Shown: one piece after another, positions 1 through 64,000 of the stretch
How the letters are laid out: every line of letters starts with the position of its first letter
Numbering within the stretch: position 1 is the first letter of the stretch
Assembly (NCBI GenBank): GCA_050950285.1
Contig: JBMNHG010000002.1
Coordinates: forward strand, 248,296-312,295
Origin: Kiritimatiellia bacterium
GTDB taxonomy: Bacteria > Verrucomicrobiota > Kiritimatiellia > RFP12 > JBMNHG01
Reading direction: 5' to 3'
Length of the DNA: 64,000 nt
Notes under the pieces: generated by a model
Seen by the model: only the letters and a program-made list of their open reading frames with translations
The model's database searches: none
Told to the model about the DNA's origin: nothing
Program-made: the position numbers and the translations under genes

Positions 1-2
1 CC

Positions 3-1469
3 GACTACATCGCGTCCTACGAGGCGGTCTACGTCTCCCGCCTCGAAGGGAGCTGCTACGCGGTCGACGACCCCCGCCAGCCGCTCGCTGCGGAGGTGTC
101 CGACTTCATTCCCGGCCAATGGTGGGCCTGGAATCTCGACAACGAATTCCACACCATCGCCCGCATCACCTTCAACGAAGCCGTCGCCTCCCACCCCCGC
201 GTGCGCATCGCCATCCTTTCCGGACGCGGCGACAACCAGAAGCCTTCCCACATCGGGGTCGGCGGCGTCCACGCCGAGTGGAACGGCTACAACGCCTACG
301 GCACGCCCGACTGGGCCTTCTTCGACGTGATCGACGCCCGTCCCGGCGACACCGTAGAGATCGACCTCCGCTCCACCCGCAACACGGCTGCGGCGATCGA
401 GGGCATCCTCTTCGACTCCGTCTGCACCGTCCCGAACGCCGCGCCCTCCATCGCCTCCATCGCCGCGTCCCCCTCGCCTGCGGTCGCCACGAACTGGACG
501 ACGACCGTCGCTCTTTCCGCCACCGCGACCGACCCCGAAGACGACCCCATCCACTTCTCGTGGTCTTGCGAAGGCGTCCAGCCCGGCCCCGTCACGCTCG
601 TGGCGGACGCGACGGCGAATTGCACCGCGCACCTCCCGGCCGTCGCCGGTACCTACATCTTCCGCCTGGACATCACCGATCTCGCCCACGACACGACGTC
701 GACCAACCTCTCCGTGGCGCTCTCCGTCCCGGACACCTGCCCCCACGCCGCCTTCGTCGGCTTCGAATCGACCTACAACCCCCACGCCGCCTGGGGTGCC
801 CCCGCCGGCGGGAACAAGGGGACCTTCCGCTCCCTCGCCACCGGCAACGAAGAGCTGGATGGCCTCAAAAACTACCTCCTCCCCGGCCACGCCAACGCCT
901 ACGGCCTCGACGGCTACGTCTTCCTCGGAAACTGCCGCGCAAACAACCAGGATCTCGGCCCCCTCGCGACCGGCACGCTCTACGGGAACACCCTCGTCAG
1001 CAACGCCACCGGCTACATCGAGTCCTTCGCCGCGACCCATGTCTCCGCCCTCGAAGGCAGTTGCTACGCGGTCGACGATCCCCGCGCCGACCTTTCGGAC
1101 GACGTCTCCGACATCGTCCCCGGCGAATGGTGGGTGCGCAACACGGGCACGCGGTTCGCGACCGTTGCCCGAATCACCCTCGGACGCGAGGTCCGCCGCC
1201 ACCCGCAAATCCGGATCGGCCTCCTCTCCGGTCGTGGCGACGGCCAGAAACCCACCCAGATCCGTATCGGCGGCCTCGCTGCGGACTGGGTCGGGGCCAA
1301 CGCCTACGGCTACCCCGACATCGCCTTCTTCGATCTGATGAACGCCCGTCCGGGCGATGTCGTCGACATCGACCTCCGCAGTGCCCACGGAGGCCAGATG
1401 GGGATCCAAGGCATCCTCTTCGATTCCGTCGCCGTGGGTCCTCCCGGCACCATCCTCCTGTTGCGCTAG
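3..1469 (+). CDS. Tandem-repeat-domain protein, 5' partial (reading frame enters from window start)
   Basis: The frame is open from nt 3 with no start codon. A ~110-aa module (PGxWW...ARIT...RI.LSGRGD.QKP..IGG....W.G.NAYG.PD.AFFD...ARPGD.V.IDLRS) occurs at aa ~1-110 and again at aa ~345-450. A third partial copy of the preceding segment (SYEAVYVSRLEGSCYAVDDPR) lies at the window edge. No family assigned. Confidence 0.55.
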   Translation, partial: DYIASYEAVYVSRLEGSCYAVDDPRQPLAAEVSDFIPGQWWAWNLDNEFHTIARITFNEAVASHPRVRIAILSGRGDNQKPSHIGVGGVHAEWNGYNAYGTPDWAFFDVIDARPGDTVEIDLRSTRNTAAAIEGILFDSVCTVPNAAPSIASIAASPSPAVATNWTTTVALSATATDPEDDPIHFSWSCEGVQPGPVTLVADATANCTAHLPAVAGTYIFRLDITDLAHDTTSTNLSVALSVPDTCPHAAFVGFESTYNPHAAWGAPAGGNKGTFRSLATGNEELDGLKNYLLPGHANAYGLDGYVFLGNCRANNQDLGPLATGTLYGNTLVSNATGYIESFAATHVSALEGSCYAVDDPRADLSDDVSDIVPGEWWVRNTGTRFATVARITLGREVRRHPQIRIGLLSGRGDGQKPTQIRIGGLAADWVGANAYGYPDIAFFDLMNARPGDVVDIDLRSAHGGQMGIQGILFDSVAVGPPGTILLLR

Positions 1470-1526
1470 ACGCCCCCCCTCCCCCGGCAAAAACGGCGCG
1501 CCGCGAAATTCGCGGCGTGCCGCCGC

Positions 1527-2822
1527 TCAATGCGGGCCCAGGCCGTCCAGGAGGCGGCGGGCGAGGCGGGGGAGGTCGGGGTCGCGGGCGCCCATCGTGG
1601 CGAGGACGACGCCGGGCGAAGCGTGGCGGAGGAGGAGGGCTTCTGCCGTGGCGGCGCCGGGGGCCAGCACCGCATTCGCGCCGCGCGCTTGCAGGGCCTC
1701 CACGAGGGTGTCGGAGTTGATGGAGCGGTCGGCGGTGCCCCCGGCGTCGTAGACCGGCAGGAGGCAGAGGAAATCGCCCGGTCGCATCGCGGTGGCGAAA
1801 GCATCGGCCAGTGCGTCTTTCATCTTGCGGAGAGGGGCGTAGCCGTGCGGGCGCCAGACGGCGGCGACGCGGGGGAAGGCTGCGGCGAGGGTGTTCCACG
1901 CCGCCGCGAGTTTGGCGGGGTTGTGGGCGTAGTCGTCCACCACCGTCACGCCACCCGCTTCGCCGACGCGTTCCAGGCGGCGTTCGATGCCGCGGAAGGT
2001 CGCAAGGGCGGCGGCGATGGGCCCTGGCTTCGCGCCGCACGCGAGGGCCGCCCGCACGGCCATCCAGGCGTTCTGCACGTTGTGGTTTCCGGGGAGGGGC
2101 ACGACGTACTCCGTGCCTTCCCAGGAGAATCGGCCGCTCCAGCCCGAAAGGCGGACGTCCTGCGGCGCGCATCCGCCGCCGGTGTCGAGGATCTCGCGGG
2201 TGACGCGGGCGCGGAAGGCCGCGAAAAGGGCCTCGGTCTCGGCCAGGGGGAAGTGGTCGGCGGAGGCGTTGGTGACGACGGCGAGTTCGGGGGAGAAGGC
2301 CATCAGCGAGCGGTCGCTCTCGTCCGCCTCGAAGACGGCCCATTCGCCGGCGCCTTTGCGGGTGGACCCGACGCGGGCGGGGGATTCCCAGCCCACGACG
2401 CCGGCGCCGTTCACGACCATCGGGTCGAAGCCGCACCCGGCGAGGATCCAGCCCGTTATCGCCGTCACGCTGCTCTTCCCGCACGTGCCGGCGATGGCGA
2501 GGAGGCGGCGTCCCTCCATGGCCTGGGCGAGGGCTTCGGCGCGGTGGAGCACCGGGATGCCGGACGTTCGCGCCGCGACAAGGTCGGGGTTGTCCTCCTC
2601 GATGGCGGAACTGACGACGACGCGATCGGCCCCGGCGGACACGCCCGTCCCGTCCTGGGGGAACAGGCGGACGCCCTGGGCGCGGAGGCGGGCGAGGGCG
2701 GGCGTCGCGTCGCCGCCGTCCACGAGGCGATCCGACCCCGTCACGTCGCCGCCGCAATCCAGCAGCGCCTGGGCGAGGGCGCTCATGCCGACGCCGCCGA
2801 TTCCGACCAAATGGCTTTTCAT
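1527..2822 (-). CDS. murC: UDP-N-acetylmuramate--L-alanine ligase (MurC)
   Basis: MKSHLVGIGGVGMSALA N-terminus and Mur ligase middle and C-terminal signatures. The start is the internal ATG of the long ORF 1527..3716. The ATG overlaps the upstream gene's TGA (ATGA). Confidence 0.9.
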   Translation of the reverse strand: MKSHLVGIGGVGMSALAQALLDCGGDVTGSDRLVDGGDATPALARLRAQGVRLFPQDGTGVSAGADRVVVSSAIEEDNPDLVAARTSGIPVLHRAEALAQAMEGRRLLAIAGTCGKSSVTAITGWILAGCGFDPMVVNGAGVVGWESPARVGSTRKGAGEWAVFEADESDRSLMAFSPELAVVTNASADHFPLAETEALFAAFRARVTREILDTGGGCAPQDVRLSGWSGRFSWEGTEYVVPLPGNHNVQNAWMAVRAALACGAKPGPIAAALATFRGIERRLERVGEAGGVTVVDDYAHNPAKLAAAWNTLAAAFPRVAAVWRPHGYAPLRKMKDALADAFATAMRPGDFLCLLPVYDAGGTADRSINSDTLVEALQARGANAVLAPGAATAEALLLRHASPGVVLATMGARDPDLPRLARRLLDGLGPH

Positions 2823-3859
2823 GATGTTTCCCTCCGCAGTTTTCGTCTCACCGACAGTTCGAGGCGTCGTTCCCACACCAACACCCAGGCCAGCGCCCAG
2901 CGTGAAAGGAGGAGCCACCCGAAGGAGCCCCCCACGCTCACGAGCAGGAGGAGGTCTTCGATATTGCTGTGCGCCACGGCGATGTGGTGGTTGAAGAGGT
3001 CGCTTTCCTCCTTCGGTGCGCGGCCCTGCTCGCACTCCTCGATCATGATGGCGGCCCCATAGGCGAGGCCGAGGGTGTTGGCCACGATCCACAGGAAGGC
3101 GGTGTCGGGCCGCAGGCCGAACAGCCGCATCACGGAGCGCAAGCGGCGGCCCAGCCAAGCGATGAGGCCGAACTCCGCGAGCAGGGCCTGCAGCAGCGTG
3201 AGCCCGAAGATGAGGACCGACAGTTTCACGAGCAGGCGCAACGTGGAGACGAACCACGCTCGGAGGGCGGGGCCCCAGGCGGTGGCGGCGGCGAGGTCGG
3301 GGACGACGGCGGCCGCAGCCGGGGCGGCAGTGTCGGTTCCGCCGGATCCGGGCATCAGGCGGTTGAGGATCCAGGCCATGCCGATGGAGGCGGCGGTGCG
3401 GATGAAGACCATCCGCAGGGCGGAGGAGCCGGTACGGACCTGCACGGCGGTCTCGGCGATGATGTTGTGGGCGCACAGCGCCATCACGGACAGAATCGTG
3501 ACGGCCCGCGGATCCGAAAGCCCCACGGCGTCCATCACGGCGATGCAGGCGTAGATGTTCACGAAATAGGCGGAGACGTACGCCAGGGCCGCCTCGCCGG
3601 GCAGCCCGACGAACCGGCAGACCGGCGCGAAGGCGTCCGCGATCGCCGCGAGGGCGCCGGACTGGCGCAACAGCAGGATGACGAACGCGCCGCCGGCAGT
3701 AAGCGGGACGAGCCATCGCACCGTCTTCGCGGCGGACGGGATGGCGCGTTTCGCGGCGCGCCGCGCGCGTTCGGAAAAGCGAAGCCGGGGTTGGTCCATC
3801 CGTTGTTGCATGGTCGGTCGGCGGATCTCCGTCGGGCGCAGGGCCCGCAACGGTTCCAT
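2819..3859 (-). CDS. Polytopic membrane protein with nucleoside-recognition (Gate)-like domain
   Basis: Multiple hydrophobic helices and a Gate/FeoB-like pattern (FGL..LQALLAEFGLIAWLG...FLWIVANTLGLAYGAAIM). Stop overlaps the murC start. The start codon choice is uncertain. Confidence 0.5.
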   Translation of the reverse strand: MEPLRALRPTEIRRPTMQQRMDQPRLRFSERARRAAKRAIPSAAKTVRWLVPLTAGGAFVILLLRQSGALAAIADAFAPVCRFVGLPGEAALAYVSAYFVNIYACIAVMDAVGLSDPRAVTILSVMALCAHNIIAETAVQVRTGSSALRMVFIRTAASIGMAWILNRLMPGSGGTDTAAPAAAAVVPDLAAATAWGPALRAWFVSTLRLLVKLSVLIFGLTLLQALLAEFGLIAWLGRRLRSVMRLFGLRPDTAFLWIVANTLGLAYGAAIMIEECEQGRAPKEESDLFNHHIAVAHSNIEDLLLLVSVGGSFGWLLLSRWALAWVLVWERRLELSVRRKLRRETS

Positions 3860-4055
3860 GGAGAGAGAGGTCGTACAGGGCCTCGCTGCGGACGGGGCCG
3901 ATGCGGAAGACGCCTGGAACGGGAAGACAAAAACGTGGGCAGCACTATAACGCCCCCCTCCCTGGAAAACAAGCCAAGCCGATTCGTTCGCGGAACAAGG
4001 CGATTCGCGGCTTCCGCCGTGAAGGGAAAGGGCTTATCATGCGACGACTGCCGAT

Positions 4056-4982
4056 ATGATCCATGCCACCCGATTCCTTGTTCCCCCGTCTGCGGCGGAC
4101 ATGCGCTTGGACCGCTTCCTCCGGGAGCGGTATCCCGGCGTCCGAGCCCCGGAGATCCACGCCGCGCTCCGGGAGGGGCGGATTCGTCGAAACGGGCGTC
4201 CCGCCGCGAAGGGCGACACGTTGCGCGGAGGCGACACCCTCGAAGTGGACGGCCTTCGGGAGACCTCCGACTGGCGGATTGCGCCCGACTCGTCGATCCC
4301 GCTCGACGTGTTGCGGGAGAGCCCCCATTGGGCCGCCTGCGCGAAACCCGCGGGAATGCCCACCCATCCGCTTCGTCCCGACGAAAAGGGAACGCTGGCC
4401 AACGCGATGGTCGCCCGCTGGCCCGAAATCGCGACCTTCGGCGAGCCGCCCCTGATGGGCGGGGTGCTTCACCGGCTGGACACGGACACCTCCGGCATCG
4501 TCCTCGCCGCGCGCGACCCCGGGAGCTATGCCGCCCTCCGCGGCCAATTCGCGGAGCGGACGGTCGTCAAGACCTACCTCGCGCTGGTGGCGGGCGTCGT
4601 GGAGACATCCGGACGCCTCGAGAACGACCTCGTTCATGCCGCGGCGCGCCCCTGCCGCATGACGGATGCCGCCCGCATCCGCACGAAAGAGCGCCCCATG
4701 CGCGCCGTGACCGAATACCGCCCGCTCTCCCGCCACGGCGGATTCACGCTTCTGGAGGTCGTCATCCGAACGGGCGTGACCCACCAGATCCGCTGCCAGC
4801 TTTCCCTTGCGGGGCATCCGCTCGCGGGAGACGCCCTCTACGGCGGGCCCGTGCATCCGGGGCTTTCGCGCCACTTCCTCCATGCCGTGAAAGTCGCGTT
4901 TTCCGATCCCGCGACGGGCCGTCCCGTCACCATCGAAGCGCCCCTCCCGCCGGAGTTGCAGGCCGTTTGCGCGAAGCGATAG
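4056..4982 (+). CDS. RluA-family 23S rRNA pseudouridine synthase
   Basis: S4-like N-terminus and the catalytic motif HRLDTDTSGIVLAARD. Confidence 0.85.
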   Translation: MIHATRFLVPPSAADMRLDRFLRERYPGVRAPEIHAALREGRIRRNGRPAAKGDTLRGGDTLEVDGLRETSDWRIAPDSSIPLDVLRESPHWAACAKPAGMPTHPLRPDEKGTLANAMVARWPEIATFGEPPLMGGVLHRLDTDTSGIVLAARDPGSYAALRGQFAERTVVKTYLALVAGVVETSGRLENDLVHAAARPCRMTDAARIRTKERPMRAVTEYRPLSRHGGFTLLEVVIRTGVTHQIRCQLSLAGHPLAGDALYGGPVHPGLSRHFLHAVKVAFSDPATGRPVTIEAPLPPELQAVCAKR

Positions 4983-4988
4983 CCCTTC

Positions 4989-5046
4989 CCGTCGGCCGGA
5001 AACCGCAAGCCGGAAAACAAAATCACACCCGACGGCCTCTTTTTTG
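4989..5046 (+). terminator. Putative intrinsic terminator after the rluA-family gene
   Basis: GC stem ccgtcgg(4989-4995)/ccgacgg(5029-5035) with an inner ccgg..ccgg pairing, followed by a T6 run at 5040-5045. The loop is long, so confidence is moderate. Confidence 0.45.
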
Positions 5047-5104
5047 CTATGGTGTACATAACCCGGCGCGCCATTTCCCGCGCCCAACGATAAGGATCCC
5101 GCCC

Positions 5105-5974
5105 ATGCTGACGAATCGACTCCCCTTCCGCGCCGCCTTTGCCGCATTCGCCCTGTCCACCCTCGCCGCCTTCGCCCAGCCCATCCTGCAGGACGGCGAC
5201 ACGCTCGCGTTCCTTGGAGACTCCATCACCCAGTTCGGCAAAGACACCCCGAGCGGGTATGTCCGCCTGGTGCTGAGCGGCCTCGAAGCGAACGGCATCA
5301 AGGTCACCCCCATCTTCGCCGGCATCTCCGGCCACAAGTCGAACGACATGCTCGCGCGCGTCGACCGCGACGTGCTGGACAAAGACCCCAAGCCCGCCGT
5401 GATGACGCTGAGCTGCGGCGTGAACGACGTCTGGCATGGCGCGCGTGGCGTCGAGCTCGAGCCCTACAAGGAGAACATCACGCAGATCCTGGACAAAGCG
5501 ATCGCCGCCGGCGTGAAGCCCGTGATCCTCACCGCCACGATGATTCGCGAAGACGCCGGGAACAACGAGAACCGGAAGCTCGCCGCCTACAACGACTTCC
5601 TCCGCGAACTCGCCGCCGAGCGCGACCTCCCGCTCGCCGACCTGAACGCGGACATGCAGGCCGCCATCGCCGCCGCCAAAGAATCCGGCGCCGCCCGCGA
5701 CAACGGCGGCAACTACCTCACCTCCGACGGCGTGCACATGGCCGCTCCGGGCAACCGCCTGATGGCCGTCGGCGTCCTTCGCGCCCTCGGCCTGGACGAC
5801 GGGCAAATCGAAAAGGCCAAGGAGGCGTGGCTCGACATCCCGAACGCCGTCCGCATGAACCTCGGGCCGCTGCTGACCCTCCGCGAATACGATGCCGTGG
5901 CGGTCAAGGCCGCCGCCGAAGGCAAGACCGTCCAGCAATTCCTCACCGACCTCGTGCAGGACGCGGTGAAGTAG
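5105..5974 (+). CDS. Secreted SGNH/GDSL hydrolase
   Basis: Signal peptide (MLTNRLPFRAAFAAFALSTLAAFA) followed by the GDSIT block, then the SGNH GxND and DGVH motifs. It is the C-terminal 290 aa of the long ORF 2969..5974; the rest of that ORF is antisense to other genes. Confidence 0.8.
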   Translation: MLTNRLPFRAAFAAFALSTLAAFAQPILQDGDTLAFLGDSITQFGKDTPSGYVRLVLSGLEANGIKVTPIFAGISGHKSNDMLARVDRDVLDKDPKPAVMTLSCGVNDVWHGARGVELEPYKENITQILDKAIAAGVKPVILTATMIREDAGNNENRKLAAYNDFLRELAAERDLPLADLNADMQAAIAAAKESGAARDNGGNYLTSDGVHMAAPGNRLMAVGVLRALGLDDGQIEKAKEAWLDIPNAVRMNLGPLLTLREYDAVAVKAAAEGKTVQQFLTDLVQDAVK

Positions 5975-6058
5975 GTTTCCCTTCCGACTCGCCGCCGCTC
6001 CGTGTCCAACTTCGACCGCACCTCCCCCACCCCGCCGCACGGGACCCAAAGACCGCCC

Positions 6059-6406
6059 ATGAAAGCCCATGAACAGGCGATCGCGCTCGCCCGCGCCCTC
6101 GACGAGAAACTCGCCCAAGACATCCGCGTCTACGACGTGTCCAAACGCTCGAACCTCACCGACTACGAGATCGTCGCCACCGGCATCTCCACGCCCCACT
6201 TGAAGGCGCTCGTCGTCGATCTGCAGAAGCGCCTGAAAGCCCGGGGCATCGTCGGCGCCCCCAGTTGCGGCGCGCCCGAAAGCGGCTGGGTCGTGCTCGA
6301 CGTCTTCGACGTCATCGTCCACATCTTCACCCGGGAGATGCGCGACTACTATCAAATCGAGGAACTCTGGGACGGGGCGCCCCTCGTCCCGTTCGAGGAA
6401 TCCTGA
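6059..6406 (+). CDS. rsfS: Ribosomal silencing factor RsfS (Iojap-like)
   Basis: The 115-aa product has the DUF143/RsfS pattern (LTDYEIVATGIS..HLKAL..DLQKRLK..G......ESGWVVLD.FDVIVHIF). The start is taken at the internal ATG 6059. Confidence 0.8.
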   Translation: MKAHEQAIALARALDEKLAQDIRVYDVSKRSNLTDYEIVATGISTPHLKALVVDLQKRLKARGIVGAPSCGAPESGWVVLDVFDVIVHIFTREMRDYYQIEELWDGAPLVPFEES

Positions 6407-6415
6407 GGTTCCGCC

Positions 6416-7531
6416 ATGTCCGCACCCATCGACGTCGCCGCCTACATCTGGCCCTCCTACACGGGGGACGAGCCCCGCGCCCGCGCCTTCTGGCCCGAAG
6501 GCATGGGCGAATGGGAAACCGTGCGCGCCATGCGCCCGCGCTTCCCCGGCCACGCCTGGCCCCGCAAGCCGCTCTGGGGCTACTGCAACGAAGCCAACCC
6601 CGATGTCATGCGGATGCAGATCGATGCCGCCGCCGACCACGGGGTCGACGTCTTCCTCTACGACTGGTACTGGTTCGACGGCCGCCCCTTCCTCGAGCAA
6701 TGCCTCGGCGAAGGGTTCCTGAAGGCTCCGAACAACTCCCGCATGCGCTTCTACCTGATGTGGGCGAACCACGACGCGACCCTGTGCTGGGACCGCCGGC
6801 TCGCCCACACGGACGGCCAGACCGTGGTGTGGCAGGGCGCCGTGGATCGCCGCCAGTTCGAGGCGGTGGCGCGCCGGTTGATCGACCGGTTCTTCACCCA
6901 TCCGCTCTACTACACGATCGACGGATGTCCCGTCTTCATGATCTACGACCTCGCGAACCTCGTGAAGGGGCTCGGCGGCGTGGAGGCCGCCCGCGCCGCG
7001 CTCGACGACTTCCGCGCCGGATGCGTGGAGGCCGGCCTTCCCGGACTCCACCTCCAGCTCGCCTACTGGAACGAGTGGGCCACCCGGCAGGGCGGCGGCG
7101 ACGGCGTCAAAATCCCAACCGGCGCCGCCCTCGTGGACGCGCTCGGATTCGACAGCCTGTCGCACTACCAGTTCTGCCACGCCACGGACATCGACCGCCC
7201 CTACCTCGACGTCCTCGCCGACATGCGCAACGAATGGGACCGTCTCGACCGCGAGTACCGGGCGGTCTACTTCCCGCACATCTCCGTGGGCTGGGATCCC
7301 TCGCCTCGCTTCCAGGACGCCGTGACGGGCCACCTTCGCGACACGACGCCCGCGAACATCCGCAAGGGTTTCGAGATGGCCCGCGACTACCTCGACGCCC
7401 ATCCGGAACGCCACCGCCTGGTCACCGTGAACAGTTGGAACGAGTGGACTGAAACCAGCTATCTGCAACCCGACGACCTGAACGGCTACGGATACCTTGA
7501 AGCGCTCCGGGACGTCTTCGGAAAGGCCTGA
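6416..7531 (+). CDS. WbsX-like / GH99-like glycosyl enzyme
   Basis: Pattern (Y.WP.......FWPEGMGEWETV...P.FPGH..PR.PLWGY.....DVM..QID.AADHGVDVFLYDWYWF) typical of the Glyco_tran_WbsX family. Confidence 0.6.
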   Translation: MSAPIDVAAYIWPSYTGDEPRARAFWPEGMGEWETVRAMRPRFPGHAWPRKPLWGYCNEANPDVMRMQIDAAADHGVDVFLYDWYWFDGRPFLEQCLGEGFLKAPNNSRMRFYLMWANHDATLCWDRRLAHTDGQTVVWQGAVDRRQFEAVARRLIDRFFTHPLYYTIDGCPVFMIYDLANLVKGLGGVEAARAALDDFRAGCVEAGLPGLHLQLAYWNEWATRQGGGDGVKIPTGAALVDALGFDSLSHYQFCHATDIDRPYLDVLADMRNEWDRLDREYRAVYFPHISVGWDPSPRFQDAVTGHLRDTTPANIRKGFEMARDYLDAHPERHRLVTVNSWNEWTETSYLQPDDLNGYGYLEALRDVFGKA

Positions 7532-7588
7532 GCCGACCTCCTGCGGCTCCCGCGCCGGCAAATCGCGGCACGCCGCCGACCGCCCCCC

Positions 7589-9043
7589 ATGAGACTTCTC
7601 CGAACAATCCGCGTGATGGTCGACCGGAAGCTCCAGATCCGGATGCTTCCGCCGGGGCCGCGGCGTTTCCTCGCCTTCAACTTCATCAACGTCCTCTCCT
7701 GGACCTCGCTCCTCGGCACGGTGCTCGTGCTCCATGCGACGGCGCTGGGCATCTCCAGCGCGGCCATCGGCGCACTGAACTCCATCCTCAACTTCGCCTG
7801 CATCCTCGGCATCTTCACGAAAACCCTCGCCGAGCGGATCGGTTCGAAGCGCCTCCTGCTGGGCGGATGGACGCTCCGCAACCTGATGGCGGCCCCCATC
7901 GTCCTCGTCCCGCTGGTGCGCCGGTTCTTCGGGTTCATGCCTGCCGCGGTGCTGCTCTTCGCCTGCATCACCCTCTTCTGCATCGCACGCGCCCTCTCGA
8001 ACATCGCGTGGGCGAGCTGGCTCCACGAAATCGTCCCCCCGAAGCACCTCGGGCGCTACTACACCGTGGAGTCGGTGATGACGCGCGTGCTCATGCTCCT
8101 CTGCGGCGTCGTCTGCTTCCTCGTCTTCTCGGGCTCGTCGTCCACGCCGTCCCCCGACAATCCGGACTACGCCGAGCTCTGGCGCTTCGCCGCGATTTCA
8201 GGCTTCGGCGTGACCATGGGGCTCGTCTCCACCCGCGTGCTCCGCAACGTGCCGGGCGGCATGCCGCCCGAGCCCGACGCACGGGGCGAAGTCCCCCACG
8301 CCAGCTTCCGCGCGGTGCTCCACGACCGGATGTTCCTCTCCTTCCTCCTCTGCTCGGCCTTCTTCTCCAGCCTCTACACCGGCGCGGCCGTGATGATTCC
8401 GCTCCTCCTGCGCCTGCACTTCAAACTGGGCACCGGAACCGTGCTGCTGCTCACGAGCCTCGGCAACCTTCTCGCCGTGGCCACCACCCCCCGCTGGCGC
8501 CGCGTGGCCGACCGCCACGGCAGCCCGGTGACGATGCTTGCCAACGGAGTGCTCTTCGCCATGTGCATGGGCGTCTTCGGACTCCTCGCGTATCTCCGGC
8601 CCGCGCGCGCCCCCCTCTGGATCCTCTTCCCCATCTGTGCGCTCGTGCCGGTGGCGGACAGCGGAAACGCCATGGCCACCTCCCGAGGCTTCATGCTGCG
8701 CGTGACCGCCGAGAACCGCCACGCCTGCAACGCCATCTGGAATGCGGGAACCCAAACCCTCTGCGGCACGGCGTCCATCGCGACCGGCCTGCTGTTGCGC
8801 GGCGGCGATGCGGGCATGCACCTCCGCTACGCCTCCGTGGCGTGGTGCTTCGCGCTCCTGATGCTGGCGACGGGATGGTTCGCCCTGCGGGTGCGAGTCC
8901 CCGAAGGCGACGCGCAACCCGGTCCCAGCCCCATCTACAACCCGGCCCACCCGCTCCAGAGCATCTACCGGATCATCCCCTACGTGCTCGCCCCCCGGCG
9001 CGGCGATCCCCTTGCCAGCGAACGTGTCGACCACGTGCGCTGA
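7589..9043 (+). CDS. MFS-type transporter
   Basis: About 12 predicted TM helices in two 6-helix halves. Substrate unknown. Confidence 0.55.
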   Translation: MRLLRTIRVMVDRKLQIRMLPPGPRRFLAFNFINVLSWTSLLGTVLVLHATALGISSAAIGALNSILNFACILGIFTKTLAERIGSKRLLLGGWTLRNLMAAPIVLVPLVRRFFGFMPAAVLLFACITLFCIARALSNIAWASWLHEIVPPKHLGRYYTVESVMTRVLMLLCGVVCFLVFSGSSSTPSPDNPDYAELWRFAAISGFGVTMGLVSTRVLRNVPGGMPPEPDARGEVPHASFRAVLHDRMFLSFLLCSAFFSSLYTGAAVMIPLLLRLHFKLGTGTVLLLTSLGNLLAVATTPRWRRVADRHGSPVTMLANGVLFAMCMGVFGLLAYLRPARAPLWILFPICALVPVADSGNAMATSRGFMLRVTAENRHACNAIWNAGTQTLCGTASIATGLLLRGGDAGMHLRYASVAWCFALLMLATGWFALRVRVPEGDAQPGPSPIYNPAHPLQSIYRIIPYVLAPRRGDPLASERVDHVR

Positions 9044-9054
9044 ACCGCGCCGAA

Positions 9055-10379
9055 TCATCCTTGCGATTCGCTGCTTCGAGCCGCGGGTTTCCCCGCAAGG
9101 CCCGCCGCGGAACCCATGAGGAGCCCGTACGCAAGCACCAGCTCGCCGTCGGCGAAGTTGTATTCCACGAGGCCGTTCAGGACAAGTGCGGCGAGCATCC
9201 CGCCCAATGCCGGCGCCAGCCCCCGCGATTCCGGCGGACGTCCCCGGTCGATGCGCCGCACGTCGCGAAAGGCGAGCACCAGCCACGCCAGGTAGATCGC
9301 CAGCCCCGCCCAGCCGGTCGATGTGGCCATTTCGACGGGGTTGGAGTGAAGGTGGTAGCGCCGCGGCTCCACGTGCCGGACGTTGGCCTTCCCGGCGAAC
9401 TCGCGCATCCGCTCGGGCGTCATCGCGCGGAACCCGATGCCCCCGGGATGCTCGCGCATCACGGCGGGCGCGACCTTCGTCCACATCACGACGCGGCCGC
9501 CGTTCTGCGGATCGAACTCGTCGAAAAGCGACGCCATGCGGACCCTCGTCGCCGGGATTGCGGCCACGACGACCGCCAGCGCCACAAGCCCCAGAAGCCC
9601 CTTCTTCCAGGGAATCCGCCGGAAGCAAAGGAAAACCAGCACCGCCAGCGCCGCCAGCCAAGAGCTGCGCTTGAAGGTGAGCAAAAGCGCAAGGGAGGTC
9701 AGCCCGGCCAGAATCGGCCATACCCGCAACGCCACGGGCCCTCCGACGGGGAAGCGCAAGCGGAAGGCCCAGTGGCCGCCGGCGGTCTTGTCCCGGGAAA
9801 GCACGATGGCCACCGCTCCGACGAGGCCGGCCATCAACCGCTGCGAATCGCCCAGCTCCCCCCGGTCGAAGAGCACAAAAAGGAACGAGGGGCGGGCGAG
9901 CGAGTGGCTGAGACCGGCGAAGGTGCGCTCGGACATCGACCCGCGGGCGAACGCCTGCTCGAGCAAGGGGGCGAACGCCTCGCTGGCGGCGTTCACCTCT
10001 TCCGTTACCGCCAGGGCGACGGGAATGTTGCAACAGAGCACGCGCAGGGCGAGCACCCCCGTTCCAGCACGTAGGCGCGAACGAGGCTCCACGCCTTCTC
10101 GCGACTGTCCACGATGCTCGCCGCCAGCGGAATGCCGAGATACCAGACCAATTTCGAAAGACGCGACAACCCCCGGTCGGGATCCAGCCCATGCCAGGTG
10201 GCGCCGAATGCCACGGCAACGAACAGCACCCACATCCACGCAACAGGCGGGAAGCGCAACGTCCGCCGGCCCTTGGCGACGTCCACGCCCAGCGAGATGG
10301 CCGTCAGCACCAGCAATGCCCGCCCGAGCGGCAACGAGAAGCCTGCGGCAAACGCCGCCCCATCAGAATCGAAAACGTC
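9055..10379 (-). CDS. O-antigen ligase (Wzy_C) family membrane protein, frameshifted
   Basis: Wzy_C-like region (HSNPVEMA...NGLVEYNF) in ORF 9055..10239. The N-terminal TM helices lie in the overlapping ORF 10005..10661 in another frame. The two frames join at a G5 run near 10055-10062 (..RAYVLE | GVLALRVLCCNIPV..). The start near 10379 is approximate. Confidence 0.6.
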
Positions 10380-10496
10380 CTGTTCGCAAACGGAATCATC
10401 GCCGCCATCATATCCATCCGCCCATTCTCCGTCAAACACCGTCTCGCATGGACAGCGGGCCGTTGCCAACTGTCCGGAAGAGTGTTTCCTGTATTC

Positions 10497-10570
10497 GGCT
10501 GGCGACAGGAGCGAGCGCCTGCTCGTCCCTTGTCTCCCGACCCTTGACGCCCCCCCGTCGCCAGCCGATT
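10497..10570. repeat. Near-palindromic GC-rich element in the divergent promoter region; related copy at 37795-37850
   Basis: Termini ggctggcgacagg...ccgtcgccagcc are inverted. Internal blocks gagcgcctgctcg and gggggcgtcaagggtcggga (reverse-complemented here) recur at 37795-37850. Confidence 0.5.
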
Positions 10571-10676
10571 GCGTGTTTCCTTTGGATTCTCCTTGGCAAA
10601 AAGGGTATACTCTCCTTTTATTTTCATGACCGCGTACAAGATGCGGCATTTTGCGTTTCATTCGAGAGAACCCACC

Positions 10677-11369
10677 ATGCTGGAACAGTTGAAAGAAACG
10701 GTTTGCACCGGAAACAAGCGGTTGGTCGCCGCCGGGCTCGTCGTCCTCACCTGGGGGAATGTGTCAGGGTTCGACGAGGAAAGCGGGCTTGTCGTCATCA
10801 AGCCGAGCGGCGTGGACTACGATGCGATGGAACCCGGGCACATGGTGGTGGTGGATCTCGATGGGCAGGTGGTCGAAGGATCCCTCCGCCCCTCGTCGGA
10901 CACGCCCACGCATCTGGAGCTCTACCGCTCCTTCAAGGGCATCCGCGGCGTGGTCCACACGCACAGCGCCGAAGCGACGGCCTGGGCGCAGGCACGCCGG
11001 CAGATTCCGCGTTACGGCACCACCCACGCCGACGGGTGCGACGGCCCCGTCCCGCTTACGCGGGAGCTGACGGAGCAGGAGGTCGAGGATGCCTACGAAC
11101 TCAACACGGGCAAGGTGATTGTGGAACGTTTTGCGGACCTCGACCCGCTTGCCGTGCCGTATGTGCTGGTCACGGGCCACGCGATGTTCTCTTGGGGGAC
11201 CTCCGTGGCGAAGGCGGTGGACAACGCCATCGCGCTTGAATCCATCGCCAGGATGGCCCGCCTTACCGAGACCGTCGCCGCGAACGAACCCATCCACGAA
11301 CTCTCCGCCCATATCGCCCGCAAGCACTATGAGCGGAAGCATGGCCCCCGTGCCTACTACGGGCAATAG
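10677..11369 (+). CDS. araD: L-ribulose-5-phosphate 4-epimerase (class II aldolase family)
   Basis: 231-aa product with ..LTWGNVSG...VIKPSGVDYD.M.....VVDLDG..VEG...PSSDTPTH..LY..F..I.GVVHTHS..AT.WAQ. Confidence 0.85.
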   Translation: MLEQLKETVCTGNKRLVAAGLVVLTWGNVSGFDEESGLVVIKPSGVDYDAMEPGHMVVVDLDGQVVEGSLRPSSDTPTHLELYRSFKGIRGVVHTHSAEATAWAQARRQIPRYGTTHADGCDGPVPLTRELTEQEVEDAYELNTGKVIVERFADLDPLAVPYVLVTGHAMFSWGTSVAKAVDNAIALESIARMARLTETVAANEPIHELSAHIARKHYERKHGPRAYYGQ

Positions 11370-11422
11370 GAACCCCCATCTTCAAAAGGCGTAGCCGCAA
11401 GGCCATTCGACGAACCCCCGGA

Positions 11423-12355
11423 TTGAAAATCCCCCTCATGGACAAACCCACGCTCGTGATTCTTGCCGCCGGAATGGGCAGCCGCTTCGGAGGCATCAAG
11501 CAGATGACCCCCGTCGGGCCCTCCGGCGAAATCCTGATGGACTATTCGGTTTTCGACGCCCTCCGCGCCGGATTTGGAAAGGCCGTGTTCGTGATCCGAC
11601 GCGACTTCGAAGAGGACTTCCGCCAGCAAGTCGGCATCCGCTACGAAAAGCGCGTCGACGTGGCGTACGCCTTCCAGTCGCTCGACGACCTCCCGCCCGG
11701 ATGCACCATCCCCGAAGGCCGCGTCAAACCCTGGGGAACGGCCCACGCCACCCGCGCCGCCCGCGAGGCGGTGGGAGATGCGCCCTTCGCCGTCATCAAC
11801 GCGGACGACTTCTACGGACGCGACGCCTTTTCCCGGATCGGCTCCTTCCTCGCTTCCGACCCTTCCCCCGCGGAATACGCGATGGCGGGCTTCCGCCTTC
11901 GCGAAACCCTCTCCGACAGCGGCACCGTCTCCCGGGGTGTCTGCGAGGTTTCCCCCAACGGCTTCCTGGCCGGCTTGCGCGAAGTCGTCCGGCTCGCCCG
12001 CACCGCCGACGGTTCCGCCGTGGAGAACCTCGAAAATCCCGACGCCCCGGAACGCCTCTCCGGGGACGAATTCGTTTCGATGAACCTGTGGGGATTCCCC
12101 GCCGCCTTTCTCGACCGCATCGAAGAGCGTTTCCCCGGCTGGATGCACAAGCACTCGGGCGACCCCAAGGCCGAGTGGTACCTCCCCTCCGTGGTGGCCG
12201 AACTCGTCGCCGAAGGCCGCGCCACCGTGCGCGTGCTGCCCACCACCTCCTCCTGGTTCGGCGTGACCTATCCGGACGACCGCCCCCGCGTGGCCTCCGC
12301 CCTCGCCCGCCTCGTCGAACAGGGCGTCTACCCCCGCGATCTCTTCGGGCGATAG
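11423..12355 (+). CDS. Sugar-phosphate nucleotidyltransferase family protein
   Basis: N-terminal [11 protein letters not shown] nucleotide-binding loop, followed by KPWGTAHA. Confidence 0.65.
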
Positions 12356-12458
12356 GCCGCACGCCCTCCACGCGTGCGGCATCCGAACGCGAAGCGGCGT
12401 CAAAGGGGAGGATTTCATCTTTGACACCTCCCCCCGGATACTGCACACTGTTTTTTTC

Positions 12459-13338
12459 ATGAAATTAACCAGTCCGTCCCAGATTTCCGCCTGGTGTGCG
12501 GCGCATGGTTTCAAGCCGAACCGCATGCTGGGGCAGAATTTCCTCATCGACCAGAACACCCTCGATTTTCTGGTGGATGCGGCGGAACTGCGTCCGGGAA
12601 GCCGCGTGCTGGAGGTGGGGCCGGGATTGGGGGTGGTCACCGAAGCCCTGATCGAGCGTGGCGCCTGCGTCACGGCCGTGGAAAAAGATCCGGTGCTCGC
12701 CGAGCGCCTTCCCGAGGCCCTTGCCGAGGTTCCGGAGGGCCGCCTTCGCGTGATTCCGGGCGACATGCTCGAACAGGATCTCGACGCCCTGCTTGCCCCT
12801 CCCGGATTCGACGTCTGCGTGTCGAACCTCCCCTACTCTTGCGGAACGCGGATTCTGATGGACCTGGCGCGTCATCCGCTCGCACCCTCCCTTCTGGTGG
12901 TGACCGTGCAGCTCGAGGTGGCCGAGCGTTTCGCGGCGCCTCCGCGCCATCCGGCCCGCGGACTCGCCAGCGTCTGGCTGCAACGCCTGTACGACATCGA
13001 AATCGCCCGCGTCGTGAAACCCACCTGCTTCTGGCCGCGACCGGAAGTCTCCTCCGCCATCGTGCGCCTGCGACGGCATGGCCGCGAGCCGCTGACCCCC
13101 GTCGCAACGGAACGTTTCGAATCGCTCGTGCGCCTCGGCTTCACCCATCGCCGCAAGCAGCTGGCAACAACCTTGCGTCATGCGCCTGCGCCGTTTACCA
13201 TGTCTCCCGAACACACCGCCGCCTTCCTTTCTTCCCTCGGACTCTCGACCCTCGCGTCCGTCCCGAAGAGCTTACCGTGGCCGAGTGGCGGTCCCTGGCC
13301 GCCGAAAGCCTTATTCACTCCCTCCCGAACCCGTATGA
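12459..13338 (+). CDS. rsmA: 16S rRNA (adenine1518/1519-N6)-dimethyltransferase RsmA/KsgA (two apparent frameshifts near the 3' end)
   Basis: [11 protein letters not shown]-binding [12 protein letters not shown] and NLPY motifs. The C-terminal tail (..[17 protein letters not shown]..) continues in a second frame, and the stop lies in a third frame, overlapping the ahcY ATG (ATGA at 13335-13338). Confidence 0.8.
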
Positions 13339-14730
13339 ACGACTTCAAGATCAAAGACCCCTCCCTCGCCCCGCTCGGCCGCAAACTCATCGCAATGGAA
13401 GAGCACGAGATGCCGGGCCTGATGGCCTGCCGGGCCAAATACGGCCCCGTCAAGCCCCTCGCCGGCGCCCGCGTGACGGGCTCGCTCCACATGACGGTCG
13501 AAACCGCCATTCTCATCGAAACCCTGCGCGAACTGGGTGCCGATGTGCGCTGGGCCTCGTGCAACATCTTCTCCACGAACGACTCCGCCGCAGCCGCCAT
13601 CGCCGCTGCGGGCGTGCCGGTGTTCGCCTGGAAGGGCGAGTCCATTCCCGAGTACTGGTGGTGCACGAAACAGGCAATGACCTGGCCCGATGGCACCGGT
13701 CCCGACCTGATCGTGGACGACGGCGGAGACGCCACGCTCCTCCTCCACCTCGGCACCGCTGCGGAGACCGATCCTTCGCGTCTCGACCATCCCGCGTCCG
13801 AAGAGGAAGCCGCCCTCTTCGCCCTCGTCCGCGAGACCCTCGCCTCGGATCCCCGCTGGTTCTCGAAGACCGCCGCCCGCGTGCGCGGCGTCTCCGAAGA
13901 AACCACCACGGGCGTCCATCGCCTCTACCAGCTGGAAGCCGAAAAATCGCTCCTCTTCCCCGCCATCAACGTGAACGACTCCGTGACCAAGTCGAAGTTC
14001 GACAACATCTATGGATGCCGGGAATCCCTCGTTGACGGCCTGAAGCGGGCGATGGACATCATGCTCGCCGGCAAGAACGCGCTCGTCTGCGGCTACGGCG
14101 ACGTCGGCAAAGGCTGCGCCGAAGCCCTCCGCGGACAACCACTGCCGCGTTCGCGTGACCGAAATCGACCCCATCTGCGCACTCCAGGCGTGCATGGCCG
14201 GCTACGCCGTCACCACCGTGCAGGACGCCCTCCCCTGGGCCGATATCTTCGTGACCTGCACCGGCAACGTCGGAATCATCACCGCCGACGACATGGCGAA
14301 GATGCGCGATCAGGCGATCATCTGCAACATCGGCCACTTCGACAACGAAATCCGCGTGGCGGATCTCCTCGCCTGGCCCGGCATCGTCCGCACGACCATC
14401 AAGCCGCAGGTGGACATGTTCACCTTCCCCGACGGGCACTCGATCTACCTGCTCGCGGAAGGCCGCCTGGTGAACCTCGGGTGCGCCACGGGCCATTCCG
14501 CCTTCGTGATGAGCACCTCGTTCACGAACCAGATCCTCGCCCAGATCAAGCTCTGGCAGGAGGACATGCCCGTGGGCGTGACCCGCCTTCCCAAGGAACT
14601 CGACGAAGAGGTCGCCAGACTCCACCTCGCCAAGCTTGGCGCGAAGCTCACCACGCTCACGCCCGCCCAGGCCGACTACATCGGCGTGAAACCCGAAGGC
14701 CCCTACAAGTCCGATTTTTACCGTTACTGA
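13335..14730 (+). CDS. ahcY: Adenosylhomocysteinase (one apparent frameshift ~14130-14155)
   Basis: N-terminus [31 protein letters not shown]..., NAD-binding [15 protein letters not shown], and the C-terminal half in ORF 14155..14730 ending ..KSDFYRY. The frames join with a 1-nt offset at ggacaaccactgccgcgttcgcgtgacc. Confidence 0.85.
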
Positions 14731-14780
14731 TCCATCGTTCTCCTGTATCCTGTATCCCCATCACGAAAGGAACCTCCCCC

Positions 14781-15101
14781 ATGCCCGCCGAACTCACCGC
14801 CTCCACCTTCCAAGACGCCATCTCCCGGGGCGTCGTCCTCGTCGACTTCTGGGCCCCCTGGTGCGGCCCCTGCAGGATGCAGGGCCCCATCCTCGAACAG
14901 GTCGCCCCCGCCTTCGAAGGCCGCGCCACGATCGCCAAGCTCAACATCGACGATCCTTCGACCCAGAACATCGCGAAAGACCTCGGCATCCGCAGCATCC
15001 CGACCCTCGTCCTCTTCAAGGACGGCGCAGAGGTGGAGCGCTTCATCGGCCTCACCCGCGCCGACGCCCTCCAGGCGGCGATCACGTCCGCGCTGGCATG
15101 A
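14781..15101 (+). CDS. trxA: Thioredoxin
   Basis: WAPWCGPCR active site in a 106-aa product. Confidence 0.85.
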
Positions 15102-15143
15102 TCCGTCCGTAGGACAACAGCCCTCCGTTCTCCAGCCAGCCCC

Positions 15144-15935
15144 ATGCGCCATCGTCGTGCGATCGTCCGGGACCACCTCCCCCTGGAGGCGGGTTATCGC
15201 TGGCTGGAACTGGAGGCGCCGGAAATCGCCGCGGCGGCTCGTCCGGGCCAGTTCGTGCACCTCCGCGTGCCCGCGCTCGAAGCCTCCGCCCTGCGGCGCC
15301 CTTTCAGCATCTGCGACGTGCGCGGAACGCGGCTCTGCCTGCTCTACAAGGAGGTCGGACGCGGCACTGCCGCCATGGCTTCGTTGCGCGAGGGCGACGC
15401 GGTGGACCTGCTGGGTCCGCAAGGCAACGGATTCCCGCTGGAGTGCGGCGGCCGGACCCCCATCCTGCTTGGAGGCGGATACGGCGTCGCGCCGCTCTAT
15501 TTCCTCGCGCGCAGCTCCCGCGCCACGGCGTGCTGATGACGGGCGCGCGGACGGCAGGCGACATCCTCCTGAGCGGACGCTTCGCCGAACTCGGGCTGGG
15601 AAGAACGCTTCGCCACGATGGATGGCTCGCTCGGCGAAACCGGACTCGTCACCGTCCTCCTCGACGCCTGGCTGAAGCCCGCCCCCGCGAACCCGCCGTG
15701 TTCTACGCCTGCGGGCCCGACGGCATGCTCCGCGCCGTGGGGGATCGCGCCATCGCCCGCGAGGAGCCGACCGAAGCCTGGCTGTCGCTCGACAAGCACA
15801 TGGTCTGCGGCGTAGGCGCCTGTCTCGCCTGTGTCCAGGAACTGCGGTCCCGGGATGGCACGACCCGCCTCGGCGCGCGTCTGCAAAGACGGCCCCGTCT
15901 TCGAATCCCGCGAAATCGTCTGGAGCCATCCATGA
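15144..15935 (+). CDS. pyrK: Dihydroorotate dehydrogenase electron-transfer subunit PyrK (several apparent frameshifts)
   Basis: FAD/NAD-binding N-terminus (RPGQFVHLRVP...RRPFSI..), GGGYGVAPLYFLA, and the C-terminal 2Fe-2S CGVGACLACV block. The true end (...[19 protein letters not shown]) lies in another frame, with its stop overlapping the pyrD ATG. At least 3 frame changes occur between 15515 and 15880. Confidence 0.7.
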
Positions 15936-16844
15936 GCGACGACGCCCCCGACCTGCGCGTGAACCTTGGCGGACTCGCCATGGCGAACCCCGTGACCGTG
16001 GCTTCGGGGACCTTCGGCTACGGCCTGGAATATGCGGAACTCGTCGATGTCCGCCGCCTGGGCGCCATTACCGTGAAGGGCATCCGCCTGGCACCCTGGC
16101 CGGGCAATCCCCTCCCCCGCCACGTCGAAGTGCGCGGCGGCATGGTGAATGCCATCGGATTGCAGGGGCCGGGCGTGAAGGGCTTCATCGAGCACCATCT
16201 CCCGCCGCTCCGGGCGCTGGGTGTCCCCGTGATCGTGAACATCTGGGGCGACTCGGCGGACGAATACGCGGAAGTCGCAAGACGCCTCTCCGACGCGGAA
16301 GGCGTCTCCGCCCTCGAGATGAACCTCTCCTGCCCCAACGTCAAGGCCGGCGGCGCGGCCTTCGGGACCGATCCGGCCACGATGGCGGCGGTCGTCTCCG
16401 CCACGCGCCCCGCCACGCGCCTCCCCTCTTCGTGAAGCTCGCCCCGAACGTGCCGTCCCATTGCGCCATTCGCCCGTGCGGCCGCGGACGCCGGCGCGGA
16501 CGCGCTGTCGCTGATCAACACGGTTCCGGCGATGGTGATCGACATCGAGGCCCGCCGCCCCGTGCTGGCGAACCGCATCGGCGGCCTCTCCGGTCCCGCC
16601 ATCCACCCATCGCGGTGAAGCATGTCTACGACGCCGCCCAGGCCGTGAAGACGCCCATTCTCGCCATGGAGGCGTCTTCTGCGCCCGCGACGCCATCGAA
16701 TTCCTCCTCGCCGGCGCCACCGCTGTCGCGGTCGGCACCGCGACTTTCATCGATCCAACCACCACGCTCCAGGTCATCGACGGCATCCGGGACTACATGG
16801 TTCGCCACCGCATCCCTTCGATGCGCGACTTCCCGCGCATTTGA
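15932..16844 (+). CDS. pyrD: Dihydroorotate dehydrogenase catalytic subunit PyrD (class 1B), several apparent frameshifts in 3' half
   Basis: [31 protein letters not shown]....GAITVKG......GNP.PR......[12 protein letters not shown]. The C-terminal part (..[19 protein letters not shown].. and ..MRDFPRI*) is scattered over three frames between 16430 and 16844. Confidence 0.75.
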
Positions 16845-19800
16845 GCAGGCGGAATCCGGACGTCGCGACCAATCGGCAACGGAGACTGCGCCATGAACTG
16901 ACCCTCCATGCCCCGCTCGGCGTCGATTGGACGCCACAGCATCTGTTCCTCGCCCTTCCGGGCGTCGAACCCGGCCTGCCGCTGGACCTCGAAATCGACG
17001 GCATCCCCGCCCCCTTCCAGTACACGGGCGCACGGGCGCCGCGATGGCGCGGAAATCTGCGTCAAACTCGGCTTCGGGAAAGAGGAAACGCATGGGCTTT
17101 CCTTCGCGCCCGCCGCATCCTGCGGAACGGACCTCGCCCGGCGGCAGCTCTGGGAAGGCGATGGCCGCGATGCGCCTCCGGCCGAAATCGGAGCGGCCGG
17201 ACGCACCCTCCTCGTCTCCCCCGGCGCACCGTTCGGCGGATTCGCCGGCCACGCCATGCGCTGCGTCGTGGACGCTCCCCGTCCGCTCGCCCGCGCCTCG
17301 CTTGCGCAGACCTGCGACGGACCGCTCTTCACCGACTACACGCTCGCGCTCCGCTATGGCGAGGACGGCCGCTACACGGTCGACTACCGCTGCTTCAAGT
17401 CGGAGCCGTATGTCGAAATCCGCGAGACCTTTTCGCTCGGACCGGGCGCGGAGATGCGCTTGGACGCTCAATCCCGAAAGCGCTTCACGCACATCCTGAG
17501 CCGCGACAGTTTCGAGGGCGAACGCACGCCCCACGGTCGAAACCCCTCGGCGAAGAGCATCCTCGGGACGTGCTCTGCCGTCTCCAGATGCCCGTCCTCT
17601 CCGAGTACTTCATCCCGAACAACCGCGGCTGGTTCGCGTTCTTCGACCAGCGGAATCCCGCCGCCGGCATGGTGGGTATTCTGGGGCTCCACGGCGCACG
17701 GTGGGAGGAGCCCGTCGCCGCCATGCCCGAACTCTTCGACGCCGGCAAAACGGTCCTCTGGCGCGCCTCGCTCGCAAGCGGACGCCGGTGCTGGCTGCTG
17801 TATGCCGGCCCCCTCGAAACCTCCTACCGCATCCTGACGCCGACAAGCCGGCGGAGGTCCCGAACCCCGCTTCGTCTTCCACCGTCTCCATGCCGAATTC
17901 AACGCGTTGCGCCTCGACGGACACCTCGACCTCGACGGCTCCGCCTGCTACGACGCCTCCGCCGCGAACGCCCCCGCCATCTTCGGGCCTGGCGACTTCC
18001 ATGCCGACGCCCGTCGACGCGTCCAGGCGCTCGAGTGCCTGCGTCGCATGGGCGAGCCCCCCTCCCCCGCCTTCGCCTACCTCCTCCAGCCATCCGACGA
18101 CGCCGCGCGCCTCCTGCGCGACGACATCGCCTCCCGGTTCGCCCGATGGGTGCGCCAGTTCCAAGGCTACCGAACGGGCGAAAACGACTACGCGAAAAAC
18201 GTCATCGGCTTCTCGCGCCGCCTCCGCGGCCTGCTGCTGTCCTACGAACTCCTGCGCCGCGACGGCGCGCTGTCCGATTCGGACGTCCGGCGATTCAACG
18301 CTTGCTTCGTTTTCGCGGCGCGCCGCATTTTGGACGAAGGCCGTTGGCCCCACTCCCGTTCGTGGAAGCATCCGGACCATCCGGAATCACCCGCGACTTC
18401 TACGCCTACGGTGGCGAGCACAAGCCCGACCGGCTCGTCTGGACGAACAGCCTTCCAAACTTCCAAAGCGACCCCATGGCCGCCCTCGCCCACCTCGCCG
18501 CGCTTTTCCCGACCCACCCCGACGCCGCCATTGGCTGCGCTTCGCGCTCGAGGACATCGACCGCCAGCTCGACGCCTACTGCGGGAACAGCGGCGCATGG
18601 AGGAATCCATCAACTACACGCTGTATACCCTCTCGTACCTCGTGATCACCTTCCGCGCCCTCAAAGGCCGCACCGGACGCGACTTCTTCCACGACCCGCG
18701 GATGCGCCGCCTCATCGGCTGGTTGTGCCGCTTCTTCGGACCGTTTGACAAGCGATTCGGCGTCGCCACGTGGCCCGCGATCGGGAACGCCGTCCTTCCG
18801 CAGATCCAGGCCGAGCCCTCCTCGCCTTCGCCGGCGAACTCGCCGGAGACGACCCGCTCCGCCGCGACTGCATCGCGCTCTGGCAACGCGTCGCCGGACA
18901 TGTCCGCCCGGCGGAGCATGCGCCGCTCCTGCTCGCCGCCATGGCGCCGGACGTGCCGGCGAGCCGCTTCCCCTGGCCCCCCTCGCCAGCGAGGTGATGG
19001 ACGAAGTGGGCGTCTCGATGCGCGATGGCTTCGGAACCCCGCGGGAAAGCTTCTCTTCCAGAAAATCGGATTCGCCAAGGATCACTACGAGGACGACGAA
19101 AGCGCCTTCAACTGGTATGCCAAGGGGACGCCTTTCTGCATGGACTACGGCACCTACACCGGCGACGTCGCCGTGGGTGCCGCCCACAACCTCGTCGAAA
19201 TCGCCGAGGGCGACCCCCTCCGGCGCGGCTACCTCGCGGACCACTTCTTCTCCCCGCACGTGGACTACACCCGTTGCGAGATCCCCGTCACCCTCAAGCT
19301 CCTCTGGGGCCGCATCCGTCCTTTCGAGGAAATCGACGCCGCCCACGTCTCCACCCCCCGCGAACGCACGCCCTATTTCTACATCGGCGACCGCAACCCC
19401 GTGGGTCCCGAAGTGCTGGAAAGTGCGCATGCTCCTCTTCGTGAAGCCGGACTACGTCGTGCTCTTCGACCGCGTCTTCGGGCGCGTTCCCCATCGCTGG
19501 AACCTCCATTTCACCGGCGGCCCCATCGAACGGAAGGGGAATCTGCTCGCCTCCCGGGGCCGCTTCGACCTGGACCTGCTCGCCTGCGTGCGGCATCCGG
19601 CGGAGTTTTCACTGGAAACCGGCGAGCTCGTTCCAAGGGTCCATCCGGGTTGGCGGCGGGGAGGAGGCGAGGCGACGCCACGCCCAGCACTTCGTCCGCA
19701 TCGCGAACAAGGAAGACGGGCTCTATCGTGCGCTCCTCTTCGCAAAAGAACGCGACCGCGACGTCCGGATCGAGCCGGCGGGCGAAACAAGGATTCCGCG

Positions 19801-20078
19801 TGATACGACGCCCGACTACGCCGACCTCGTCTTCCTCAACGATGACTACGTCGAAGAACAGGTCGGCAACGTCCGTCTTCCGCGGGCGAGCCGGCTGGTT
19901 GCGCCGCCACCGCGATGGCCGGATCGAATCGCAAGCCCCTTCCGGCAGCTTCCCCGAACCGATGCGTTCCTCCAGCCGTCCGTGAACCGTCCGGCGCGAC
20001 AGCGGCGTGCCGCGGCAGGATTCGCGCGGGATTCGCGGGCGGCCAGGAATTCTTATGGCAGACTTCACGCGGTTTTGA
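16841..20078 (+). pseudogene. Heparinase II/III-like polysaccharide lyase family gene, reading frame broken at least 6 times
   Basis: Coherent protein segments of one ~1000-aa Hepar_II_III-like protein alternate between the ORFs 16841.., 16908.. and 17907... Examples are ..YTLALRYGEDGRYTVDYRCFKSEPYVEIRETF.., ..FHADARRRVQALECLRRMGE.. and ..FNWYAKGTPFCMDYGTYTGDVAVGAAHNLVEI... It may be a genuine pseudogene or dense assembly indels. Confidence 0.5.
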
Positions 20079-20167
20079 TAAAGTGAGCCTGCTTTTGTCT
20101 CAACCTCAAAGCGTTCCTGCTTCGAAATCTACGGCGGGAGCGACCAATCCCATCGGAGTTCTATTTC

Positions 20168-20931
20168 ATGAGCGGTCATAGCAAGTGGGCTAAAATCAAG
20201 CACGCAAAGGCGGGTGCCGACGCGAAGCGTGGCAAGGTTTTCAGCAAGTTCGCCAAGGAAATCATGATCCTCGCCCAAGGCTGGCGGCGGCGATCCCGCC
20301 ACCAACGCGGCGCTGCGCAACATGCTGGCCAAGGCCAAGTCGGTCAACATGCCGAACGACAACATCGAACGCGCCATCAAGAAAGGCACGGGCGAAGGCG
20401 CTTCGGTCAACTTCGAGGAAATCACCTATGAAGGCTATGCGGCCGGCGGGATCGGCCTCGTGGTGAAGGTTCTCACCGAAAACAAGAACCGTTCCGCGGC
20501 GGAAGTCGGCAACATCTTCAAGAAGAACAATTCCGAATTCGCCAAGATCGGCTCCGTCTCGCGCAACTTCGAGCGCAAGGGAAAGATCGAGATCGACGCC
20601 GAAAGCCACGGCGAAGACGAGGTGATGACCGTCGCCCTCGAGGCAGGCGCCGACGACATGGTGACGGAAGACGGGGAGTTCATCATCTACACCTCGCAGC
20701 AGGCGTTCGCCGACGTGTGCGACGCCCTCGCCCAGGCGAACATCGAAACCGACTCCGCCGAAATCGGCCTGATTCCCACCGTCACCAAGACCATCGACGA
20801 CATCGACGTGGCCAAGCAGGTGCAGCGCTTCATCGACGCGCTCGAGGGACTACGACGACGTCCAGGACGTCTACAGCGACATGGTTCTCGACCCCGCCGT
20901 GGCAGACGCCCTCGAGGCGGAAGAGGAATAG
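20168..20931 (+). CDS. yebC: YebC/PmpR-family transcriptional regulator (two apparent frameshifts)
   Basis: [36 protein letters not shown], then the frame shifts at ~20280 into ..[35 protein letters not shown]... The C-terminal ..[25 protein letters not shown] sits in a third frame after ~20850. Confidence 0.8.
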
Positions 20932-20999
20932 TGCAGGGTCTTCCCGGGAATCCTGCGGCCTCCACCGCCCCTTCGGGCGCGCCTCCGGGCGCGCCCGTC

Positions 21000-21501
21000 G
21001 TGTATCGGGTGCTCGGCATCGACACCTCGCTCCGGTCCAGCGGGCTGGCCGTGGTGGAGGCCGAAGGGCAGCGGTTCCGCGCCCTTTGCTACGGGCTGGT
21101 GAAGAATCCGCCGGCACGTCGGCTTTCGGCCTGTCTGGGGCATATCCGGGAGGACATCGCCGGTCTGGTCGAGGAATTCCATCCCGATGCGGCGGCGATC
21201 GAAGGCATCTTCTACGCGAAAAACGTCCGTACCGCCATGATTCTCTGCCATGCGGCGAGGTGTCGCGATCGACACCTGTTCGGCTGCGGGGCTCCCCATC
21301 TACGAATACGAGCCGCGGCGCGTCAAGCAGGCGGTGCTTGGCCATGGCAATGCGACGAAGGCGCAGATCCAGCGGATGGTCGCCACCACGCTCGGCCTGC
21401 CGAAGATTCCGCCCGAAGACGCCGCCGACGCCCTGGCCATCGCCCTCACCCATCTCCACAACCGGAACCGGATTGCCCTGGGCTTGGACAAGCCGCTCTA
21501 G
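21000..21501 (+). CDS. ruvC: Crossover junction endodeoxyribonuclease RuvC (one apparent frameshift ~21255)
   Basis: VLGIDTSLRSSGLAVVEAEGQR....YG, then after the shift ..GVAIDTCSAAGLPIYEYEPRRVKQAVLGHGNATKAQIQRMV...PEDAADALAIALTH. A GTG start near 21000-21009 is inferred. Confidence 0.75.
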
Positions 21502-21586
21502 GCAACTCCGGCGGAATCTCGGACACCATGAAGCCCTCCCCTCCCGAACTGCGCGCGAACGACAAGGTATTCCGGGTGGTCGACGC

Positions 21587-22318
21587 ATGAAACTCCTGTT
21601 CATCCGGCACGCCGATCCCGACTACGCCATCGACTCGCTTACCCCCAAGGGTTGGCGCGAGGCGGAGATGCTTGCCGGATTCCTGTCGGAAATCGACGTG
21701 CTCGCCTATTACGTCTCGCCGCTGGGGCGGGCGAAAGACACCGCCTCCCTCACGCTCGCCCGCACGGGGCGCACGGCGACGGAGTGCCCCTGGCTGCGCG
21801 AGTTCACCCCGGCCATCCGGCGTCCCGGCTCCCCCGGCATCGCGCCGGTTCCCTGGGACTGGCTGCCGCAGGATTGGACGGCGGACGAACGGTTCTACCG
21901 GCGCGACCTCTGGGCCGAGCCGGAAAGAATGCGCGAAGGCGGCGTGCGCGAGGCGGCCGACGAAGTCGCACGGGAATTCGATGCGCTGCTTGAAACCCAT
22001 GGCTACCGCCGCGACGGCAACCTCTACCGTGCGCTGGCGCCCAGCAATGCGACGCTCGTCTTCTTCTGCCATTTCGGCGTCGAATGCCTGTTGCTCGGCC
22101 ATTTGCTGGGCCTCTCCCCCATGGTGCTCTGGCATGCCACGTGCGCGGCGCCATCCTCGATCACGACGGTCGCAACCGAAGAGCGGCGCGAAGGCATCGC
22201 ATGCTTCCGCATGCTCTCCTTCGGCGCCACCCCCCACCTCGCGATCCACGGCGAGCCGCCCGCCTTCGCCGCGCGATTCCGCGAATGCCATGCGAACGAT
22301 GCGGAGCGCCGCGATTGA
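21587..22318 (+). CDS. Histidine phosphatase (phosphoglycerate-mutase-like) family protein
   Basis: N-terminal LLFIRHADPDYA with the RH catalytic dipeptide; 243 aa. Confidence 0.6.
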   Translation: MKLLFIRHADPDYAIDSLTPKGWREAEMLAGFLSEIDVLAYYVSPLGRAKDTASLTLARTGRTATECPWLREFTPAIRRPGSPGIAPVPWDWLPQDWTADERFYRRDLWAEPERMREGGVREAADEVAREFDALLETHGYRRDGNLYRALAPSNATLVFFCHFGVECLLLGHLLGLSPMVLWHATCAAPSSITTVATEERREGIACFRMLSFGATPHLAIHGEPPAFAARFRECHANDAERRD

Positions 22319-22362
22319 CCCGGCAGCGAACCCTCACCCCCTCCCCCTGGACTGCCATCCCC

Positions 22363-23280
22363 ATGCGAACGACATCGACCCCCACACTGGAAGACTTCCG
22401 GGCAAGCCGGGAAACCTTGGTCGGAATCGACTCCGACGGGTGCGTTTTCGATACGATGACCGTGAAGCAATGCGTCCATTTCCACCCGCTGATCGTTTCG
22501 TCCTGGCACTTGGAAGCCATTGGGAAGGAAGTCCGGGAGACGGCCGAATTCCTCAACCTTCGCTCCTGCTGGCGCGGCCGCAACCGCTTCACGAACCTTC
22601 TCCTCACCTTCGAAATGCTGGCGCGCCGCGCCGATGTCGCGGGGAAGGCGCCGCTCCCGCGCCTCGATTCCCTGAGAGCCTACTGCGAGTCGGGGGTGCC
22701 GCTGGGCAACCCGTCGCTGGAAGAGGCCGTCCGGGCGACGGACGACGCCGAACTGCGGCGGACGCTGGAATGGAGTCTTGCGGTGAACGAGGATATCGCG
22801 CATCGCATGCGCCCCATCCCGCCCTTCCGGTGGGCGGTCGAAGCCCTGCGCCGCATGCAGGGGCACAGCGACACGCTGGTCGTCTCCCAGACCCCCTTCG
22901 AAGCGCTCTCCCGCGAATGGAGGCAACACGGCATCGACCACCTTGTCGCCGCGATCGCGGGGCAGGAGGCGGGCTCGAAGACGACCCAGCTGCTCGAAGC
23001 GGCGGCGGGCCGCTACAAGCCGGGACGCATGCTCATGATCGGCGATGCGCCCGGCGATCGCGCCGCGGCCCGGGAGGCGGGCGCCCTGTTCTATCCCATC
23101 CTTCCCGGACGCGAGGAGGAATCCTGGCGCCTCTTCTGCGAGCGCGACTACCCCCGCTTCCTGGCGGGAGAACTCGATGCCGCGACGCTCGACGCGCTCC
23201 AGGCGGAGTTCGACGCCCTCCTCCCCGACACGCCGCCCTGGGAGGAAACACGGCCGACAACGCCGGATGACGCAGGCTGA
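22363..23280 (+). CDS. HAD-like hydrolase (tentative)
   Basis: DSDGCVFDT resembles HAD motif I (DxDxT/V). Weak overall, with no second motif confidently assigned. Confidence 0.4.
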   Translation: MRTTSTPTLEDFRASRETLVGIDSDGCVFDTMTVKQCVHFHPLIVSSWHLEAIGKEVRETAEFLNLRSCWRGRNRFTNLLLTFEMLARRADVAGKAPLPRLDSLRAYCESGVPLGNPSLEEAVRATDDAELRRTLEWSLAVNEDIAHRMRPIPPFRWAVEALRRMQGHSDTLVVSQTPFEALSREWRQHGIDHLVAAIAGQEAGSKTTQLLEAAAGRYKPGRMLMIGDAPGDRAAAREAGALFYPILPGREEESWRLFCERDYPRFLAGELDAATLDALQAEFDALLPDTPPWEETRPTTPDDAG

Positions 23281-23286
23281 GCGCGC

Positions 23287-23907
23287 CTAGGCGAGGAAGG
23301 GATTGAAGGCCCGCTCGCGGGCGATGGTGGTGCGGGGCCCATGGCCGGGGCAGACGACCACCTCGCCGGGAAGCGTCATCAGCCGTGCCAGCGAGTCCTG
23401 CTGCCGGCGCATGTCGCCGCCGGGAAGGTCCGTGCGCCCCACCGATCCCGCAAAGAGCGTGTCGCCGGCGAGCAAGACCTTCTCCCCGCCCAGGTAGTAG
23501 CACACCGAGCCGGGCGAGTGTCCCGGCGTATGGAGCACCGCAATCTCCAGGCCGCCGACGGAGAGCGCGTCCCCGTCGTTCGCGGCGCGAAGACCGGCCG
23601 GCACACCGGGGACGCGCAGGTAGGGCGGGATGCGGTTGACGGGCGTGAAGGCCCACTCGGCATCGGCGGGATGGAGGTAGACGGGGAGTTCGGGCGTCGC
23701 GGCGAGCAGGCCGTCCAAGGCGGCGATGTGGTCGATGTGGCCGTGCGTGAGCAGCGCGCCCGCGAGGCGGATGCCCAGCGATCGGGCGGTTTCAAGGATG
23801 TGGTCGGCCTCGTCGCCCGGATCCACCACCAGCGCCTGGGCGGGATCCTTCCAGAGCAGTGCGCAGTTCTCCTCGAACGCGCCGACCGTGAGCCACCGGA
23901 TGTTCAT
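23287..23907 (-). CDS. MBL-fold metallo-hydrolase (GloB-like)
   Basis: THGHIDHI zinc-binding motif and HTPGHSPGS. The ATG overlaps the stop of the upstream giant gene (ATGA). Confidence 0.8.
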   Translation of the reverse strand: MNIRWLTVGAFEENCALLWKDPAQALVVDPGDEADHILETARSLGIRLAGALLTHGHIDHIAALDGLLAATPELPVYLHPADAEWAFTPVNRIPPYLRVPGVPAGLRAANDGDALSVGGLEIAVLHTPGHSPGSVCYYLGGEKVLLAGDTLFAGSVGRTDLPGGDMRRQQDSLARLMTLPGEVVVCPGHGPRTTIARERAFNPFLA

Positions 23908-26900
23908 GGTTCCGTCCTTTCCTTCCGTGCGTCGAGATCCACGAAGGTCGTCCCGTCCTTGCGCCCGAGGAAAAGCCCGTAGCTGCCTTGGAAGCGGACG
24001 CCTCCGCGCGCGGTGTCGTCCCAGTCCAGTTCCGAACGGGAGAAGAAGAGGCGGTCGTCGATGCCGTCGCCCTTCACGTGCACGCCCACGATGCGTCCGC
24101 CGGCGTCCCGGAGCGCTTCGGCGGAGAGCGGCGCCGCGCCGGCGACGAGGGGGCGGAGCACGGCGGCAATGCCCTTCGGCGAATCGCCCGCGAGGCGAAG
24201 GTGGCGCATGGTGAAGGTCGGCGCGCCGTGGAACTGCAGGATGGCGTCCTGGCGGATTTCCTCCTCGTCGAAGAGCTGGTCCGGCAGCAACACCTGCAGA
24301 TCGGTGCCGTAGCGGCCCTTGAACCGGTAGTCGCCGGGGCCGGCGACGGCGTGTTCGTCGGAGACGGCCTGGACGTTCCAGTGGGTCTTGACGCCGGCAG
24401 GCAGGCGGAGCTCGTCGTGCAGCACCACGTAGCCGGCGTCCTTCACCCAGCACACCGAACGGGAGTCGGCGGGATTCGGCTCGTTGAAGCGGTCGAAGGC
24501 CACTTGGACGAGGAAGTCGTCGCAGGCGTCGCTGAGGAAGACGGGGTCCTTCGCGGTAAGGGCCTTGGGATGGACGCCCTGGCAGAAGTCGGCTTCGGGC
24601 AGGCTGGCGAAGCGTTCGACGTGGCCGGGGGCCAGGGGGGACTGCGAATCATGGAAGGCGAGCGTGGTGTGGCGCCAGGTTTCGCCCGCCTCGCCGCCGT
24701 CGTAGACCAGCGGCTTGCCGTCCGCGAAGAGGAGGAGGCTGCCTTCGGTGTTGTGGTAGCGATAGCCGCCGGGGCCTTGCTTGAACAGGAGGTAGAACTC
24801 CTGCGGGGTGTCGAAGCGTCCGCGGAAAACGGCGCCGAAGCCTTCGAGGCGGCGGCTGGCGAGCGGCTGCGGCGGGGAGACGGGTTCGAGATCGCTCGCG
24901 TCGAGCGATGCGAACAGGAGCGGCAGGTTGCCGAACCCCAACCCGACGGAACCGCCCGTGCGGTAGGCCCAGAGGAGCTGGTCGGCGAGGACGGGGTCGC
25001 TCTCCCGCAGGACCTGGCCCATCAAGGCGAAATGCTCGGGGACGGCGGTGCCGAGTCCGGCGTGGTCGCCGATGGGCGGCAGGCGGCGCGAGGCGGGCTC
25101 GGCGCGGTAGGCGGCATCGTCGAGCGGGCGCGTCATGGCTTCGTCGGAGGTGGGGAAGGCGGGCGTAAGGAGCAAGATGCCCCACCGCATGAGGTCGGGG
25201 AGGCGCTCGATCGACGCAGGGTCCAGGCGGCCGTCGCGCCACAGGTGGTAGAGCAGGTTGATGCGGCATTTGAGGGCCTGGAGGTAGTAGCAGGCGGGGT
25301 TCTCGTACCACTTGCCGCTGCCGGGCGTGCAGTAGGCGTCGAGGGCCACGCGCGTCCGTTCCGTGGCGTGGTCGGCCATGGCGTCTGCGTCGGGTTCGCC
25401 GGCGAAGACGAGGCCCACGGTGCCCACGACGTCCACGCGATCCGCCTCGAAATTGGCGTTGCGCGCGCCGAACCCCCAGTTCATGAAGTCCTTCTCGCAG
25501 TACATGTGGCCCATCAGCAGGAGGAAGCGGCGGACGAGGCGCTCCTCCTGTGCGGTGAAGCACCCGCTGGCGGCGATCAGGTCGTAATCCTCGGCCCAGG
25601 CGGTGATGGGGCGCGCGCCGACGGGCGAGTACATGTCGGAATGGTCGCGTCCCAGAAGGGTCATGCGCGCTCGGATCCGCGCGACGCCCACCAGTTCGAG
25701 CTTCTTGCGCCATGCGACCAGCGGATCGCCGTCCACCGCGAAGCGAAGGCCCGTGGCGGGGCCGTGCACCTTCCCGGAGCAGATGCGCTTCCAGGATTCG
25801 GCGAAGGCCGGGTCGAAGCGCTTTGCGCGCAACGCGCGAAGTTCGGCCCTGCGGGCGACCACGCGGGGACGCTCCGCGGCATCCTGGACGTCGAGGTTCC
25901 AGCGGGCGAAATCATCGAGGCGCGGGGAGCCGAACTTGTGGTGCGAACGCGCAAGCTCCTTGTCGGGGCCGTCGTTCGCCGCGAAGGAAGAGGCCAGCAA
26001 CCCCCACTGGCGCTCGCCGTCGAAGAAGGCGAAGTGGAAGGCGGCATCGCCTGCGGCGGACGTGCGGACGGTAATCATCGACACGGTCGAACCGATCATC
26101 TCGGGGTATGGCCAGTCGAGCTCGCGATTGCCGTCGATCGGGCCATGCGAGAGGCGTTCGAACTTGCGGTCGATCCACTCGCCGCGGCGGAGGGTGAAGA
26201 CGGCGATGTAGTCCTTCTCGTCGAGGCCGTCGGGGGTCATCGCATAGCCGAAGTCGCAGGTGGCGCGCCACCACATGACGGATTCCTGGAGGCGCGCGAG
26301 TTCGCGGTCGGCCGCATCGAGCGTGCGCCAGTGGGGCGACCCGTTTTCCGCGCCCCAGTAGGCATAGCCGCGCCCGCCGGAGAATTCGGGGAGCGAGAAG
26401 TCGAAGGCGCCCTCCAGATCCGGCGGCGGTGTTTCGCGGGCGAGGAGCGCCTCTTCGCCCTGGAGGAAGGCGAGGTCGAGGCGGAAGGGCGAGCCGTCCG
26501 AGAAGGCGAACTCGATGCGGAGGCGCGCGGCGAGCGGCCCTTGCCCGAGGATGGTGGTGCGCCGCGAGGCCACCGACACGCCTTGCGGAAGGACGAAGCG
26601 GCCGCGGCCGCGCCACACGCCATCCGCCGCCCGCACGGAAACGATCGGCGCGATGCCGTCGTCGCCCCGCGCTTCGCCCCAGGCGATGCGGAAGGCGGCG
26701 CGACCGGTGTCGACCACGGCGGTGCGGCCGTCGGCGTCGGGCGTGATCGCCAGCGACGGGAAGCCCCCCTGCGCGGCGGACGACAGTTCGCAGACCGAGG
26801 CGATGTCCGTGCCCAGGGTGGCGCAGTGCCCGACGGTTTCGTAGAGTCCGATCAAACGGTCCGAGCGGGCGGGCAGTTCGGGAAGACAGAGCACCTGGCC

Positions 26901-28034
26901 GTCCGCGAGCGTCTGGAAGGGCGCAAATCGCGGCGCGCCGTTTTCCGGGCCTCCCGGGCTTCCGTTTGCGCGGCGTGCCGCGCGCGGATCCAGGAGGACG
27001 AGACGCGCGTCCTTCGACGGCGTCCGGGCGACCCGGAAGCGGTAGGGCTGGCGCGGGAAATCGTAGTCGAAGGGATTGCGCAGCCGCTCGACGTGTACCT
27101 TGCGGTAGGGGACGCCGTCGTCGAGGAGGAGATCGGGAAGACGGTCCGGGAAGGGCTCCGGGCGTGCGCTGCGCCACTCGTCGAGCATCGCGTCCACCAC
27201 GGTGGCGGTGTCGGCCGCGACCTCCACGCCGATCCGGAAGAAGCGGGTCGCGATGTCGAAGGCGTCCTCGTCGAGGCGCGCCGCGAGGAAGGCGTGGCGG
27301 CCGACGGGGACGGCGTCGAAGACGTAGCGGCCCTCGGCGTCGGCAACCGTCTCCAGCCCGCGAACCTCGCCGATGACCGGCTCGTAGTGCATCTCGGGTT
27401 CGTCGTAGGTGGCGGGATCCTTCTCCTTCATTTCCACGGCAAGACCCAGCACGACGGTGCATGCGGAGGCGGGGGAGCCATCGGGCAGGAGGAGCGTCCC
27501 GCGGACGACGCCGGTCGCGGGGGAAGCGTCCTCCGTTGCGCCCGGAGCCGGCTCGAAGCGTTTGCGGAGCGCCTTCGCCTCGTCCCAAAGGCTGGCGGCA
27601 TCGAGGGCGTCGGCGAGGCGTGCCACCTGTTCCGGGGCGGGATGCCCGGGAAGCGTCCGGACGGCCTTCCGGATGTCCCCGGAGATGCGGTCGCGCAAGC
27701 CTTGGGCGTAGGACTCGTATCCCATGCCGGCGGCGGCTTCGGACGAGCGCTGGTATACGTCGTAGGTGAAGAGCATGCGCATCACCGAGACGCGCGCGAG
27801 GAGGAAGTCCAGGGAGGATTCGTCCGCGATCTCCGAAAAACGCCGCAACGCGGCCTTCGCGGCCTCGACATCGCCCAGATAACGGAAGATGTCGCATTCG
27901 AGCACGAGCGATTCGGGGGTGTCGGGAAGACCGTCCGCACGGGCCCGGAGCAGCATGCGGCGGGCGGTCTCGTAGCGTCGGGCGGCGTAGGCGGCGCGGA
28001 TGGCCGCGAGGGGGGAGGAGGTCGAAGCGTTCAT
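23904..28034 (-). CDS. 1376-aa multi-domain protein: N-terminal TPR-like, CarboxypepD_reg-like beta-sandwich, heparinase II/III-like lyase domain
   Basis: The start (MNASTSSPLAAIRAAYAARRYETARRMLL) overlaps the esterase stop (ATGA). The middle has ..TGVVRGTLLLPDGSPASACTVVLGL...DAEGRYVFDAVPVGRHAF. The C-terminal half is heparinase II/III-like. This is the real product inside the 2374-aa ORF 23904..31028. Confidence 0.7.
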   Translation of the reverse strand: MNASTSSPLAAIRAAYAARRYETARRMLLRARADGLPDTPESLVLECDIFRYLGDVEAAKAALRRFSEIADESSLDFLLARVSVMRMLFTYDVYQRSSEAAAGMGYESYAQGLRDRISGDIRKAVRTLPGHPAPEQVARLADALDAASLWDEAKALRKRFEPAPGATEDASPATGVVRGTLLLPDGSPASACTVVLGLAVEMKEKDPATYDEPEMHYEPVIGEVRGLETVADAEGRYVFDAVPVGRHAFLAARLDEDAFDIATRFFRIGVEVAADTATVVDAMLDEWRSARPEPFPDRLPDLLLDDGVPYRKVHVERLRNPFDYDFPRQPYRFRVARTPSKDARLVLLDPRAARRANGSPGGPENGAPRFAPFQTLADGQVLCLPELPARSDRLIGLYETVGHCATLGTDIASVCELSSAAQGGFPSLAITPDADGRTAVVDTGRAAFRIAWGEARGDDGIAPIVSVRAADGVWRGRGRFVLPQGVSVASRRTTILGQGPLAARLRIEFAFSDGSPFRLDLAFLQGEEALLARETPPPDLEGAFDFSLPEFSGGRGYAYWGAENGSPHWRTLDAADRELARLQESVMWWRATCDFGYAMTPDGLDEKDYIAVFTLRRGEWIDRKFERLSHGPIDGNRELDWPYPEMIGSTVSMITVRTSAAGDAAFHFAFFDGERQWGLLASSFAANDGPDKELARSHHKFGSPRLDDFARWNLDVQDAAERPRVVARRAELRALRAKRFDPAFAESWKRICSGKVHGPATGLRFAVDGDPLVAWRKKLELVGVARIRARMTLLGRDHSDMYSPVGARPITAWAEDYDLIAASGCFTAQEERLVRRFLLLMGHMYCEKDFMNWGFGARNANFEADRVDVVGTVGLVFAGEPDADAMADHATERTRVALDAYCTPGSGKWYENPACYYLQALKCRINLLYHLWRDGRLDPASIERLPDLMRWGILLLTPAFPTSDEAMTRPLDDAAYRAEPASRRLPPIGDHAGLGTAVPEHFALMGQVLRESDPVLADQLLWAYRTGGSVGLGFGNLPLLFASLDASDLEPVSPPQPLASRRLEGFGAVFRGRFDTPQEFYLLFKQGPGGYRYHNTEGSLLLFADGKPLVYDGGEAGETWRHTTLAFHDSQSPLAPGHVERFASLPEADFCQGVHPKALTAKDPVFLSDACDDFLVQVAFDRFNEPNPADSRSVCWVKDAGYVVLHDELRLPAGVKTHWNVQAVSDEHAVAGPGDYRFKGRYGTDLQVLLPDQLFDEEEIRQDAILQFHGAPTFTMRHLRLAGDSPKGIAAVLRPLVAGAAPLSAEALRDAGGRIVGVHVKGDGIDDRLFFSRSELDWDDTARGGVRFQGSYGLFLGRKDGTTFVDLDARKERTEP

Positions 28035-30145
28035 GGGGATGGCAGGGTCGGGGAGTCGGAAGATCGGCGGCGAGGGAGGGGCTGGGTGGCGACCGGCCAG
28101 TCGTCCGTGCGGAAGGGGCTGGCGGGGAGGCCTTCCGCATTGAAGAGATTGGCGCCGGCGGGGCCGATCTCCCACGCGTAGCGTACGGCGACGGGTTCGG
28201 GCACGTCGGGGGAGCGCACCACGACGGTGTCGCCGTCGATGGCGGCCTCGCCCCAGACGAAGCGGCGGTCTTCGCCTGCGATGGCGAAGCGGGAGAGCGG
28301 TCCGTCCTTGGCGACGAGGCCCCCGCCGACGTTCCGGAAGCGGAGCCGGACGGTATCGCCTTTCACCTTCATGCCGGCGAAGACGGGGCCGCTGTACACC
28401 AGATCCTTCTCCCCATACTCGATGGCGCGGGCGGCAAGGGCGAGGCGGCGTCCGACCTCCCGCTTGTTCCGGGGGTGGATGTCGTGCGGGTCGCCGATGT
28501 CGATGGAGACCACCTGCGCGGTCTTCGGGAGCGACAGGGCGAGCGACTGCGCCTCGCGCACCACGGCCCAGTCGTGGTCGCCGGGCTGTCCCAGCGGTCC
28601 GCCGAGGCTGGCGAGCTGCACCCAGAGGAAGGGGAAGTCGCGGCCCCAGCGGTCGCGCCAGCATTGGATCATGGCGGGGAAGAGTTCGCGGTATTCCCAG
28701 GCGTTGCCGGAGTTGGATTCGCCCTGGTACCAGATCGCGCCGCGGAAGGCGCACGGCGCGAGCGGATGGATGAAGGTGTTGTAGAAGGCGCAGGCGAGAT
28801 TGGGATTGTTCGGATTGCCGGGAGGGATGGGCAAGGGGTGGGTCGCGCGGAAACGCCAGGCGCCGGCGAGCGGAAGGCGCGACGAGGCGTCGTGCCCCTG
28901 GTCCGGCGCAATCCAGAGCGAATCGGCGGGGGAACGGAATCCGCCCTCCCCCATCCCGTCGTACACGCGCACGGCGAGCACGACGGGGCCCGCCTTCACG
29001 AGTCCGGCGGGGATGGCGTAGAGGCGCGGGGCGGTGTAGTGGTCCATGTCCTTCGCGAGCAACGAGCCGGTGCGCCCGATTTCGACGCCGTCGAAGAACG
29101 CGATGTCGATGTCGTCGATGGCGCCGAGCGAAAGCGTGAGTTCGCGGCCCGCCCATTCCGCAGGGATGTCGACGGCGCGGCGGTACCAGGCCTCTCCGTT
29201 GAAATGCTCCCGCCCGATGCCGGCCTTCTCCCAGGCGCCGGGCGCGTCGAGGGAATCCCAGGAGGCGTCGTCGAGTTCCGGCGCGGCCATCGAGGCGAGG
29301 TAGGCCGCATTCGTCTCGAGGGCGGCGATGGAGGCGGCGACGGCCTCGTAGGCGGCGGTCCGTTCGTTGAACTGGTCGCACCGCGCTCCGAAATCGCCGT
29401 CCGCGAGGGTGTCCAGCTCCGCGAGGTCGTAGGCCTTGAAGGGGAAGCGCGCGAGCGTCTCCTCGCCGGTCCAGGCCTCGATCCGCGTGCCGCCTTCGGA
29501 GGCGTTGAGAAAGCCGACGGGCACGTCGAAGCGCTCCATCAGTTCGCGGGCGAAGAAGAAGCCGACGGCCGTGAAATTCGAAGCGGCGGAGGGGCTGGAG
29601 ACCACCCAGCCGCCGTGGTTGAAGTCGGGCGTGGGGCGGCGGGCGACCTCCCCGCGCACCAGGCATTGGCGGAGCATCGGGAGATCGGCGGCGGCAATGG
29701 CCTCCGCGGCGTTGTCGGCGTCCCGGAGGTTGAACTGCATGTTCGACTGTCCGGAGCAGAGCCAGACATCGCCGAAGACCACGTCCGAGACGGTGTTCGT
29801 GGTGCGTCCGGCAACCGTGAGCGTGCGGGGGCGGCCGTGCTCGGCGGGATGGGGCGGGAAGGTCACCTGCCAGCGCCCGTCGGCGTCCGCGACGGCGCGC
29901 TGCGGAGGCTCGCCGTCGAACCAGGCTTCCACCAGGCCGCCGGGGTCCGCCCAGCCCCAGACGGGAAGCGGGCGGTCGCGCTGGAGCACGGCGTGGCTGG
30001 CAAAGAGCTTCGCGAGGCGCACGTTCCCGGCGTCGGGCGCGCGTCCGGGGAAGAGCGCGGAGGTGGCGCGAGGGCTTGCGCACCCCGCGATGATGGCCAG
30101 GCTGAAAGCGACGGGAAGCGCGGCGGGACGGAATCGGTGGTTCAT
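28031..30145 (-). CDS. Sialate O-acetylesterase (SASA/SGNH family), lipoprotein signal
   Basis: Lipobox-like N-terminus (MNHRFRPAALPVAFSLAIIAGCASP) and the GQSNM catalytic serine block. A duplicated SASA-type organisation runs to ~704 aa. Confidence 0.8.
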   Translation of the reverse strand: MNHRFRPAALPVAFSLAIIAGCASPRATSALFPGRAPDAGNVRLAKLFASHAVLQRDRPLPVWGWADPGGLVEAWFDGEPPQRAVADADGRWQVTFPPHPAEHGRPRTLTVAGRTTNTVSDVVFGDVWLCSGQSNMQFNLRDADNAAEAIAAADLPMLRQCLVRGEVARRPTPDFNHGGWVVSSPSAASNFTAVGFFFARELMERFDVPVGFLNASEGGTRIEAWTGEETLARFPFKAYDLAELDTLADGDFGARCDQFNERTAAYEAVAASIAALETNAAYLASMAAPELDDASWDSLDAPGAWEKAGIGREHFNGEAWYRRAVDIPAEWAGRELTLSLGAIDDIDIAFFDGVEIGRTGSLLAKDMDHYTAPRLYAIPAGLVKAGPVVLAVRVYDGMGEGGFRSPADSLWIAPDQGHDASSRLPLAGAWRFRATHPLPIPPGNPNNPNLACAFYNTFIHPLAPCAFRGAIWYQGESNSGNAWEYRELFPAMIQCWRDRWGRDFPFLWVQLASLGGPLGQPGDHDWAVVREAQSLALSLPKTAQVVSIDIGDPHDIHPRNKREVGRRLALAARAIEYGEKDLVYSGPVFAGMKVKGDTVRLRFRNVGGGLVAKDGPLSRFAIAGEDRRFVWGEAAIDGDTVVVRSPDVPEPVAVRYAWEIGPAGANLFNAEGLPASPFRTDDWPVATQPLPRRRSSDSPTLPSP

Positions 30146-30196
30146 GGGAAACCTTTCCAAAGAGCGCAAAAAACGAAGCGGCGGCGAAGAGGCGTC

Positions 30197-31744
30197 CTAG
30201 TGGCCACGACGCGTCCCGCCGCCGCGTCCGCCGCCATGCGGGGCGGGGAGGCGGCACTTCCCGCTGTTGTCCTCGAGCCAGAGGCTGCCTTGCTTGCGGA
30301 AGGCGGGGTTCTCCCATCGGCGGAGGATGTTGCAGTAGCGGCACCCGTCCTGGAGGGTGCCATGGGCGGTGTAGGGGGGGAGATGTTCGGCGAGATGACG
30401 GCGCCACGGGAGGTCGAACGCGCCGGTATCCGAGCCGGAGGCGGTGTCCACGGGGATGAGCCGCACGGCACGGAAGGCGGGGAAGAGCAGGCCGAAGGCG
30501 TTGGCGGGGAGGCGTCCCCCCTCCACGGAATCGGAGGCGAGATAGCCGAAGGGCTTGGCGGCGGCGGTCCAGAGCACGTCGTCGCGCTCCATCCCCGAGG
30601 AGGTCCCGATGCGGTCGGCGCTCGCGTAGACGCGCACCACGGCGTCCGCGCCGGCGACGTTGTATTCCCTCTTCACGGGGCCGACCACGGGGAAGGCGTC
30701 GGGCCCGTCCGCCTGGATGGCCTCCCAGTCGTGCCAGAGGGAATCCTCGTAGACGTACCACGTCTCGACACGCTCGAAGGCGTTGGAGAAGGCGTCGGCG
30801 GCGATGTCCCCGTCCAGCGACGCGGCGCCTTCGCGGAAGGAGGCCTCCCCGACGAGCATGCGGAGTCCGGTGGTGACGGGCGCGACGCCGAGGCCGAAGA
30901 TTTCGCAATTGAAGAACGAAGGCGGATCGGGCTCGGGAAGCGGCTCCCACCACGTGTAGTCGGTATAGACGTCGAGGAGCGTGCGCGGCGGATTGTCGGA
31001 GATTTTCTGGTGGAGGAAGAACCAGCACCAGTTTCTTCCGGCGACGGCTTCGTAGAAGTCGCGGGTCCGGAGGATGTGGCCGCCGGTGGCGTCGTTGTAG
31101 AAGCGGGCGTTGTCGGGTCCGGCGGCGATGCCGTGCTCGGCGGCGGAACGGAGCATGGCGGCATAGGCCTCCCAGGCGCCGGGGAAGGGAGGGTCCAAGG
31201 CCTGCGCGCCGCCCACGGTGTCGCCATAGGACAGCACGCCGGAGGCATGGTCGCGGAGGACGTCGGAGAAGCCGGGGTCGGCGTAGAGGCGGTTGTTCTT
31301 GGCGGCGACTTGCGCGGCCATCAGGGCCACCATGGGGCCGGTGAGGCAGAGGCGCGCCTGGATGTTGGTGATGGCGTCCACCGCGGCATCGGCCGCGGCG
31401 GCCTCCGGGGTGCCGGGTTCGCCGGCGCCGGCGAGGACGAGGGCGTGCATCACGTTCAACTCGCCGATGAGGTTCAGCGTATCGCCCTGCCAGCGGGCGG
31501 CGGCGAGGGCCGCCGCGTCCCCGCCGTTCTGGGCAAGGGACTTCGAGGCGACGAGGCGATGGAGGTCCACGTTCCAGAGGAAGACGAACGCGAGGATGGT
31601 GAGCGCGAGGACCAGGAAGACGATGGCCTGGCCGCGCTTCCGGGGGGACGCGGGGGCGCGACGCGCGTCCGCCCCGCGCCGGGAAGAAAGGGCGTCCGAT
31701 CGCGGCATGCCGCGAAACGCCGGATGTCGCCGCTCACCAGCCAT
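30197..31744 (-). CDS. TadG-like Flp-pilus-associated pseudopilin
   Basis: A basic region (..PRKRGQAIVFLVLALTILAFVFLWNVDLHRLV) and a single TM are followed by the TadE/G-like N-domain signature (..LAQNGGDAAALAAARWQ..). The soluble C-terminal domain is large. Confidence 0.6.
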   Translation of the reverse strand: MAGERRHPAFRGMPRSDALSSRRGADARRAPASPRKRGQAIVFLVLALTILAFVFLWNVDLHRLVASKSLAQNGGDAAALAAARWQGDTLNLIGELNVMHALVLAGAGEPGTPEAAAADAAVDAITNIQARLCLTGPMVALMAAQVAAKNNRLYADPGFSDVLRDHASGVLSYGDTVGGAQALDPPFPGAWEAYAAMLRSAAEHGIAAGPDNARFYNDATGGHILRTRDFYEAVAGRNWCWFFLHQKISDNPPRTLLDVYTDYTWWEPLPEPDPPSFFNCEIFGLGVAPVTTGLRMLVGEASFREGAASLDGDIAADAFSNAFERVETWYVYEDSLWHDWEAIQADGPDAFPVVGPVKREYNVAGADAVVRVYASADRIGTSSGMERDDVLWTAAAKPFGYLASDSVEGGRLPANAFGLLFPAFRAVRLIPVDTASGSDTGAFDLPWRRHLAEHLPPYTAHGTLQDGCRYCNILRRWENPAFRKQGSLWLEDNSGKCRLPAPHGGGRGGGTRRGH

Positions 31745-32441
31745 GGTCTTCCAAATAGAGGGGATAGTGGCTCTCGATCTCCTGCCGGCCCCGGAGACGC
31801 AGCCGGCCTTCGTCCAGGGGGGAGCGCCCGGCCGTTCCGAAGAGGTCCAGGAGGGCCTTCACGTGGAGGTGGAGCGGGTAGGATTGCTCGACCGCCACCT
31901 CGTCCATCCTCGAGAGAACGAGGGGGGCGAAGCCGCCTCCGCCGAGGCCGGAGCCGCGGATGTCGTCCCAGTTTTCGTAGTCGAGGATCTGGTCGGCGGT
32001 GGGCTCGTTCGGAGAGTCGAGGTAGTCGCCCAGGCGGGCGAGTTCGAAGTCGCCACGTTCGCTGTGGGGATGGCTTTGCAGGGCGAGGTCCCAGACCGCG
32101 CCGGGGTTCCCGGAGGCGACGGCATTCCGGAAGGCCGCGCCGGCGAAGCTTTCGCCCGCGGGGACGGTCATGGCGCCGGCATTGGGGATGGCGGCCACGC
32201 GCATCGACTTGCGCACCATCCATCCATTGAAGCCGACGGCGCGCGCACGGGCGGCGCGCGCCGCGGCATGCCGCAGGATTTCGCGGCTCGCCGAGGCATG
32301 CGCGAGCTGGAAGAGGCCGAAGAAGAGCAGGCAGATGAGAAGGATGGCGAGAAGCGACTCGATCATCGCCTGCCCGCAGCGGCGGGAATCCGGCCTAGTT
32401 GAGCGTGCCGTCTTCCTGGAGGCTGCGGAGGCCTTCGCCAT
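31734..32441 (-). CDS. TadE-like pseudopilin with Flp-type prepilin motif
   Basis: ..SRRCGQAMIESLLAILLICLLFFGLFQ: a G/QxM[IV]E prepilin-peptidase motif then a hydrophobic helix. Overlaps the 3' end of the flp gene by 47 nt, so the start is uncertain. Confidence 0.55.
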   Translation of the reverse strand: MAKASAASRKTARSTRPDSRRCGQAMIESLLAILLICLLFFGLFQLAHASASREILRHAAARAARARAVGFNGWMVRKSMRVAAIPNAGAMTVPAGESFAGAAFRNAVASGNPGAVWDLALQSHPHSERGDFELARLGDYLDSPNEPTADQILDYENWDDIRGSGLGGGGFAPLVLSRMDEVAVEQSYPLHLHVKALLDLFGTAGRSPLDEGRLRLRGRQEIESHYPLYLEDHGW

Positions 32442-32640
32442 CGCTCACGTCCTCGTATGCGCCCTGGGCCTCGGAACCGACATCGGCATCCAGCGCGGAG
32501 GTGGCGCCGGCGGTCTTCTTGAAGATCGCCTTGCCGAATTTGCCGAAGAGCACGATGCCGGTAATGGCGATGAGCACCACGATGATGATGTATTCGACCA
32601 TCGTCTGGCCGCTGCGGCGGTTGCGGGGTTTCTTGGACAT
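32395..32640 (-). CDS. flp: Flp-family type IVb pilin
   Basis: 81 aa with ..RNRRSGQTMVEYIIIVVLIAITGIVLFGKFG: the canonical Flp G/xxMVEY processing motif and hydrophobic core, plus an acidic tail. Confidence 0.7.
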   Translation of the reverse strand: MSKKPRNRRSGQTMVEYIIIVVLIAITGIVLFGKFGKAIFKKTAGATSALDADVGSEAQGAYEDVSDGEGLRSLQEDGTLN

Positions 32641-32679
32641 GGATGGGTCTCCTTGGGAAGTGCCGGGTGGCGCCGGAGT

Positions 32680-32925
32680 CTAGGGATAGTCCGAAGAAAC
32701 CAGCGTAAGCGTGCGGTCTGCCTGCAAGCGCAACGCGTACAGGAAGAGCGCCATCACCGCCACGACGGCCAGCAGGGACGCCGCGACGATCAGGTACTCG
32801 ATCATGGCCTGCCCGGAACGCCCGCGTTTCCTGCGGGGCGACCACGGCCAGGCCGCCACATGCCGAATCACTTTCAGCAACATGCCATCACTGTACCCCA
32901 AGCGGGGCGGAAATGCAATTGCCAA
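32680..32925 (-). CDS. flp: Flp-family pilin, second copy
   Basis: ..RKRGRSGQAMIEYLIVAASLLAVVAVMALFLYA. The true start may be the internal Met (MLLKV, ~32883). Confidence 0.65.
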   Translation of the reverse strand: MAIAFPPRLGYSDGMLLKVIRHVAAWPWSPRRKRGRSGQAMIEYLIVAASLLAVVAVMALFLYALRLQADRTLTLVSSDYP

Positions 32926-32975
32926 ACGTTTCGTCCGGGGACTCCGCGACCGACACCGCCGCGGGATTCCCCGGA

Positions 32976-34964
32976 TCAGGATGCATGGAAGGTGCGGGCG
33001 CGGATCTTGGCGCGGACTTCATCGTCGAGGCGATGGTAGTATTCGGCGTAGCCGCCCACGCGCACGATGAGGTTCCGGTGGCCGTCGAGGTTCTTCTCCG
33101 CCTCTTCCAGCATGTCGCGCGACAGGCAGGTGATTTGCACCTGCATGCCCCCAAGCGAGAAGAACCCTTCGATGAGCGCCCGCAACGCGGGTTTCCCGAA
33201 GCCCGGCTGGAGGGTGAGGTTCAGCACGGGAATCCCGAGGGCGGCGGGGAGGTCCATCGCCGCCACGCTCTTCAGCAGCGCCGTCGGCCCGAGAGTGTCT
33301 TTCCCGTAGATCGCGCAAAGGGAATCGGCGAGCGCCTCCCCCGCCGCACGACCGTCCGGCGTGGCGCCCACGTAGCGGCCGCCCTGGCCGTAGGAGACGA
33401 AGAGGATCGACGCAGGCAGGAATCCAAGGCCGAAATGGGGTTTGCGGTTCCGAAGAAAGCCGAATATCTCGCGGGTGAAATCCCCGGCCAGCGCGTCGGC
33501 TTGCGGATGATTGATGCCGTGGCGCACGGGACAGGCCTTCATGCGGCGCAGGAAATCGGGATCGGAGGCCGCGAGTTTCGCGAGGAAGTCCTCTTTGGTG
33601 TAGTCTTGCCTCCGGTAGACGTGCTCCCGAAGCGCCAGCAGCGAGTCGACGGCGTTCACGATGCCGGCGAAACTGACGAGGCTCCAGGCGTAGCGGGCGC
33701 CGCCGTCGTTGAAGTCGCGTTCGTTGGCGATGCAGTCGTCCACGAGCAGCGTACGCATCGGGAGCGGGTTCCAGCGGGCGCGCTCGGCCTGCGAATTCGC
33801 GATTTCGCGCGTTACCGTGTCCACGGCGCCGGCGATGTCCGCCAGGTACGCGCGGTAGAAGTCGTCGAAGGTGGCGCATTCGGCCAGGCGGGCCTGGAGG
33901 GCCTTTTCGAAGAGGAAGGGCAGGTTGATGCCGGCATCGAGCGAGCCCACGTTCGAAAGCCCGGCGAGCATCGTCTCGGTGCAGCCGCCGCCGCAGAACC
34001 GCGACACGTCTTCGCGGCGGATTTCGGGGAAGCGGGCGAGGAGGCCGTCCACGATTCGCCGGCGGTTGTAGAACGAGGGCTGGGCCCCGCCGGCGAGGAT
34101 GCAGTCGAGCGCCTCGTCCCAGATTTCGTCGGAGGTGTCGTCGCCCACGAGCAGCTCGATCATCGGACGGCGAAGGCCCCGGACGGCGCGCAGGCAGGGA
34201 AGGACGAGCGGGTTGGGGGTCATCCCCACGGCCATCGAATAGGCGTCCGTGGCATCGACGATCTTGAACCATTCGCGGAGAACCGGCGTGGGGTCGCCGT
34301 CGCGTTCCGCGTCGTAGTAAGGGGCCAGGCCGTCGGCGAGGCATCCTTCGTTGTCGCAGCCGTCGAGGAAGAAGACGAAGTTCCAGCAAACCATGGCCTC
34401 GTAGAAATCGCGTGCCGGGGCGAAGGGGACGCGTTCGAGGGCCGCGACAAGGCGGGGAGCGGCGTTTTCGGAGCGGAGCTTGGCCAGAAGGCGCCCATGC
34501 CAGGCGCGGATGCCGGCCAGCAGGTCGAGAAGGCCGTCCCGCAGGCCGTCGTCTTCCATGGCCTTGACGCGCGCTTCGTAGCCGTCGAGCCCTTCGGCGA
34601 GCACCCGCTCGTAGTTCGGCGTGGAGTGGGTGTACATGTTGCCCGCGACGGAATGCTGCCATGGCACGGTGGACTGGTAGCGGAAGAAATCCGATTTCGC
34701 GAAGGTGTCCTTGAGCGCCGGATCGGCGGCTTCGAGACGTTCCCAGTCGACCGCGATCTGCAGGTACGTCGAACGCACCGCCACGTCGCAGGGAAGCGGC
34801 GAGCAGGGATAGAAGAGGCCGCCGCCATACGGGGGAAGCGGCGTCTGCTCGTAGTATCGGCGGAGGGCCCGGGCCTTGCGCGTGAAGAGGGGGCGCGTTT
34901 CGTCCTCGTAGAGTCCCGCGGCGTAGTATTCGCCGATACGGCGGAATCGTTCGGAAAGAGTCAT
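32976..34964 (-). CDS. Glycyl radical enzyme (PFL-like superfamily, GCxE-type active site)
   Basis: C-terminal glycine-radical motif RVGGYAEYYHRLDDE. Active-site loop ..RFCGGGCTETMLAG (Cys plus Glu as in eliminase-type GREs). 663 aa from the MTLSERF start, which is short for the family. Confidence 0.8.
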   Translation of the reverse strand: MTLSERFRRIGEYYAAGLYEDETRPLFTRKARALRRYYEQTPLPPYGGGLFYPCSPLPCDVAVRSTYLQIAVDWERLEAADPALKDTFAKSDFFRYQSTVPWQHSVAGNMYTHSTPNYERVLAEGLDGYEARVKAMEDDGLRDGLLDLLAGIRAWHGRLLAKLRSENAAPRLVAALERVPFAPARDFYEAMVCWNFVFFLDGCDNEGCLADGLAPYYDAERDGDPTPVLREWFKIVDATDAYSMAVGMTPNPLVLPCLRAVRGLRRPMIELLVGDDTSDEIWDEALDCILAGGAQPSFYNRRRIVDGLLARFPEIRREDVSRFCGGGCTETMLAGLSNVGSLDAGINLPFLFEKALQARLAECATFDDFYRAYLADIAGAVDTVTREIANSQAERARWNPLPMRTLLVDDCIANERDFNDGGARYAWSLVSFAGIVNAVDSLLALREHVYRRQDYTKEDFLAKLAASDPDFLRRMKACPVRHGINHPQADALAGDFTREIFGFLRNRKPHFGLGFLPASILFVSYGQGGRYVGATPDGRAAGEALADSLCAIYGKDTLGPTALLKSVAAMDLPAALGIPVLNLTLQPGFGKPALRALIEGFFSLGGMQVQITCLSRDMLEEAEKNLDGHRNLIVRVGGYAEYYHRLDDEVRAKIRARTFHAS

Positions 34965-35058
34965 GGCGGAAGAATACCACATTCCCCCGATCGGGCGCAC
35001 CCTCCGATTGGGACACCCGGTTGAACCGGCCGCCCGGCAAACACCTTGCCATTCGTTG

Positions 35059-37698
35059 TCAGTATCGTGGCCTGCCACGGGGAGGTTGACGTGAAGAAGG
35101 CACATCCCAATTGCGGCACTTCCTGCCGTCGGCATCGAAAAAACGGATGCGATGCAGGTTCGTGTCCAGAAACTTCAGCCGGAGGGAAAACCGCCGGCCT
35201 GCGCCGCATTCGCCGCCAATCGCTGGCAATGGGATCCGGACTTTATAGGTTGGCTTCCTGCAAAACTGGTAATCGTTCAGATCCATTCGCGCTGCCAATG
35301 AGGTCATGTCCGACTCTGCAATGCGGGTCCCGTTCAAGTCAAGTACCTCGACACGCGGGAACATGCCTGAAAGTCGAGCTTGCGAAAGCGCATTGTTGAC
35401 GCTGAAGAGCAGTGAACGTGAATCCTCGTCATGTGCAATGTTCCAAACCACCAGTCCGTTCTTGAAATGGAGCGACGGCGTGGCGACCGGATGGAACGAG
35501 GACAAGGAGAAATCCGTTCCGGAAACGGAGCGGAAGCGCAGCCTGTTGGGGATGTGATGGAAGTTGCAGTTGGCAGGGATGGGGCACCGAATGCCATGCC
35601 GCGCGTCCTCGAAGGAAAAAAGGCCAAGCGGGAATCCATCCAAGTCAACCTCGACAAAATCATCCGCAGGTTCATCCCCCGGCGGGCAATCGATCGAGAA
35701 ATCAATGACATTGTACCGACGGAGGATGTCGGGCCTGATGAACCGGAAGATTTCGTTCCGGGACACTTGCGGCGTGATGATCTGGTTGACGATGTAGCGA
35801 TCGTCTTCGACAATCGTCGAAAGATTGTCTTGGGAGAATCTCGTGCCATTCCATGGGGAGTCTGGCGATAGAAACGCCTTGTCGACGACAACCAGTGGGG
35901 TTGGCCAGACCATTTGCAGCAAATCGATGCCTTCGAGCCGGGATTTCTCATCGTCCGCATTGACTTTCGCACATATTTTTCGCGAAAGGTCCGGGAACGT
36001 ACCCTCCCAGGCGAAAACAAAGAAGTTTTTGTTTCGGGCAAGCTGCAGCATTTCACGCGAGGTGATTTCTCGATCGTGCATCGGGAAAACCGCGAGAACA
36101 GGCGGTTCGGGAAGGTTGTCGATATATTGGACCGAGGGCAGTCTGTCGATCGGCTCGAACCGGTGCAGGCCCGCACGGGCGGGGGTATGGGTGTCCGGCA
36201 GGCAGACTGATTCCACCCACACCGAGGCGAAAGCCAAGACAGGAATCGCCAGGGAGGCGAATCCCCGCAACTGCCTGTTGCGGACGCGACGGACAGAATC
36301 GAGCCATGAATCGAGTCCTCGTGCCGCCGCTACGACCATGAACAGCAGGACAAAGAACGAGAATCTCGATACAACGCGGAAGCCCCATAGCGCATGGCAT
36401 TGCCGATAGAGAGTCCAGTATATCCGGTTTTGAGCGACCGTGCCGATCGATCCGACGCAGAAACTGGGGCCAAACGAAAAAACCATGGCAAATAGGGATG
36501 CGCATCCCAGCCCCTTGAAAAAACAATCGTTCATGTCGCATCCGCGAACATCGAAGACAAAGACAAAGGCGACCGCCGCCGCGCACGCAATGTAGACGGA
36601 ACATACGAATGCGTTGATGCCAAAGGGCGTTTCCCCCGCGACATTTGCAGATACGCCTTGAACCAGAAACGCACACAAGGCCACGAGCAGGGTCCACAGG
36701 ATTACGTTCTGGGCCACGAATCGCTTGCCCGATCCGCGAACGGATGCGACGTGTGAACGAATCAACTCCCACGATGCCAGCAGGAAGACCGCGAGGGTGG
36801 GATATGCGCATGCTTCGTTTTGGATCGTCTTGTCGAATGGCGGCCATTTTACCCGATAGGGCGGCACGATATAGCTGGCTGGTTCCAGCACATGCCGTTT
36901 GACTTCCCCGATTTTCCGGACGAGCATGTTGCTGTCAAGGACCCTCGCATAGGGCCAGAGGAAATACCCTGCCAGAAGGATTCCCAGTACGCCTGCAACC
37001 GCGAGCGGGAGCCAGAACTTCCCGAACGATGGAAGTAATTCCTTCCAGGATTTGCGGAACAAGGGAATAACGATGAATGGCAGGAGGAACAACAGGAATA
37101 CCGCATGGTACAGCTCGGACATTGCCTGCAGCCACAGCGACAGGCAGCACGACACCGCATGGCCAATGCTTGGCCGCTTGAAGTAGCGAACCAGAAACAG
37201 CAGGAAGAGCATCACGCCAAAATTCAACTGCATGTTGAATTCGACGATATAGCGCAACTTGTACGGCAGGATCGTAAAGATTGCCGCCAACGTGAAACTC
37301 GCAATGCGCCCGACTCCCAACTCCTTCAGCAGAAGCCACATGCATGTTCCAGACAAGGCCCAGAACACGAGGAAGCAAATATTGTACGAGAGAATTGGGC
37401 CCGCATGGAAGACTCCCGCCAGGAAGGCGGCAAGGAAGGCGGGCGGATAATGCAACCCTTCGAAATAGAATCCCGAAGGATAGGGATAGAACATGTTAGT
37501 ATTGCCGTCAACCGGCAGAAGACGCCCGTGAAGGAGTTCCCGGGCCGTAAAATCCAGGCGCCAGGCATGCAATGGAGGATCCCAGTGGGCAAAGAGGCTG
37601 TCCCTGAAAGTCATGCACCACGGCCACGTCGCAAGGACAATGATGGCCGTCAATTCCAGAGTGACCAGAAGAAAAGGCAATAGGCGTTTCTTCTCCAT
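35059..37698 (-). CDS. 879-aa polytopic membrane protein (possible GT-C-like glycosyltransferase) with large C-terminal soluble domain; low-GC gene
   Basis: More than 12 hydrophobic helices in the first ~500 aa, then a ~370-aa hydrophilic domain. The base composition is clearly AT-richer than the flanks. Confidence 0.5.
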   Translation of the reverse strand: MEKKRLLPFLLVTLELTAIIVLATWPWCMTFRDSLFAHWDPPLHAWRLDFTARELLHGRLLPVDGNTNMFYPYPSGFYFEGLHYPPAFLAAFLAGVFHAGPILSYNICFLVFWALSGTCMWLLLKELGVGRIASFTLAAIFTILPYKLRYIVEFNMQLNFGVMLFLLFLVRYFKRPSIGHAVSCCLSLWLQAMSELYHAVFLLFLLPFIVIPLFRKSWKELLPSFGKFWLPLAVAGVLGILLAGYFLWPYARVLDSNMLVRKIGEVKRHVLEPASYIVPPYRVKWPPFDKTIQNEACAYPTLAVFLLASWELIRSHVASVRGSGKRFVAQNVILWTLLVALCAFLVQGVSANVAGETPFGINAFVCSVYIACAAAVAFVFVFDVRGCDMNDCFFKGLGCASLFAMVFSFGPSFCVGSIGTVAQNRIYWTLYRQCHALWGFRVVSRFSFFVLLFMVVAAARGLDSWLDSVRRVRNRQLRGFASLAIPVLAFASVWVESVCLPDTHTPARAGLHRFEPIDRLPSVQYIDNLPEPPVLAVFPMHDREITSREMLQLARNKNFFVFAWEGTFPDLSRKICAKVNADDEKSRLEGIDLLQMVWPTPLVVVDKAFLSPDSPWNGTRFSQDNLSTIVEDDRYIVNQIITPQVSRNEIFRFIRPDILRRYNVIDFSIDCPPGDEPADDFVEVDLDGFPLGLFSFEDARHGIRCPIPANCNFHHIPNRLRFRSVSGTDFSLSSFHPVATPSLHFKNGLVVWNIAHDEDSRSLLFSVNNALSQARLSGMFPRVEVLDLNGTRIAESDMTSLAARMDLNDYQFCRKPTYKVRIPLPAIGGECGAGRRFSLRLKFLDTNLHRIRFFDADGRKCRNWDVPSSRQPPRGRPRY

Positions 37699-37794
37699 GG
37701 GATTCTCTCCGTCAATTATTCCATACCGGCCATAATTTAGATAATAGGATTACTCTCCGCAAGTCTTTTTGTCGATCGATCGGCCGGCGACACT

Positions 37795-37850
37795 CGGCTG
37801 GCGACAGGGGGCGTCAAGGGTCGGGACGAGCGCCTGCTCGCCCGCTTGCG
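37795..37850. repeat. Second copy of the GC-rich promoter-region element seen at 10497-10570
   Basis: cggctggcgacagggggcgtcaagggtcgggacgagcgcctgctcg shares the 15-mer, the 20-mer and the gagcgcctgctcg block with the 10.5 kb copy, in rearranged orientation. Confidence 0.5.
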
Positions 37851-37958
37851 GCTTGCAGCCCTGAAAGGGCGGGATCGTCCGGGCCTTGGGCCCTTGTGCT
37901 GCGACGGGACGGGAGCATGGGCGTCCCCGCCCCCGCATCCCTGCTCGCGCCAAAGGGT

Positions 37959-37967
37959 GTGGTGAGG
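37959..37967. repeat. Target-site duplication (left), GTGGTGAGG
   Basis: An identical 9-mer directly abuts both inverted-repeat termini. Confidence 0.7.
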
Positions 37968-37992
37968 GGGCGCATCTCCGTTTTGCTACCGG

Positions 37993-39249
37993 CTACGCTG
38001 GGACTGCTGCCTGGGCGCAGCAGTGGTGGAGCTCCCCGTTGACGTACCATATGTACGCCTTCAGGAATGACTCGAGCCCGACTGCGGACCAGAACTGGCC
38101 GCACCGCTTGAAGCGGTTCTGCAACTGCGAACAAAGCGATTCGACCGCGCCGCTTCCGATGGGGCGCCCCAGCCTGCGCTGCCTGAGGTAGTCCATGTGG
38201 TCCTTGTGCTTCATGAAATATTCCGTCTCGCGTTGCACGGCCTTCGCGTCCCAGCATCCATCGCCTTCGTGCGCCTTGAGGATATCGAGTAGCGTCTTCC
38301 CCCCGTACCGCTTGAGCTTCCTGCAACGCTCCGAAAGCCATGCCTTTCGCGCGGGCTCGTCGTCCGGGAAGAGCGCCGCGGCGAGCGCGCCGAGATGCTC
38401 GGTGGCGTGGTAGTAGTCCAGCGTCCCTTCGGCGATGGTGGCGAACCTGTCCTCGAAGATGTTCCAGAGGTAGGTGCCGCCGTCCATGACGATGTAGACG
38501 AACTTCGCCTGCATCATCCCCATCCGCCGCGCCTCGAATTCGACCTTCCGGCCGAAGTCGACCGGATCCGTGCCGGCCGGCATGCAGACTGCGTGCTTGG
38601 TGACAAGCACGCGCCTTCCCCCGCTTGTCTCCGCGGCGTGGGCGAGCTTGAAGATTGTCGCCGACTTCATCTCGCGCCATTCCACGCGCTCGGCGGCTCT
38701 TGGGTTGCGCTTCCCCCATCCCGCCCCGCGGTGCCGGGCGAACCAGCCGTCCATCATGATCACCAGCGTGTCCTCGCTCCCCGCCGCCTCCTCGCAGAGC
38801 CGGGGAAGCTTCCCTTCCTCGCAGCGCCCGGCGATGTCCCTGACGACGTCCATGACCTTGTCGTCGCTGACGGGGCACCCCCATTCCCTGCAGAGCTTCG
38901 AGGCTTTCTCGAACGATCCCGTCTCCATGGCCGTCGCCGCGATCCTCATCTCGAACGCGGGGGAGACGCAGCCGCGCCTGCCGCCGAAAAAGCGCAGGCG
39001 CATCGGCGTCTCGTACCGACCGGACGACCGGCAGAGCCCGTTCTTCACTTTCAGTTCAACCGGCCCGAACCCGGTCGCGACCCTCATGCCGATCGTCCTG
39101 GTCTTGACGAGCGGCTTCCCGTCGCTTCCCTCGGAGGGGGTGCTCTCCGCGAGCCTCTGCAGGTAGTCTTCGTACTCCCTGCGGGCCAGTTCCATGTGTT
39201 TGCGCTGGATTGCCTTTTCGGCTTCGATCAGGTTTTTGCAGGTTTCCAT
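37993..39249 (-). CDS. Transposase, ISKra4-family-like
   Basis: 418 aa with a characteristic ..LDYYHATEHLGA.. region and an RNaseH-like DDE core. Lies inside the IR-bounded element. Confidence 0.7.
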   Translation of the reverse strand: METCKNLIEAEKAIQRKHMELARREYEDYLQRLAESTPSEGSDGKPLVKTRTIGMRVATGFGPVELKVKNGLCRSSGRYETPMRLRFFGGRRGCVSPAFEMRIAATAMETGSFEKASKLCREWGCPVSDDKVMDVVRDIAGRCEEGKLPRLCEEAAGSEDTLVIMMDGWFARHRGAGWGKRNPRAAERVEWREMKSATIFKLAHAAETSGGRRVLVTKHAVCMPAGTDPVDFGRKVEFEARRMGMMQAKFVYIVMDGGTYLWNIFEDRFATIAEGTLDYYHATEHLGALAAALFPDDEPARKAWLSERCRKLKRYGGKTLLDILKAHEGDGCWDAKAVQRETEYFMKHKDHMDYLRQRRLGRPIGSGAVESLCSQLQNRFKRCGQFWSAVGLESFLKAYIWYVNGELHHCCAQAAVPA

Positions 39250-39259
39250 TGTCTTTCCT

Positions 39260-39315
39260 TCCTTTCGCGCTTGATACTATAGCATTCGAATGCTATAGCA
39301 TCAAGCGCGAAAGGA
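39260..39315. repeat. 56-bp near-perfect palindrome between transposase and accessory ORF
   Basis: tcctttcgcgcttgatactatagcattc|gaatgctatagcatcaagcgcgaaagga, with a single mismatch (a39276/c39299). The right arm contains the AAGGAG Shine-Dalgarno (39311-39316) of the accessory ORF. Confidence 0.7.
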
Positions 39316-39323
39316 GAAACCAG

Positions 39324-39620
39324 ATGGAAAAAGACACCTCAGGCGATGAAGAGAAGATTCGTGCCATCAAAGAGCAGATCGTGGCTCTCGGGCCCATGCG
39401 CCCCGGACGGCTCAGCGTGCAATACCAAAAGCCCAAGGAGAAGGCCGGGCCGTTCTACCAGATCAGCTACACGATCCAGAAGCGAAGCCGCTCGGACTAT
39501 GTACGCGAAGCCGATCTGGAACGTGTGAAGGCAGAACTCGAAAACTACCAGACGTTCAAGCGCCTTTGCGAAGAACTGGTTCTGGCCTCGCTGGCACTGG
39601 CAAAGTCGCGACAACGCTAG
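39324..39620 (+). CDS. IS-borne accessory ORF (99 aa), unknown function
   Basis: Good SD 8 nt upstream. Charged, coiled-coil-like protein (MEKDTSGDEEKIRAIKEQIVALGP...). Inside the IS boundaries. Confidence 0.45.
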   Translation: MEKDTSGDEEKIRAIKEQIVALGPMRPGRLSVQYQKPKEKAGPFYQISYTIQKRSRSDYVREADLERVKAELENYQTFKRLCEELVLASLALAKSRQR

Positions 39621-39683
39621 CCCCTCAAAACCTGCCCCAGTCTTCCCGATGGACGAGGTGGGGAGCAAAACGGAGATGCGCCC

Positions 39684-39692
39684 GTGGTGAGG
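39684..39692. repeat. Target-site duplication (right), GTGGTGAGG
   Basis: Identical to the 9-mer at 37959-37967. Confidence 0.7.
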
Positions 39693-39800
39693 TTTTGTGC
39701 TTGACGCCTTTCCACCTCCTTCGCATCATGGCGGCATGGATGGGGGTCGGCTCGTCCCGCCGCCCCCCGGCATGCGGCAACGGTCTTTGCGGGAGTCTCC

Positions 39801-41693
39801 ATGGCGGGTTGTTTCCGAAAGTTGCATACGCTCCGCTCCGCGCGGCTCGCCGCGGTGTCGGCCGGCGCCGGGCTCTCCCCCGGCGGCACGAACACCCTCC
39901 GCCTGCTCCGCGGTTGCTTTTCCGTCAGCCCGCCGCCGCTCGACGGGGCGGACGCCGCGCGGCTTGCCGAGGCGGTCCGGGCCAAGCCCGCCTGTTCCGC
40001 CGCCCTGTGCGGCCTGCTGTCCGGGCGCCGCGAAGGCTGGCTGGCCGAGGACGTCCGGGCGCGGCATCTGCTGGACTCCGGGAAGGCCTCCGAGGCCGCC
40101 GCCGCGTGGGAGGCCATGCTCCGCCGCCGCCGCGGCCCGCCCGACCGCATCGCCTTCGCGCGCTGCGAGGCGCTGGCCGCCTGGAAGCCGGGGAAGGGCA
40201 TCGAGGCGCTGGAGGAGTGGCTGGAGCGCTACAAGGACTCGCCGCTGCGCGAGCGCGCCGCCGCCTGCCACGCCCTGCTGCCGGCCCGCCATGGCGACCC
40301 GGCCGAGGCGGCATCCCGCCTCGGGGCCTTCCTCGGGGAATACCCCGGCAGCCGCTTCGCGCCCGAGGCCCGGCAGGCGCTGGCCAGGGCGCGCGGCGCA
40401 TCGGACCGGCTGGAACAGCTCCGGGCGGCGCAGGCCGCCAAGGAGGAGAGGCGCCGGCGCGACCCGGCGTCGGCCGACCTCGAACGCGCCGAGTCGCTCC
40501 TCTCCCAGGGACGCCACGCCGACGCCGAAAAGGCCTTCCTGTCCTTCCGCGACCGCCGCCGCCATCCGCTGTGGGGGCGCGCCTGGCATGGCCTCGGCAA
40601 AGCCCGCCACGCCCGGGGCGACACGCAGGGCGCTCTCGCCGCCTGGGACGACCTCTGGCGGCGCTCGCTGGCCGACACCAACGTCCTGTGCGCCGCCCGG
40701 GCCCGCCGCGCGGCGGGCGACGCCTGGCTCGAGGATCTCGGCGAGCCGGCCCGCGCCCTGAAGGCCTACGACGAAGCCGCGTCCCGCACCGACTTTTCCG
40801 ACCCCGCCTTCGACCTCAACCGCGGGCTCGCCCTGCTGATGCTCGGGCGCGCCCCGGAGGCCGCGGCCCTCTTCACCCGCCGCCGCGACGCGTCCGCCGG
40901 CGACAAGGCCGAGTTCCTGCGCTGGGACCGCCTCGCGAAGGAGTGCGCCGCCGGACGCCTGGCGCCGCCCCCGCGCGGCCTGCTCCCCGACCAGCGCCGC
41001 GCCCGTACCGACCTGGCGATGGCCGACGCCCTCCTCGCGGCCGGCGAGCCGGCCCGCGCCCTGAGGCTCTACCGCCGCGCGTCCGCCCCCCTGGCGGGCC
41101 ACGAGGGGGCCGACCGGTGCGACCTGGGCATGGCGCTCGCCCTGGCCGCCCTCGGCCGGCCGAAGGAGGCGCTCGCCCTCTACGGGCGTTTCACGGGCGA
41201 ACACGGGCGCAGCCCGCTGGCCGCCGGAGCCCTGCTCCGCGCCGGCACGCTCTGCGCATTGCCCCGCGTGAACGACTTCAAAGGCGCCTGCCAGTGGTTC
41301 GCCCGGGTCGTCGAAAACCACCCCGGCACGCGCGAGGCCGAGGCGGCGGAGTTCTATGCCGCCAAAAGGCTCCACGACCCCTTCGACGACGACCAGCGAA
41401 ACGACCGTCCCCGATTCCCGCATGGCAAGCCCGTCCATCCCGACATCACGCTCTCCCGACATCACGCTCCATTGGGAGGCGGGGAACCCGCTCGCCCTGC
41501 TCGGGGGAACCACGGTTTACACGAACAAAATCGAGATCGACGCCGGGGAGGTCGACTGGCCCCTGGATTACGCCGTCATCCCGCGTCATTCGGCCATTTC
41601 CTTCGCCATCGCCGCCGAGGGCCAGGCCGCCGAGGGCGGCAAGGCGGTGGACATCGTCCACGGGCGCGTCGTCGACGTGGACCTCGACGTTGA
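39801..41693 (+). CDS. TPR-repeat protein; probably the N-terminal part of a single TPR-trunk-toxin gene interrupted by a 16-bp duplication
   Basis: TPR-like helical repeats throughout. The last real residues (..KPVHPDITL) match the N-terminus of module 2 (KPVNPHITLHW), and the tail after nt 41455 is out-of-frame read-through. Removing one 16-bp repeat unit fuses this frame to 41422..43458. Confidence 0.6.
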   Translation: MAGCFRKLHTLRSARLAAVSAGAGLSPGGTNTLRLLRGCFSVSPPPLDGADAARLAEAVRAKPACSAALCGLLSGRREGWLAEDVRARHLLDSGKASEAAAAWEAMLRRRRGPPDRIAFARCEALAAWKPGKGIEALEEWLERYKDSPLRERAAACHALLPARHGDPAEAASRLGAFLGEYPGSRFAPEARQALARARGASDRLEQLRAAQAAKEERRRRDPASADLERAESLLSQGRHADAEKAFLSFRDRRRHPLWGRAWHGLGKARHARGDTQGALAAWDDLWRRSLADTNVLCAARARRAAGDAWLEDLGEPARALKAYDEAASRTDFSDPAFDLNRGLALLMLGRAPEAAALFTRRRDASAGDKAEFLRWDRLAKECAAGRLAPPPRGLLPDQRRARTDLAMADALLAAGEPARALRLYRRASAPLAGHEGADRCDLGMALALAALGRPKEALALYGRFTGEHGRSPLAAGALLRAGTLCALPRVNDFKGACQWFARVVENHPGTREAEAAEFYAAKRLHDPFDDDQRNDRPRFPHGKPVHPDITLSRHHAPLGGGEPARPARGNHGLHEQNRDRRRGGRLAPGLRRHPASFGHFLRHRRRGPGRRGRQGGGHRPRARRRRGPRR

Positions 41694-43458
41694 CGCCAAC
41701 CACGACGGCAAAATTGATGACGCCGACGAGCCCTTGGAGGTGGACCCCGGCGGCTATGTGTGCGTCGGAACCAACAACCTGACGCCGGTCACGCTCAAGT
41801 TGGAGCCCGTCGGCCTGCCCGGCAAACTGACCCTCTCGGCGACGATGGGTGGGGACCGAATCCGCATCTGGAAAGACGCCGGGCGCGCGACCGAGGTGAT
41901 ATTGACCAATGGCTGCGCCCAGGTGGCTCCCGGCACGCTCTACGTCGAGGGGGTCACCAACAGCGCCGCCCTCCGCGACGTGGAACTCCGCCTCGAATAC
42001 GACGAGAACCCGGAGGGCCAGAATAACCGCCTCTTCAAGTGCGAGGACAGGGTGAAGCTGACGGCCGTGAAGGTGGACTTGGATATCGACTCGGACAACA
42101 ACGGAGCCATCGAAGAAGCAGACGAGGCCCAAGAACTTACCGAACCGGGCAAGTTGATCTATCTGAACCATGATGACGACAACAAGAACGACATAGAGGA
42201 CAAGGCCGAGAACACTGCAATTGTCACTGATGAAGATGACCTCCAACCAATCAAGCTTGCATTTTCACCAAACATCGCTGGCGGAAAGATAATCCTTGCT
42301 GCTCCAAGTGGTGGGTCTCGGATTCAAGTTTGGGGAAACTCCACAAAAGGTGTTGCGAGTGAGAAAGTTGACCTGCCGAAGACGTGGACAATAGGCACTG
42401 ACGCTGTCCCTGCAACACTCTATGTCGAGGGCATCGACCCCGGTGCTGCTCAATTGAAATTGGCTTACGAGGTTAACTCGGTCGAAGTTTGCAAGGACGA
42501 GATCAAGTTGGGCATCGTCAAAATTGAGTTCAAGGAACGGGGCGATACAAAATACGGTTATGATAACGGGACCGTTGACAACAACCCTGTTCCCAAATCG
42601 GTTGACACTCCCCCACAGAAGTATGACTGGGTAAACGTTGACAGAGACAACAAGACGACAGATGTGGACGTAGAGATTACTCCGGCGTCGTATGCCAAGT
42701 ACGTTAATTTTATTAGCAGCGATGACGCAAAAACCACATGCAATCCTGTCGCAGCAACTGCAAATCCGCAGAAATTGACCATAACCGGCACAGCCTCGGG
42801 GACATCCCATGTCCAGACGCGACTTGGAACCACAACAGGTGCTAAAGGCACTCGGTTGAATGTGGCCTGTTACAAGCTGGCAGCCCTTAATGTCAATTTC
42901 TATAAGGTAAGTGCCACGGGGCTTGCGCCTGATGGTACCACGGCGGAACAATTCGAAAGTGGCGCGAATGCGTTCCTCAAGCGGGGTGTCAGTGAACTAT
43001 CACTGACCGACAACGGCACCACAATAACTAACTACGATGACAACGCAAATTCTAAACTAGATATCGATGCAACGGCGGGGGATGGCGGAAGTGAATGGGT
43101 CAAGGTGACAGCGGCACTAGGGGCTCCTGTTGGGATGAAACTGCTTCATGTAAAGGCCTTGCGCGTTAACATCGGGGGAACATGGGTCAACGCAACAGGC
43201 TTACGCTATGGTGATTGGACGCTGGTTTCTGACGAGTCAACGAGCAAAGTCAGAACTGTCGCCCATGAGATGCTTCACAAGCTAGGACTGAAAGATACAG
43301 GCCCCAGTGGGAGCAACACTGCAAACATCATGTACTATATGAGCAATGGCACAAAGTACTTTGTGGGGTATTTCAAAGTGGAAGGCGTTCAGACTGGGTC
43401 TGGCACGTCTTACACCCCAAAACAACACGAGCTACAGTGGGAAATGATTTATCGGTGA
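41422..43458 (+). CDS. Polymorphic-toxin-like module 1: conserved trunk + C-terminal HExxH (zincin-like) region
   Basis: Trunk ..GKAVDIVHGRVVDVDLDVDANHDGKIDDADEPLEVDPGG...LTLSATMGGDRIRIWKDAGR..EVILTNGCAQVAPGTLYVEGVTNSAALRDVELRLEYDENP. Reiterated ~100-aa modules. C-terminal ..VAHEMLHKLGL.. (43264-43278). Confidence 0.65.
   Translation: MASPSIPTSRSPDITLHWEAGNPLALLGGTTVYTNKIEIDAGEVDWPLDYAVIPRHSAISFAIAAEGQAAEGGKAVDIVHGRVVDVDLDVDANHDGKIDDADEPLEVDPGGYVCVGTNNLTPVTLKLEPVGLPGKLTLSATMGGDRIRIWKDAGRATEVILTNGCAQVAPGTLYVEGVTNSAALRDVELRLEYDENPEGQNNRLFKCEDRVKLTAVKVDLDIDSDNNGAIEEADEAQELTEPGKLIYLNHDDDNKNDIEDKAENTAIVTDEDDLQPIKLAFSPNIAGGKIILAAPSGGSRIQVWGNSTKGVASEKVDLPKTWTIGTDAVPATLYVEGIDPGAAQLKLAYEVNSVEVCKDEIKLGIVKIEFKERGDTKYGYDNGTVDNNPVPKSVDTPPQKYDWVNVDRDNKTTDVDVEITPASYAKYVNFISSDDAKTTCNPVAATANPQKLTITGTASGTSHVQTRLGTTTGAKGTRLNVACYKLAALNVNFYKVSATGLAPDGTTAEQFESGANAFLKRGVSELSLTDNGTTITNYDDNANSKLDIDATAGDGGSEWVKVTAALGAPVGMKLLHVKALRVNIGGTWVNATGLRYGDWTLVSDESTSKVRTVAHEMLHKLGLKDTGPSGSNTANIMYYMSNGTKYFVGYFKVEGVQTGSGTSYTPKQHELQWEMIYR
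41439..41470 (+). repeat. 16-bp tandem duplication (cccgacatcacgctcY x2) at the TPR/trunk junction
   Basis: Units at 41439-41454 and 41455-41470, with 15/16 identity. Deleting one unit gives an uninterrupted ORF 39801..43458. Confidence 0.7.
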
Positions 43459-43475
43459 GGAAAGGTGCTTTACAG

Positions 43476-44417
43476 ATGAGAACGTTCTTGGCATGTTTTA
43501 CTTTCTTCGCGTTCCAGGCCTTGGTGCGCGCAGAACCTGGCACTGTCGCAGAGGTCCTGAATAACCTCCGGAAGGGAGATGCCCGGGGGTTGCGGACTGA
43601 TCAGTACACAAATGCGGCGAGTGCCGTTGCCTTTCTGGAGAACATCGGTGTTCTGGAAGACGAGAAGATCCGACTGAAGGTGGTGCGGTTCTCGGCAACG
43701 CTGATGCGTCGGGCGGCAAGAGCGGGCTCGCAGCAGGACGAACAGAACGTAGAAGCCTTCACTGGCCAGATGGTGAAGATCCTTAAGGCTGATCCATCTA
43801 GGCGTATCCGGGAAGAGGCCGCGAAGAGTCTTCTGGAAATGGTCTCCCCGCGTGTTCTCGATCGCTATCACGCCGTTCTACGTCTTGCGGCCGAGGAAAG
43901 GAAGGACATCGCTACGCTTCTTGTCTGCGCATCACTGCATTCCTGCGATGCAACGTGGTTGGCGGAATTGGTGCGTACAATGAAACCGGAGTCCCGGATG
44001 GAGAAGCGCCAAATCGACAGCATTCTGGCGCGGTGCGGGGATCAGGCTGCAACAGATCGTCTCATTGATGAAGCAGGTCATGCGCAGGGAATGAGCGATG
44101 TTGAGATTGGTGAGTTGGTCGCCGCTTTGGCCTTTGTGCCTTCCGAACGGGTTCAGATGTTTCTTGGACTAGGTCTTCGCTCTGACACTGTTGTTTCACT
44201 ACCCGGGGGAGGCGCGATTCCCTGGCGCAACTGCTGTGCCCGTTCTTTGGTCCGAATGCACAGGCACGACGAGAGTTTTCCTGTAAAGAGGGACGACTAC
44301 ATGTATAGTGACGATGAGCTTGACAGAATCGAACAGTGGAGTGTGGTTACTCTCGGCATTGCCCCCCGTAGTGGAACACGGAGGAGCTTGAAAGTGACAC
44401 CAGGTATTCATCAGTAG
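43476..44417 (+). CDS. Signal-peptide partner protein 1 (candidate immunity; HEAT/armadillo-like repeats)
   Basis: Starts 18 nt after the module 1 stop. Signal peptide (MRTFLACFTFFAFQALVRA), alpha-helical repeat composition, and AT-richer DNA than the core genome. Confidence 0.55.
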   Translation: MRTFLACFTFFAFQALVRAEPGTVAEVLNNLRKGDARGLRTDQYTNAASAVAFLENIGVLEDEKIRLKVVRFSATLMRRAARAGSQQDEQNVEAFTGQMVKILKADPSRRIREEAAKSLLEMVSPRVLDRYHAVLRLAAEERKDIATLLVCASLHSCDATWLAELVRTMKPESRMEKRQIDSILARCGDQAATDRLIDEAGHAQGMSDVEIGELVAALAFVPSERVQMFLGLGLRSDTVVSLPGGGAIPWRNCCARSLVRMHRHDESFPVKRDDYMYSDDELDRIEQWSVVTLGIAPRSGTRRSLKVTPGIHQ

Positions 44418-44531
44418 TGGCACAGGCATAGGTTCGCGGCAAGAGCGAAGCACCCGGAACCCTCTCTACTGGGTGTCCCCTCCGCTCTAGTTGTCTTTGG
44501 CTCATGCAATGATTTCATTGTCGTCTTTCAA

Positions 44532-46253
44532 ATGAACATCTGGCACAAAGAATCTGTAAAACCCGTGAATCCGCACATCACGCTCCACTGGGCGGGGGTG
44601 CGCGAACTGTGCCTTCTGCACGGGGACGGGACGTTGTTCCCGAACGGCGGGCAGATCGACTCGCGCGCCGTTCCCTCCTGGCCCCTCCGCTTCCGCGTCG
44701 GGCCGCTCGCGCCGACGACGGAGTTCGTGGTGCGCCTTTTCGGCGAAGCCGACAACGTGACGGGCGAGAAGGCGGTGGACATCGTCCACGGGCGCGTCGT
44801 CGACGTGGACCTCGACGTTGACGCCAACCACGACGGCAAAATTGATGACGCCGACGAGCCTTTGGAGGTGGACCCCGGCGGACTGGCCTGCGTCTGCACG
44901 AACAAACTGACCCCGATCATGCTCACGCTTCAGCCCGCCGGACTGACCGGCAGGCTGACCCTCTCGGCAACGATGGGAGGGGACCGAATCCGCATCTGGA
45001 AAGACGCCGGGCGCATGATCGAGGTGGTATTGACCAATGGCTGCGCCCAGGTGGCTCCCGGCACGCTCTACGTCGAGGGGGTCACCAACAGCGCCGCCCT
45101 CCGCGATGTGGAGCTGCGCCTCGAATACGACGAGAACCCGCCGAACCAAAACAACCCCCTTTTCAAGTGCGAGGACAGGGTGAAGCTGACGGCCGTGAAA
45201 ATAGATTTTGTCACTCCCGCCGGTGATCCGGTAAATGCCGCCGTGCAGTCGGGCGACGGGCAAAACGAATTCACCTACTCGACAGCCACTCCCGGCGTTC
45301 TGACGATGAACCTGAAGGCGCACGTCACACCGAGCGGTATCGCCAACCAGATCAAGGGCCTATGCCTGTTTACGGTTGATATGATCGCCGGTTCCACCTT
45401 GGCTTGGGGCTCGTCGAATCCTAACGGCAAGCCGACAGCGAACGGTGATGACCTGTTGGCGACGGTCACGTTCACCGGTTTGCCCGCGAACAATTCCGAC
45501 TTCGGGGCCAAGAAGGCCGCTATCCACTTCAACGCCAGCAAGCAGGATGAAGCGAACTACGAAGTATTCTTTCCCCGAGATGTGGCGAACAATCCTGGTG
45601 GTTCTGATCCAAATTGGTTCTACTACTGGGGTCAGGTTTATGTGAATGCGAACGTTCAATATGTGGCCGCTGCGGCGGCCGGACGCGTACCTGCCATGAC
45701 AGGCTGGACGTACAACTCTGTACCAAGCAAAACTCGCATTGAAATCGGTAGCGGACATCCCGCAAAATACAAATCCTATGGCATCGGAGAGGAAGCGTCG
45801 GGCATTGATCGCTACATAATGACGGGAATACATGAGGAGAAGCATGTGGCACAGATTGCTGCCGCAGATGCTCTTCTGCCTACCAGCGGTGCCGATTCCT
45901 TTCGCTTCGGTTGGTCATGGAATCAATCCACTCATAATCATTGGACAAAGGGGCCTGATGGGCAATGGGGTGTTGCCGGAGTTGATGATGACGGGAATGG
46001 TGTAGTTGATGACGCAGCTGTGGCACCACCCTTTGAACCTGGGAACGGTGACGACATCAGCCTCGACCGCGCAACATGGCCGTGGTGGCCAAATACGTGG
46101 ACACTGCCCGGCGGAGTTTACGCCACCATCCATCCCATTGAAGGCGAGGCCGTCAAGGCTGCGGATGACGCAATGAATGAAAACGACTATGCGCCCCAAG
46201 ATTGGGGCAAGCCCGGCAAGAACCACAAGACGGTAAACAAGTGGGATGATTGA
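44532..46253 (+). CDS. Polymorphic-toxin-like module 2: same trunk, unrelated C-terminal region with HEEKH
   Basis: Nucleotides 44773-44883 differ from 41640-41750 by 1 nt. The trunk diverges after ..FKCEDRVKLTAVKIDF. C-terminal ..GIHEEKHVAQ.. (45831-45845). Begins only 10 aa before the trunk homology (MNIWHKESVKPVNPHITLHW). Confidence 0.65.
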   Translation: MNIWHKESVKPVNPHITLHWAGVRELCLLHGDGTLFPNGGQIDSRAVPSWPLRFRVGPLAPTTEFVVRLFGEADNVTGEKAVDIVHGRVVDVDLDVDANHDGKIDDADEPLEVDPGGLACVCTNKLTPIMLTLQPAGLTGRLTLSATMGGDRIRIWKDAGRMIEVVLTNGCAQVAPGTLYVEGVTNSAALRDVELRLEYDENPPNQNNPLFKCEDRVKLTAVKIDFVTPAGDPVNAAVQSGDGQNEFTYSTATPGVLTMNLKAHVTPSGIANQIKGLCLFTVDMIAGSTLAWGSSNPNGKPTANGDDLLATVTFTGLPANNSDFGAKKAAIHFNASKQDEANYEVFFPRDVANNPGGSDPNWFYYWGQVYVNANVQYVAAAAAGRVPAMTGWTYNSVPSKTRIEIGSGHPAKYKSYGIGEEASGIDRYIMTGIHEEKHVAQIAAADALLPTSGADSFRFGWSWNQSTHNHWTKGPDGQWGVAGVDDDGNGVVDDAAVAPPFEPGNGDDISLDRATWPWWPNTWTLPGGVYATIHPIEGEAVKAADDAMNENDYAPQDWGKPGKNHKTVNKWDD

Positions 46254-46274
46254 TTCTTTTCGGAGGAGAACATT

Positions 46275-46952
46275 ATGAATAATCGATTAGTGACAATGTT
46301 GCAGGCGATTGTGTTGATGGTTATATTGCTAACCACAGGTCGAGTGTTTGCTGGAAATGCCGAAGTGGAAAACATAGACATGGTTGATACGAAACAGTTG
46401 CTTTCAGCGCAGACGATGGAGCGGAGTCAGGCGCTGGACAGGTTGACTGCAAAATATCGCGAGGTCTCGGCGTCGCTCTTAAAGACACTGGAGGAGGCCA
46501 AGACCGAGTTTAGAACGGATCGCCGTTATCATTCGCCTCTTCACTCCGCCATACTGGCAGTCGATGCATGGCAGGTGATTGATGCCGATGCGCTTCTCCT
46601 TTCGATGGTTGACTACGAGTTAGATCCAAGTTCCTTGCCATTGGGAATGGATGTACCAGGCGACTATTTTTATCCCGCAGCCAAGACGTTGGTCCGCTTG
46701 CGCGTGGACATGGCGAAAGTGGAACGAGCGCTTGGAGCCACAGAGGACCCGAAAGCGCTGAGGATATTGACATGGGTGTTACTTGAACGAGGAGAAGACG
46801 TCGAGAAGGCGAAGATGGCTTTAGCCGATGCAAGCGGCAAAAGTCATGGGGCCACGGAAAAGCGGAATATCAGCGAAGCGCTAGAGCTGCTCAACAACCC
46901 TTCGGAGTTGTTGCCGATGCCGTCGAGGGGTGACCATCCTTCATCGAAGTGA
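46275..46952 (+). CDS. Signal-peptide partner protein 2 (candidate immunity)
   Basis: Starts 22 nt after the module 2 stop. N-terminal MNNRLVTMLQAIVLMVILLTTGRVFAG. Low GC, no similarity to partner 1. Confidence 0.55.
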   Translation: MNNRLVTMLQAIVLMVILLTTGRVFAGNAEVENIDMVDTKQLLSAQTMERSQALDRLTAKYREVSASLLKTLEEAKTEFRTDRRYHSPLHSAILAVDAWQVIDADALLLSMVDYELDPSSLPLGMDVPGDYFYPAAKTLVRLRVDMAKVERALGATEDPKALRILTWVLLERGEDVEKAKMALADASGKSHGATEKRNISEALELLNNPSELLPMPSRGDHPSSK

Positions 46953-47186
46953 CTGCTTTACGGCCTACGCACCTGACACGCCGCGTGCTGGAAGAAAGGC
47001 CACGCGGCGCGCCAGGTGCTCCGGCCTTGCTCCGGCGCTATCGCGCTTCCGGGGCACCTCCGCGCTGACGCGCTCCGGTGGTGGACTCGCTCACACGTTG
47101 CCCTTTCCGGCGCACCCCCGTGTTGCCTCCAGGCCGACACCTTGCATACATTGACAAATGGAATGACGGATTGATACGCTGTCCGC

Positions 47187-48941
47187 ATGGAATCAAGCCT
47201 CTGCATGAATGGCGCGAATGAACGGACGGCTTGGGAATATGCCGTGTGTAGCGGCCAAGACAACCACGACGACGAGCCGCCGGAGGAGGATCCCGGCGGC
47301 TACGCCTGCGTCTGCACGAACAAATTGACGCCGCTCAATCTGAAGGTGCAACCAACCGACCTGCCCGGCAAGGTCAGACTCTCGGCGACGGGCGGCCAGC
47401 GCATCAGAGTCTGGGAGAACGCCGGCCGCACCGGCGAGGTGGTATTGACCAATGGCTGCGCCCAAGTGGCGCCCGGCACGCTCTACGTCGAGGGGGTCAC
47501 CAACAGCGCCGCCCTCCGCGACGTGGAGCTGCGCCTCGAATACGACGAGAACCCGCCGGGCCAGAGCAACCCCCTCTTCAAGTGCGAGGACAGGGTGCGG
47601 CTGGTCGTCATAAAAGTGGACTTAGACATTTGGAACGGGGGAGCCGATTTGGACAACGGTGAGGCTGCCGGCCCCCAGGGGGCACAGGTCCCGGACGCCG
47701 ACGAGGAATCCGTCGGAGCATACATCCTCGTCAACTGGGATGATGACGACGGTGACGGCAAAATCAATGGCACCGGAAGTGGCTGGATATCCTTTCCAGT
47801 GCCAGATCTCGACGAATCAACGGCCATTACCGACGAGGATAATCTAGCGCAGTTGAAACTCAATCTTACGCCGTTACTTGATCTTGGAACGGTTGAACTG
47901 GAAGTGAGTGGTACCGATGCGGGCAAGATCAAGCTCTGGACCGAGTCAACCAAAGGAACGGTGGTCACACTCACATCCAACAAGAAGACATGGAACCTAT
48001 CAAACCCGACGCAGAAGAGCGAGTTTCAGAACTTAATGGCCAACAGCCTGTGGATCGAGGGAGTTGACGCGGGATCGGGTGAACGGGCTGCAACCTTTAC
48101 ATTGTGTTTCAAGGACAGTGGTGGAACTGAAATCTGCAATGACGTTAACAAGGCAACGTTGGTGATGCTGAATCTTGCGAACGTCGCTGGTAGAGAGGTT
48201 GACAATGATGCTCTTGCGGAGAGAGGGCATACGGCAGTAGTCGGTCGCTATGATGGCAGCTGCACCAAGGCCGATTTGCTCAATGCCGCGCACTATACAC
48301 TCTATGAGGCAGATGGGGGTGGAGATTGGGCCGGCACAGAACCAGGACCACGTGAAGCCCTTCTTACTCATGTTACGGCCAGACCAGGCCGCGAGTTTTT
48401 TGGTTCATTGTCACCCTTCTTGACGTCGTACTACAACAGCTCGTCAATGCCTAACACAGCGCAGGGTTACAGAACTCGTTTGAAGATATTGCTGGTGGCC
48501 AGGCGCTTGATTGATAACACCGCCAGCATAGGATATACAAAGTTCAACGCTGTCCTACCCGGAAACTGGAACGGCAATTTGGGCACGATTACAGATCTCC
48601 GATGCGACGGGTTCGTCGAAGTCTGCTATGAGTGGTCGGGCGTCAATTCGTGGGGAAGGATCGCAGGAGGTGGAGCCCGGTACAGCATCCTCGTTGCAGG
48701 GAATCAAGATGACCATAATGAATGGGTATGGGGAGACGTCCCGCAAGATGGAGCGAGTGACTTCTGGGCATGGCTGATGCCGATAACACAGATCGGATAT
48801 GCCGACACCTATATTGACAGCCATTATCCCCCATACACCAACGGTGACTTCGACTATACGGCGAACAATTTTGAAGGGACTTTCTGGGAGAGTGCCTTTT
48901 CCTCTCAACAACTCGTCATGCCAACGCTTTCAAATCCGTGA
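47187..48941 (+). CDS. Polymorphic-toxin-like module 3: 5'-truncated trunk + third unrelated C-terminal region
   Basis: Trunk homology starts abruptly at ..DNHDDEPPEEDPGGYACVCTNKLTP (the ~80 aa found in modules 1/2 are missing). ..VVLTNGCAQVAPGTLYVEGVTNSAALRDVELRLEYDENPP is identical to copy 2 at the protein level. The C-terminal half is unique with no HExxH. Confidence 0.6.
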   Translation: MESSLCMNGANERTAWEYAVCSGQDNHDDEPPEEDPGGYACVCTNKLTPLNLKVQPTDLPGKVRLSATGGQRIRVWENAGRTGEVVLTNGCAQVAPGTLYVEGVTNSAALRDVELRLEYDENPPGQSNPLFKCEDRVRLVVIKVDLDIWNGGADLDNGEAAGPQGAQVPDADEESVGAYILVNWDDDDGDGKINGTGSGWISFPVPDLDESTAITDEDNLAQLKLNLTPLLDLGTVELEVSGTDAGKIKLWTESTKGTVVTLTSNKKTWNLSNPTQKSEFQNLMANSLWIEGVDAGSGERAATFTLCFKDSGGTEICNDVNKATLVMLNLANVAGREVDNDALAERGHTAVVGRYDGSCTKADLLNAAHYTLYEADGGGDWAGTEPGPREALLTHVTARPGREFFGSLSPFLTSYYNSSSMPNTAQGYRTRLKILLVARRLIDNTASIGYTKFNAVLPGNWNGNLGTITDLRCDGFVEVCYEWSGVNSWGRIAGGGARYSILVAGNQDDHNEWVWGDVPQDGASDFWAWLMPITQIGYADTYIDSHYPPYTNGDFDYTANNFEGTFWESAFSSQQLVMPTLSNP

Positions 48942-48958
48942 AAGGTAGGAAACAAATC

Positions 48959-49735
48959 ATGAGGAAGACTCTCTTACTCTTGTGCGCCTCGCTCGCATTT
49001 TCCTTGGTGGGGCTTGCAAATGATGATGCTTTGTTGAAAGCTCTTGCAGCCGGAGATCGCACGGCCAGGAAGAATGCGGCAATGCAGATCGAGCAACGGT
49101 CAGTGAAAGACCTGCTCGCTCTTGCGGAAGAAAGCATTAAGAGCGAGAGCCTTGAACCTTCGGCAGCCATCTATGTCTTCCACCAGATACTGTGTGTTGC
49201 CTCTGAAAAGGGATTCACTGTTCATGATGCCGCTGCGTTGATCAGAATGCCTGGTGCTTCCGAGTTCAGGCAGGCACTTATAGACTGGATTAGAGAATTT
49301 GGAACCAAGAGAATTAATTCCGACGACGCTGCTGGAATGCTTCCTGAGATAGATGCGTATTTCCAGTCCAAGCAGGAGACTTTGCGATTCAGAACAACTG
49401 CACACAAACTGTCACGCGATCTGGCATGGAAGATCCGCGTCGACTTGAACGAGAAGGAGAACATGCAACCTGATCAGCGTGAGAAGATGAAGCAACTTCT
49501 CTGTGGGCATATCGATCACGTCTGCCAAGTTGTTGCCGACAGCACCGAAGCTGATGAAGCTGTTGAGGTATTTGCAGGTTGCGTCCCGTACTATCGCCTC
49601 TATGCTCGCGAGGGACTCTATCAAGATGGCGACCTTCAAGATGCGCTTCAACAAGCTGCCAATCAGAGGAACCGTAGCCCAAAGACGAAGAAGGCTATTC
49701 AGGCAATGATCGCCGAGCTGTGGAAGGCAGAATAG
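48959..49735 (+). CDS. Signal-peptide partner protein 3 (candidate immunity)
   Basis: MRKTLLLLCASLAFSLVGLA signal peptide; lies in a 3'-terminal overlap/abutment with module 3; low GC. Confidence 0.55.
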   Translation: MRKTLLLLCASLAFSLVGLANDDALLKALAAGDRTARKNAAMQIEQRSVKDLLALAEESIKSESLEPSAAIYVFHQILCVASEKGFTVHDAAALIRMPGASEFRQALIDWIREFGTKRINSDDAAGMLPEIDAYFQSKQETLRFRTTAHKLSRDLAWKIRVDLNEKENMQPDQREKMKQLLCGHIDHVCQVVADSTEADEAVEVFAGCVPYYRLYAREGLYQDGDLQDALQQAANQRNRSPKTKKAIQAMIAELWKAE

Positions 49736-49920
49736 GGCCGGACATATTCAAAACTATCAACCAAGGTTATCGTTTCAACCCCGGTTTTGGCCGTTTTCGA
49801 GCGTTTTGCTTCAAAAACGGTCGAAAACGTCGTTTTTCACACGCTCCGTTTTCGAAAAGCGCTTGGTGACAAACCTACCCCGTTTACAAGTTTTCGAGCC
49901 CTTCCTTATAACGCGCGGCG

Positions 49921-50997
49921 ATGTATCTCAAATGTCACTCGCGTCACAAAGACGGCAAAACCCACCACTACTGGAACGTCATGGAGCGTGTCGGCGGCGC
50001 CGACGGGCGTCGCTTCGAGCGCCAGGTGCTCTGTTTGGGAGAGTTGGGCGTCGAGGAGAAGCGCGACTGGGAGGCTCGCATCGAGAGGGTTTCAGGCGGC
50101 GGGCGAAGACCCGGGCGACTGCTTTTCGAGCTGCCCGAGGAGCCGCCCGACGAGCGCCTCGCCGAAGACCGCGCGCCATCCAGGCCCGAAGCCGTCCGAA
50201 TCCGCCTTTCAGGGTTCTCGCTGAAGAACCCGCGCCAGTACGGCGGCTGCTGGCTGTTCTGCACGCTCTGGGGGAAGCTCGGGCTCGACGCGTTCTGGCT
50301 TCCGCTCCTGCCGGCCTCGCGCAAGGGCACCCCGCGGGTTGACGTGCTCAAGATCCTCTGCGCCAACCGGCTCCTCGACCCATCGAGCGAATGGCGCGTC
50401 CACCGGGAGTGGTTCAAGCGCTCGGCCATGGGGGACTTGCTCGGCTGCGGGGAGGAGCTCTCGGCCAAGGACACGCTCTACCGCTACCTGGATCTTCTCC
50501 TCGAGCACAAGGACTCGTTCTTCCAGCACCTGCGCGGGCGCTGGACGGACATGTTCAACGCCTCGTGCGACGTGCTCCTCTGCGACCTAACGAGCACGTA
50601 CTTCGAGAGCGACCCGCCCTTCCCGCCGGGGGACAAGCGCATGCACGGCTACAGCCGGGACCATCGCGGCGACTGCGTGCAGATCGTCATCGCGCTGGTG
50701 ATCACGCCCGACGGGCTCCCCGTGGCCTACGAGGTCATTCACCACAGCCGGGAATCGCGCATCGAAAGCCACGTCTTCGTCGCCTTCATCGCCTACAGCC
50801 TCTCGGCGATCCAGATGATCGACGTGCACTTCCCCATCGGCGACGCCCGGGATTTGGTCTTCTCCCGCTACACCACGCCGGAGGCGGACCAGAAGCTGAT
50901 CCTGGACGCTCTCGGATGGGAGCTTCCCCCGCAGAACCCGCCGAAAATCACGACCGGAGGGAAAGTCGAAACTGGCCGTCTGGCGACAGACTTTTAA
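49921..50997 (+). pseudogene. IS1634/IS4-superfamily transposase, C-terminally truncated remnant
   Basis: Hallmark N-terminus MYLKCHSRHKDGKTHHYWNVMER and the first DDE block LLCDLTSTYFE. At 358 aa it lacks the distal catalytic region of ~550-aa IS1634 transposases. Confidence 0.55.
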
Positions 50998-51059
50998 AAA
51001 GGTTTTGTTGATTTCCAACGACTTACGTCGTCTTTTCCGCTCGAATAGCGAAAGTCCGG

Positions 51060-52562
51060 CTAGAAGTACAAATCGCGTTCGCCGGCGACGATGCGGTTGT
51101 AGCGATCGAGCACCTGCGGATAGATCTTCGGGTACATCTCCCGGATCGCGGCGAGTTCGGATTGGATGACGGGCTCGCATATGCCGAGGCTCTCGGGCGA
51201 GGCGAAGTCGTCGAGCCACTCGCGGAAGGTGAGCACCGCGTTGATCTTGCAGAAGGTGCCTTCCTTGCCGGTCTTCAGGGCGTCCATGATGCAGCCGCCC
51301 GTGCGGCCGCACCGATACCCCGCCGTGCAGAACGACGTGATGATGCCCTTCTTCGCGAGGTCCACGATCATCTGCTCCAGCGACCGGGTGTCGCCCAGAA
51401 GGAACTGCTGCTCGTCGATCTCCTGCCCCGTGCGACCCTCGGAGTAGCCGCCGATGTCGATGCGCGTCCCGGCGTCCATCTGGGTGATGCCGATGGCAAG
51501 GCAGCGGTCGCGAAGCTCCTTGGTCTCGCGCGCGGTGACGATGAGGCCCGTGTACGGCACGGAAAGGCGGAGCACGAGGACGGCCCGGAAGAAGTCGTCG
51601 TCGGTGAAGGAGCTTTTGGCGTTGGCCACGTCCGAACCGGAGGCGGCGTGCATGCGGGGGACCGAGAAGGTGTGCGGGCCGACGTTCGCGAAACGCTCCA
51701 GTTCGCGGGCGTGGGCGCACATGGCGGCGACTTCGAACTTCCAGTCCGGATTAAGCCCGAAGAGCACGCCGAGGCCGACGTCGTCGATGCCGGCGTCGAA
51801 GGCGCGGTGCATGCAGGTGGCGCGCCAGCCGTAGTCGCCCTTCACGGTGTCCGCCGGGTGCATCTCGGCGTAGAGCTTGTGGGAGTAGGTTTCCTGGAAA
51901 ACCTGGAAGGTGCCGATGCCCGCATCGTGGACGATCTTGAGGTCGTCGATCGAAAGCGGGGCGGCATTGACGTTGATGCGGCGGACGTTGCCGACGCCGC
52001 GCCGCGTTTGGACCCGGGCGGAGTAGATGGCGGCGAGCGAATCGGCGATGAAGCGGGCGCCGGTGCACGGGTGTTCCCCGTAGACCGCCATCACGCGCTT
52101 GTGGCCCAGCGCAATCATGGCCTCGGCTTCCCGCCGCGTCTCCTCCAGGGTGAGACAGCGGCGCTTCTCCCTCGGGTTGTCGGCACGGAAGCCGCAGTAC
52201 TTGCAACGGTTCACGCAGTAGTTGCTGATGTACATCGGGGCGAAGGTCACGATGCGATTGTCGTAGACCTTGTGCTTGATCCTGCCGGCGGCATCGGCCA
52301 TTTCGGCGAGCAGCCCGGGATCGTCCACGGCGAGCAGCGTCGCGGTCTCGTCGCCGGAGAGGGTTTCGATGGCCAGGGACTTCGCCAGGATGTCGCGGAC
52401 GCGCGCGGGATCGGGCTGGGCGGCGGCGAGCTGGGCGGAGATTGCGCTGTCGTCGATGAAGTCGCGACCGTCCCGGTAGTAGCGGGTGATTTCGTCGCGC
52501 CGGATTGTCTTGTCGAGGAACTCGCGGACGGCGGTGGAGCTCCCGGTGGAATCGGTGTTCAT
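51060..52562 (-). CDS. Radical SAM enzyme, ThiH/HydG-like (2-iminoacetate synthase family)
   Basis: CVNRCKYCGF CxxxCxxC motif, a BioB/ThiH-like barrel, and an extra C-terminal Cys cluster (SFCTAGYRCGRTGGC...C) as in HydG. ~500 aa. Confidence 0.65.
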   Translation of the reverse strand: MNTDSTGSSTAVREFLDKTIRRDEITRYYRDGRDFIDDSAISAQLAAAQPDPARVRDILAKSLAIETLSGDETATLLAVDDPGLLAEMADAAGRIKHKVYDNRIVTFAPMYISNYCVNRCKYCGFRADNPREKRRCLTLEETRREAEAMIALGHKRVMAVYGEHPCTGARFIADSLAAIYSARVQTRRGVGNVRRINVNAAPLSIDDLKIVHDAGIGTFQVFQETYSHKLYAEMHPADTVKGDYGWRATCMHRAFDAGIDDVGLGVLFGLNPDWKFEVAAMCAHARELERFANVGPHTFSVPRMHAASGSDVANAKSSFTDDDFFRAVLVLRLSVPYTGLIVTARETKELRDRCLAIGITQMDAGTRIDIGGYSEGRTGQEIDEQQFLLGDTRSLEQMIVDLAKKGIITSFCTAGYRCGRTGGCIMDALKTGKEGTFCKINAVLTFREWLDDFASPESLGICEPVIQSELAAIREMYPKIYPQVLDRYNRIVAGERDLYF

Positions 52563-52778
52563 GGAATCCCTTTCATGCGGGAAAACCGCAGAAAAAATAT
52601 CGAACAAAAAGATTACGCGCACGCCACCCGCAAAGCAAATCAAATCAAAAGAGGCTCTTGCAAAACCGCGACCCGGCCGGACGACACAGAGGTCGTCCCT
52701 CCATCCGGCCCGCCGGGGACGGCGGTCCCCAGGCAGGGCGTCCCTCCCGATCCGAGGAGCGGCGTGTCCGGACGGCCC

Positions 52779-55700
52779 TTACCGGATCGTGATCTGGAAG
52801 AAGCGGCAGTCGCCGGGATGGGTATCGACGGCCTCGATCGGGAAGGCGGTGTCCGTGAGCTCGAGTTCGCCGGGCACGCCGCCGGGTTCCGTGTAGCGGA
52901 GCAGCTTGACGACGCCTCGCGCGGTCGTGGGCTTGCCCACGCCATCGACTTCGATCGCGCCACCGATTGTGACGGCGCCCGTCGCCGGGTCGATCGCGAT
53001 GCGGGTGATCCGCAGTTCGATTTCACCGTTCTCGGGCGCAAGGCCCGTGAGATAGCACCGGCCGAGCTGCGTCGCGTCGCCGGTGAAGGCCGAGAGCGCG
53101 GCCTGCCCGTCGGCGTCGGCGCCGAGCGCTGCGAACCACTGGCGGAGGATGTCGTTCGTGGACGCCGCGGCGACCACGGCCTTGGCGGCCGCGTTCGCCG
53201 GCGGGAGGTACAGCGGATGCCACTGCGACGGCTCTGTCACCAGTGCGCCGAACTCGTCGGCCACGAACGAGGCGCCGGTTCCGTCGCACGCGCCATCCCA
53301 CCAGTCGGCATCGACATACAGCGCCTGGCACACTGCGCCGGCGGGATCGGTCACGGAAAGCGCGAGCTTGCCGTTCGTGAGTTTCTCCAGCGGCCAGTAC
53401 CCGGACTTGGCGAGCGTGAGCGCCTTGCCCTTCTTGATGGCGACGGAGTTCGTGATCGTGAGGTGGAGCGACGGGGCGTTCGTGGTCACGACGCCGTTCT
53501 TCTCGCTGACCTTGGCGGCGGTGATCGTGATGTCGGCGAGGTCGATTGCCGCGGCGGCATCGAGGTTCGTGACGACGAGGTATTCCGAGCCGTCGCCTTT
53601 GCCGTCCGCAGTACTGCTCATCACTTCCGCAATGCGGAGCGAGTTGGGCAGCGCCGTGAAGGAGGGCCGCCACTGCGCGCGCTCGAGGATGTTCGTGGCG
53701 GGTTCTTTCGCGATGAAGGACGCGCCCGTGCCATCGCATGCGCCGCCCCACCACGAGGTATCGATGTAGAGCGTCTGGATGGTGGCGCCGGAAGCGGCGT
53801 AGAGCCGTGCGTCGACCTTTCCGTTCGTGATTTTTTGCGTCGGGCCGCTCCAGTATTCCGCCTTCATGCAGGGGATCGATTCGCCAGCCCCGAGGATTTC
53901 GCCGGAAGCGAAGGTGAAGTCGCACTTCGGGGATTCGCCGTGCTTCGCGCAGGTCACGCGCACGCCTTCGAGGTTGACGCCCGCCACGGGGGAGGTGTTG
54001 GTGATGACGATGTATTCGGAACCGTCGCCGCCGCCGTCGGCGGTGCAGCTCATGATCTCGACGATGCGGAGCGCGTCCTCGGGTTCGGCGTACGGGATGG
54101 AGGGTTCCTGCGAGACGACGGCTTCGGTGAGGGCGCTCCATTCGCCCGTCGACGCGTCGTAGGCGCGGGCGAGCACGCGCGTGGGCCTGTCGGAGATGGC
54201 GACGATCGCGTTCACGGAGTCGGCCGCCGTTCCCAGGCTGCAGTCCCAGTAGAGGTCGGACGAGCCGCTGTTGCACTGGTGGACTTCGACCGCGAGGACG
54301 TTCGTGCCGTCACGCAGCAGGTTGACCGGGATCTCGATCGAGTGCTCGTAGTAGGTGTTCTGCTCCGGCGCGCCGACCGTCGTGTTGGCGAACGTGTCGT
54401 ATCCGACATCGCCCGGGTTCATGTGGTGCCGTTCGATCTCGACGCCGTTCAGGTAGAGCACGTAGCCGTCGTCGGCGAGGATGTCGCCGACGAGGCGCGT
54501 GACGGTCGCGGCGTTGGATCCGCCGGGGATGCCGATGGTCTTGCGGAAGTAGGTCGTGATGACCTGCGTGCCGGAATCGCCGTGGTTGATGTAGCGGTGG
54601 GTCGCAGTGCCGACGGCATTGCCGTTGCCACCGACGACGCCGAGGATGCCGTTGCCGTGATCCCAGGACGAATCGTCGAACGCGACGGAATTCCAGGCGT
54701 TGCCGGAGGCGTCGTCGGCGGGCTTGTTGCCCCAGTCGTAGAAGCGCCAATCGGCGTTCTTCGCCACGAGCGCGATCGGCTCGGCGGCATCGCGTGTCAC
54801 GAGCGTGGCGGTGGCGGAAGGCGCATTGCCGTCGCGCGGGTCGGAGCCGTCGGTCGTGTAGTAGAACGGCGTGCCGCACGTGAGCACGAACGGGGTTTCG
54901 GAATCGAGTTGTCCGGAGTAGGCCGAGGCGGAAGGCGCGTCGATGGACGGGAACCAGCCGTGGTTGCGGTAGTGCTGCACGAGATATGGCGTACGGCGGG
55001 AGATGAAGTTCAAGGACGTGGCGCACCCCCGGTTCAGCCACGTGTTGCGGCCCCAGTCGTTGTGGCCCCAGCGCGCGAGTTCGCAGACGACCATGCTGTC
55101 GATCTCGGCCATGCGCTTGCGGAAGCGCCCGGTGGCCTTGGCGGGAGTGAGCGCGCCATCGCCGAAGAGGTGCTTCTGGATCCGGTCGGCGAAAACGGCG
55201 CGGTACTCTGCGTTGTCGAGCAGCTTGTAGTGGAGCTCGGCGGGGTTGAAGGCGCGGAGTTCCCCGAAGGTCTCGGGACGGTAGCCGGTCGTGCCGCGGA
55301 GCAGGCTGTCGGTCTCGGGGCCGCCGCCGAAACCGAGCGAGTGCTCGGCATCGTGGCGGAGCCAGATGAAGCCGGTCGAAGCCCCGGTGCGGTTACGCAG
55401 GCCGTACATGTTGTTCGCCATGTTGTCGGCGGCCGGGGAGTCGTTGTCGACCGCGTAATGGACGTTGATCATGAAGTCCATGAGGTTGGTGGCGTCCACG
55501 AGGACCGGATACGCGGGATTGCGCGTGCCGTCGGGATTCTTGCCGAGTACGCGGTAGTAGTTGTTGGAATAGCTTCCCCCGTAGCCTTCGTTCTCGGTGA
55601 TGTCGCGCAACAGCGTGAAGGCCTCCATGTCGCCGTCGGAGGCGGTCGTCTGGTAGCCCGGCTGCGAGGTCTTGATGAGATCCCAATCGTCGTCGTCGCC

Positions 55701-58700
55701 GCCGAGGTAGGTTTCGGCGTAGTCGGCATCGCCGCGTTCCTCGGTCATGTAGACGCCCCAGTAGACGCCGTTGATGAAGAGGTTGTAGTAGCGCGTGCGC
55801 TTGTAGGGCTGGCCCATGTCGCGCTGGGTGTCGCGCGAGAAGAGCTCATGGATGAGGGTGTCGCTATCGCTTCCCTGGTAGAAGGAGTAGTTCTGCGAGC
55901 AGCGGAGATCGACCTTCTCGAAGCGGTCCGCGCCTTCGTCGCCGAAGAGCGGGAAGTCCAGTGCACCGGAGCCGTATTCGCTGCGGAAGAAGAGGCGGAG
56001 CGAGTGCTTCGCGTAGCCGGGCGAACGGCTGTACGCGCCGCGGATCCGGACGCCCGCGGGCGTGCTGAACTCGTTCGCGGCGCCGTTCACGGGGTCGATC
56101 TGCTCGACGTGGATCGCGCGCTCCCATGCGCGGCCGTCATTGTTCGCGTTCACGTAGATGCCGGTCTGGGCATTGAAGAAGTTGCCGGGATCGGTCACGA
56201 TCGAAAGCGTGCAGACGAAGTTCGTGAAGCCGTCGAGGATGCGGACGGAGTTCGTGAAGCCGTCGAGCAGGAAGGAGCGATCCGGGCCATTGACGATGTC
56301 CGGGTCCATGCCATAGCGCATGGCCTGGCCGTTCACGGCCCCGTTGTCGGGGAAGCCGGGCGGCGTGGAGGTGTCCTGGGCGAGGATGTCGTCGAGGAAG
56401 AGATAGGTCGCGGTGGAGTCGACCTGGAGGATCGAGCGGGGATCCGGCACCGCCGCACGGACGACCGTCGTGGACGAAATCGCGATGGGTGCGGTGTAGC
56501 GGAATCCGTTCGCCGCCGACGGCGCCGTCCCGTCGAAGGTGTAGTAGATCGGGGCGGTGGGGTCGCTTTCGCAGGAGAGGGAAAGCTGGAAGGGCTGCGT
56601 CTTGTAGCCGTGCGGCTCGCTGAAGGTCACGGGGGGCGTCATCTCGGTGTTGCCGTCGTCGCCGTTCGCCTCGCCGGGGGTCGGCAGCCTGAAGTAGTAG
56701 AGGCGGTCCTCGGAAAGGATGCGGACGAGGCGCACGTCGAGGAGGAAGTCGGAGGAGGTGGTCGAGCGGCGAAGCCCGGTCACCACGAGTTCATTGCCGT
56801 TGGTGCGGAGGAGCGAGACCGGCACGTCGTACGCCTCGGGCGTGAGGGCAAGCGTGACGGGGCGATCGGTCGTTGCCGTGGCGTCCGCTTCGGGGATGCC
56901 GTCGGGCGCATTCGAGCGCGCGATTTCGGTGCCGTTGAGCGTGGCGACGAAGCCGTCGGCGTAGCGGATGCGGAGCTCGAGGCGGTCGTCGGGACCGGCC
57001 GTGCCATCGAAATCGAAGAAGGTGCGCCAATCGAGGCGGGATTCTCCGGCCATCGCATCCGACACATCGTTGGCGAGCGCGCTCGAAAGCGCGCCGGCGT
57101 GCACGATCGGGCCGGAGGGATCGCCGACCAGCTTGAAGGCGCTGGTCCAGTTCTCCTGGAATCCCTGGGCGACGGAGAAGTCGCAGGCGGAACCGCCGCC
57201 GCCCTCGAACATCACGAAGCGGACGTTGTATGCGCCCGCTTCGGGGAAGTTGAAGGTGAAGAGCGACTGCGTATAGCCGCGCCCCGTGGCGTATTCGCCG
57301 ACAAAATCGACGCCATGGCCGGAAATCCTGGCGCGGAACCCATCGTCGGTGCCAGCGGCGAAGGTCCACAGTCCGGGGGACGGGACATAGATCACGCCAT
57401 CGGCGGCGAGCACGAAGTTGTCCATCGTGTCGCCCGTGGAGGTTGTGCCCGGGAATGGATTCGCGGTGTAGTTCATGCCGCTTCCGTTGGCGAAGGCGAT
57501 GGTCTGGAAGTCCGCGTGGACGGGGTCGGCGGCCCACCTCGAACGATCGGCCACGCATGCCTCGGCGGTATCGATGTCGCCGAGGCCGACGTTCATGCGA
57601 TAGAGGGTGCAGGCGAAGGCGCCGGGCGTAGTCGAGAAGCCGACACCGCCGGTGATGGAGTGCCAGTCGCCGGCATCGGCCACGCGGTATTCCGCCGCGG
57701 CATCGGCATCGGCCAGCTGCTCGTAGTCGCGGGCATAGCCGTAGGAGAAGTCCTTGATCTGCGGACCGAAGGAGAACTGCGAGACGATGTCGCCCTCGGC
57801 GCGCGCGAGCGCGACGGCTTCGCCATCGGCGGAGAACCCGATGTCGACATGGACTTCGCCATTCGTCCAGCCCGTGTAGCCGTAGTCGTCGCCCCAGACG
57901 ATGAGATATCCCTCGGCCGGGATGACCGTGTCCGTGGGGAGTTCCTTCCACTTCGACCACTTCTTTGAGGGATCGTCCGTCATGCGCCAGCCGGAGAGAT
58001 CGACCGCCACCGGATTCGGGTTGTAGAGTTCGACCCAGTCGGAATCGTCGCCGTCGGCGGTGAGGAGCGTGGTGCCATTGCTCGCCATGATTTCGTTGAT
58101 CCTGACTTCAAGGCCGGTGGCTGGAGTCGTGAAGGTTCCGGAGACGGCGTCGGAAGCCGCGCCCATGTTGTTCGACGCGATCATCGAATAGGCGTATGTC
58201 GAATCGCCTTCGAGCCCGAGAATGCGGAATGTCGCGGTGTCGCCGGAGTCGAGGCCTGTCGCGACTTGCCCGTAATCGCCGAGCGAGGCGGCGTCGGGAC
58301 CGTATGCGAAATGGAAGGACGCGTTCGTCGCGGCGGTACCCGCGTAATCGCATGCCACGGTGAACACGGCGCGGTCGATGTCGCCGCCCGTGTGCTCGAC
58401 CGTGAAGCGCGGCCCGGAGAGGACCGGCACGCCGATCGCCTCGATTTCCGCATAGAAGGCGCCCAGCGATTCCTGGGCGCCGAAGTTGACGCGGATGCCG
58501 ACGATGCGGTGGCCGAGGGGTTCGCCATCGGAATCGGAGAGCACGGCGAGGTTCTGGCCGACACTGTCGGGCGCCTCATAGCTGATGGCGGAGCCAGGGA
58601 GGATCGACCACGTCCCGTCCTCGGCCTGGACCTCGATCGAGTCGATGTCGATCCGGTCCTTCGACGTGTCGTTCCACTGCGAATAGAAGCGGAGCGACAG

Positions 58701-59045
58701 CAGGTCATAGCCATTGTCCGAAGCGGCGAAAGCGCGCGTGAGGACGGTTTTCCCGCCCGCCGCCGACGAGGTGATGATGTAGCGGTACTTGTTGTTGGCC
58801 GGAACGTTTTCGTACACCAGGCCGTCGGTAAGAACCTTGGGCGACTTGGAGGATCCGCTGGTGACCACGGCGGAGTCCCTGGCCTGGGTCACGAATGGCG
58901 GCAGGCCGCGAAGCAGGTTGTTCGCGGAAGGAGCGAACTCGGTCCAGGACCATGTGTTGGTCGTCCAGACGGGGGCCCCATGAAGCATGGCCGCGGCTGC
59001 GAAAACAACTGCGGAAAGGAAAACGCGTTTTGTGTCTGCTCTCAT
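52779..59045 (-). CDS. Giant (2088 aa) secreted CotH-kinase-like protein with lamin-tail (LTD) and multiple beta-sandwich domains
   Basis: Signal peptide (MRADTKRVFLSAVVFAAAAMLHG). LTD motif RINEIMASNG...DWVELYNPNPVAVDLSGWRMTDD. CotH core ..GIYVNANNDGRAWERAIHVEQID...HSLRLFF....LIHELFSRD.....YYNLFINGVYWGVY.TEE. Duplicated C-terminal modules (..RIVEIMSCTADGGGDGSEYIVITN.. and ..RIAEVMSSTADGKGDGSEYLVVTN..). Confidence 0.75.
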   Translation of the reverse strand: MRADTKRVFLSAVVFAAAAMLHGAPVWTTNTWSWTEFAPSANNLLRGLPPFVTQARDSAVVTSGSSKSPKVLTDGLVYENVPANNKYRYIITSSAAGGKTVLTRAFAASDNGYDLLSLRFYSQWNDTSKDRIDIDSIEVQAEDGTWSILPGSAISYEAPDSVGQNLAVLSDSDGEPLGHRIVGIRVNFGAQESLGAFYAEIEAIGVPVLSGPRFTVEHTGGDIDRAVFTVACDYAGTAATNASFHFAYGPDAASLGDYGQVATGLDSGDTATFRILGLEGDSTYAYSMIASNNMGAASDAVSGTFTTPATGLEVRINEIMASNGTTLLTADGDDSDWVELYNPNPVAVDLSGWRMTDDPSKKWSKWKELPTDTVIPAEGYLIVWGDDYGYTGWTNGEVHVDIGFSADGEAVALARAEGDIVSQFSFGPQIKDFSYGYARDYEQLADADAAAEYRVADAGDWHSITGGVGFSTTPGAFACTLYRMNVGLGDIDTAEACVADRSRWAADPVHADFQTIAFANGSGMNYTANPFPGTTSTGDTMDNFVLAADGVIYVPSPGLWTFAAGTDDGFRARISGHGVDFVGEYATGRGYTQSLFTFNFPEAGAYNVRFVMFEGGGGSACDFSVAQGFQENWTSAFKLVGDPSGPIVHAGALSSALANDVSDAMAGESRLDWRTFFDFDGTAGPDDRLELRIRYADGFVATLNGTEIARSNAPDGIPEADATATTDRPVTLALTPEAYDVPVSLLRTNGNELVVTGLRRSTTSSDFLLDVRLVRILSEDRLYYFRLPTPGEANGDDGNTEMTPPVTFSEPHGYKTQPFQLSLSCESDPTAPIYYTFDGTAPSAANGFRYTAPIAISSTTVVRAAVPDPRSILQVDSTATYLFLDDILAQDTSTPPGFPDNGAVNGQAMRYGMDPDIVNGPDRSFLLDGFTNSVRILDGFTNFVCTLSIVTDPGNFFNAQTGIYVNANNDGRAWERAIHVEQIDPVNGAANEFSTPAGVRIRGAYSRSPGYAKHSLRLFFRSEYGSGALDFPLFGDEGADRFEKVDLRCSQNYSFYQGSDSDTLIHELFSRDTQRDMGQPYKRTRYYNLFINGVYWGVYMTEERGDADYAETYLGGDDDDWDLIKTSQPGYQTTASDGDMEAFTLLRDITENEGYGGSYSNNYYRVLGKNPDGTRNPAYPVLVDATNLMDFMINVHYAVDNDSPAADNMANNMYGLRNRTGASTGFIWLRHDAEHSLGFGGGPETDSLLRGTTGYRPETFGELRAFNPAELHYKLLDNAEYRAVFADRIQKHLFGDGALTPAKATGRFRKRMAEIDSMVVCELARWGHNDWGRNTWLNRGCATSLNFISRRTPYLVQHYRNHGWFPSIDAPSASAYSGQLDSETPFVLTCGTPFYYTTDGSDPRDGNAPSATATLVTRDAAEPIALVAKNADWRFYDWGNKPADDASGNAWNSVAFDDSSWDHGNGILGVVGGNGNAVGTATHRYINHGDSGTQVITTYFRKTIGIPGGSNAATVTRLVGDILADDGYVLYLNGVEIERHHMNPGDVGYDTFANTTVGAPEQNTYYEHSIEIPVNLLRDGTNVLAVEVHQCNSGSSDLYWDCSLGTAADSVNAIVAISDRPTRVLARAYDASTGEWSALTEAVVSQEPSIPYAEPEDALRIVEIMSCTADGGGDGSEYIVITNTSPVAGVNLEGVRVTCAKHGESPKCDFTFASGEILGAGESIPCMKAEYWSGPTQKITNGKVDARLYAASGATIQTLYIDTSWWGGACDGTGASFIAKEPATNILERAQWRPSFTALPNSLRIAEVMSSTADGKGDGSEYLVVTNLDAAAAIDLADITITAAKVSEKNGVVTTNAPSLHLTITNSVAIKKGKALTLAKSGYWPLEKLTNGKLALSVTDPAGAVCQALYVDADWWDGACDGTGASFVADEFGALVTEPSQWHPLYLPPANAAAKAVVAAASTNDILRQWFAALGADADGQAALSAFTGDATQLGRCYLTGLAPENGEIELRITRIAIDPATGAVTIGGAIEVDGVGKPTTARGVVKLLRYTEPGGVPGELELTDTAFPIEAVDTHPGDCRFFQITIR

Positions 59046-59198
59046 GGTGGTATCGTACCCCATTCCCGCAATGCACCGCAATCCGATAATTGGCCTGTAC
59101 GGTTCACGGGATGGAACCCTGCTTGCAAGGCGGGAAATCCAGGGCCATCACACGACATTGGTTTGACACCCGGAAGAGCATGGGGTACCTTTCCGCCC

Positions 59199-60161
59199 AT
59201 GAGAATTCTGTCTGGCATCCAGCCCTCGGGGAAGCTTCACCTGGGCAATTATTTCGGCATGATGAAGCCGTCCATCGACCTCCAGATGCGCGGCGACGCC
59301 TACATTTTCATCGCGAACTACCACGCCCTCACCACCGTCTCGGACCCGCAGAAGCTTCGCGAGGACACGTGGGACGTCGCCCTCGACTTCCTCGCCTGCG
59401 GCCTGGATCCCGACCGCACCTGCTTCTTCCGGCAAAGCGATGTGCCGGAGGTGACCGAACTCACCTGGCTGCTTTCGATCGTCACGCCCATGGGACTGCT
59501 CGAGCGGTGCCACTCGTACAAGGACAAGCTGGCCAGAGGCATGGCCGCGAGCCACGGCCTCTTCTCCTATCCCGTGCTGATGGCGGCGGACATCCTCGCG
59601 TACCAGTCGGACATCGTCCCCGTGGGGCGCGACCAGAAGCAGCACGTCGAAGTCACCCGCGACATCGCGATCAAGTTCAACAACCAGTTCGGCAAAACCT
59701 TCCGGATTCCCGAACCCTCGATCGAAGACGTGGTGGCGGTGGTCCCCGGGCTCGATGGGCAGAAGATGTCCAAGAGCTACGGCAACACCATCGACCTGTT
59801 CTCCCCCATCGAGGAGGCCAAGGCGCGCATCATGCGGATTGTCACCGACAGCACGCCGCTGGAGGACCCGAAAGACCCCGACACCTGCAACGTCTTCGCC
59901 CTCTACAAGCTGTTCGCAACGCCGGACGAGCAGGCCGACATGGCCGCCCGGCTCCGCGCCGGAGGCATGGGATACGGAACCGCGAAGAAAGAGCTGGCCG
60001 CGAAATTCGAGGAAACCTTCGCCCCCCTGGTCGCACGGCGCGCCGAACTCGCCGCGCGTCCGGACGACGTGGAGGACGTGCTCCGCGCCGGCGCCGCCAA
60101 GGCGCGCGCCGAAGCCCGCAAGACGCTCGACGCCGCCCGGAAGGCCGTCGGCATCGCCTGA
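59199..60161 (+). CDS. trpS: Tryptophan--tRNA ligase
   Basis: SGIQPSGKLHLGNY (HIGH-type) and KMSKS motifs; 320 aa, intact. Confidence 0.9.
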   Translation: MRILSGIQPSGKLHLGNYFGMMKPSIDLQMRGDAYIFIANYHALTTVSDPQKLREDTWDVALDFLACGLDPDRTCFFRQSDVPEVTELTWLLSIVTPMGLLERCHSYKDKLARGMAASHGLFSYPVLMAADILAYQSDIVPVGRDQKQHVEVTRDIAIKFNNQFGKTFRIPEPSIEDVVAVVPGLDGQKMSKSYGNTIDLFSPIEEAKARIMRIVTDSTPLEDPKDPDTCNVFALYKLFATPDEQADMAARLRAGGMGYGTAKKELAAKFEETFAPLVARRAELAARPDDVEDVLRAGAAKARAEARKTLDAARKAVGIA

Positions 60162-60192
60162 TCCCCCGGACCACGCCCCGCGGGGCGCCGCG

Positions 60193-60786
60193 CTACAGGA
60201 CGCCCTTGCTGGACGGCACGCCCGCCTGGCGGGGATCGATTTCCACGGCGTCGCGAAGGGCGCGGGCGACGGCCTTGAAGACCGACTCGTAGACGTGGTG
60301 GACCTCGTCGCCGTAGAGGTGGTGGATGTGCAGGTTCATGCGCCCCTGTATGACGAACGCGCGGAAGAACTCTTCGACGAGTTTCACGTCGAAGTCGCGG
60401 ATGCGCTGCTTCTCGTTGGAAATCCGGTAGACGAGGAAGGGGCGTCCTCCCAGGTCGATGGCCACCTGGCAGAGCGACTCGTCCATGGGCAGCAGGAGCG
60501 ATCCGTACCGGCGGATGCCCCTGCGATCCCCAAGCGCCTGGTCGAGACAGGTGCCGAGCACGATGCCGATGTCCTCCACCGTGTGGTGGTAGTCCACGTC
60601 GAGGTCCCCGGTGGCCTGCACCGTCACGTCGCAAAGCGAATGGCGGGCGAACAGCTCCAGCATGTGGTTCAAGAAGGGAATGCCGGTCTCGACATCCGGG
60701 ACGCCGGATCCATCGAGGTCGAGGACCACCTTGATGTCGGTCTCGCGGGTCTTGCGGGCGAGTTCAGCGGTACGGTGCGGTTTCAT
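60193..60786 (-). CDS. hisB: Imidazoleglycerol-phosphate dehydratase
   Basis: 197 aa with ..RKTRETDIKV.LDLDG.G...V.TGI.FL.HML..FA.H......V.A.GDL.VD.HHT.ED.GI.LG. Confidence 0.85.
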   Translation of the reverse strand: MKPHRTAELARKTRETDIKVVLDLDGSGVPDVETGIPFLNHMLELFARHSLCDVTVQATGDLDVDYHHTVEDIGIVLGTCLDQALGDRRGIRRYGSLLLPMDESLCQVAIDLGGRPFLVYRISNEKQRIRDFDVKLVEEFFRAFVIQGRMNLHIHHLYGDEVHHVYESVFKAVARALRDAVEIDPRQAGVPSSKGVL

Positions 60787-60805
60787 GGAATCCACTATAG
60801 GGGAG

Positions 60806-60847
60806 CCGGCCCGGAAACACAACCCCTGTCGCTTGCGTCCGGGCCGG
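60806..60847. other. GC-rich hairpin between ABC permease and hisB
   Basis: A 10-bp stem ccggcccgga / tccgggccgg around a 22-nt loop. There is no U-tract on the transcribed (minus) strand. Confidence 0.35.
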
Positions 60848-60878
60848 GCAGGGGGAGGCGCGGGAAACGGACGCGGCG

Positions 60879-62582
60879 CTAGACGCGGAAAAGGGCGCCC
60901 AGCTTCTTGCCGAGGAGGAGGCTGCTCCCCACGATGGTCACGGCCAGGAAGCTCATGGCCCAGACGCCGAGGGCGGCGGCGAGATGGCGTCCCACGCCGA
61001 TCAGCTGGAAGAGCTCGTAGATGGTCTTCGTGATCGGGTAATACTCCATCTTCTGGGCGAGGATCAGGCTGTCGGACACCTCGAGCATGCTGAAGGCGAA
61101 GGTCAGCAGGACGCCGGCGATGAGATTGGCGCAAATCAGCGGGAGCGTGATGCGCCCCAGGGTACGGGCCGGCGAGGCGCCAAGGTTGGCGGAGGCCTCC
61201 TCGAGGGTGACCGACGTCTGCTGCAGGCCCGCGCTGGCGGCGCGCACCATGTAGGGAAGGCGCCTCACCGCGTAGGCGATCACGAGGAAGAGGGTCGGGT
61301 TGACGTGGACGTCGAGGAAAGGTTTGATGGCTTCGGGGAGGAAGTCGCGGTTCACGAACCACTGGCTGATGGAGAGGAAGCCGAAGGCCATGACCAGTCC
61401 GGGCACGGCCAGCGGGATCATGGCCAGGGCGTCGAGCGCCCCGCGCACGACGATGCGGGAACGGACGGTGACCCAGGCGATGCCCACGCCGAGGACGATG
61501 TTCACGGCCACGGCCAGGGCGGAGAAGACGAGGCTGTTCCGGATCCCGGCGATCGTCATCCCATGGCTCAGGGCGGCCGAATAGTGGGCGACGGTGAACT
61601 GTTCGGGAAGGACCGTGCGGTACCAGGAGCCGGAACTGCTGAAACTGGTGAGCACGACGCCGATGTGGGGGAGCAGGGCGAAGACCGTCACCAGCAGGAA
61701 GGGCAGCATCGCGACCAGCGACCGCCAGCCGTGGAGCGGCTTTTCGACATGGGCGGTGGTGGCCCGGGTCTGCATCGCGTGGGCCCGCCCGCCGAAGAAC
61801 ACGCGGGCAAGCACGTAGAGCAGGACGCTGGCGGCGAGCACCACGGTGACGAGCGCATACGGGAAGGGGCTGGAGCTGATCTCCTTGAGTTCGTCGTAGA
61901 TCTGCACGGCGGCGCACCGGTTGAAGTTGAGCATCATCGGCGTGCCGAGCTCGGTGAAACTGGCGATGAATACCAGCGTCCCGCCGGCGAAGAGGCCGGG
62001 CGCGATCAGCGGAAGGGTGATCCGGTAGAAGGTGCGCCAGCCGTGGCAGCCGAGGTTGGAGGCGGCCTCCTCCATCGCGGGATCGATGTTCGCGAGCGCG
62101 GCGGAGACGTTCAGATAGAGGATCGGGTAGAAGGCGAGGGACTGGAGCACCACGACACAGGCATAGCGGGAAAGGCCGAGCCAGTCCACGGGGCCGATGC
62201 CGAGCAAGGCGTTCAGGGCTCCGTAGGGCCCCAGCATCTGCATGAGCCCGATCGCGCCGACGAAGGGGGGAAGGATCATCGGCACGAGGATCAGGGAGGA
62301 GAAGACGCCGCGGCCGATGAAGGTGTAGCGATGGGAGATGGCGGCCAGCGGGATCGCGATGCAGGAGGACAGGAGGGTCGTGCCCAGCGCGATGAAGAAG
62401 CTGTTCCGCAACCCTTCCGCATAGATGGGATTCTTGAAGACGCCGACCATGTACCGCAGGGTGAAGCTCCCTTCGTGGCGGAAGCCGCCGGCAACCACGT
62501 GGAAGACCGGCCAGAGGCACATGGCGCCAAGCAGGAGGGTGAACAGGCAGAAAAGAATCCAGGCGGTGCGGTTGCGGAGCAT
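60879..62582 (-). CDS. ABC transporter permease, fused two-domain FbpB/ThiP (iron(III)/thiamine-type) family
   Basis: Two tandem 6-TM permease domains, each with an EAA-like loop (..EEAASNLG.. and ..EEASANLGAS..). 567 aa from MLRNRTAW. Confidence 0.75.
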   Translation of the reverse strand: MLRNRTAWILFCLFTLLLGAMCLWPVFHVVAGGFRHEGSFTLRYMVGVFKNPIYAEGLRNSFFIALGTTLLSSCIAIPLAAISHRYTFIGRGVFSSLILVPMILPPFVGAIGLMQMLGPYGALNALLGIGPVDWLGLSRYACVVVLQSLAFYPILYLNVSAALANIDPAMEEAASNLGCHGWRTFYRITLPLIAPGLFAGGTLVFIASFTELGTPMMLNFNRCAAVQIYDELKEISSSPFPYALVTVVLAASVLLYVLARVFFGGRAHAMQTRATTAHVEKPLHGWRSLVAMLPFLLVTVFALLPHIGVVLTSFSSSGSWYRTVLPEQFTVAHYSAALSHGMTIAGIRNSLVFSALAVAVNIVLGVGIAWVTVRSRIVVRGALDALAMIPLAVPGLVMAFGFLSISQWFVNRDFLPEAIKPFLDVHVNPTLFLVIAYAVRRLPYMVRAASAGLQQTSVTLEEASANLGASPARTLGRITLPLICANLIAGVLLTFAFSMLEVSDSLILAQKMEYYPITKTIYELFQLIGVGRHLAAALGVWAMSFLAVTIVGSSLLLGKKLGALFRV

Positions 62583-62808
62583 GACGTCGATCTCCCGAAG
62601 GAAGCGAGCGGGCCGCCCCGGATGGCCCGGGCGGCGGACGTGACACGGACAGGATAGCCCCAACGACGCTTTCGCGCAAGGGCCATGGCGGGGGGATGGA
62701 ATCCCATGGACGCCAGGCGTTCGGATTCGGAGGTGCCCGGGAAGAATGGCGACATGCCATGGCGGCCGACCTTGACACAGGCTCGATGGGGTCTGTATCG
62801 TTTCCGCA

Positions 62809-63954
62809 ATGAAACGTCGACGGTGGATGGAATGGCTTTTCTTCGCCGCCTTGTGGGCTGCCTATTGGGCCTTCGGGCTCTGGCTCCGCCAGCAGATCTC
62901 CTTCGAGCCGGACGGCGAATTGCACGGGTTCGACTACAACGGACACGGGGATCTCTTTGCCAGCACGGGCAGGTTGATCCGCTTCATGCGCTTCCGGCAT
63001 CCCCTCTTCGGATTTTTCCTCTATCCCATCGCACTGGTCGGCGAGCCGTTGGCACAGCAATCGACATGGCTGTACTGGGGGTATCTCTGCGCCGTCTTTT
63101 CGGCGGTGGTGACGGCTTGCGTCTGGATGGTCTGGCGCCTATGCACCGCAATCTGCGGGGATCGCTTCCGCGGCGCGCTCTGCGCCATCCTGTTCGCGGG
63201 GTTTGGCTACGTGGCCTATCTGGCGGCCTGTCCGGAGAGCTTTTCCATCTCCATGCTGTTGTCGCTGGGGGTCCTCGCCTGGGGCATGCGCGACCGGACG
63301 GAGGGGGCGGAGACGGCGGAAGAGAAGCGTGATCTCGTGATGCTGGACCGCATCGTCTGGGGCGCCTTGTTCTTCCTGTCCGCCGGCGTGACCATCACGC
63401 AGGGCGCGAAGGTCGCGCTGGCCTATCTGGCGACGCATCGCCTCACGCGGAAAGAGGGGTGGGTCCTGGGGATTTCCACGGCGGGGCTGGTCGCCGCGGG
63501 GGTTCTCTTCTACGTGGCGAAGCTCGTGTGGTTTGGGAATGGCGGGTACACCATCGGCGACGCGCTGGCCTACAACTTCGGCTTCATCGTGCGCGGGGTC
63601 GGCTGGCGGGAGCGCCTGCGGATGCTGGAGATGTTCTTCTTCGAGCCGGTCATCCCGCACGGGGCGCCCTACCACGAATTCCGGATCCCCTCCGGCTATC
63701 GGACGATCGTCCCGTACCTGGCCTGCGCGGCGCTCTACGTTCTTGCCGGGATCGGCGGGTGGCGGATGCGGCGCACGCGCCTCTTCCGCGTCATGGCGGC
63801 CGGGTTTTCCGTGGACGTCCTCATCCACCTCGTCTGCTTCTGGGGGATGGAAGAGGGGCAGATCTACTGCGGGCACTGGTTCCACCTTCTTCCGCTTCTG
63901 GTGGGAGGGGCGCTTGCGCCCCGCCGCCCCCTTCAAAACGGGCGCGGAAGTTGA
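62809..63954 (+). CDS. Polytopic membrane protein, unknown function
   Basis: 381 aa with ~9 hydrophobic helices and no recognised motif. Confidence 0.4.
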   Translation: MKRRRWMEWLFFAALWAAYWAFGLWLRQQISFEPDGELHGFDYNGHGDLFASTGRLIRFMRFRHPLFGFFLYPIALVGEPLAQQSTWLYWGYLCAVFSAVVTACVWMVWRLCTAICGDRFRGALCAILFAGFGYVAYLAACPESFSISMLLSLGVLAWGMRDRTEGAETAEEKRDLVMLDRIVWGALFFLSAGVTITQGAKVALAYLATHRLTRKEGWVLGISTAGLVAAGVLFYVAKLVWFGNGGYTIGDALAYNFGFIVRGVGWRERLRMLEMFFFEPVIPHGAPYHEFRIPSGYRTIVPYLACAALYVLAGIGGWRMRRTRLFRVMAAGFSVDVLIHLVCFWGMEEGQIYCGHWFHLLPLLVGGALAPRRPLQNGRGS

Positions 63955-64000
63955 CCGGAGCCGCGCGACGGCCTACCGGGATCCATCGCGAAGGTACTTC

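Follow-up and report, generated by a model that had tools for sequence, protein, structure and literature searches.

The closest described counterparts of the element analysed here belong to the Mutator-like ISKra4 group of IS elements (p-MULT 4; Guerillot et al., 2014, PMC3942029). Members of this group have inverted repeats (IRs) of 18–39 bp with a terminal C, are flanked by direct repeats of 8–9 bp, and form circles in which the IRs are separated by spacers of 6–10 bp (PMC3942029). Their DDE transposases include a helical insert and a C/D(2)H signature located 11–19 aa after the second D, and several of the published elements have an additional ORF whose function is not known (PMC3942029). 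In addition, elements of the ISKra4 group insert 13–17 bp upstream of −35 boxes, and they do so in either orientation if their IRs are near-perfect (PMC3942029). Specifically, a sigma-A promoter is predicted 13–17 bp from the IR junction in more than 20% of the sites used by the promoter-targeting members, and the discussion in the same paper suggests that promoter-upstream DNA is chosen because the cost to the host is limited (PMC3942029).

TnGBS/ISLre2 elements (p-MULT 3) also encode Mutator-like DDE transposases, generate 8–9-bp direct repeats and pass through circular intermediates. Their insertions are found 15–17 bp upstream of sigma-A −35 boxes, and for most of them the asymmetry of the IRs restricts insertion to one orientation. 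IS256 family elements likewise transpose via circles that carry a short spacer between the abutted ends, but these are single-gene elements whose insertion is reported to be random. To account for promoter finding by Mutator-like transposases, contact with the RNA polymerase initiation complex has been proposed in the literature.

We analysed a 64,000-nt stretch of DNA (the window) from a Kiritimatiellia bacterium, a member of a host phylum (Kiritimatiellota, PVC group) that is not listed in PMC3942029. Positions 37968–39683 of the window are an intact and recently active two-gene IS of the Mutator-like ISKra4 type. The 1716-bp IS is a clean example of the known ISKra4-type elements, not a new kind of element. 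We consider it very likely that all of its features reflect a divergent ISKra4-like IS that carries a DUF6788 gene and inserted recently, with a bias toward promoter-upstream DNA and with the −35 and −10 boxes of its target spared. At the genome level, this reveals a recently active multi-copy mobile element whose transposase is annotated by NCBI only as a ‘hypothetical protein’. For a family that has received little study, the IS is also a natural example of unusual completeness and is recoverable from public data, which yield occupied and empty alleles, several 9-bp-duplicated sites, a circle-type junction and a clade-wide −35 signal.

Boundaries, copies and transposase of the IS

The IS begins and ends with 5′-GGGCGC...GCGCCC-3′. 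Its left repeat (IRL, 37968–37990, plus strand) and right repeat (IRR, 39661–39683, minus strand) agree over 23 bp with one mismatch and are perfect over the outer 20 bp. The 20-bp sequence GGGCGCATCTCCGTTTTGCT is located at 37968–37987 and its reverse complement at 39664–39683, exactly where the original prediction had placed them. This sequence matches twice in the 64 kb, versus 0.03 matches expected, and two matches did not arise in any of 100 shuffles. Both ends are directly abutted by the 9-mer GTGGTGAGG (37959–37967 beside IRL and 39684–39692 beside IRR), which bears out the target-site duplication that had been proposed. The bases outside the two 9-mers are unlike each other (t/c before, g/t after), and therefore the duplication is exactly 9 bp. 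Near-perfect IRs that end in C (20–23 bp in this case) and 9-bp direct repeats are both shared with the ISKra4 group, and the terminal motif GGGCGCATC is kept across the clade of relatives.

In agreement with the original reading of these sequences as IS termini, near-identical copies elsewhere (0–8 differences over 1716 bp) have this IR pair at their ends. Seven distinct sites are occupied, at least six of them beyond the window. Matching 9-mers are present on both flanks at five sites (GTGGTGAGG, AAAAGAAAC, ACAGGAATG, GCCGGCATC and CCTGCGTCG, the last pair having been put together from two separate contigs), and 9-bp duplications are also found at four relatives. A scan of metagenome contigs with the 20-bp IR returned two loci, one being the end of a related IS (L109) and the other having an unclear context (L110), and added no sites or junctions.

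The transposase gene (37993–39249, minus strand) encodes a 418-aa protein. Its identification as ISKra4-like, which had been made from the string LDYYHATEHL (residues 277–286), extends to the full-length sequence, for which ISKra4 (NCBIfam NF033572) is the top-scoring family with 155.2 bits over model positions 23–420 of 422, a score that falls under the curated cut-off of 205 bits. This value is three times that of the next family, ISLre2 (NF033529; 48 bits, versus a cut-off of 200), and ISH6 reaches 34 bits, whereas an IS256 family model is absent among the NCBIfam matches. The N-terminal region matches Pfam UPF0236, a feature shared with TnGBS/ISLre2. Transposases annotated on plasmids as ISKra4 or ISLre2 are only 23–28% identical to the protein. 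Both the identity to annotated ISKra4 proteins (about 24–26%) and the score relative to the cut-off (155 versus 205) set the protein apart from the published group.

Candidate catalytic residues were predicted at D167, D256 and E370. Across an alignment of 21 homologues, D256 and E370 never vary, and D167 is kept in at least 90% of the sequences. The spacing between D256 and E370 is 113 residues, as in ISKra4-type DDE transposases with a long helical insert, and in the AF2 model (pLDDT 86.5) this interval consists only of helices (279–359) except for a single short strand that immediately precedes the D(2)H motif. The motif itself (D278-Y-Y-H281) is invariant and follows D256 by 22 residues, versus the published 11–19. 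The best PDB match to the model is the ISCth4 transposase (6xg8, 6xgx; E = 2e-10, full-length, 424 aligned columns), a member of the IS256 family. These characteristics identify the window protein as a divergent prokaryotic member of the Mutator-like DDE superfamily that is closest to the ISKra4 group.

The DUF6788 gene and its palindromic promoter region

The second gene of the IS (39324–39620, plus strand) is divergent from the transposase gene and points toward the downstream TPR gene. A divergent ORF had been recognized in the original prediction, with a length of 99 aa that we correct to 98 aa. The encoded protein matches Pfam DUF6788 (PF20586) over residues 9–94 with 47.8 bits, compared with a gathering score of 27.2. 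A profile search recovered 850 representative clusters, nearly all of which are stand-alone proteins of about 100 aa. An AF2 model (pLDDT 86) predicts a helical hairpin that carries a three-stranded sheet. DUF6788 is unmentioned in the searchable literature.

The two genes are separated by a 74-bp intergenic region that contains a near-perfect palindrome of 28 + 28 nt (39260–39315; 96% complementary). Two promoters with extended −10 boxes are predicted to lie back-to-back within this palindrome. The transposase promoter, on the minus strand, is formed by TTGATG (39304–39299) and TATAGT (39281–39276) with 17 nt between them and is TG-extended, and the DUF6788 promoter, on the plus strand, is formed by TTGATA (39271–39276) and TATAGC (39294–39299), again 17 nt apart. 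Each leader ends in an AAGGA ribosome-binding site. The 418-aa transposase and the 98-aa DUF6788 protein would be expressed divergently from this compact palindromic two-promoter region. Most relatives have a palindrome of the form TAGCA-N6-TGCTA at the same position. The palindrome may act purely as a repressor operator, but the conserved half-sites fit two back-to-back extended −10 promoters equally well. An Rfam scan of positions 37600–39900 returned only microRNA-hairpin models far under their thresholds, and these were set off by the palindrome.

Among 80 related loci, 26 carry DUF6788 divergently upstream of the transposase gene, always in the same position and orientation. The transposases at all 26 loci are at least 38% identical to that of the window (38–54%), the elements are 1.7–1.8 kb in size with conserved termini, and the MAGs that contain them carry the labels of several different phyla. 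Identities to the window proteins are 46.9% for DUF6788 and 44.9% for the transposase (r = 0.61), which indicates that, as judged by sequence comparison, the two proteins diverge at like rates. Thus, unlike the extra ORFs of the published ISKra4 group, the accessory gene of this subclade is specifically DUF6788 and is conserved subclade-wide. In more distant relatives DUF6788 is missing, and a DruA-like ORF is found in its stead. A literature search on DUF4338 in combination with transposase gave nothing bearing on IS elements.

One candidate role for the DUF6788 protein is that it might bind the intergenic palindrome and balance its own expression against that of the transposase. In a second candidate role, it might assist in anchoring the transposition complex to RNA polymerase bound at a promoter. 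Our tentative proposal, which we rate as somewhat unlikely to be correct as a whole, is that DUF6788 is a dedicated IS-encoded cofactor that acts in one of these two ways rather than a passenger. If this is true, then the two insertion registers described below would arise because the complex is tethered to a single face of the DNA upstream of the promoter.

The converse proposal, that DUF6788 is a passenger without a role in transposition and that the palindrome is merely two overlapping promoters, also appears doubtful to us. The constant position and orientation of the gene in 26 elements whose transposases have only 38–54% identity speak against it, as do the equal divergence rates of the two proteins and the small size and basic character (pI 9.4) of the DUF6788 product. 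In contrast, the replacement of DUF6788 by a DruA-like ORF in distant relatives is as expected for a passenger, and assorted genes of unknown function are carried by other ISKra4-type elements. Fold searches with the DUF6788 model found no specific match and no DNA-binding homologue, which also favours a passenger. Evidence from the palindrome points both ways: extended −10 boxes (TGnTAnnnT) account for the conserved TGCTA half-sites, yet in two relatives (L054 and L056) the palindrome arms co-vary (ACGGACC/GGTCCGT) and no −10 motif is retained.

Insertion upstream of predicted promoters and the neighbouring TPR-repeat gene

The insertion is located in a 377-bp divergent intergenic region between a gene for an 879-aa protein and a TPR-repeat gene. 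The downstream ORF (39801–41693, plus strand, 630 aa) corresponds to the 5′ portion of this gene, whose reading frame is shifted by a tandem duplication of 16 bp at 41438–41469. Its earlier description as toxin-like is unsupported, since within the 630-aa ORF Pfam and NCBIfam match nothing but families of the TPR type; a look-up of this ORF gave no record, and a 700-aa ORF had no Pfam or NCBIfam match at E ≤ 0.01. The insertion had been placed about 110 bp upstream of the gene, and its ATG at 39801 is 117 nt from the IS end, or 108 nt when counted after the duplicated 9-mer.

A sigma-70-like promoter for the TPR gene is predicted at 39701–39729 on the plus strand (TTGACG, 17 nt, CATCAT). The distance from the IS end to the start of the −35 box is 17 nt. 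The empty-site alleles contain this promoter sequence as well, so it belongs to the target and not to the IS. Promoter calls throughout are consensus matches and assume a sigma-70 consensus for Kiritimatiellia. The window copy landed 17 nt upstream of the predicted −35 box, with the core promoter staying with its gene.

It had been suggested that the IS might supply or disrupt a promoter. Disruption does not fit the intact −35 and −10 hexamers 17 nt beyond the IS end, which indicate that the core promoter was spared, and as for supply, the right IR contains no predicted outward-facing promoter. A wider proposal holds the insertion responsible for rewiring the downstream gene, whether by disrupting its native promoter or through IS transcription from an outward promoter or by read-through from DUF6788. 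Counted from the predicted start near 39736, all native DNA beyond about −44 has given way to the IS end, and consequently any UP element or activator site has been moved 1.7 kb away. Furthermore, the DUF6788 gene is oriented at the TPR gene and could add read-through transcription into it; the stretch from the DUF6788 stop codon (39620) to the IS end yielded no terminator-like site on the plus strand. Nevertheless, we think rewiring is unlikely, given hexamers that are identical to those of the empty-site alleles, a family that is thought to target promoter-upstream DNA and thereby spare its host (PMC3942029), and a TPR gene that is frameshifted anyway in the window strain.

The position of the IS is probably not random. 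Only 8 promoter-like sites are present in 124 kb of searched strand in the window, and yet two flanks of the near-identical copies (A-R and F-R) have such a site beginning at a distance of 17 nt and 16 nt, respectively, from the end of the IS (P ~7e-6 for at least two matches at 13–17 nt over 12 flanks). Two of the seven sites (29%) therefore pass the strict promoter rule, which exceeds the published mark of more than 20%. Under the same rule nothing promoter-like is near the junction at sites B and D, and site C has one loose match only. Site D lies in G+C-rich sequence beside beta-helix-repeat ORFs.

Relatives of the IS provide a larger sample. Of their 68 flanks, 16 have TTG at offset 27, versus 1.3 expected, and this peak has P ~1e-11 after correction for 45 offsets. 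A close relative with the same IR has −35 boxes at offset 27 in four flanks and at 12–13 in two flanks. The main mode of the clade is thus 27 nt, versus 17 nt at the window copy and 13–17 nt in the published ISKra4 group, and the registers of 16–17 and 27 nt are one helical turn apart. Promoters are found on either side of the relatives’ elements. Fixed short distances to −35 boxes on either element side are also seen for some ISKra4-group insertions, and the window spacing is like that of TnGBS/ISLre2, from which the window IS is distinguished by its perfect IRs and its relatives by having promoters on both sides.

These statistics bear on the possibility that the IS landed in an intergenic region by chance, with no promoter-directed target choice and with TTGACG-17-CATCAT at 17 nt by coincidence. 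The sample of seven sites is small, promoters were called by consensus, and sites B, D and (its one loose match aside) C are without a strict promoter-like site, all of which leave room for chance. We nonetheless judge chance to be very unlikely, because it must accommodate two of 12 flanks with an otherwise rare site at 16–17 nt, a single sharp offset-27 peak in the relatives and the same behaviour published for both the ISKra4 group and TnGBS/ISLre2. As assessed from consensus matches, integration is biased to DNA just upstream of sigma-70-type promoters, a bias that is statistical for the clade and consistent with the window copy. The subclade with the sharp 27-nt register and the conserved small DUF6788 protein represents a test system for the polymerase idea.

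Occupied and empty alleles and a circle-type junction

The empty site that had been predicted from the window, ...CAAAGGGTGTGGTGAGGTTTTGTGCT..., was found in six other metagenome assemblies. These alleles (L021–L025 and L027) have a single GTGGTGAGG and no IS, and they encode the identical 879-aa neighbour protein. Three further assemblies (L020, L026 and L028) have an occupied left junction that is the same as that of the window. The insertion is therefore polymorphic in natural populations, and hence recent. As a consequence, the IS makes a strain-level polymorphism beside a variable surface- or secreted-protein locus.

The exact right junction was seen only in the window. The sole other assembly that covers this junction (L002) has a 244-bp deletion that removes the right IR. 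We rejected L002 as a second copy of the window allele, because it is without window positions 39448–39691 and its downstream gene structure differs.

Although mismatched flanks in three IS-bearing contigs (L003, L005 and L012) demonstrate that assemblers do mis-join across the IS, an assembly error in which a collapsed repeat was joined into the wrong locus is exceedingly unlikely here, given the exact 9-bp duplication, the existence of the predicted empty site and the left junction common to three independent assemblies.

By analogy with its family, the transposase would bind the 20–23-bp terminal repeats and excise a copy as a circle with the ends abutted across 9 bp. Integration uses staggered cuts of 9 bp, which give rise to the 9-bp duplication. 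One circle-type junction was seen. Metagenome contig L007 (1785 bp) holds the element in circularly permuted form with the arrangement IRR-TTCGCGGCG-IRL, in which the spacer is 9 bp. This junction may represent the circle form, and a head-to-tail tandem pair fits the single short contig equally well.

Structure and mobility of the insertion sequence

The sequence and a repeat scan place the left terminal inverted repeat (IRL), GGGCGCATCTCCGTTTTGCT, at positions 37968-37987 and its reverse complement (IRR) at 39664-39683, as had been described; the repeat stretches to 23 nt if one mismatch is allowed. With up to three mismatches, the 20-mer is found in the 64-kb window only at these two positions (0.03 expected by chance). 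Both ends are adjoined by the 9-mer GTGGTGAGG (37959-37967 and 39684-39692), a target duplication that is exactly 9 bp long because the bases beyond the two 9-mers differ. The insertion sequence (IS) spans 1716 bp. Its minus-strand open reading frame (ORF), at 37993-39249, encodes the 418 aa transposase; the divergent plus-strand ORF (39324-39620) is present as proposed but encodes 98 aa rather than 99. The original prediction of an intact IS is well supported.

Other copies were sought by exact-protein look-ups of the transposase and the small protein in metagenome contigs. Many contigs encode identical versions of both proteins, and the IS copies on them, bounded by the same IR pair, match the window copy at all but 0-8 of 1716 positions. 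Flanking sequences distinguish seven insertion sites (A to G, A being the window site), five of which have matching 9-mers on both flanks: GTGGTGAGG, AAAAGAAAC, ACAGGAATG, GCCGGCATC and CCTGCGTCG, the last pair pieced together from two contigs. The left and right 9-mers of the copies on contigs L003, L005 and L012 (the last 54 kb long) come from different insertion sites; either the assembler mis-joined sequences at the repeat, or IS copies have recombined.

Twelve contigs encode a protein identical to the neighbouring 879 aa one (35059-37698, minus strand). Six of these (L021-L025 and L027), each from a different sample, contain the empty site ...CAAAGGGTGTGGTGAGGTTTTGTGCTTGACG... with a single 9-mer, exactly as predicted for the uninterrupted locus, and L020, L026 and L028 have a left IS junction identical to that of the window. 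The element is genuinely mobile and truly inserted at the window site. Its insertion is polymorphic among otherwise near-identical genomes and is therefore recent. The NCBI entry for the identical transposase is a ‘hypothetical protein’ of a Kiritimatiellia MAG, and the GTDB representative genomes scanned gave no 100% match for the host species.

On contig L007 (1785 bp, JGI 3300002898), the element is present in circularly permuted form, with both contig ends inside its internal palindrome. Its junction (L007 1307-1355) reads ...AGCAAAACGGAGATGCGCCC TTCGCGGCG GGGCGCATCTCCGTTTTGCT..., corresponding to IRR, 9 bp and IRL, and the spacer TTCGCGGCG is as long as the target duplication. A copy-out circle would look like this junction, which is present at the assembly level on one contig; a head-to-tail tandem pair of the IS would look the same. 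The complete natural evidence provided by empty sites, multiple duplications and a circle-type junction is beyond the ordinary for an ISKra4-type IS.

Transposase family and the DUF6788 partner gene

The top NCBIfam family for the transposase is ISKra4 (155 bits, model positions 23-420 of 422), followed by ISLre2 (48 bits) and ISH6 (34 bits), and the only Pfam match is an N-terminal one to UPF0236. The ISKra4-like label thus stands as the best, near-full-length family, but the score is below the curated cut-off of 205 bits, hence the element is divergent. Plasmid genes that carry an ISKra4 or ISLre2 transposase annotation are 23-28% identical to the window transposase by tblastn. Among 21 transposase homologues, D256, E370 and the D278-x2-H281 motif are invariant and D167 is nearly so. 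In the AF2 model (pLDDT 86.5), helical structure at residues 279-359 takes up most of the D256-E370 interval. The only significant solved-structure matches of this model are two ISCth4 transposase complexes, aligned over the full length (E = 2e-10 and 3e-9). The ISCth4 transposase belongs to the IS256 family.

The prokaryotic Mutator-like superfamily comprises IS256, ISH6, the ISLre2/TnGBS and ISKra4/ISAzba1/ISMich2 groups, and Mycoplasma ICEs (Guerillot et al. 2014, PMC3942029). Its published traits are IRs of 18-39 bp with a terminal C, 8-9-bp direct repeats, circular forms whose spacer measures 6-10 bp, a helical insert of 99-138 aa between D2 and E, and a C/D(2)H motif 11-19 residues after D2 (PMC3942029). 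The window IS shares the IR, direct-repeat and helical-insert traits, and the 9-bp spacer of its putative circle junction would fit as well; its D(2)H motif lies 22 residues after D2, outside the published range. We file it as a divergent, ISKra4-like element of the Mutator-like superfamily.

The 98 aa protein passes the Pfam threshold for DUF6788 (47.8 bits vs 27.2). Of the 850 representative clusters that a HMMER profile search returned for this domain, almost every one is a stand-alone protein about 100 aa long. A DUF6788 gene lies divergently upstream of the transposase in 26 of 80 genome loci encoding transposase relatives, and in all 26 the transposase is at least 38% identical to that of the window. 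These elements are 1.7-1.8 kb long with GGGCGCATC termini, and 9-bp duplications are seen at four of them. Their MAG labels are mostly Kiritimatiellia and Lentisphaerae, the remainder being Acidobacteriia, Nitrospirae, Armatimonadota, Opitutia, Smithella and Clostridia, although binning can mislabel short contigs. Mean identity to the window proteins is 46.9% for DUF6788 and 44.9% for the transposase (r = 0.61), and this similar divergence indicates that the two genes have long been inherited together under selection. Such a conserved partner gene goes beyond what is ordinary for an ISKra4-type IS. The DUF6788 protein has a pI of 9.4, and in its AF2 model (pLDDT 86) three strands lie between two long helices, one at each terminus; we infer that it may be a regulator or cofactor of the IS.

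Start codons of the two genes are 74 bp apart, separated by a 28+28-nt palindrome with one mismatch (39260-39315). Within it, a predicted transposase promoter (TTGATG-17-TATAGT, minus strand) and a predicted DUF6788 promoter (TTGATA-17-TATAGC, plus strand), each with a TG-extended -10 box, stand back-to-back, and their near-identical leaders both end in AAGGA. Relatives have a palindrome at the same position, usually TAGCA-N6-TGCTA, a pattern that would fit two extended -10 elements. Both arms are altered together (ACGGACC/GGTCCGT) in the relatives L054 and L056, which hints at a possible additional symmetric binding site.

The GGGCGCATC termini recur, without a DUF6788 gene, around more distant relatives of the transposase (31-39% identity, mostly Verrucomicrobiae). 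In L055 (2147-2995), L069 (2149-2997) and other relatives of 2.17-2.2 kb, a co-directional 282 aa ORF replaces that gene and matches Pfam DruA (PF14236) with 82-87 bits; DruA is a domain of defence systems and has been described as GNAT-like (PMC10853773).

Position of insertions relative to promoters

A promoter scan of 37600-39900 found two sigma-70-like sites, one inside the IS and one, TTGACG-17-CATCAT (39701-39729), in the flanking DNA that separates the IS from the ATG at 39801 of the downstream gene. The -35 box of the latter begins 17 nt past the last IS base. According to Guerillot et al. (PMC3942029), the insertions of 13 ISs from the ISKra4 group lie 13-17 bp upstream of a sigma-A -35 box, as do those of TnGBS and ISLre2, and insertion occurs on either side when the IRs are near-perfect.

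Targeting was tested in three flank sets: those of the window IS, of its relatives and of one close relative. Among the twelve window-IS flanks, strict promoter matches occur at 17 nt (right flank of site A), 16 nt (right flank of F) and 25 nt (right flank of E), and looser ones at 11 nt (left flank of G) and 27 nt (left flank of E). The same rule gives a background of eight matches in 124 kb of strand (the whole window minus the IS), and at least two strict matches within the pre-specified 13-17 nt range in 12 flanks has P ~7e-6. For relatives, with IS ends set by the clade-conserved terminus GATGCGCCC, 68 paired, non-redundant flanks have TTG at offset 27 in 16 cases vs 1.3 expected (P ~1e-11, corrected for 45 offsets) and TTGACA-like hexamers (at least 5/6 positions) there in nine vs 0.5 expected. 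For many of these -35 matches, a good -10 box lies 16-18 nt downstream. In the close relative, which has the same 23-bp IR and a DUF6788 protein 87% identical, four flanks have a -35 box at offset 27 and two have one at 12-13.

By these flank statistics, insertion in the clade is directed to the upstream edge of promoters, mainly in a register of 27 nt, in contrast to the published 13-17 bp. A minor register lies about one helical turn closer and is the one that the window copy appears to use. This sharp 27-nt register is beyond the ordinary for ISKra4-type ISs. The window IS is a new, unnamed Mutator-like ISKra4-type IS with promoter-upstream targeting.

The insertion had been suggested to supply or disrupt the promoter of the downstream gene. 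Disruption does not hold for the predicted core promoter at 39701-39729, which stays with the gene and has the same sequence in the empty alleles; replacement is limited to DNA upstream of about -44.

The downstream gene and its structural variation

Pfam and NCBIfam searches matched only TPR families in the 630 aa ORF downstream of the IS and nothing at E <= 0.01 in an overlapping 700 aa ORF, so the earlier ‘toxin’ label is unsupported. An in-frame module of 1509 bp (503 aa; 39856-41364) encodes the whole TPR region. Both the window and L002 have this module; the empty-site contigs L021, L022 and L023 lack it, and in them an 18 aa leader runs straight into the C-terminal part. Among the few available contigs, the module and the IS are present together. 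A perfect 16-bp tandem duplication (TCCCGACATCACGCTC twice, 41438-41469; one copy in empty-site L021 and L023) shifts the frame, dividing a potential 1213 aa ORF (39801-43458) into the overlapping 630 and 700 aa ORFs. This could represent a pseudogene, an on/off switch or an assembly error.

Besides the window, only assembly L002 (JGI sample 3300053716) covers the right side of this insertion, and it lacks window 39448-39691 (junction at L002 5780-5830 = window 39447/39692). The deletion removes IRR, the 3′ half of the DUF6788 gene and one 9-mer copy and keeps the predicted promoter at 39701; judged from its sequence, this copy should be one-ended and immobile. In L002, window 39855 is followed by 480 additional bases, and the downstream gene takes a further form. 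Quite apart from the IS, this locus is a structural-variation hot spot.

Three paralogous segments downstream of the IS (41369-42069, 44762-45197 and 47252-47597) are 80-91% identical to one another, which suggests that adjacent large genes share a family of repeated modules, a possible driver of rearrangements between strains. The segments are also 80-91% identical to parts of L002 and L021. At the C terminus of the 700 aa ORF (window 43380-43410), an HExxH-type motif, VAHEMLHKLGL, occurs without a family-model match and makes a metalloprotease-like domain possible.

Follow-up and report, generated by a model that had tools for sequence, protein, structure and literature searches.

The locus described here probably consists of three toxin-tip and immunity cassettes of a Sec-dependent polymorphic toxin family of the PVC group. 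In the window, by which we mean the whole stretch of DNA that was analysed (64 kb, from a Kiritimatiellia-type genome), three cassettes of a tip and an exported partner are joined by a common Ig-like trunk. The three ORFs were recovered at the coordinates given by an earlier sequence-only reading, and their direct repeats were confirmed. Of the features that generally define polymorphic toxin systems (Zhang et al. 2012), a conserved trunk with hypervariable C-termini, a downstream partner that varies with the tip, and orphan cassettes together with tip replacement were all found; a trafficking signal was found in relatives, while the three modules of the window lack it. The polymorphic-toxin-like array that had been proposed therefore stood in its trunk, variable tips, co-occurring partners and orphans, but not in its view of copy 1 as a delivery-competent gene. 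The array comprises the following elements:

41356/41422-43458, + strand: ORF call of module 1
41456..41633, + strand: pre-trunk of copy 1, a predicted first Ig-like domain (PDITLHW...; alignment A2; model pLDDT ~50)
41634..42086, + strand: trunk copy 1, direct repeat, β-sandwich
42087..43458, + strand: tip 1, with a second β-sandwich repeat (to ~42531), a β-rich region and a metzincin-like C-terminal domain
43476..44417, + strand: partner 1, 313 aa, Sec leader MRTFLACFTFFAFQALVRA/EPG
44532-46253, + strand: ORF call of module 2, 573 aa, without signal peptide; pre-trunk, trunk copy 2, Ig-like domain, catalytic domain
44762-45214, + strand: trunk copy 2, 89-90% identical to copy 1
45207-45521, + strand: Ig-like domain of module 2, part of tip 2
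45522-46253, + strand: predicted catalytic domain of module 2, HEEKH at 45831-45845, conserved Glu in PIEGEA at 46134-46151
46275..46952, + strand: partner 2, 225 aa, leader ...LLTTGRVFA/GNAE
47187-48941, + strand: ORF call of module 3, 584 aa, without signal peptide; truncated trunk copy 3, second β-sandwich repeat, tip 3
47266-47629, + strand: trunk copy 3, truncated, direct repeat, 76-84% identical
48177-48941, + strand: tip 3, invariant His in RGHTAVV at 48222-48242, invariant Cys in LRCDGFVEVCYE at 48597-48632
48959..49735, + strand: partner 3, 258 aa, leader MRKTLLLLCASLAFSLVGLA/NDD

The trunk common to the three ORFs spans ~450 nt, at 89% and 83-84% identity, and contains exact runs of 92, 56 and 50 nt; a search of the 64-kb window gave no copies beyond these three. 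Its identity is a mosaic. The description of the trunk as nearly identical holds for sub-blocks, since some 45-nt windows are 100% identical in all three copies and the protein block LTNGCAQVAPGTLYVEGVTNSAALRDVELRLEYDENP shows no difference among them, but not for the trunk as a whole (76-90%). The alignment offered as an example was out of register by 5 nt: positions 41640-41750 match 44768-44878 with 2 mismatches, as against 95 when set beside 44773-44883. Identity drops abruptly to background at ~42075, 45203 and 47618, respectively, and the tips switch directly after the junction motif ...LEYDENPxGQxNPLFKCEDRVxLTVxK, with the copy 1 junction reading ...RVKLTAVKVD at 42049-42078. Copy 2 indeed starts 10 aa ahead of the homology, and copy 3 lacks the start of the trunk, although the missing part amounts to ~92 aa and not to ~80. 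Trunk copy 1 carries a Ca-binding-like motif (VDLDVDANHDGKIDD, 41677-41721) as well as LYVEG. Structure models of medium confidence (mean pLDDT 64.7; 73-84 for the domain of trunk copy 1) present the trunk as two Ig-like domains that resemble the N-terminus of protein-arginine deiminases. No sequence match was obtained for trunk, tips or partners in Pfam, NCBIfam or PDB, in agreement with the suggestion of a polymorphic effector family not yet described. The β-sandwich repeat of the trunk occurs 11 times in the giant protein P0038, the C-terminus of which is a Pfam Toxin-deaminase domain (E=8.9e-17, above the cut-off).

Beyond the junction the three modules diverge as abruptly as had been claimed; however, the tips are not altogether unrelated, as tips 1 and 3 both open with the second β-sandwich repeat and share 46% identity across a stretch of 317 aa that takes in the trunk. 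Predicted zinc-peptidase motifs are present in tips 1 and 2. The metzincin-like domain of tip 1 (42832-43458) contains HEMLHKLGLKD at 43264-43296 and NIMYY at 43324-43338, and the pattern HExxHxxGxxD plus Met-turn is conserved. Homologues of tip 1 include P0002-P0005 and P0009; in alignment A3 both His residues, the Glu and the Met do not vary, and five homologues have either D or H as the third ligand. Similarity to Pfam Reprolysin_4 was sub-threshold (E=0.046), and a PDB profile search gave no match. For tip 2, an alignment of 13 sequences (A5) shows no variation at H104, E105, H108 and E207; Pfam and PDB searches returned no match, and its 220 homologues include named matches in Verrucomicrobia (including Opitutales) and Polyangiaceae MAGs. 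Tip 3, for which sequence searches were without match, has invariant His18 and Cys143 (alignment A4; homologues P0036, P0037, P0015 and P0019) and may resemble permuted NlpC/P60 enzymes. Its structure model (pLDDT 30) yielded no fold, and the enzyme assignments therefore come from short motifs and one sub-threshold Pfam match. Neither tips nor partners gave a sequence match to known toxin or immunity families.

Close behind each module, as the sequence-only reading had it, lies a gene that differs from module to module and starts with a typical Sec leader. The partners begin 17, 21 and 17 nt past the modules at ATG starts (43476, 46275 and 48959; GTG starts would overlap) and are mutually unrelated in sequence. 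For partner 1, weak similarity to HEAT_2 and alphaRep (E 0.019-0.19) makes a HEAT-like protein of helical repeats probable, and partner 2 is 50% identical to the product of L011 5360-6004. A signal peptide was present on every partner examined in the window and in relatives; partners in other arrays or relatives include HEAT or ankyrin repeat proteins, and some orphan partner genes are kept without an adjoining enzyme. Tips and partners are compositionally foreign. The reported AT-richness was borne out by GC contents of 50-55% for tips and 51-55% for partners versus 65.3% for the window and 63-66% for the trunks, and their GC3 is 0.54-0.70 versus ~0.87-0.92 in neighbouring genes.

The claim of one full-length gene, in which copy 1 is joined to a TPR region, had to be abandoned, as a 16-nt duplication breaks the frame between the two:

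39801..41439, + strand: TPR segment of copy 1 (frame 0 ORF 39801-41693; 77% GC)
41440..41471, + strand: 16-nt tandem duplication, CCGACATCACGCTCTC / CCGACATCACGCTCCA, read directly in the sequence

The TPR segment matches Pfam TPR_16 (1.7e-13) and others, with sub-threshold NCBIfam matches of the YbgF/BamD type. BLASTP comparison with P0051, P0013 and the L011 TPR protein placed its homology at aa 216-718 of P0051, a full-length relative; the N-terminal signal peptide and the first TPRs are absent from it. The duplication, which shifts the frame between TPR segment and module 1, is present neither in L001 nor in any paralogue, and in silico deletion of one of its copies gives an unbroken ORF of 1213 aa (39801-43458). 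At least one indel in a housekeeping gene of the window is probably an assembly error, and the frameshift could therefore be an artefact. Frame-repaired copy 1 nevertheless still lacks the N-terminal 215 aa, including the signal peptide, and the 195-aa middle domain of its full-length relatives. Copy 1 is thus no delivery-competent gene, and all three modules of the window are signal-less derivatives. No N-terminal hydrophobic leader was found on any of the window's three modules, and as they stand they could therefore not reach the compartment of their partners.

The borders of the array are marked by mobile and repeated elements:

37968..39683, no strand: insertion sequence, 117 nt upstream of the first array ORF
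37993-39249, - strand: transposase inside the insertion sequence (Pfam UPF0236, 8.4e-8)
39324-39620, + strand: DUF6788 gene inside the insertion sequence (Pfam DUF6788, 1.7e-12)
39697..39855, + strand: shared array leader, covering the first 18 codons MAGCFRKLHTLRSARLAA
49770..49865, no strand: right-flank repeat of the array, 90% identical to L006 7139-7237
49921..50997, + strand: putative transposase-like ORF, 358 aa, right border of the array, occurring in L001-L003

The insertion sequence ends in 23-nt terminal inverted repeats (22/23 matched) with a 9-bp target duplication, GTGGTGAGG. It was found in the source genome only and is missing from metagenome contig L001, which is otherwise 99.9% identical. 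The array leader is 98% identical to L006 7231-7388, which precedes another array, and the L017 array (P0007) begins with the same leader; in L006 the counterpart of the right-flank repeat directly adjoins the copy of this leader. The 358-aa ORF gave no match in a Pfam search and appears transposase-like by eye on its translation. The same population harbours at least four arrays of this type (window, L005+L017, L006 and L016).

Comparison with relatives links tips and partners further. In all, 34 homologues were obtained, and 26 proteins with the same trunk junction fall into at least 13 C-terminal types, so that the C-termini vary in relatives, as had been anticipated, rather than being conserved. 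In searched sequences the proposed toxin family was confined to PVC-group bacteria (Kiritimatiellia, Lentisphaeria and Planctomycetota). Intact relatives possess a signal peptide, a TPR region, a middle β domain and two Ig domains modelled as PAD-N-like, and a variable domain forms their C-terminus. Their TPR region is either fused or encoded by a separate, translationally coupled gene, and a signal-peptide-bearing partner gene comes next. Sec-type leaders are carried by the full-length relatives P0051 and P0030/L035 and by the L011 TPR protein.

Downstream genes co-vary with the tips, also in distant genomes. The pair of tip 1 and partner 1 recurs in L009 (64% and 41% identity) and L010 (60% and 31%), in both cases over the full length of the partner, and that of tip 3 and partner 3 in L014 downstream of the tip homologue P0036 (63% and 32%, partner at full length, E=1e-39). 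Starting from the partner side, with 15 metagenome loci encoding a relative of partner 2, the tip 2 C-terminus was found directly upstream in 13. Other partners accompany divergent genes of the tip-3-like and tip-2-like kinds; the genes downstream of the tip-2 relatives P0191 (56% identity) and P0236 (44%) have no detectable similarity to partner 2. Tip 2 is also found behind Big_2, cadherin-like, LysM, TSP3 or RCC1 regions or a bare signal peptide, tip 1 behind other Ig arrays, and tip 3 as a trunk-less cassette (P0036) in an integrase-rich island. The swapping of tips and partners that the sequence-only reading had proposed to look for in related genomes was observed as a same-locus replacement in two strains of a gut Lentisphaerae-like species, L011 and L035. 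On one side the two are 99.76% identical over 3301 nt, and on the other 97.7% identical over 2951 nt. The segment in between is non-homologous and begins where the Ig part of the tip gives way to the catalytic part; L011 has there another catalytic half together with a new gene for a signal-peptide protein of 279 aa, and its former partner-2-like gene persists downstream. Taken together, these comparisons show the conserved trunk and domain junctions at work as homology arms, so that tips and partners are exchanged jointly.

In the favoured interpretation as a Sec-dependent polymorphic toxin family, the effector would cross the inner membrane via Sec and its C-terminal enzyme would attack a target in the cell envelope. 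The putative enzymes comprise zinc peptidases, Cys-His peptidase or amidase-like domains and lipase-like domains. The tips would be toxic, and the cognate partner would bind and neutralise its enzyme in the periplasm as an immunity protein. Since its modules lack an export signal and copy 1 is defective, the window array itself is most likely a store of displaced cassettes, the tips of which may recombine into an expressed gene elsewhere, and the intact exported partners may still protect against the toxins of neighbours. A more far-reaching version, which we regard as improbable, is a self-contained antibacterial delivery system of the PVC group that dispenses with all known contact-dependent machines (T4-T7SS, CDI). 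Envelope-degrading enzymes would be conveyed by the Sec-exported TPR module and the middle and PAD-N-like Ig domains from the producing cell, through the outer membrane of a neighbouring cell and on into the periplasm of the latter, and the signal-less orphan arrays would act as recombination library and immunity island. As had been noted, no secretion apparatus was seen in the window, nor was one seen next to intact loci.

The lack of contact-dependent delivery machinery in these places would also suit secreted degradative hydrolases that serve nutrition or host interaction and not attack on other bacteria, protected against by periplasmic inhibitors in the producer in the style of AprA/AprI or serralysin/Inh, with the arrays as paralogue expansions. 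The tips resemble peptidases or lipases, the partners are predicted to be periplasmic, and the full-length forms have the ordinary Sec signals and Ig-like spacers typical of secreted enzymes. However, signal-less orphan cassettes with a near-identical recombination trunk are unusual for nutritional enzymes, and the joint replacement of catalytic domain and partner between conspecific strains, with the old partner kept, is the signature of a conflict system. In addition, P0038 joins the same trunk repeat to a nucleic-acid deaminase toxin domain, and orphan partner genes survive without a neighbouring enzyme; we consider this explanation unlikely. It is similarly doubtful that the window array is a non-functional relic made of decaying pseudogene fragments, which survive only by chance and are rearranged through IS activity and illegitimate recombination. 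The three modules and three partners are long unbroken ORFs with conserved catalytic-type residues, the signal peptides of the partner genes are still intact, four metagenome contigs encode the 573-aa module 2 protein without any difference, and L002 and L004 are 100% identical to the window where they overlap it, although copy 1 is truncated, internally deleted and frameshifted and modules 2 and 3 begin within the trunk region without signals. Decay would further account for the IS insertion and 1.5-kb deletion polymorphisms among strains >99.9% identical and for trunk-to-partner fusion genes in a sister array (P0029 / L006 13307-14884), but orphan arrays of this kind are maintained in CDI, Rhs and Maf loci (Zhang et al. 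2012, PMC3482391).

Variation of a surface protein, with an Ig-like stalk and a cassette-varied head for adhesion or for evasion of phage or immunity and with the downstream genes as chaperones or assembly factors, would fit the common homology arm of the cassettes. The tips, however, bear catalytic-type motifs (HExxH, Cys/His and GxSxG) and not signatures of binding domains, and each is accompanied by its own unrelated partner across phyla-level relatives, unlike what a general chaperone would show; this explanation appears very improbable.

In gut, sediment and digester communities, Kiritimatiellia and Lentisphaeria are members that have received little study and are for the most part uncultured. 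The searchable literature yielded nothing on how they compete and no report of a comparable system in these phyla. The locus and its relatives define a modular effector family (TPR, middle domain and a trunk modelled as PAD-N-like Ig domains), at least 13 unannotated C-terminal domain families and several unannotated families of exported partners, without a match in Pfam, NCBIfam or solved structures. Conceptually the finding changes nothing, since polymorphic toxins with immunity proteins are well known and so are orphan arrays. Should the tips prove to be toxins that target the envelope, they would represent new antibacterial enzymes with new specific inhibitors, and the strain-level swap in a human-gut species, if true, would indicate live competition within the gut.

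Among known systems, Neisseria MafB/MafI and CDI cdiA-CT/cdiI form orphan arrays with several modules of tip and immunity gene per locus. As in these arrays, the downstream modules start inside or just before a homology block that serves as recombination arm, and the tip switches abruptly past a conserved junction motif; unlike them, the first gene of the window array is itself defective and the immunity candidates bear signal peptides. The junction motif also differs from the VENN-type pre-toxin motif of CDI, and Pfam searches of the modules, the TPR ORF and the scanned neighbours revealed no TPS domain, FHA repeats, VENN motif or CdiB-like gene. Pfam likewise gave no RHS, PAAR or VgrG matches as features of Rhs/YD-repeat systems, and DUF1020 (MafB-N) was not found, with no Pfam match for any module. 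The periplasm-acting T6SS pairs Tae/Tai and Tle/Tli combine hydrolase effectors with cognate periplasmic immunity proteins. By analogy, the putative peptidase/amidase-like and lipase-like effectors here would be matched by cognate periplasmic neutralisers, and a candidate immunity gene is kept as an orphan as well (the L011 case). Sec signals and long Ig/TPR bodies set this family apart from T6SS effectors, and no T6SS genes (Hcp, VgrG, PAAR and others) were present among the scanned ORFs or beside intact loci.

The likeness to PAD1-4 and PADI6 is limited to the N-terminal Ig-like fold, at 10-16% sequence identity and in a model of medium confidence. Pfam PAD_N and PAD_M gave no match, and unrelated tips take the place of the catalytic α/β-propeller deiminase domain; membership of the locus in the protein-arginine deiminases was rejected, as only the domain fold is in common. 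AprA/AprI is a pair of a secreted metalloprotease and a periplasmic inhibitor, and here too a putative zinc peptidase gene is followed by the gene of a signal-peptide-bearing candidate neutraliser. However, AprA/AprI pairs are single conserved loci without the recombination trunk, orphan cassettes and strain-level replacement of tip and partner seen here.

Sec/T2SS-dependent polymorphic toxins were catalogued by Zhang et al. (2012; Table 1, PMC3482391), where Lentisphaerae appear only for other toxin types. None of the pre-toxin, toxin and immunity Pfam families of that catalogue matches here, and the trunk differs in being, according to the models, a PAD-N-like Ig pair. The catalogued toxins are mostly nucleases or deaminases with cytoplasmic immunity, whereas all immunity candidates here are exported. 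What the two have in common is a signal peptide as the sole trafficking mark (here in relatives), a repeat body, with TPR among those listed, hypervariable C-terminal domains traded by recombination with stand-alone cassettes, and an immunity gene (here a candidate) directly downstream.

The array consists of a TPR ORF and three long ORFs (modules 1 to 3) that share a trunk and end in divergent C-terminal regions (tips 1 to 3), each with a small signal-peptide gene (partners 1 to 3) directly downstream. The features of the locus are as follows:

37968-39683: complete insertion sequence (inverted ends of 23 nt; 9-bp duplication of the target, GTGGTGAGG)
39.8-49.7 kb, + strand: array of ORFs (ORF listing)
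39801-41693, + strand: TPR ORF (ORF listing)
41356/41422-43458, + strand: long ORF, module 1 (ORF listing)
43476-44417, + strand: partner 1, ORF from ATG downstream of module 1
44532-46253, + strand: long ORF, module 2 (ORF listing)
46275-46952, + strand: partner 2, ORF from ATG downstream of module 2
47187-48941, + strand: long ORF, module 3 (ORF listing)
48959-49735, + strand: partner 3, ORF from ATG downstream of module 3

Trunk copies 1 (41634-42086) and 2 (44762-45214) share 89-90% DNA identity, and copy 3 (47266-47629) is 76-84% identical to both. The identity of the shared trunk is mosaic, with longest exact runs of 92 nt (copies 1/2), 56 nt (1/3) and 50 nt (2/3) and one 45-nt window identical across all three copies, and it falls to background within a single window at ~42075, 45203 and 47618, respectively. 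A tblastn search of the window found only these three copies. The partners are mutually unrelated, and all of them carry a Sec signal: the N-terminus of each runs from a basic residue through a hydrophobic stretch to an AxA-type site. Thus, the ORFs, repeats and leaders bear out the sequence-only reading of three ORFs with a common trunk, an abrupt switch of the tip and a distinct signal-peptide partner each, and the pattern is real and far beyond chance. The pair of trunk segments cited there as nearly identical was 5 nt out of register; the correct register gives 2 mismatches. A scan for promoters and terminators returned counts equal to those in shuffled sequence.

The lower GC content noted for the tips and partners was likewise recovered: it is 50-55%, as compared with 63-66% in the trunks, 65.3% in the window and 77% in the TPR segment, which makes the locus a three-way compositional mosaic. 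The composition of the cassettes is foreign, the GC3 of modules and partners being 0.54-0.70 vs ~0.87-0.92 in neighbouring genes. In 300-nt windows the TPR segment (39750-41250) reaches 76-82% GC, next to tips of ~50% in a window of 65%.

To elucidate the nature of the trunk, a profile of the trunk and the preceding Ig-like domain (pre-trunk) was searched against 1.84 billion representatives. The search matched 1162 proteins at E<=1e-3, of which 422 reached E<=1e-10; about two dozen among the matches listed span the whole profile, and the others are confined to its second half, which is a β-sandwich bearing 'LYVEG' and a DxDxDxNxDG motif. The trunk models as a PAD-N-like (PAD, protein-arginine deiminase) pair of Ig-type domains. 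Proteins of up to 5486 aa carry as many as 11 copies of this type of β-sandwich, and tips 1 and 3 each open with one additional copy. The best profile match, P0038 (2941 aa), has 11 repeats and ends in the Pfam domain Toxin-deaminase (62 bits vs a cut-off of 29.6), a recognised polymorphic-toxin domain, here of the BURPS668_1122 type. The trunk has the look of a stalk or spacer that also offers a convenient homology arm, rather than of a dedicated secretion domain.

Neither the trunk, the three tips nor the partners gave a significant match in Pfam (strict and at E<=10), NCBIfam or PDB sequences, using single sequences and profiles; matches to GCN5, integrin and IleRS had E values of ~0.1-1 and were dismissed as chance. 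Tip 1 contains HEMLHKLGLKD followed 10 residues on by NIMYY, with the H, E, H and M invariant and D or H at the third-ligand position in homologues. This motif reads as a metzincin signature; the match to Pfam Reprolysin_4 is weak (E=0.046). Tip 2 has an invariant HExxH and a Glu ~100 residues later, and its unit of ~350 aa recurs in 220 homologues, preceded by a wide range of N-termini, LysM among them. The LysM fusion is seen in P0223, and in P0068 the unit stands behind RCC1 and TSP3 repeats. Tip 3 has an invariant His and Cys; we presume a resemblance to permuted NlpC/P60 enzymes, which is a candidate lead, and an AlphaFold model of its catalytic domain from a 5-sequence alignment had a pLDDT of 30. 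Partner 1 shows weak HEAT or alphaRep similarity only. Since every partner is predicted to be exported, we infer that the tips act in the cell envelope.

Tips and partners are inherited as pairs. Two Lentisphaeria-type contigs encode homologues of tip 1 (64% and 60% identity), each followed by a homologue of partner 1 (41% and 31% identity over its full length). The closest homologue of tip 3 (P0036, 63%) is a trunk-less cassette in an integrase-rich island of an 8.8-Mb contig, and the gene after it is a homologue of partner 3 (32%, E=1e-39); more divergent tip-3-like genes, which differ in the last ~90 aa, have different signal-bearing partners. In the contig of P0036 (L014, 1-17320), this trunk-less cassette with its partner lies between two tandem copies of a module consisting of an HTH gene, a primase and two integrases, which suggests that an integrative element carries the cassette or has captured it. 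For tip 2, profile-profile comparison revealed no homology between partner 2 and the genes downstream of two distant tip-2 relatives (L018 and L020), and the pairing was therefore established from the partner side: in 13 of 15 metagenome loci encoding a partner-2 relative, a tip-2 C-terminus lies directly upstream.

The most telling case is the allelic replacement of one such pair, seen in two contigs of a single gut species, L011 and L035. Upstream of a non-homologous stretch their identity is 99.76% over 3301 nt, and downstream of it 97.7% over 2951 nt. A canonical tip-2 catalytic domain forms the end of the L035 toxin, and a partner-2 homologue comes directly after it. L011 has a different catalytic half, which starts exactly at the Ig/catalytic boundary ('YEVFFP') and is followed by a new 279-aa signal-bearing gene, with the old partner-2 homologue further downstream. 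This is the pattern that toxin-immunity loci typically show, in which a replacement leaves the old immunity gene in place. The expected co-variation of partners with tips is therefore found in the recurring tip 1 and tip 3 pairs, in the 13 of 15 tip 2 loci and in this swap. Likewise, the tips are variable and not conserved single-copy regions, with 13 unrelated C-terminal types (last 200 aa) among 26 proteins with the same trunk junction. Read by eye, these include HExxH types, Cys/His types (...GQCGAWA...NHxVV...YDPSYG and ...YNCIAWS...) and a GYSHG lipase-like type.

For the window proteins, matches were found among MAG proteins labelled Kiritimatiellia and Lentisphaeria. A scan of 185,579 species genomes found the trunk at five loci, all in PVC MAGs, a count that rests on two exact peptide patterns and is thus an undercount and no measure of abundance. 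The architecture is modular, and intact relatives carry Sec signals in two layouts. In one, exemplified by P0051 and P0013, all parts are fused in a single protein; in the other (L011-L013), the gene of a signal-bearing TPR protein overlaps by 4 nt a second signal-bearing gene comprising middle domain, pre-trunk, trunk and tip.

Copy 1, which had been considered a full-length gene, is frameshifted. Its TPR ORF and module 1 lie in different frames, with a 16-nt unit tandemly duplicated at 41440-41471, and removal of one unit restores an uninterrupted ORF of 1213 aa. The full-length relative P0051 (1445 aa) consists of a signal peptide, ~700 aa of TPR, a middle domain, pre-trunk, trunk and tip; compared with it, two parts are missing even from the repaired copy 1, namely the N-terminal stretch that includes the signal peptide (residues 1-215) and the middle domain with 'PPFRVTVPSVDVDW' (residues 719-913). 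The possibility of a programmed frameshift at the duplication was considered, but nothing was found in support. A conserved housekeeping gene at ~14.14 kb, encoding S-adenosylhomocysteine hydrolase, is likewise frameshifted, reflecting either a broken essential gene or an indel error of the assembly. As the assembly may therefore contain indel errors, the duplication at 41440 needs confirmation. The frame of the hydrolase changes at ~14135-14145 inside ORF 12459-15101 (880 aa); this ORF is an artefact of read-through, in which KsgA and a thioredoxin are also joined.

The metagenome contig L001, which shares 99.9% identity with the window, is without the 16-nt duplication and without 39856-41357, the TPR segment. 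It also lacks the 1716-bp insertion sequence at 37968-39683, which argues for a recent insertion; this element carries a UPF0236-type transposase and a DUF6788 gene. L001 could be a chimeric assembly joined through a repeat common to the L017 locus, but window-specific SNPs flank its junction on both sides, and it is accordingly taken, with some residual doubt, as a true allele. Whether or not the duplication is genuine, an export signal is absent from all three window modules, and the array appears to be a degenerate, export-incompetent form of a polymorphic toxin-immunity-like family.

At least three further arrays occur in the same population (L005+L017, L006 and L016), with truncated modules, signal-peptide HEAT or ankyrin partners and one trunk-partner fusion. 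In this fusion (P0029; L006 13307-14884), a middle and pre-trunk region runs directly into a signal-peptide-bearing partner-type protein (...IVHGRVVKCFLFAVCLLAVPAFAEDSN...), apparently because a deletion fused a toxin trunk with an immunity-type gene. The flanks of the window array (39697-39855 and 49770-49865) are contiguous in L006 (7139-7388), and the array leader, whose 18-codon start is MAGCFRKLHTLRSARLAA, is likewise found at the head of the L017 array. The arrays seem to have been inserted into, or to be bounded by, a common repeat, and this flank repeat and leader might show how entire arrays are copied or relocated. Directly upstream of the window array, an 879-aa ORF (35059-37698, - strand) is atypical in composition (55.5% GC, GC3 0.67) and may be part of the same foreign island; it has no Pfam or NCBIfam match, and by eye its N-terminal half is hydrophobic and looks multi-pass. 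A 2100-aa protein (52779-59081, - strand) with CotH, lamin-tail (LTD) and Fn3-associated domains, according to the Pfam list of its L001 counterpart, is unrelated to the array, and a radical-SAM/BATS gene (51060-52643) adjoins it.

Taken together, tip variability, pairing and the L011/L035 replacement indicate that the interpretation as a polymorphic-toxin-like array was broadly right. In such a family, the tips would be envelope-damaging enzymes and the partners their cognate periplasmic immunity proteins, with the trunk and domain junctions probably serving as recombination sites. The window array would then act as a store of displaced cassettes, with partner genes that may remain protective. 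The literature searched, of incomplete coverage, does not describe such a system for Kiritimatiellia, Lentisphaerae or Verrucomicrobia. The locus thus broadly fits a polymorphic toxin-immunity-like family with a putatively undescribed trunk, tips and partners. This family opens up unannotated enzyme and inhibitor families and a poorly known phylum, and the locus offers no new principle unless the delivery route proves new.

The trunk lies outside the CDI, Rhs and MafB families, as had been supposed, and membership of the locus in these or in the T6SS effectors was rejected, since it has none of the domains that define them. It appears to work in the manner of the Sec/T2SS-dependent polymorphic toxins (Zhang et al. 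2012, PMC3482391) and is laid out like MafB or CDI orphan arrays. With the periplasm-acting effector/immunity pairs of T6SS it shares exported immunity candidates, and with PADs the trunk has only a domain fold in common.

Follow-up and report, generated by a model that had tools for sequence, protein, structure and literature searches.

The 16-bp tandem duplication at the junction between the TPR and trunk reading frames is best explained as a recent, strain-specific +1 frameshift within a single coding sequence, which left a polymorphic-toxin-like cassette gene with a disabled toxin part; we assign this reading a probability of about two in three. The whole stretch of DNA that was analysed, here called the window, is 64,000 nucleotides in length. 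The gene is one of a family, as yet uncharacterised, that Kiritimatiellia and Lentisphaerae carry in multiple copies. The copy in the window is not an intact gene with one lesion, but already a deletion derivative that lacks the signal-like segment and the middle domain and has an insertion sequence (IS) just upstream. We infer that the source DNA contains the duplication, the two-unit form being known from one assembly only.

Tandem duplication and reading frames

The unit TCCCGACATCACGCTC occurs twice head-to-tail at 41438-41469 (period 16, 2.0 copies, 100% matches), which confirms the duplication described in the sequence-only reading at the TPR/trunk ORF junction. In this phasing both 16-nt units are identical; the earlier phasing cccgacatcacgctcY (41439-41470) gives the same repeat offset by one base. 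The features at the junction are:

41438..41453, plus strand: duplication unit 1, TCCCGACATCACGCTC, frame 0, encodes (H)PDITL
41454..41469, plus strand: duplication unit 2, extra copy of TCCCGACATCACGCTC, frame 1, encodes (S)PDITL and moves the downstream coding frame by +1
41454..41693, plus strand: out-of-frame tail of the annotated 630-aa TPR ORF (MGI6494734.1), about 80 residues, Arg/Gly/Pro-rich, with a chance stop; GC3 signal in frame 1
41470..43458, plus strand: module 1 trunk and variable C-terminal domain, frame 1

The string across the unit-to-unit junction of the two-unit allele is ACGCTCTCCCGACATC.

For 64 kb of the window's composition, the chance expectation of a perfect 16-mer tandem is about 6e-5. 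The duplication was the sole perfect tandem reported in the window by our own scan (units of 10-39 nt, complexity filter on), the filter having dropped a perfect 12-nt GC-rich tandem at 16398-16421 that is listed by TRF. When up to two mismatches were allowed, the 16-mer occurred three times versus 0.05 expected, and the third occurrence is the homologous site in module 2 (44570). The unit starts and finishes with TC, equivalent to 2 nt of microhomology. Replication slippage would be the most likely origin of the duplication, for which this TC...TC could have provided the microhomology. Folding at the junction is like that of shuffled sequence (z = -0.13), and a special DNA structure was rejected.

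Frame 0 holds the TPR ORF (39801-41693), frame 1 the downstream ORF (ATG 41356 or 41422, to 43458). The third-position GC signal follows frame 0 until about 41400 and frame 1 beyond, and by the same measure the frame-0 tail past the repeat is without coding signal. Deletion of one unit in silico yielded an uninterrupted 1213-aa ORF, which reads ..RFPHGKPVHPDITLHWEAGNPLALLGG.. and bears out the earlier statement that removing one unit restores the frame; in every relative examined the site lies inside one coding sequence. A coding signal that persists in the shifted frame, together with unbroken single-frame homologues, is the pattern of a frameshift pseudogene. Ribosomes starting at ATG 39801 would enter the 80-residue out-of-frame tail and terminate at 41693. 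The trunk and the metzincin-like C-terminal domain would no longer be translated from this start and are probably not expressed, and the candidate immunity gene downstream would remain intact.

The TPR ORF and the gene that follows the trunk have NCBI proteins with consecutive accession numbers. The trunk ORF has no NCBI protein, and exact look-ups from either ATG gave no record. The exact 630-aa product is recorded only by NCBI, on one contig. Because of the 16-bp duplication, the annotation thus gives a 630-aa 'TPR protein' with a nonsense tail beside an unannotated ORF, and caution is advised: split ORFs in such loci are not to be taken for separate genes.

A true gene fission would instead have produced a separate TPR protein and a trunk-toxin protein starting at ATG 41356 or 41422. 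Two in-frame ATGs indeed lie 5' of the second unit, which keeps PDITLHW in the downstream frame; ATG 41356 has a GGAG 4 nt upstream, and orphan modules (module 2, P0027) begin at this HPDITLHW motif. Nevertheless, we regard fission as highly improbable, since the TPR product would end in the nonsense tail, the arrangement is found in no relative and the trunk ORF is without annotated protein. Coupled genes overlap by 1-4 nt, but here the upstream ORF extends 270-340 nt beyond both ATGs. No promoter-like site was found near the junction, an internal promoter was rejected, and local folding does not differ from shuffled sequence. The earlier proposal of reinitiation at ATG 41422 did not hold up: besides the missing promoter-like site and NCBI protein, there is no purine-rich stretch before this codon and the overlap is about 270 nt. 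Neither a programmed frameshift nor a coupled gene pair is indicated, given the absence of a two-unit relative, the folding result and the length of the overlap.

Locus organisation and cassette modules

The full form of the family consists of an N-terminal hydrophobic signal-like segment, a TPR region, a beta-rich middle domain, the trunk and a variable C-terminal domain. Intact members have about 1450 aa; the intact paralog in the same MAG (P0010) has 1459 aa. Compared to the paralogs, the window allele is without 160 aa, comprising the hydrophobic signal-like segment and the first TPRs, and without the 199-aa middle domain. The hydrophobic segment (Kyte-Doolittle 2.9 at P0010 residues 22-32) is missing from the window ORF. 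Upstream of and within module 1 the following parts were recognised:

37968..39683, minus strand: insertion sequence, 1716 nt, with 23-nt terminal inverted repeats (37968-37990 and 39661-39683)
37993-39249, minus strand: IS transposase ORF, UPF0236-type
39210-39620, plus strand: IS-borne DUF6788 ORF
39701..39729, plus strand: promoter-like site TTGACG, 17 nt, CATCAT, in the upstream region common to all paralogs
39801..39855, plus strand: start codon and first 18 codons, MAGCFRKLHTLRSARLAA, same sequence as in the sister strains' short-form allele
39856..41364, plus strand: TPR 'body', 1509 nt or 503 codons, frame 0, GC3 about 0.95, profile matches to TPR_16, TPR_2 and others
41365..41437, plus strand: conserved linker, frame 0, encodes (K)RLHDPFDDDQRNDRPRFPHGKPVH

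The IS sits 117 bp 5' of ATG 39801 and is flanked by a 9-bp target duplication, GTGGTGAGG, at 37959-37967 and 39684-39692; homology to paralogs begins at 39692. At this site the IS is missing in L004, L011 and L013-L016 and found in L012, L017 and L008, and copies also occur at other loci and in other samples. IS-positive samples include SRR31065934 and JGI 3300060803. Contigs retrieved via the IS transposase held other insertion sites only, none of them with the leader-to-TPR junction of the window. L008 was considered as a third allele of the window locus, with a full-length gene and the IS, and was rejected: the IS in L008 is cut short at 39447, and both the gene and the ORF downstream of it correspond to P0001. 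More likely, L008 represents the P0001 locus, connected via the IS, and it was used as a paralog only.

The TPR body is 99.47% identical to the corresponding part of the full-length paralog (L008 10602-12110) and is bounded by the imperfect 7-nt repeats GCCGCGG (39849-39855) and GCCGCCA (41358-41364). The linker joins the TPR body (window) or the 18-codon leader (sister strains) without a break. In the window allele, the leader-to-TPR-body junction string is GCTCGCCGCGGTGTCGGCCGG and the TPR-body-to-linker junction string is TATGCCGCCAAAAGGCTCC.

The trunk is conserved, with acidic, calcium-loop-like DxDxDANxDGxIDDxDE motifs, up to a LEYDENP..LFKCEDRV motif (41992-42054). Near 42000 the GC content drops from about 0.70 to about 0.51, and the lower-GC C-terminal domain of module 1 carries HEMLHKLGLKD (43264-43296) and a conserved NIMYY (43324-43338). 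Downstream, two orphan modules and three small genes follow:

43476..44417, plus strand: gene after module 1, 313 aa (MGI6494735.1), hydrophobic N-terminus, candidate immunity protein
44532..46253, plus strand: orphan module 2, 573 aa, family homology from KPVNPHITLHW, trunk block 90% identical to module 1, other C-terminus
46275..46952, plus strand: gene after module 2, 225 aa, hydrophobic N-terminus, candidate immunity protein
47187..48941, plus strand: orphan module 3, 584 aa, starts within the trunk, different C-terminus
48938..49735, plus strand: gene after module 3, 258-265 aa, hydrophobic N-terminus, candidate immunity protein

Modules 1-3 have a common block of 247-300 nt with 84-90% identity, which ends at LEYDENP..LFKCEDRV; beyond it they diverge. 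As pointed out in the sequence-only reading, the N-terminus of module 2 (MNIWHKESVKPVNPHITLHW) matches the junction: its KPVNPHITLHW is the motif that contains the duplication in module 1. The paralogs P0010 and P0025-P0027 combine the same trunk with other C-termini, and more modules that differ in this domain are present in the same MAG. L008 has three orphan modules lacking the N-terminal secretion part, and in L033 an ankyrin-repeat gene takes the place of the small gene with the hydrophobic N-terminus.

Judged from the arrangement of the genes, this module organisation appears to be that of polymorphic toxin loci with orphan toxin/immunity cassettes, in which the C-terminal domains would act as toxins and the small genes as putative immunity genes. 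Searches of Pfam, NCBIfam and PDB sequences returned nothing above threshold for the trunk, the three C-terminal domains or the three small genes. The full-length protein gave TPR-type matches only in Pfam and NCBIfam, with the trunk blank and no known delivery or trafficking domain. In the C-terminal domain of module 1, the H, E and H residues do not vary, and an N-x-M further downstream is conserved in eight homologues. All weak profile matches at HEMLHKLGLKD were to reprolysin, matrixin or collagenase, with E values (0.001 to about 0.9) that do not reach the family threshold. The AlphaFold model of this domain (pLDDT 52.6) is too poor for fold comparison.

Comparison with sister strains and paralogs

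In three independent JGI assemblies (L004, L011, L014) the window locus has one unit, no IS and no TPR segment, and forms a continuous 710-aa ORF. The flanks of the one-unit and two-unit forms are at least 99.9% identical between the strains. A second-locus short form (P0025/L033) also has a single unit and a continuous ORF. TPR and trunk are fused through a single unit in P0001 and P0010 (same MAG), P0011/L008, P0003/P0004/P0005 (other species) and L001 (GTDB genome), and the paralogs and other-species copies read ...HGKPVHPDITLHWEAG... across it. Among the fetched loci, no two-unit copy was found versus six independent single-unit junction copies, which contradicts the option, left open in the sequence-only reading, that relatives always carry the two-unit form. 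That reading also took the ancestral or real gene to be a fusion of about 1214 aa. The fusion of TPR and trunk is supported by the relatives; the size is not, as intact members have about 1450 aa, the closest strains have 710 aa without the TPR, and no sequence encoding the 1213-aa form was found anywhere.

The three length differences in the gene (480 nt, net 594 nt and 1509 nt) are all in frame, and the short form stays open at two loci. This hints that translation of the leaderless genes matters and that 'decayed pseudogene' may understate their function.

The duplication might also be an assembly or consensus artefact: the source would have a single unit, and the joining of read or graph segments at the edge of a multi-copy repeat would have added the other 16 nt. 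We consider this unlikely, yet deserving of some weight. The two-unit form comes from a single assembly, and the site ends a block shared with paralogs at 96-100% identity, with the homology of one paralog stopping exactly at 41453. Short-read contigs break within 100 nt of the duplication (L005/L006 begin at 41525/41561, L011/L014 end there), and it is at sites of this kind that assembly joins most easily go wrong. In addition, P0001 from the same MAG has an apparent one-base frameshift after DENPQGQDNP, so the assembly may hold errors elsewhere. On the other hand, about 31 kb of the window (25059-56253) equals independent, Illumina-type short-read contigs in length, with no indel besides the IS and the TPR body. 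The assembly is therefore accurate in this part, insertions of 16 bp are not its usual error, and ordinary sequencing error is unlikely, in agreement with the earlier judgement on the duplication; the homopolymer-indel errors that had been suspected elsewhere in the window were not seen in the 31 kb compared. Consensus polishing normally removes a 16-nt insertion that is without read support. Furthermore, the allele has two other real structural differences, the IS with its target-site duplication and the TPR body, indicating a distinct strain in which private mutations are expected.

Logan contigs retrieved via the gene after module 1 were short and stopped before the junction. Scans of metagenome contigs (junction flanks 0-16 nt apart; two-unit 31-mer) gave zero matches, and these are uninformative because the one-unit form, known in JGI samples, was equally missing.

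Besides the frameshift that we favour, the position of the duplication suggests a further explanation. The duplication falls in the HPDITLHW-coding DNA, where several other rearrangement breakpoints of the family lie: orphan modules start there, one paralog deletion begins right after it, and 73 nt upstream is the 1509-nt TPR segment, which some alleles have and others lack, with exact boundaries. This DNA could be a favoured site for the cutting, joining and exchange of cassettes, with the duplication as an exchange scar or a reversible switch to silence and re-arm the toxin; we hold this to be improbable. As a switch, the unit would toggle between one and two copies in the population and turn translation of the toxin part on or off. 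Microhomology-mediated tandem duplications revert at a high rate, and slippage or recombination can precisely remove a perfect tandem copy (PMC8639346). The two forms occur in very close strains, at a site within a motif holding other family breakpoints. A switch is still doubtful to a similar degree, since there are two copies only, with 2 nt of flanking microhomology. The one-unit strains are also without the IS and the TPR body and hence do not represent a pure toggle, no sample has both forms on the same background, and the 'on' state of the window allele would still be without the signal-like segment. The site also does not behave as a phase-variable simple-sequence locus: one or two units were seen, two solely in this assembly.

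Relation to known systems

Polymorphic toxin loci with orphan toxin/immunity cassettes are known, for example, from Rhs and CdiA systems (PMC3150448, PMC3967940, PMC4436062). As in these loci, the long N-terminal part is conserved and gives way, past a conserved motif (here LEYDENP..LFKCEDRV), to a C-terminal domain that varies sharply, and a small gene stands after each variable domain. The downstream orphan modules have likewise lost all of the conserved region but its 3' part and may recombine with the main gene; lower-GC cassettes, frequent IS elements and rearrangements are further shared traits. In contrast to Rhs/CdiA, no Rhs/YD repeats, PAAR, VgrG, TPS, haemagglutinin repeats, LXG or other known delivery domain was detected. 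The N-terminal part is instead a TPR region with a Sec-like signal, and the trunk has TSP3/dockerin-like acidic loops, with faint hints only of a protein-arginine-deiminase N-domain. HEMLHKLGLKD and the conserved Met of module 1 resemble the HExxHxxGxxH/D zinc site and Met-turn of metzincin-type metalloproteases, at sub-threshold profile matches.

The duplication itself resembles short-tandem-duplication frameshift pseudogenes (PMC8639346) in being a perfect head-to-tail copy within a coding sequence, with a length that is not a multiple of three. The TC...TC at the unit ends and the single copy in close relatives are as in microhomology-mediated tandem duplications (PMC8639346), from which it differs in having 2 nt of microhomology only and in affecting a gene that is already a deletion derivative. 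Taken by itself it carries little weight: it adds one inactivating mutation to the others of a multi-copy gene family that evolves fast. Of wider relevance is the family: toxin-like, previously undescribed and carried by Kiritimatiellia and Lentisphaerae, it combines polymorphic C-termini with a TPR region at the N-terminus, and no delivery domain is recognisable in it. Three differences at this locus separate strains with 99.9% identity, namely an IS insertion, an exactly bounded in-frame segment of 1.5 kb and the 16-bp duplication, and the locus is therefore a useful marker of strain-level turnover of conflict systems.

The duplicated unit and the reading frame

The 16-nt unit in the DNA coding for HPDITLHW stands twice in the window, at 41438-41469 (...CCCGTCCA TCCCGACATCACGCTC TCCCGACATCACGCTC CATTGGG...). 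Tandem Repeats Finder (TRF) lists it with period 16, 2.0 copies and 100% matches. It was the sole perfect tandem duplication reported in a window scan for units of 10-39 nt, whose complexity filter removed a perfect 12-nt GC-rich repeat listed by TRF (16398-16421). The chance expectation for such a perfect tandem at the base composition of the window is about 6e-5. The duplication placed by the sequence-only reading at 41439-41470 is the same repeat, with the phase moved by one base, and is confirmed. The features at this locus are:

37968-39683: insertion sequence (IS), 1716 nt, complete, with 23-nt inverted repeats and a 9-bp target duplication (GTGGTGAGG); contains a UPF0236-type transposase and a divergent DUF6788 ORF
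39801-41693: 630-aa TPR ORF, frame 0
41356 or 41422 (ATG) to 43458: downstream trunk ORF, frame 1

Frame 0 has a third-position GC of about 0.95 until about 41400, and frame 1 one of 0.85-0.89 from there on. This move between frames indicates that real coding runs on past the repeat in a frame shifted by +1; the annotated TPR ORF closes with ~80 residues of out-of-frame read-through. In silico deletion of one unit yields a 1213-aa ORF reading ..RFPHGKPVHPDITLHWEAGNPLALLGG.. at the junction. The event is of a known kind, a frameshift by short tandem duplication; the cassette it affects is decaying and belongs to a polymorphic-toxin-like family.

Translation from 39801 would run into a nonsense tail ending at 41693. 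The earlier proposal of separate trunk translation, by reinitiation at ATG 41422, is unsupported, since no promoter-like site was found near the junction, the upstream ORF overlaps either start by 270-340 nt and the consecutive NCBI accession numbers include no protein for the trunk ORF. No purine-rich stretch precedes ATG 41422, while ATG 41356 has GGAG 4 nt upstream; the local fold at the junction is unremarkable. Most likely, the toxin part is silenced and the downstream small gene is kept.

The TPR-trunk family and further lesions of the window allele

The 630-aa product is an exact match to MGI6494734.1, from a Kiritimatiellia MAG (1.08-Mb contig). Two paralogs come from this MAG: P0010 (1459 aa, intact) and P0001 (1254 aa, with an apparent frameshift near its end). 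Both read ...RPRFPHGKPVHPDITLHWEAGNPLALLGG... across one unit. Single-unit read-through was also observed in P0011 (JGI), in P0003, P0004 and P0005 from other species and at genome locus L001. This continuous reading in paralogs and other species indicates that the fused TPR-trunk architecture, as proposed from the sequence alone, is the family norm. Full-length members begin with a hydrophobic segment (AILVVLAAAPLLHA, Kyte-Doolittle 2.9), followed by a TPR region, a beta-rich middle domain, a linker with HPDITLHW, a conserved trunk with acidic DxDxDANxDGxIDDxDE loops and a variable C-terminal domain.

P0001 lies outside the window. From about residue 1075, its ..YDENPQGQDNP is followed by PLQVRGQGAADG.., apparently LFKCEDRVKL with the frame changed by one extra base; this would be a one-base frameshift. 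Two internal deletions, both in frame, were seen in a 700-aa member from another Kiritimatiellia species (P0006, locus L003; 6 contigs from several sources). One of them links the TPR region straight to the trunk. In-frame deletion derivatives thus recur in the family.

Compared to the paralogs, the window allele has two in-frame gaps. One, of 160 aa right after residue 18, takes in the hydrophobic segment as well as the first TPRs; the other removes 199 aa between EFYAA and KLHDPFDDD. Hence, of the sequence-only reading, the observed duplication and frame switch stand, while its interpretation holds in part: an intact ancestral gene of ~1214 aa is not borne out. Even with one unit, the product of the window allele would be without the signal-like segment. 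The interest lies more in the family, which is uncharacterised, and in its strain-level rearrangements than in the duplication event.

Strain-level variation at the locus

Comparison contigs were fetched by exact neighbouring proteins of the locus. Contigs from three JGI samples (L004, L011, L014), with flanks at least 99.9% identical to the window on both sides, have no IS, no TPR body (39856-41364, 1509 nt, in frame; its place in L004 is 6849/6850) and a single unit. In them, the frame stays open for 710 aa from the same ATG (MAGCFRKLHTLRSARLAA|ERLHDPFDDD...HGKPVHPDITLHWEAG...). A second short-form gene of the same population (L033 8001-9539, P0025; JGI 3300064082) lies at another chromosomal locus; it has the identical leader|ERLHDPF junction, a single unit, a different C-terminal domain and an ankyrin-repeat gene after it. 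The leaderless short architecture thus stays open at at least two loci.

The window allele can be described as the short form with the TPR body added exactly at the short-form junction. Both ends of the TPR body fall no more than 1 nt from where homology to full-length paralogs ends. The body is 99.47% identical to a paralog, compared to 96% for the adjacent leader and 86-96% for the trunk. Imperfect 7-nt repeats, GCCGCGG and GCCGCCA, lie on either side, and slippage between the two would produce the short form exactly. Gene conversion between architecturally different paralogs is an alternative that could transfer the indel precisely. The event may have run in either direction. Multiple independent structural breakpoints cluster at the HPDITLHW DNA, namely the starts of module 2 (window 44560) and P0027, a module deletion in L008 (15492-15520, ..ITLHW directly to KAVDIVHG, right after the motif) and the 16-nt duplication.

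The IS lies 117 bp upstream of ATG 39801. Some samples have it at this site and others do not, and further copies were found at several other loci and in other samples. L012 and L017 bear it at the window site, both ending inside it. A perfect 28-nt palindrome (39260-39315) lies between its two ORFs. In L008 (9955/9957; JGI 3300053716), a truncated IS ends at window-equivalent 39447 and runs directly into a paralog-type upstream region at 39692. The next gene is full-length and matches P0001. Such a structure reflects either an IS-mediated rearrangement linking two loci or a short-read mis-join via the IS.

Between 25059 and 56253, the sole differences between the window and short-read contigs of several samples are a few substitutions, the IS, the TPR body and the 16 nt. 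The absence of any further small indel argues against a noisy assembly, and the homopolymer errors noted earlier were not recovered in this half of the window. The proper target duplication of the IS marks the window allele as a clearly distinct strain, in which private mutations are expected. Among all fetched loci, six independent junctions have a single unit and none has two; neither the window's leader-to-TPR junction nor the duplication occurs in an independent sequence. The position of the duplication at the edge of a paralog-shared block, where short-read contigs break, and the fact that the two-unit form is known from a single assembly speak for an artefact, which we consider unlikely. 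The duplication is probably a genuine strain-specific mutation (probability about 0.65).

Cassette layout around module 1

Module 1, the TPR-plus-trunk gene, is followed by two orphan modules that carry the 3' part of the conserved region:

up to 43458: module 1, then a 313-aa gene
44532-46253: module 2, own small gene downstream
47187-48941: module 3, own small gene downstream

The three share a block of 247-300 nt (84-90% identity), beyond which the sequences diverge. GC drops at about 42000 from about 0.70 to about 0.51. Both the variable C-terminal domains and the small genes that follow them lie within a lower-GC island (42000-50000, 0.51-0.61 compared to about 0.67 around it). Logan/JGI short-read contigs repeatedly begin or stop at 42042, 44798 and 41525-41890, the edges of the repeated trunk block. 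The C-terminus of module 1 features HEMLHKLGLKD and a conserved N-x-M; its metzincin matches are all sub-threshold.

Polymorphic toxin loci with orphan toxin/immunity cassettes have been described (PMC3150448, PMC3967940, PMC4436062). The array of modules 1-3 with small downstream genes has the same layout; a known delivery domain was not detected. By this analogy, we infer a putative toxin/immunity function.

At the end of the array, a 358-aa ORF (49921-50997) with transposase-like wording (MYLKCHSRHKDGKTHHYWNV..) overlaps other ORFs. It has no Pfam match, its product is also called on JGI contigs and it may be a truncated IS transposase. A 30-nt tandem repeat (56210-56267, 1.9 copies, 92% matches) overlaps a long ORF on the minus strand (52779-59081). 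On JGI contigs this ORF is called as a gene of 2094 aa, with product matches to LTD, CotH and Fn3_assoc.
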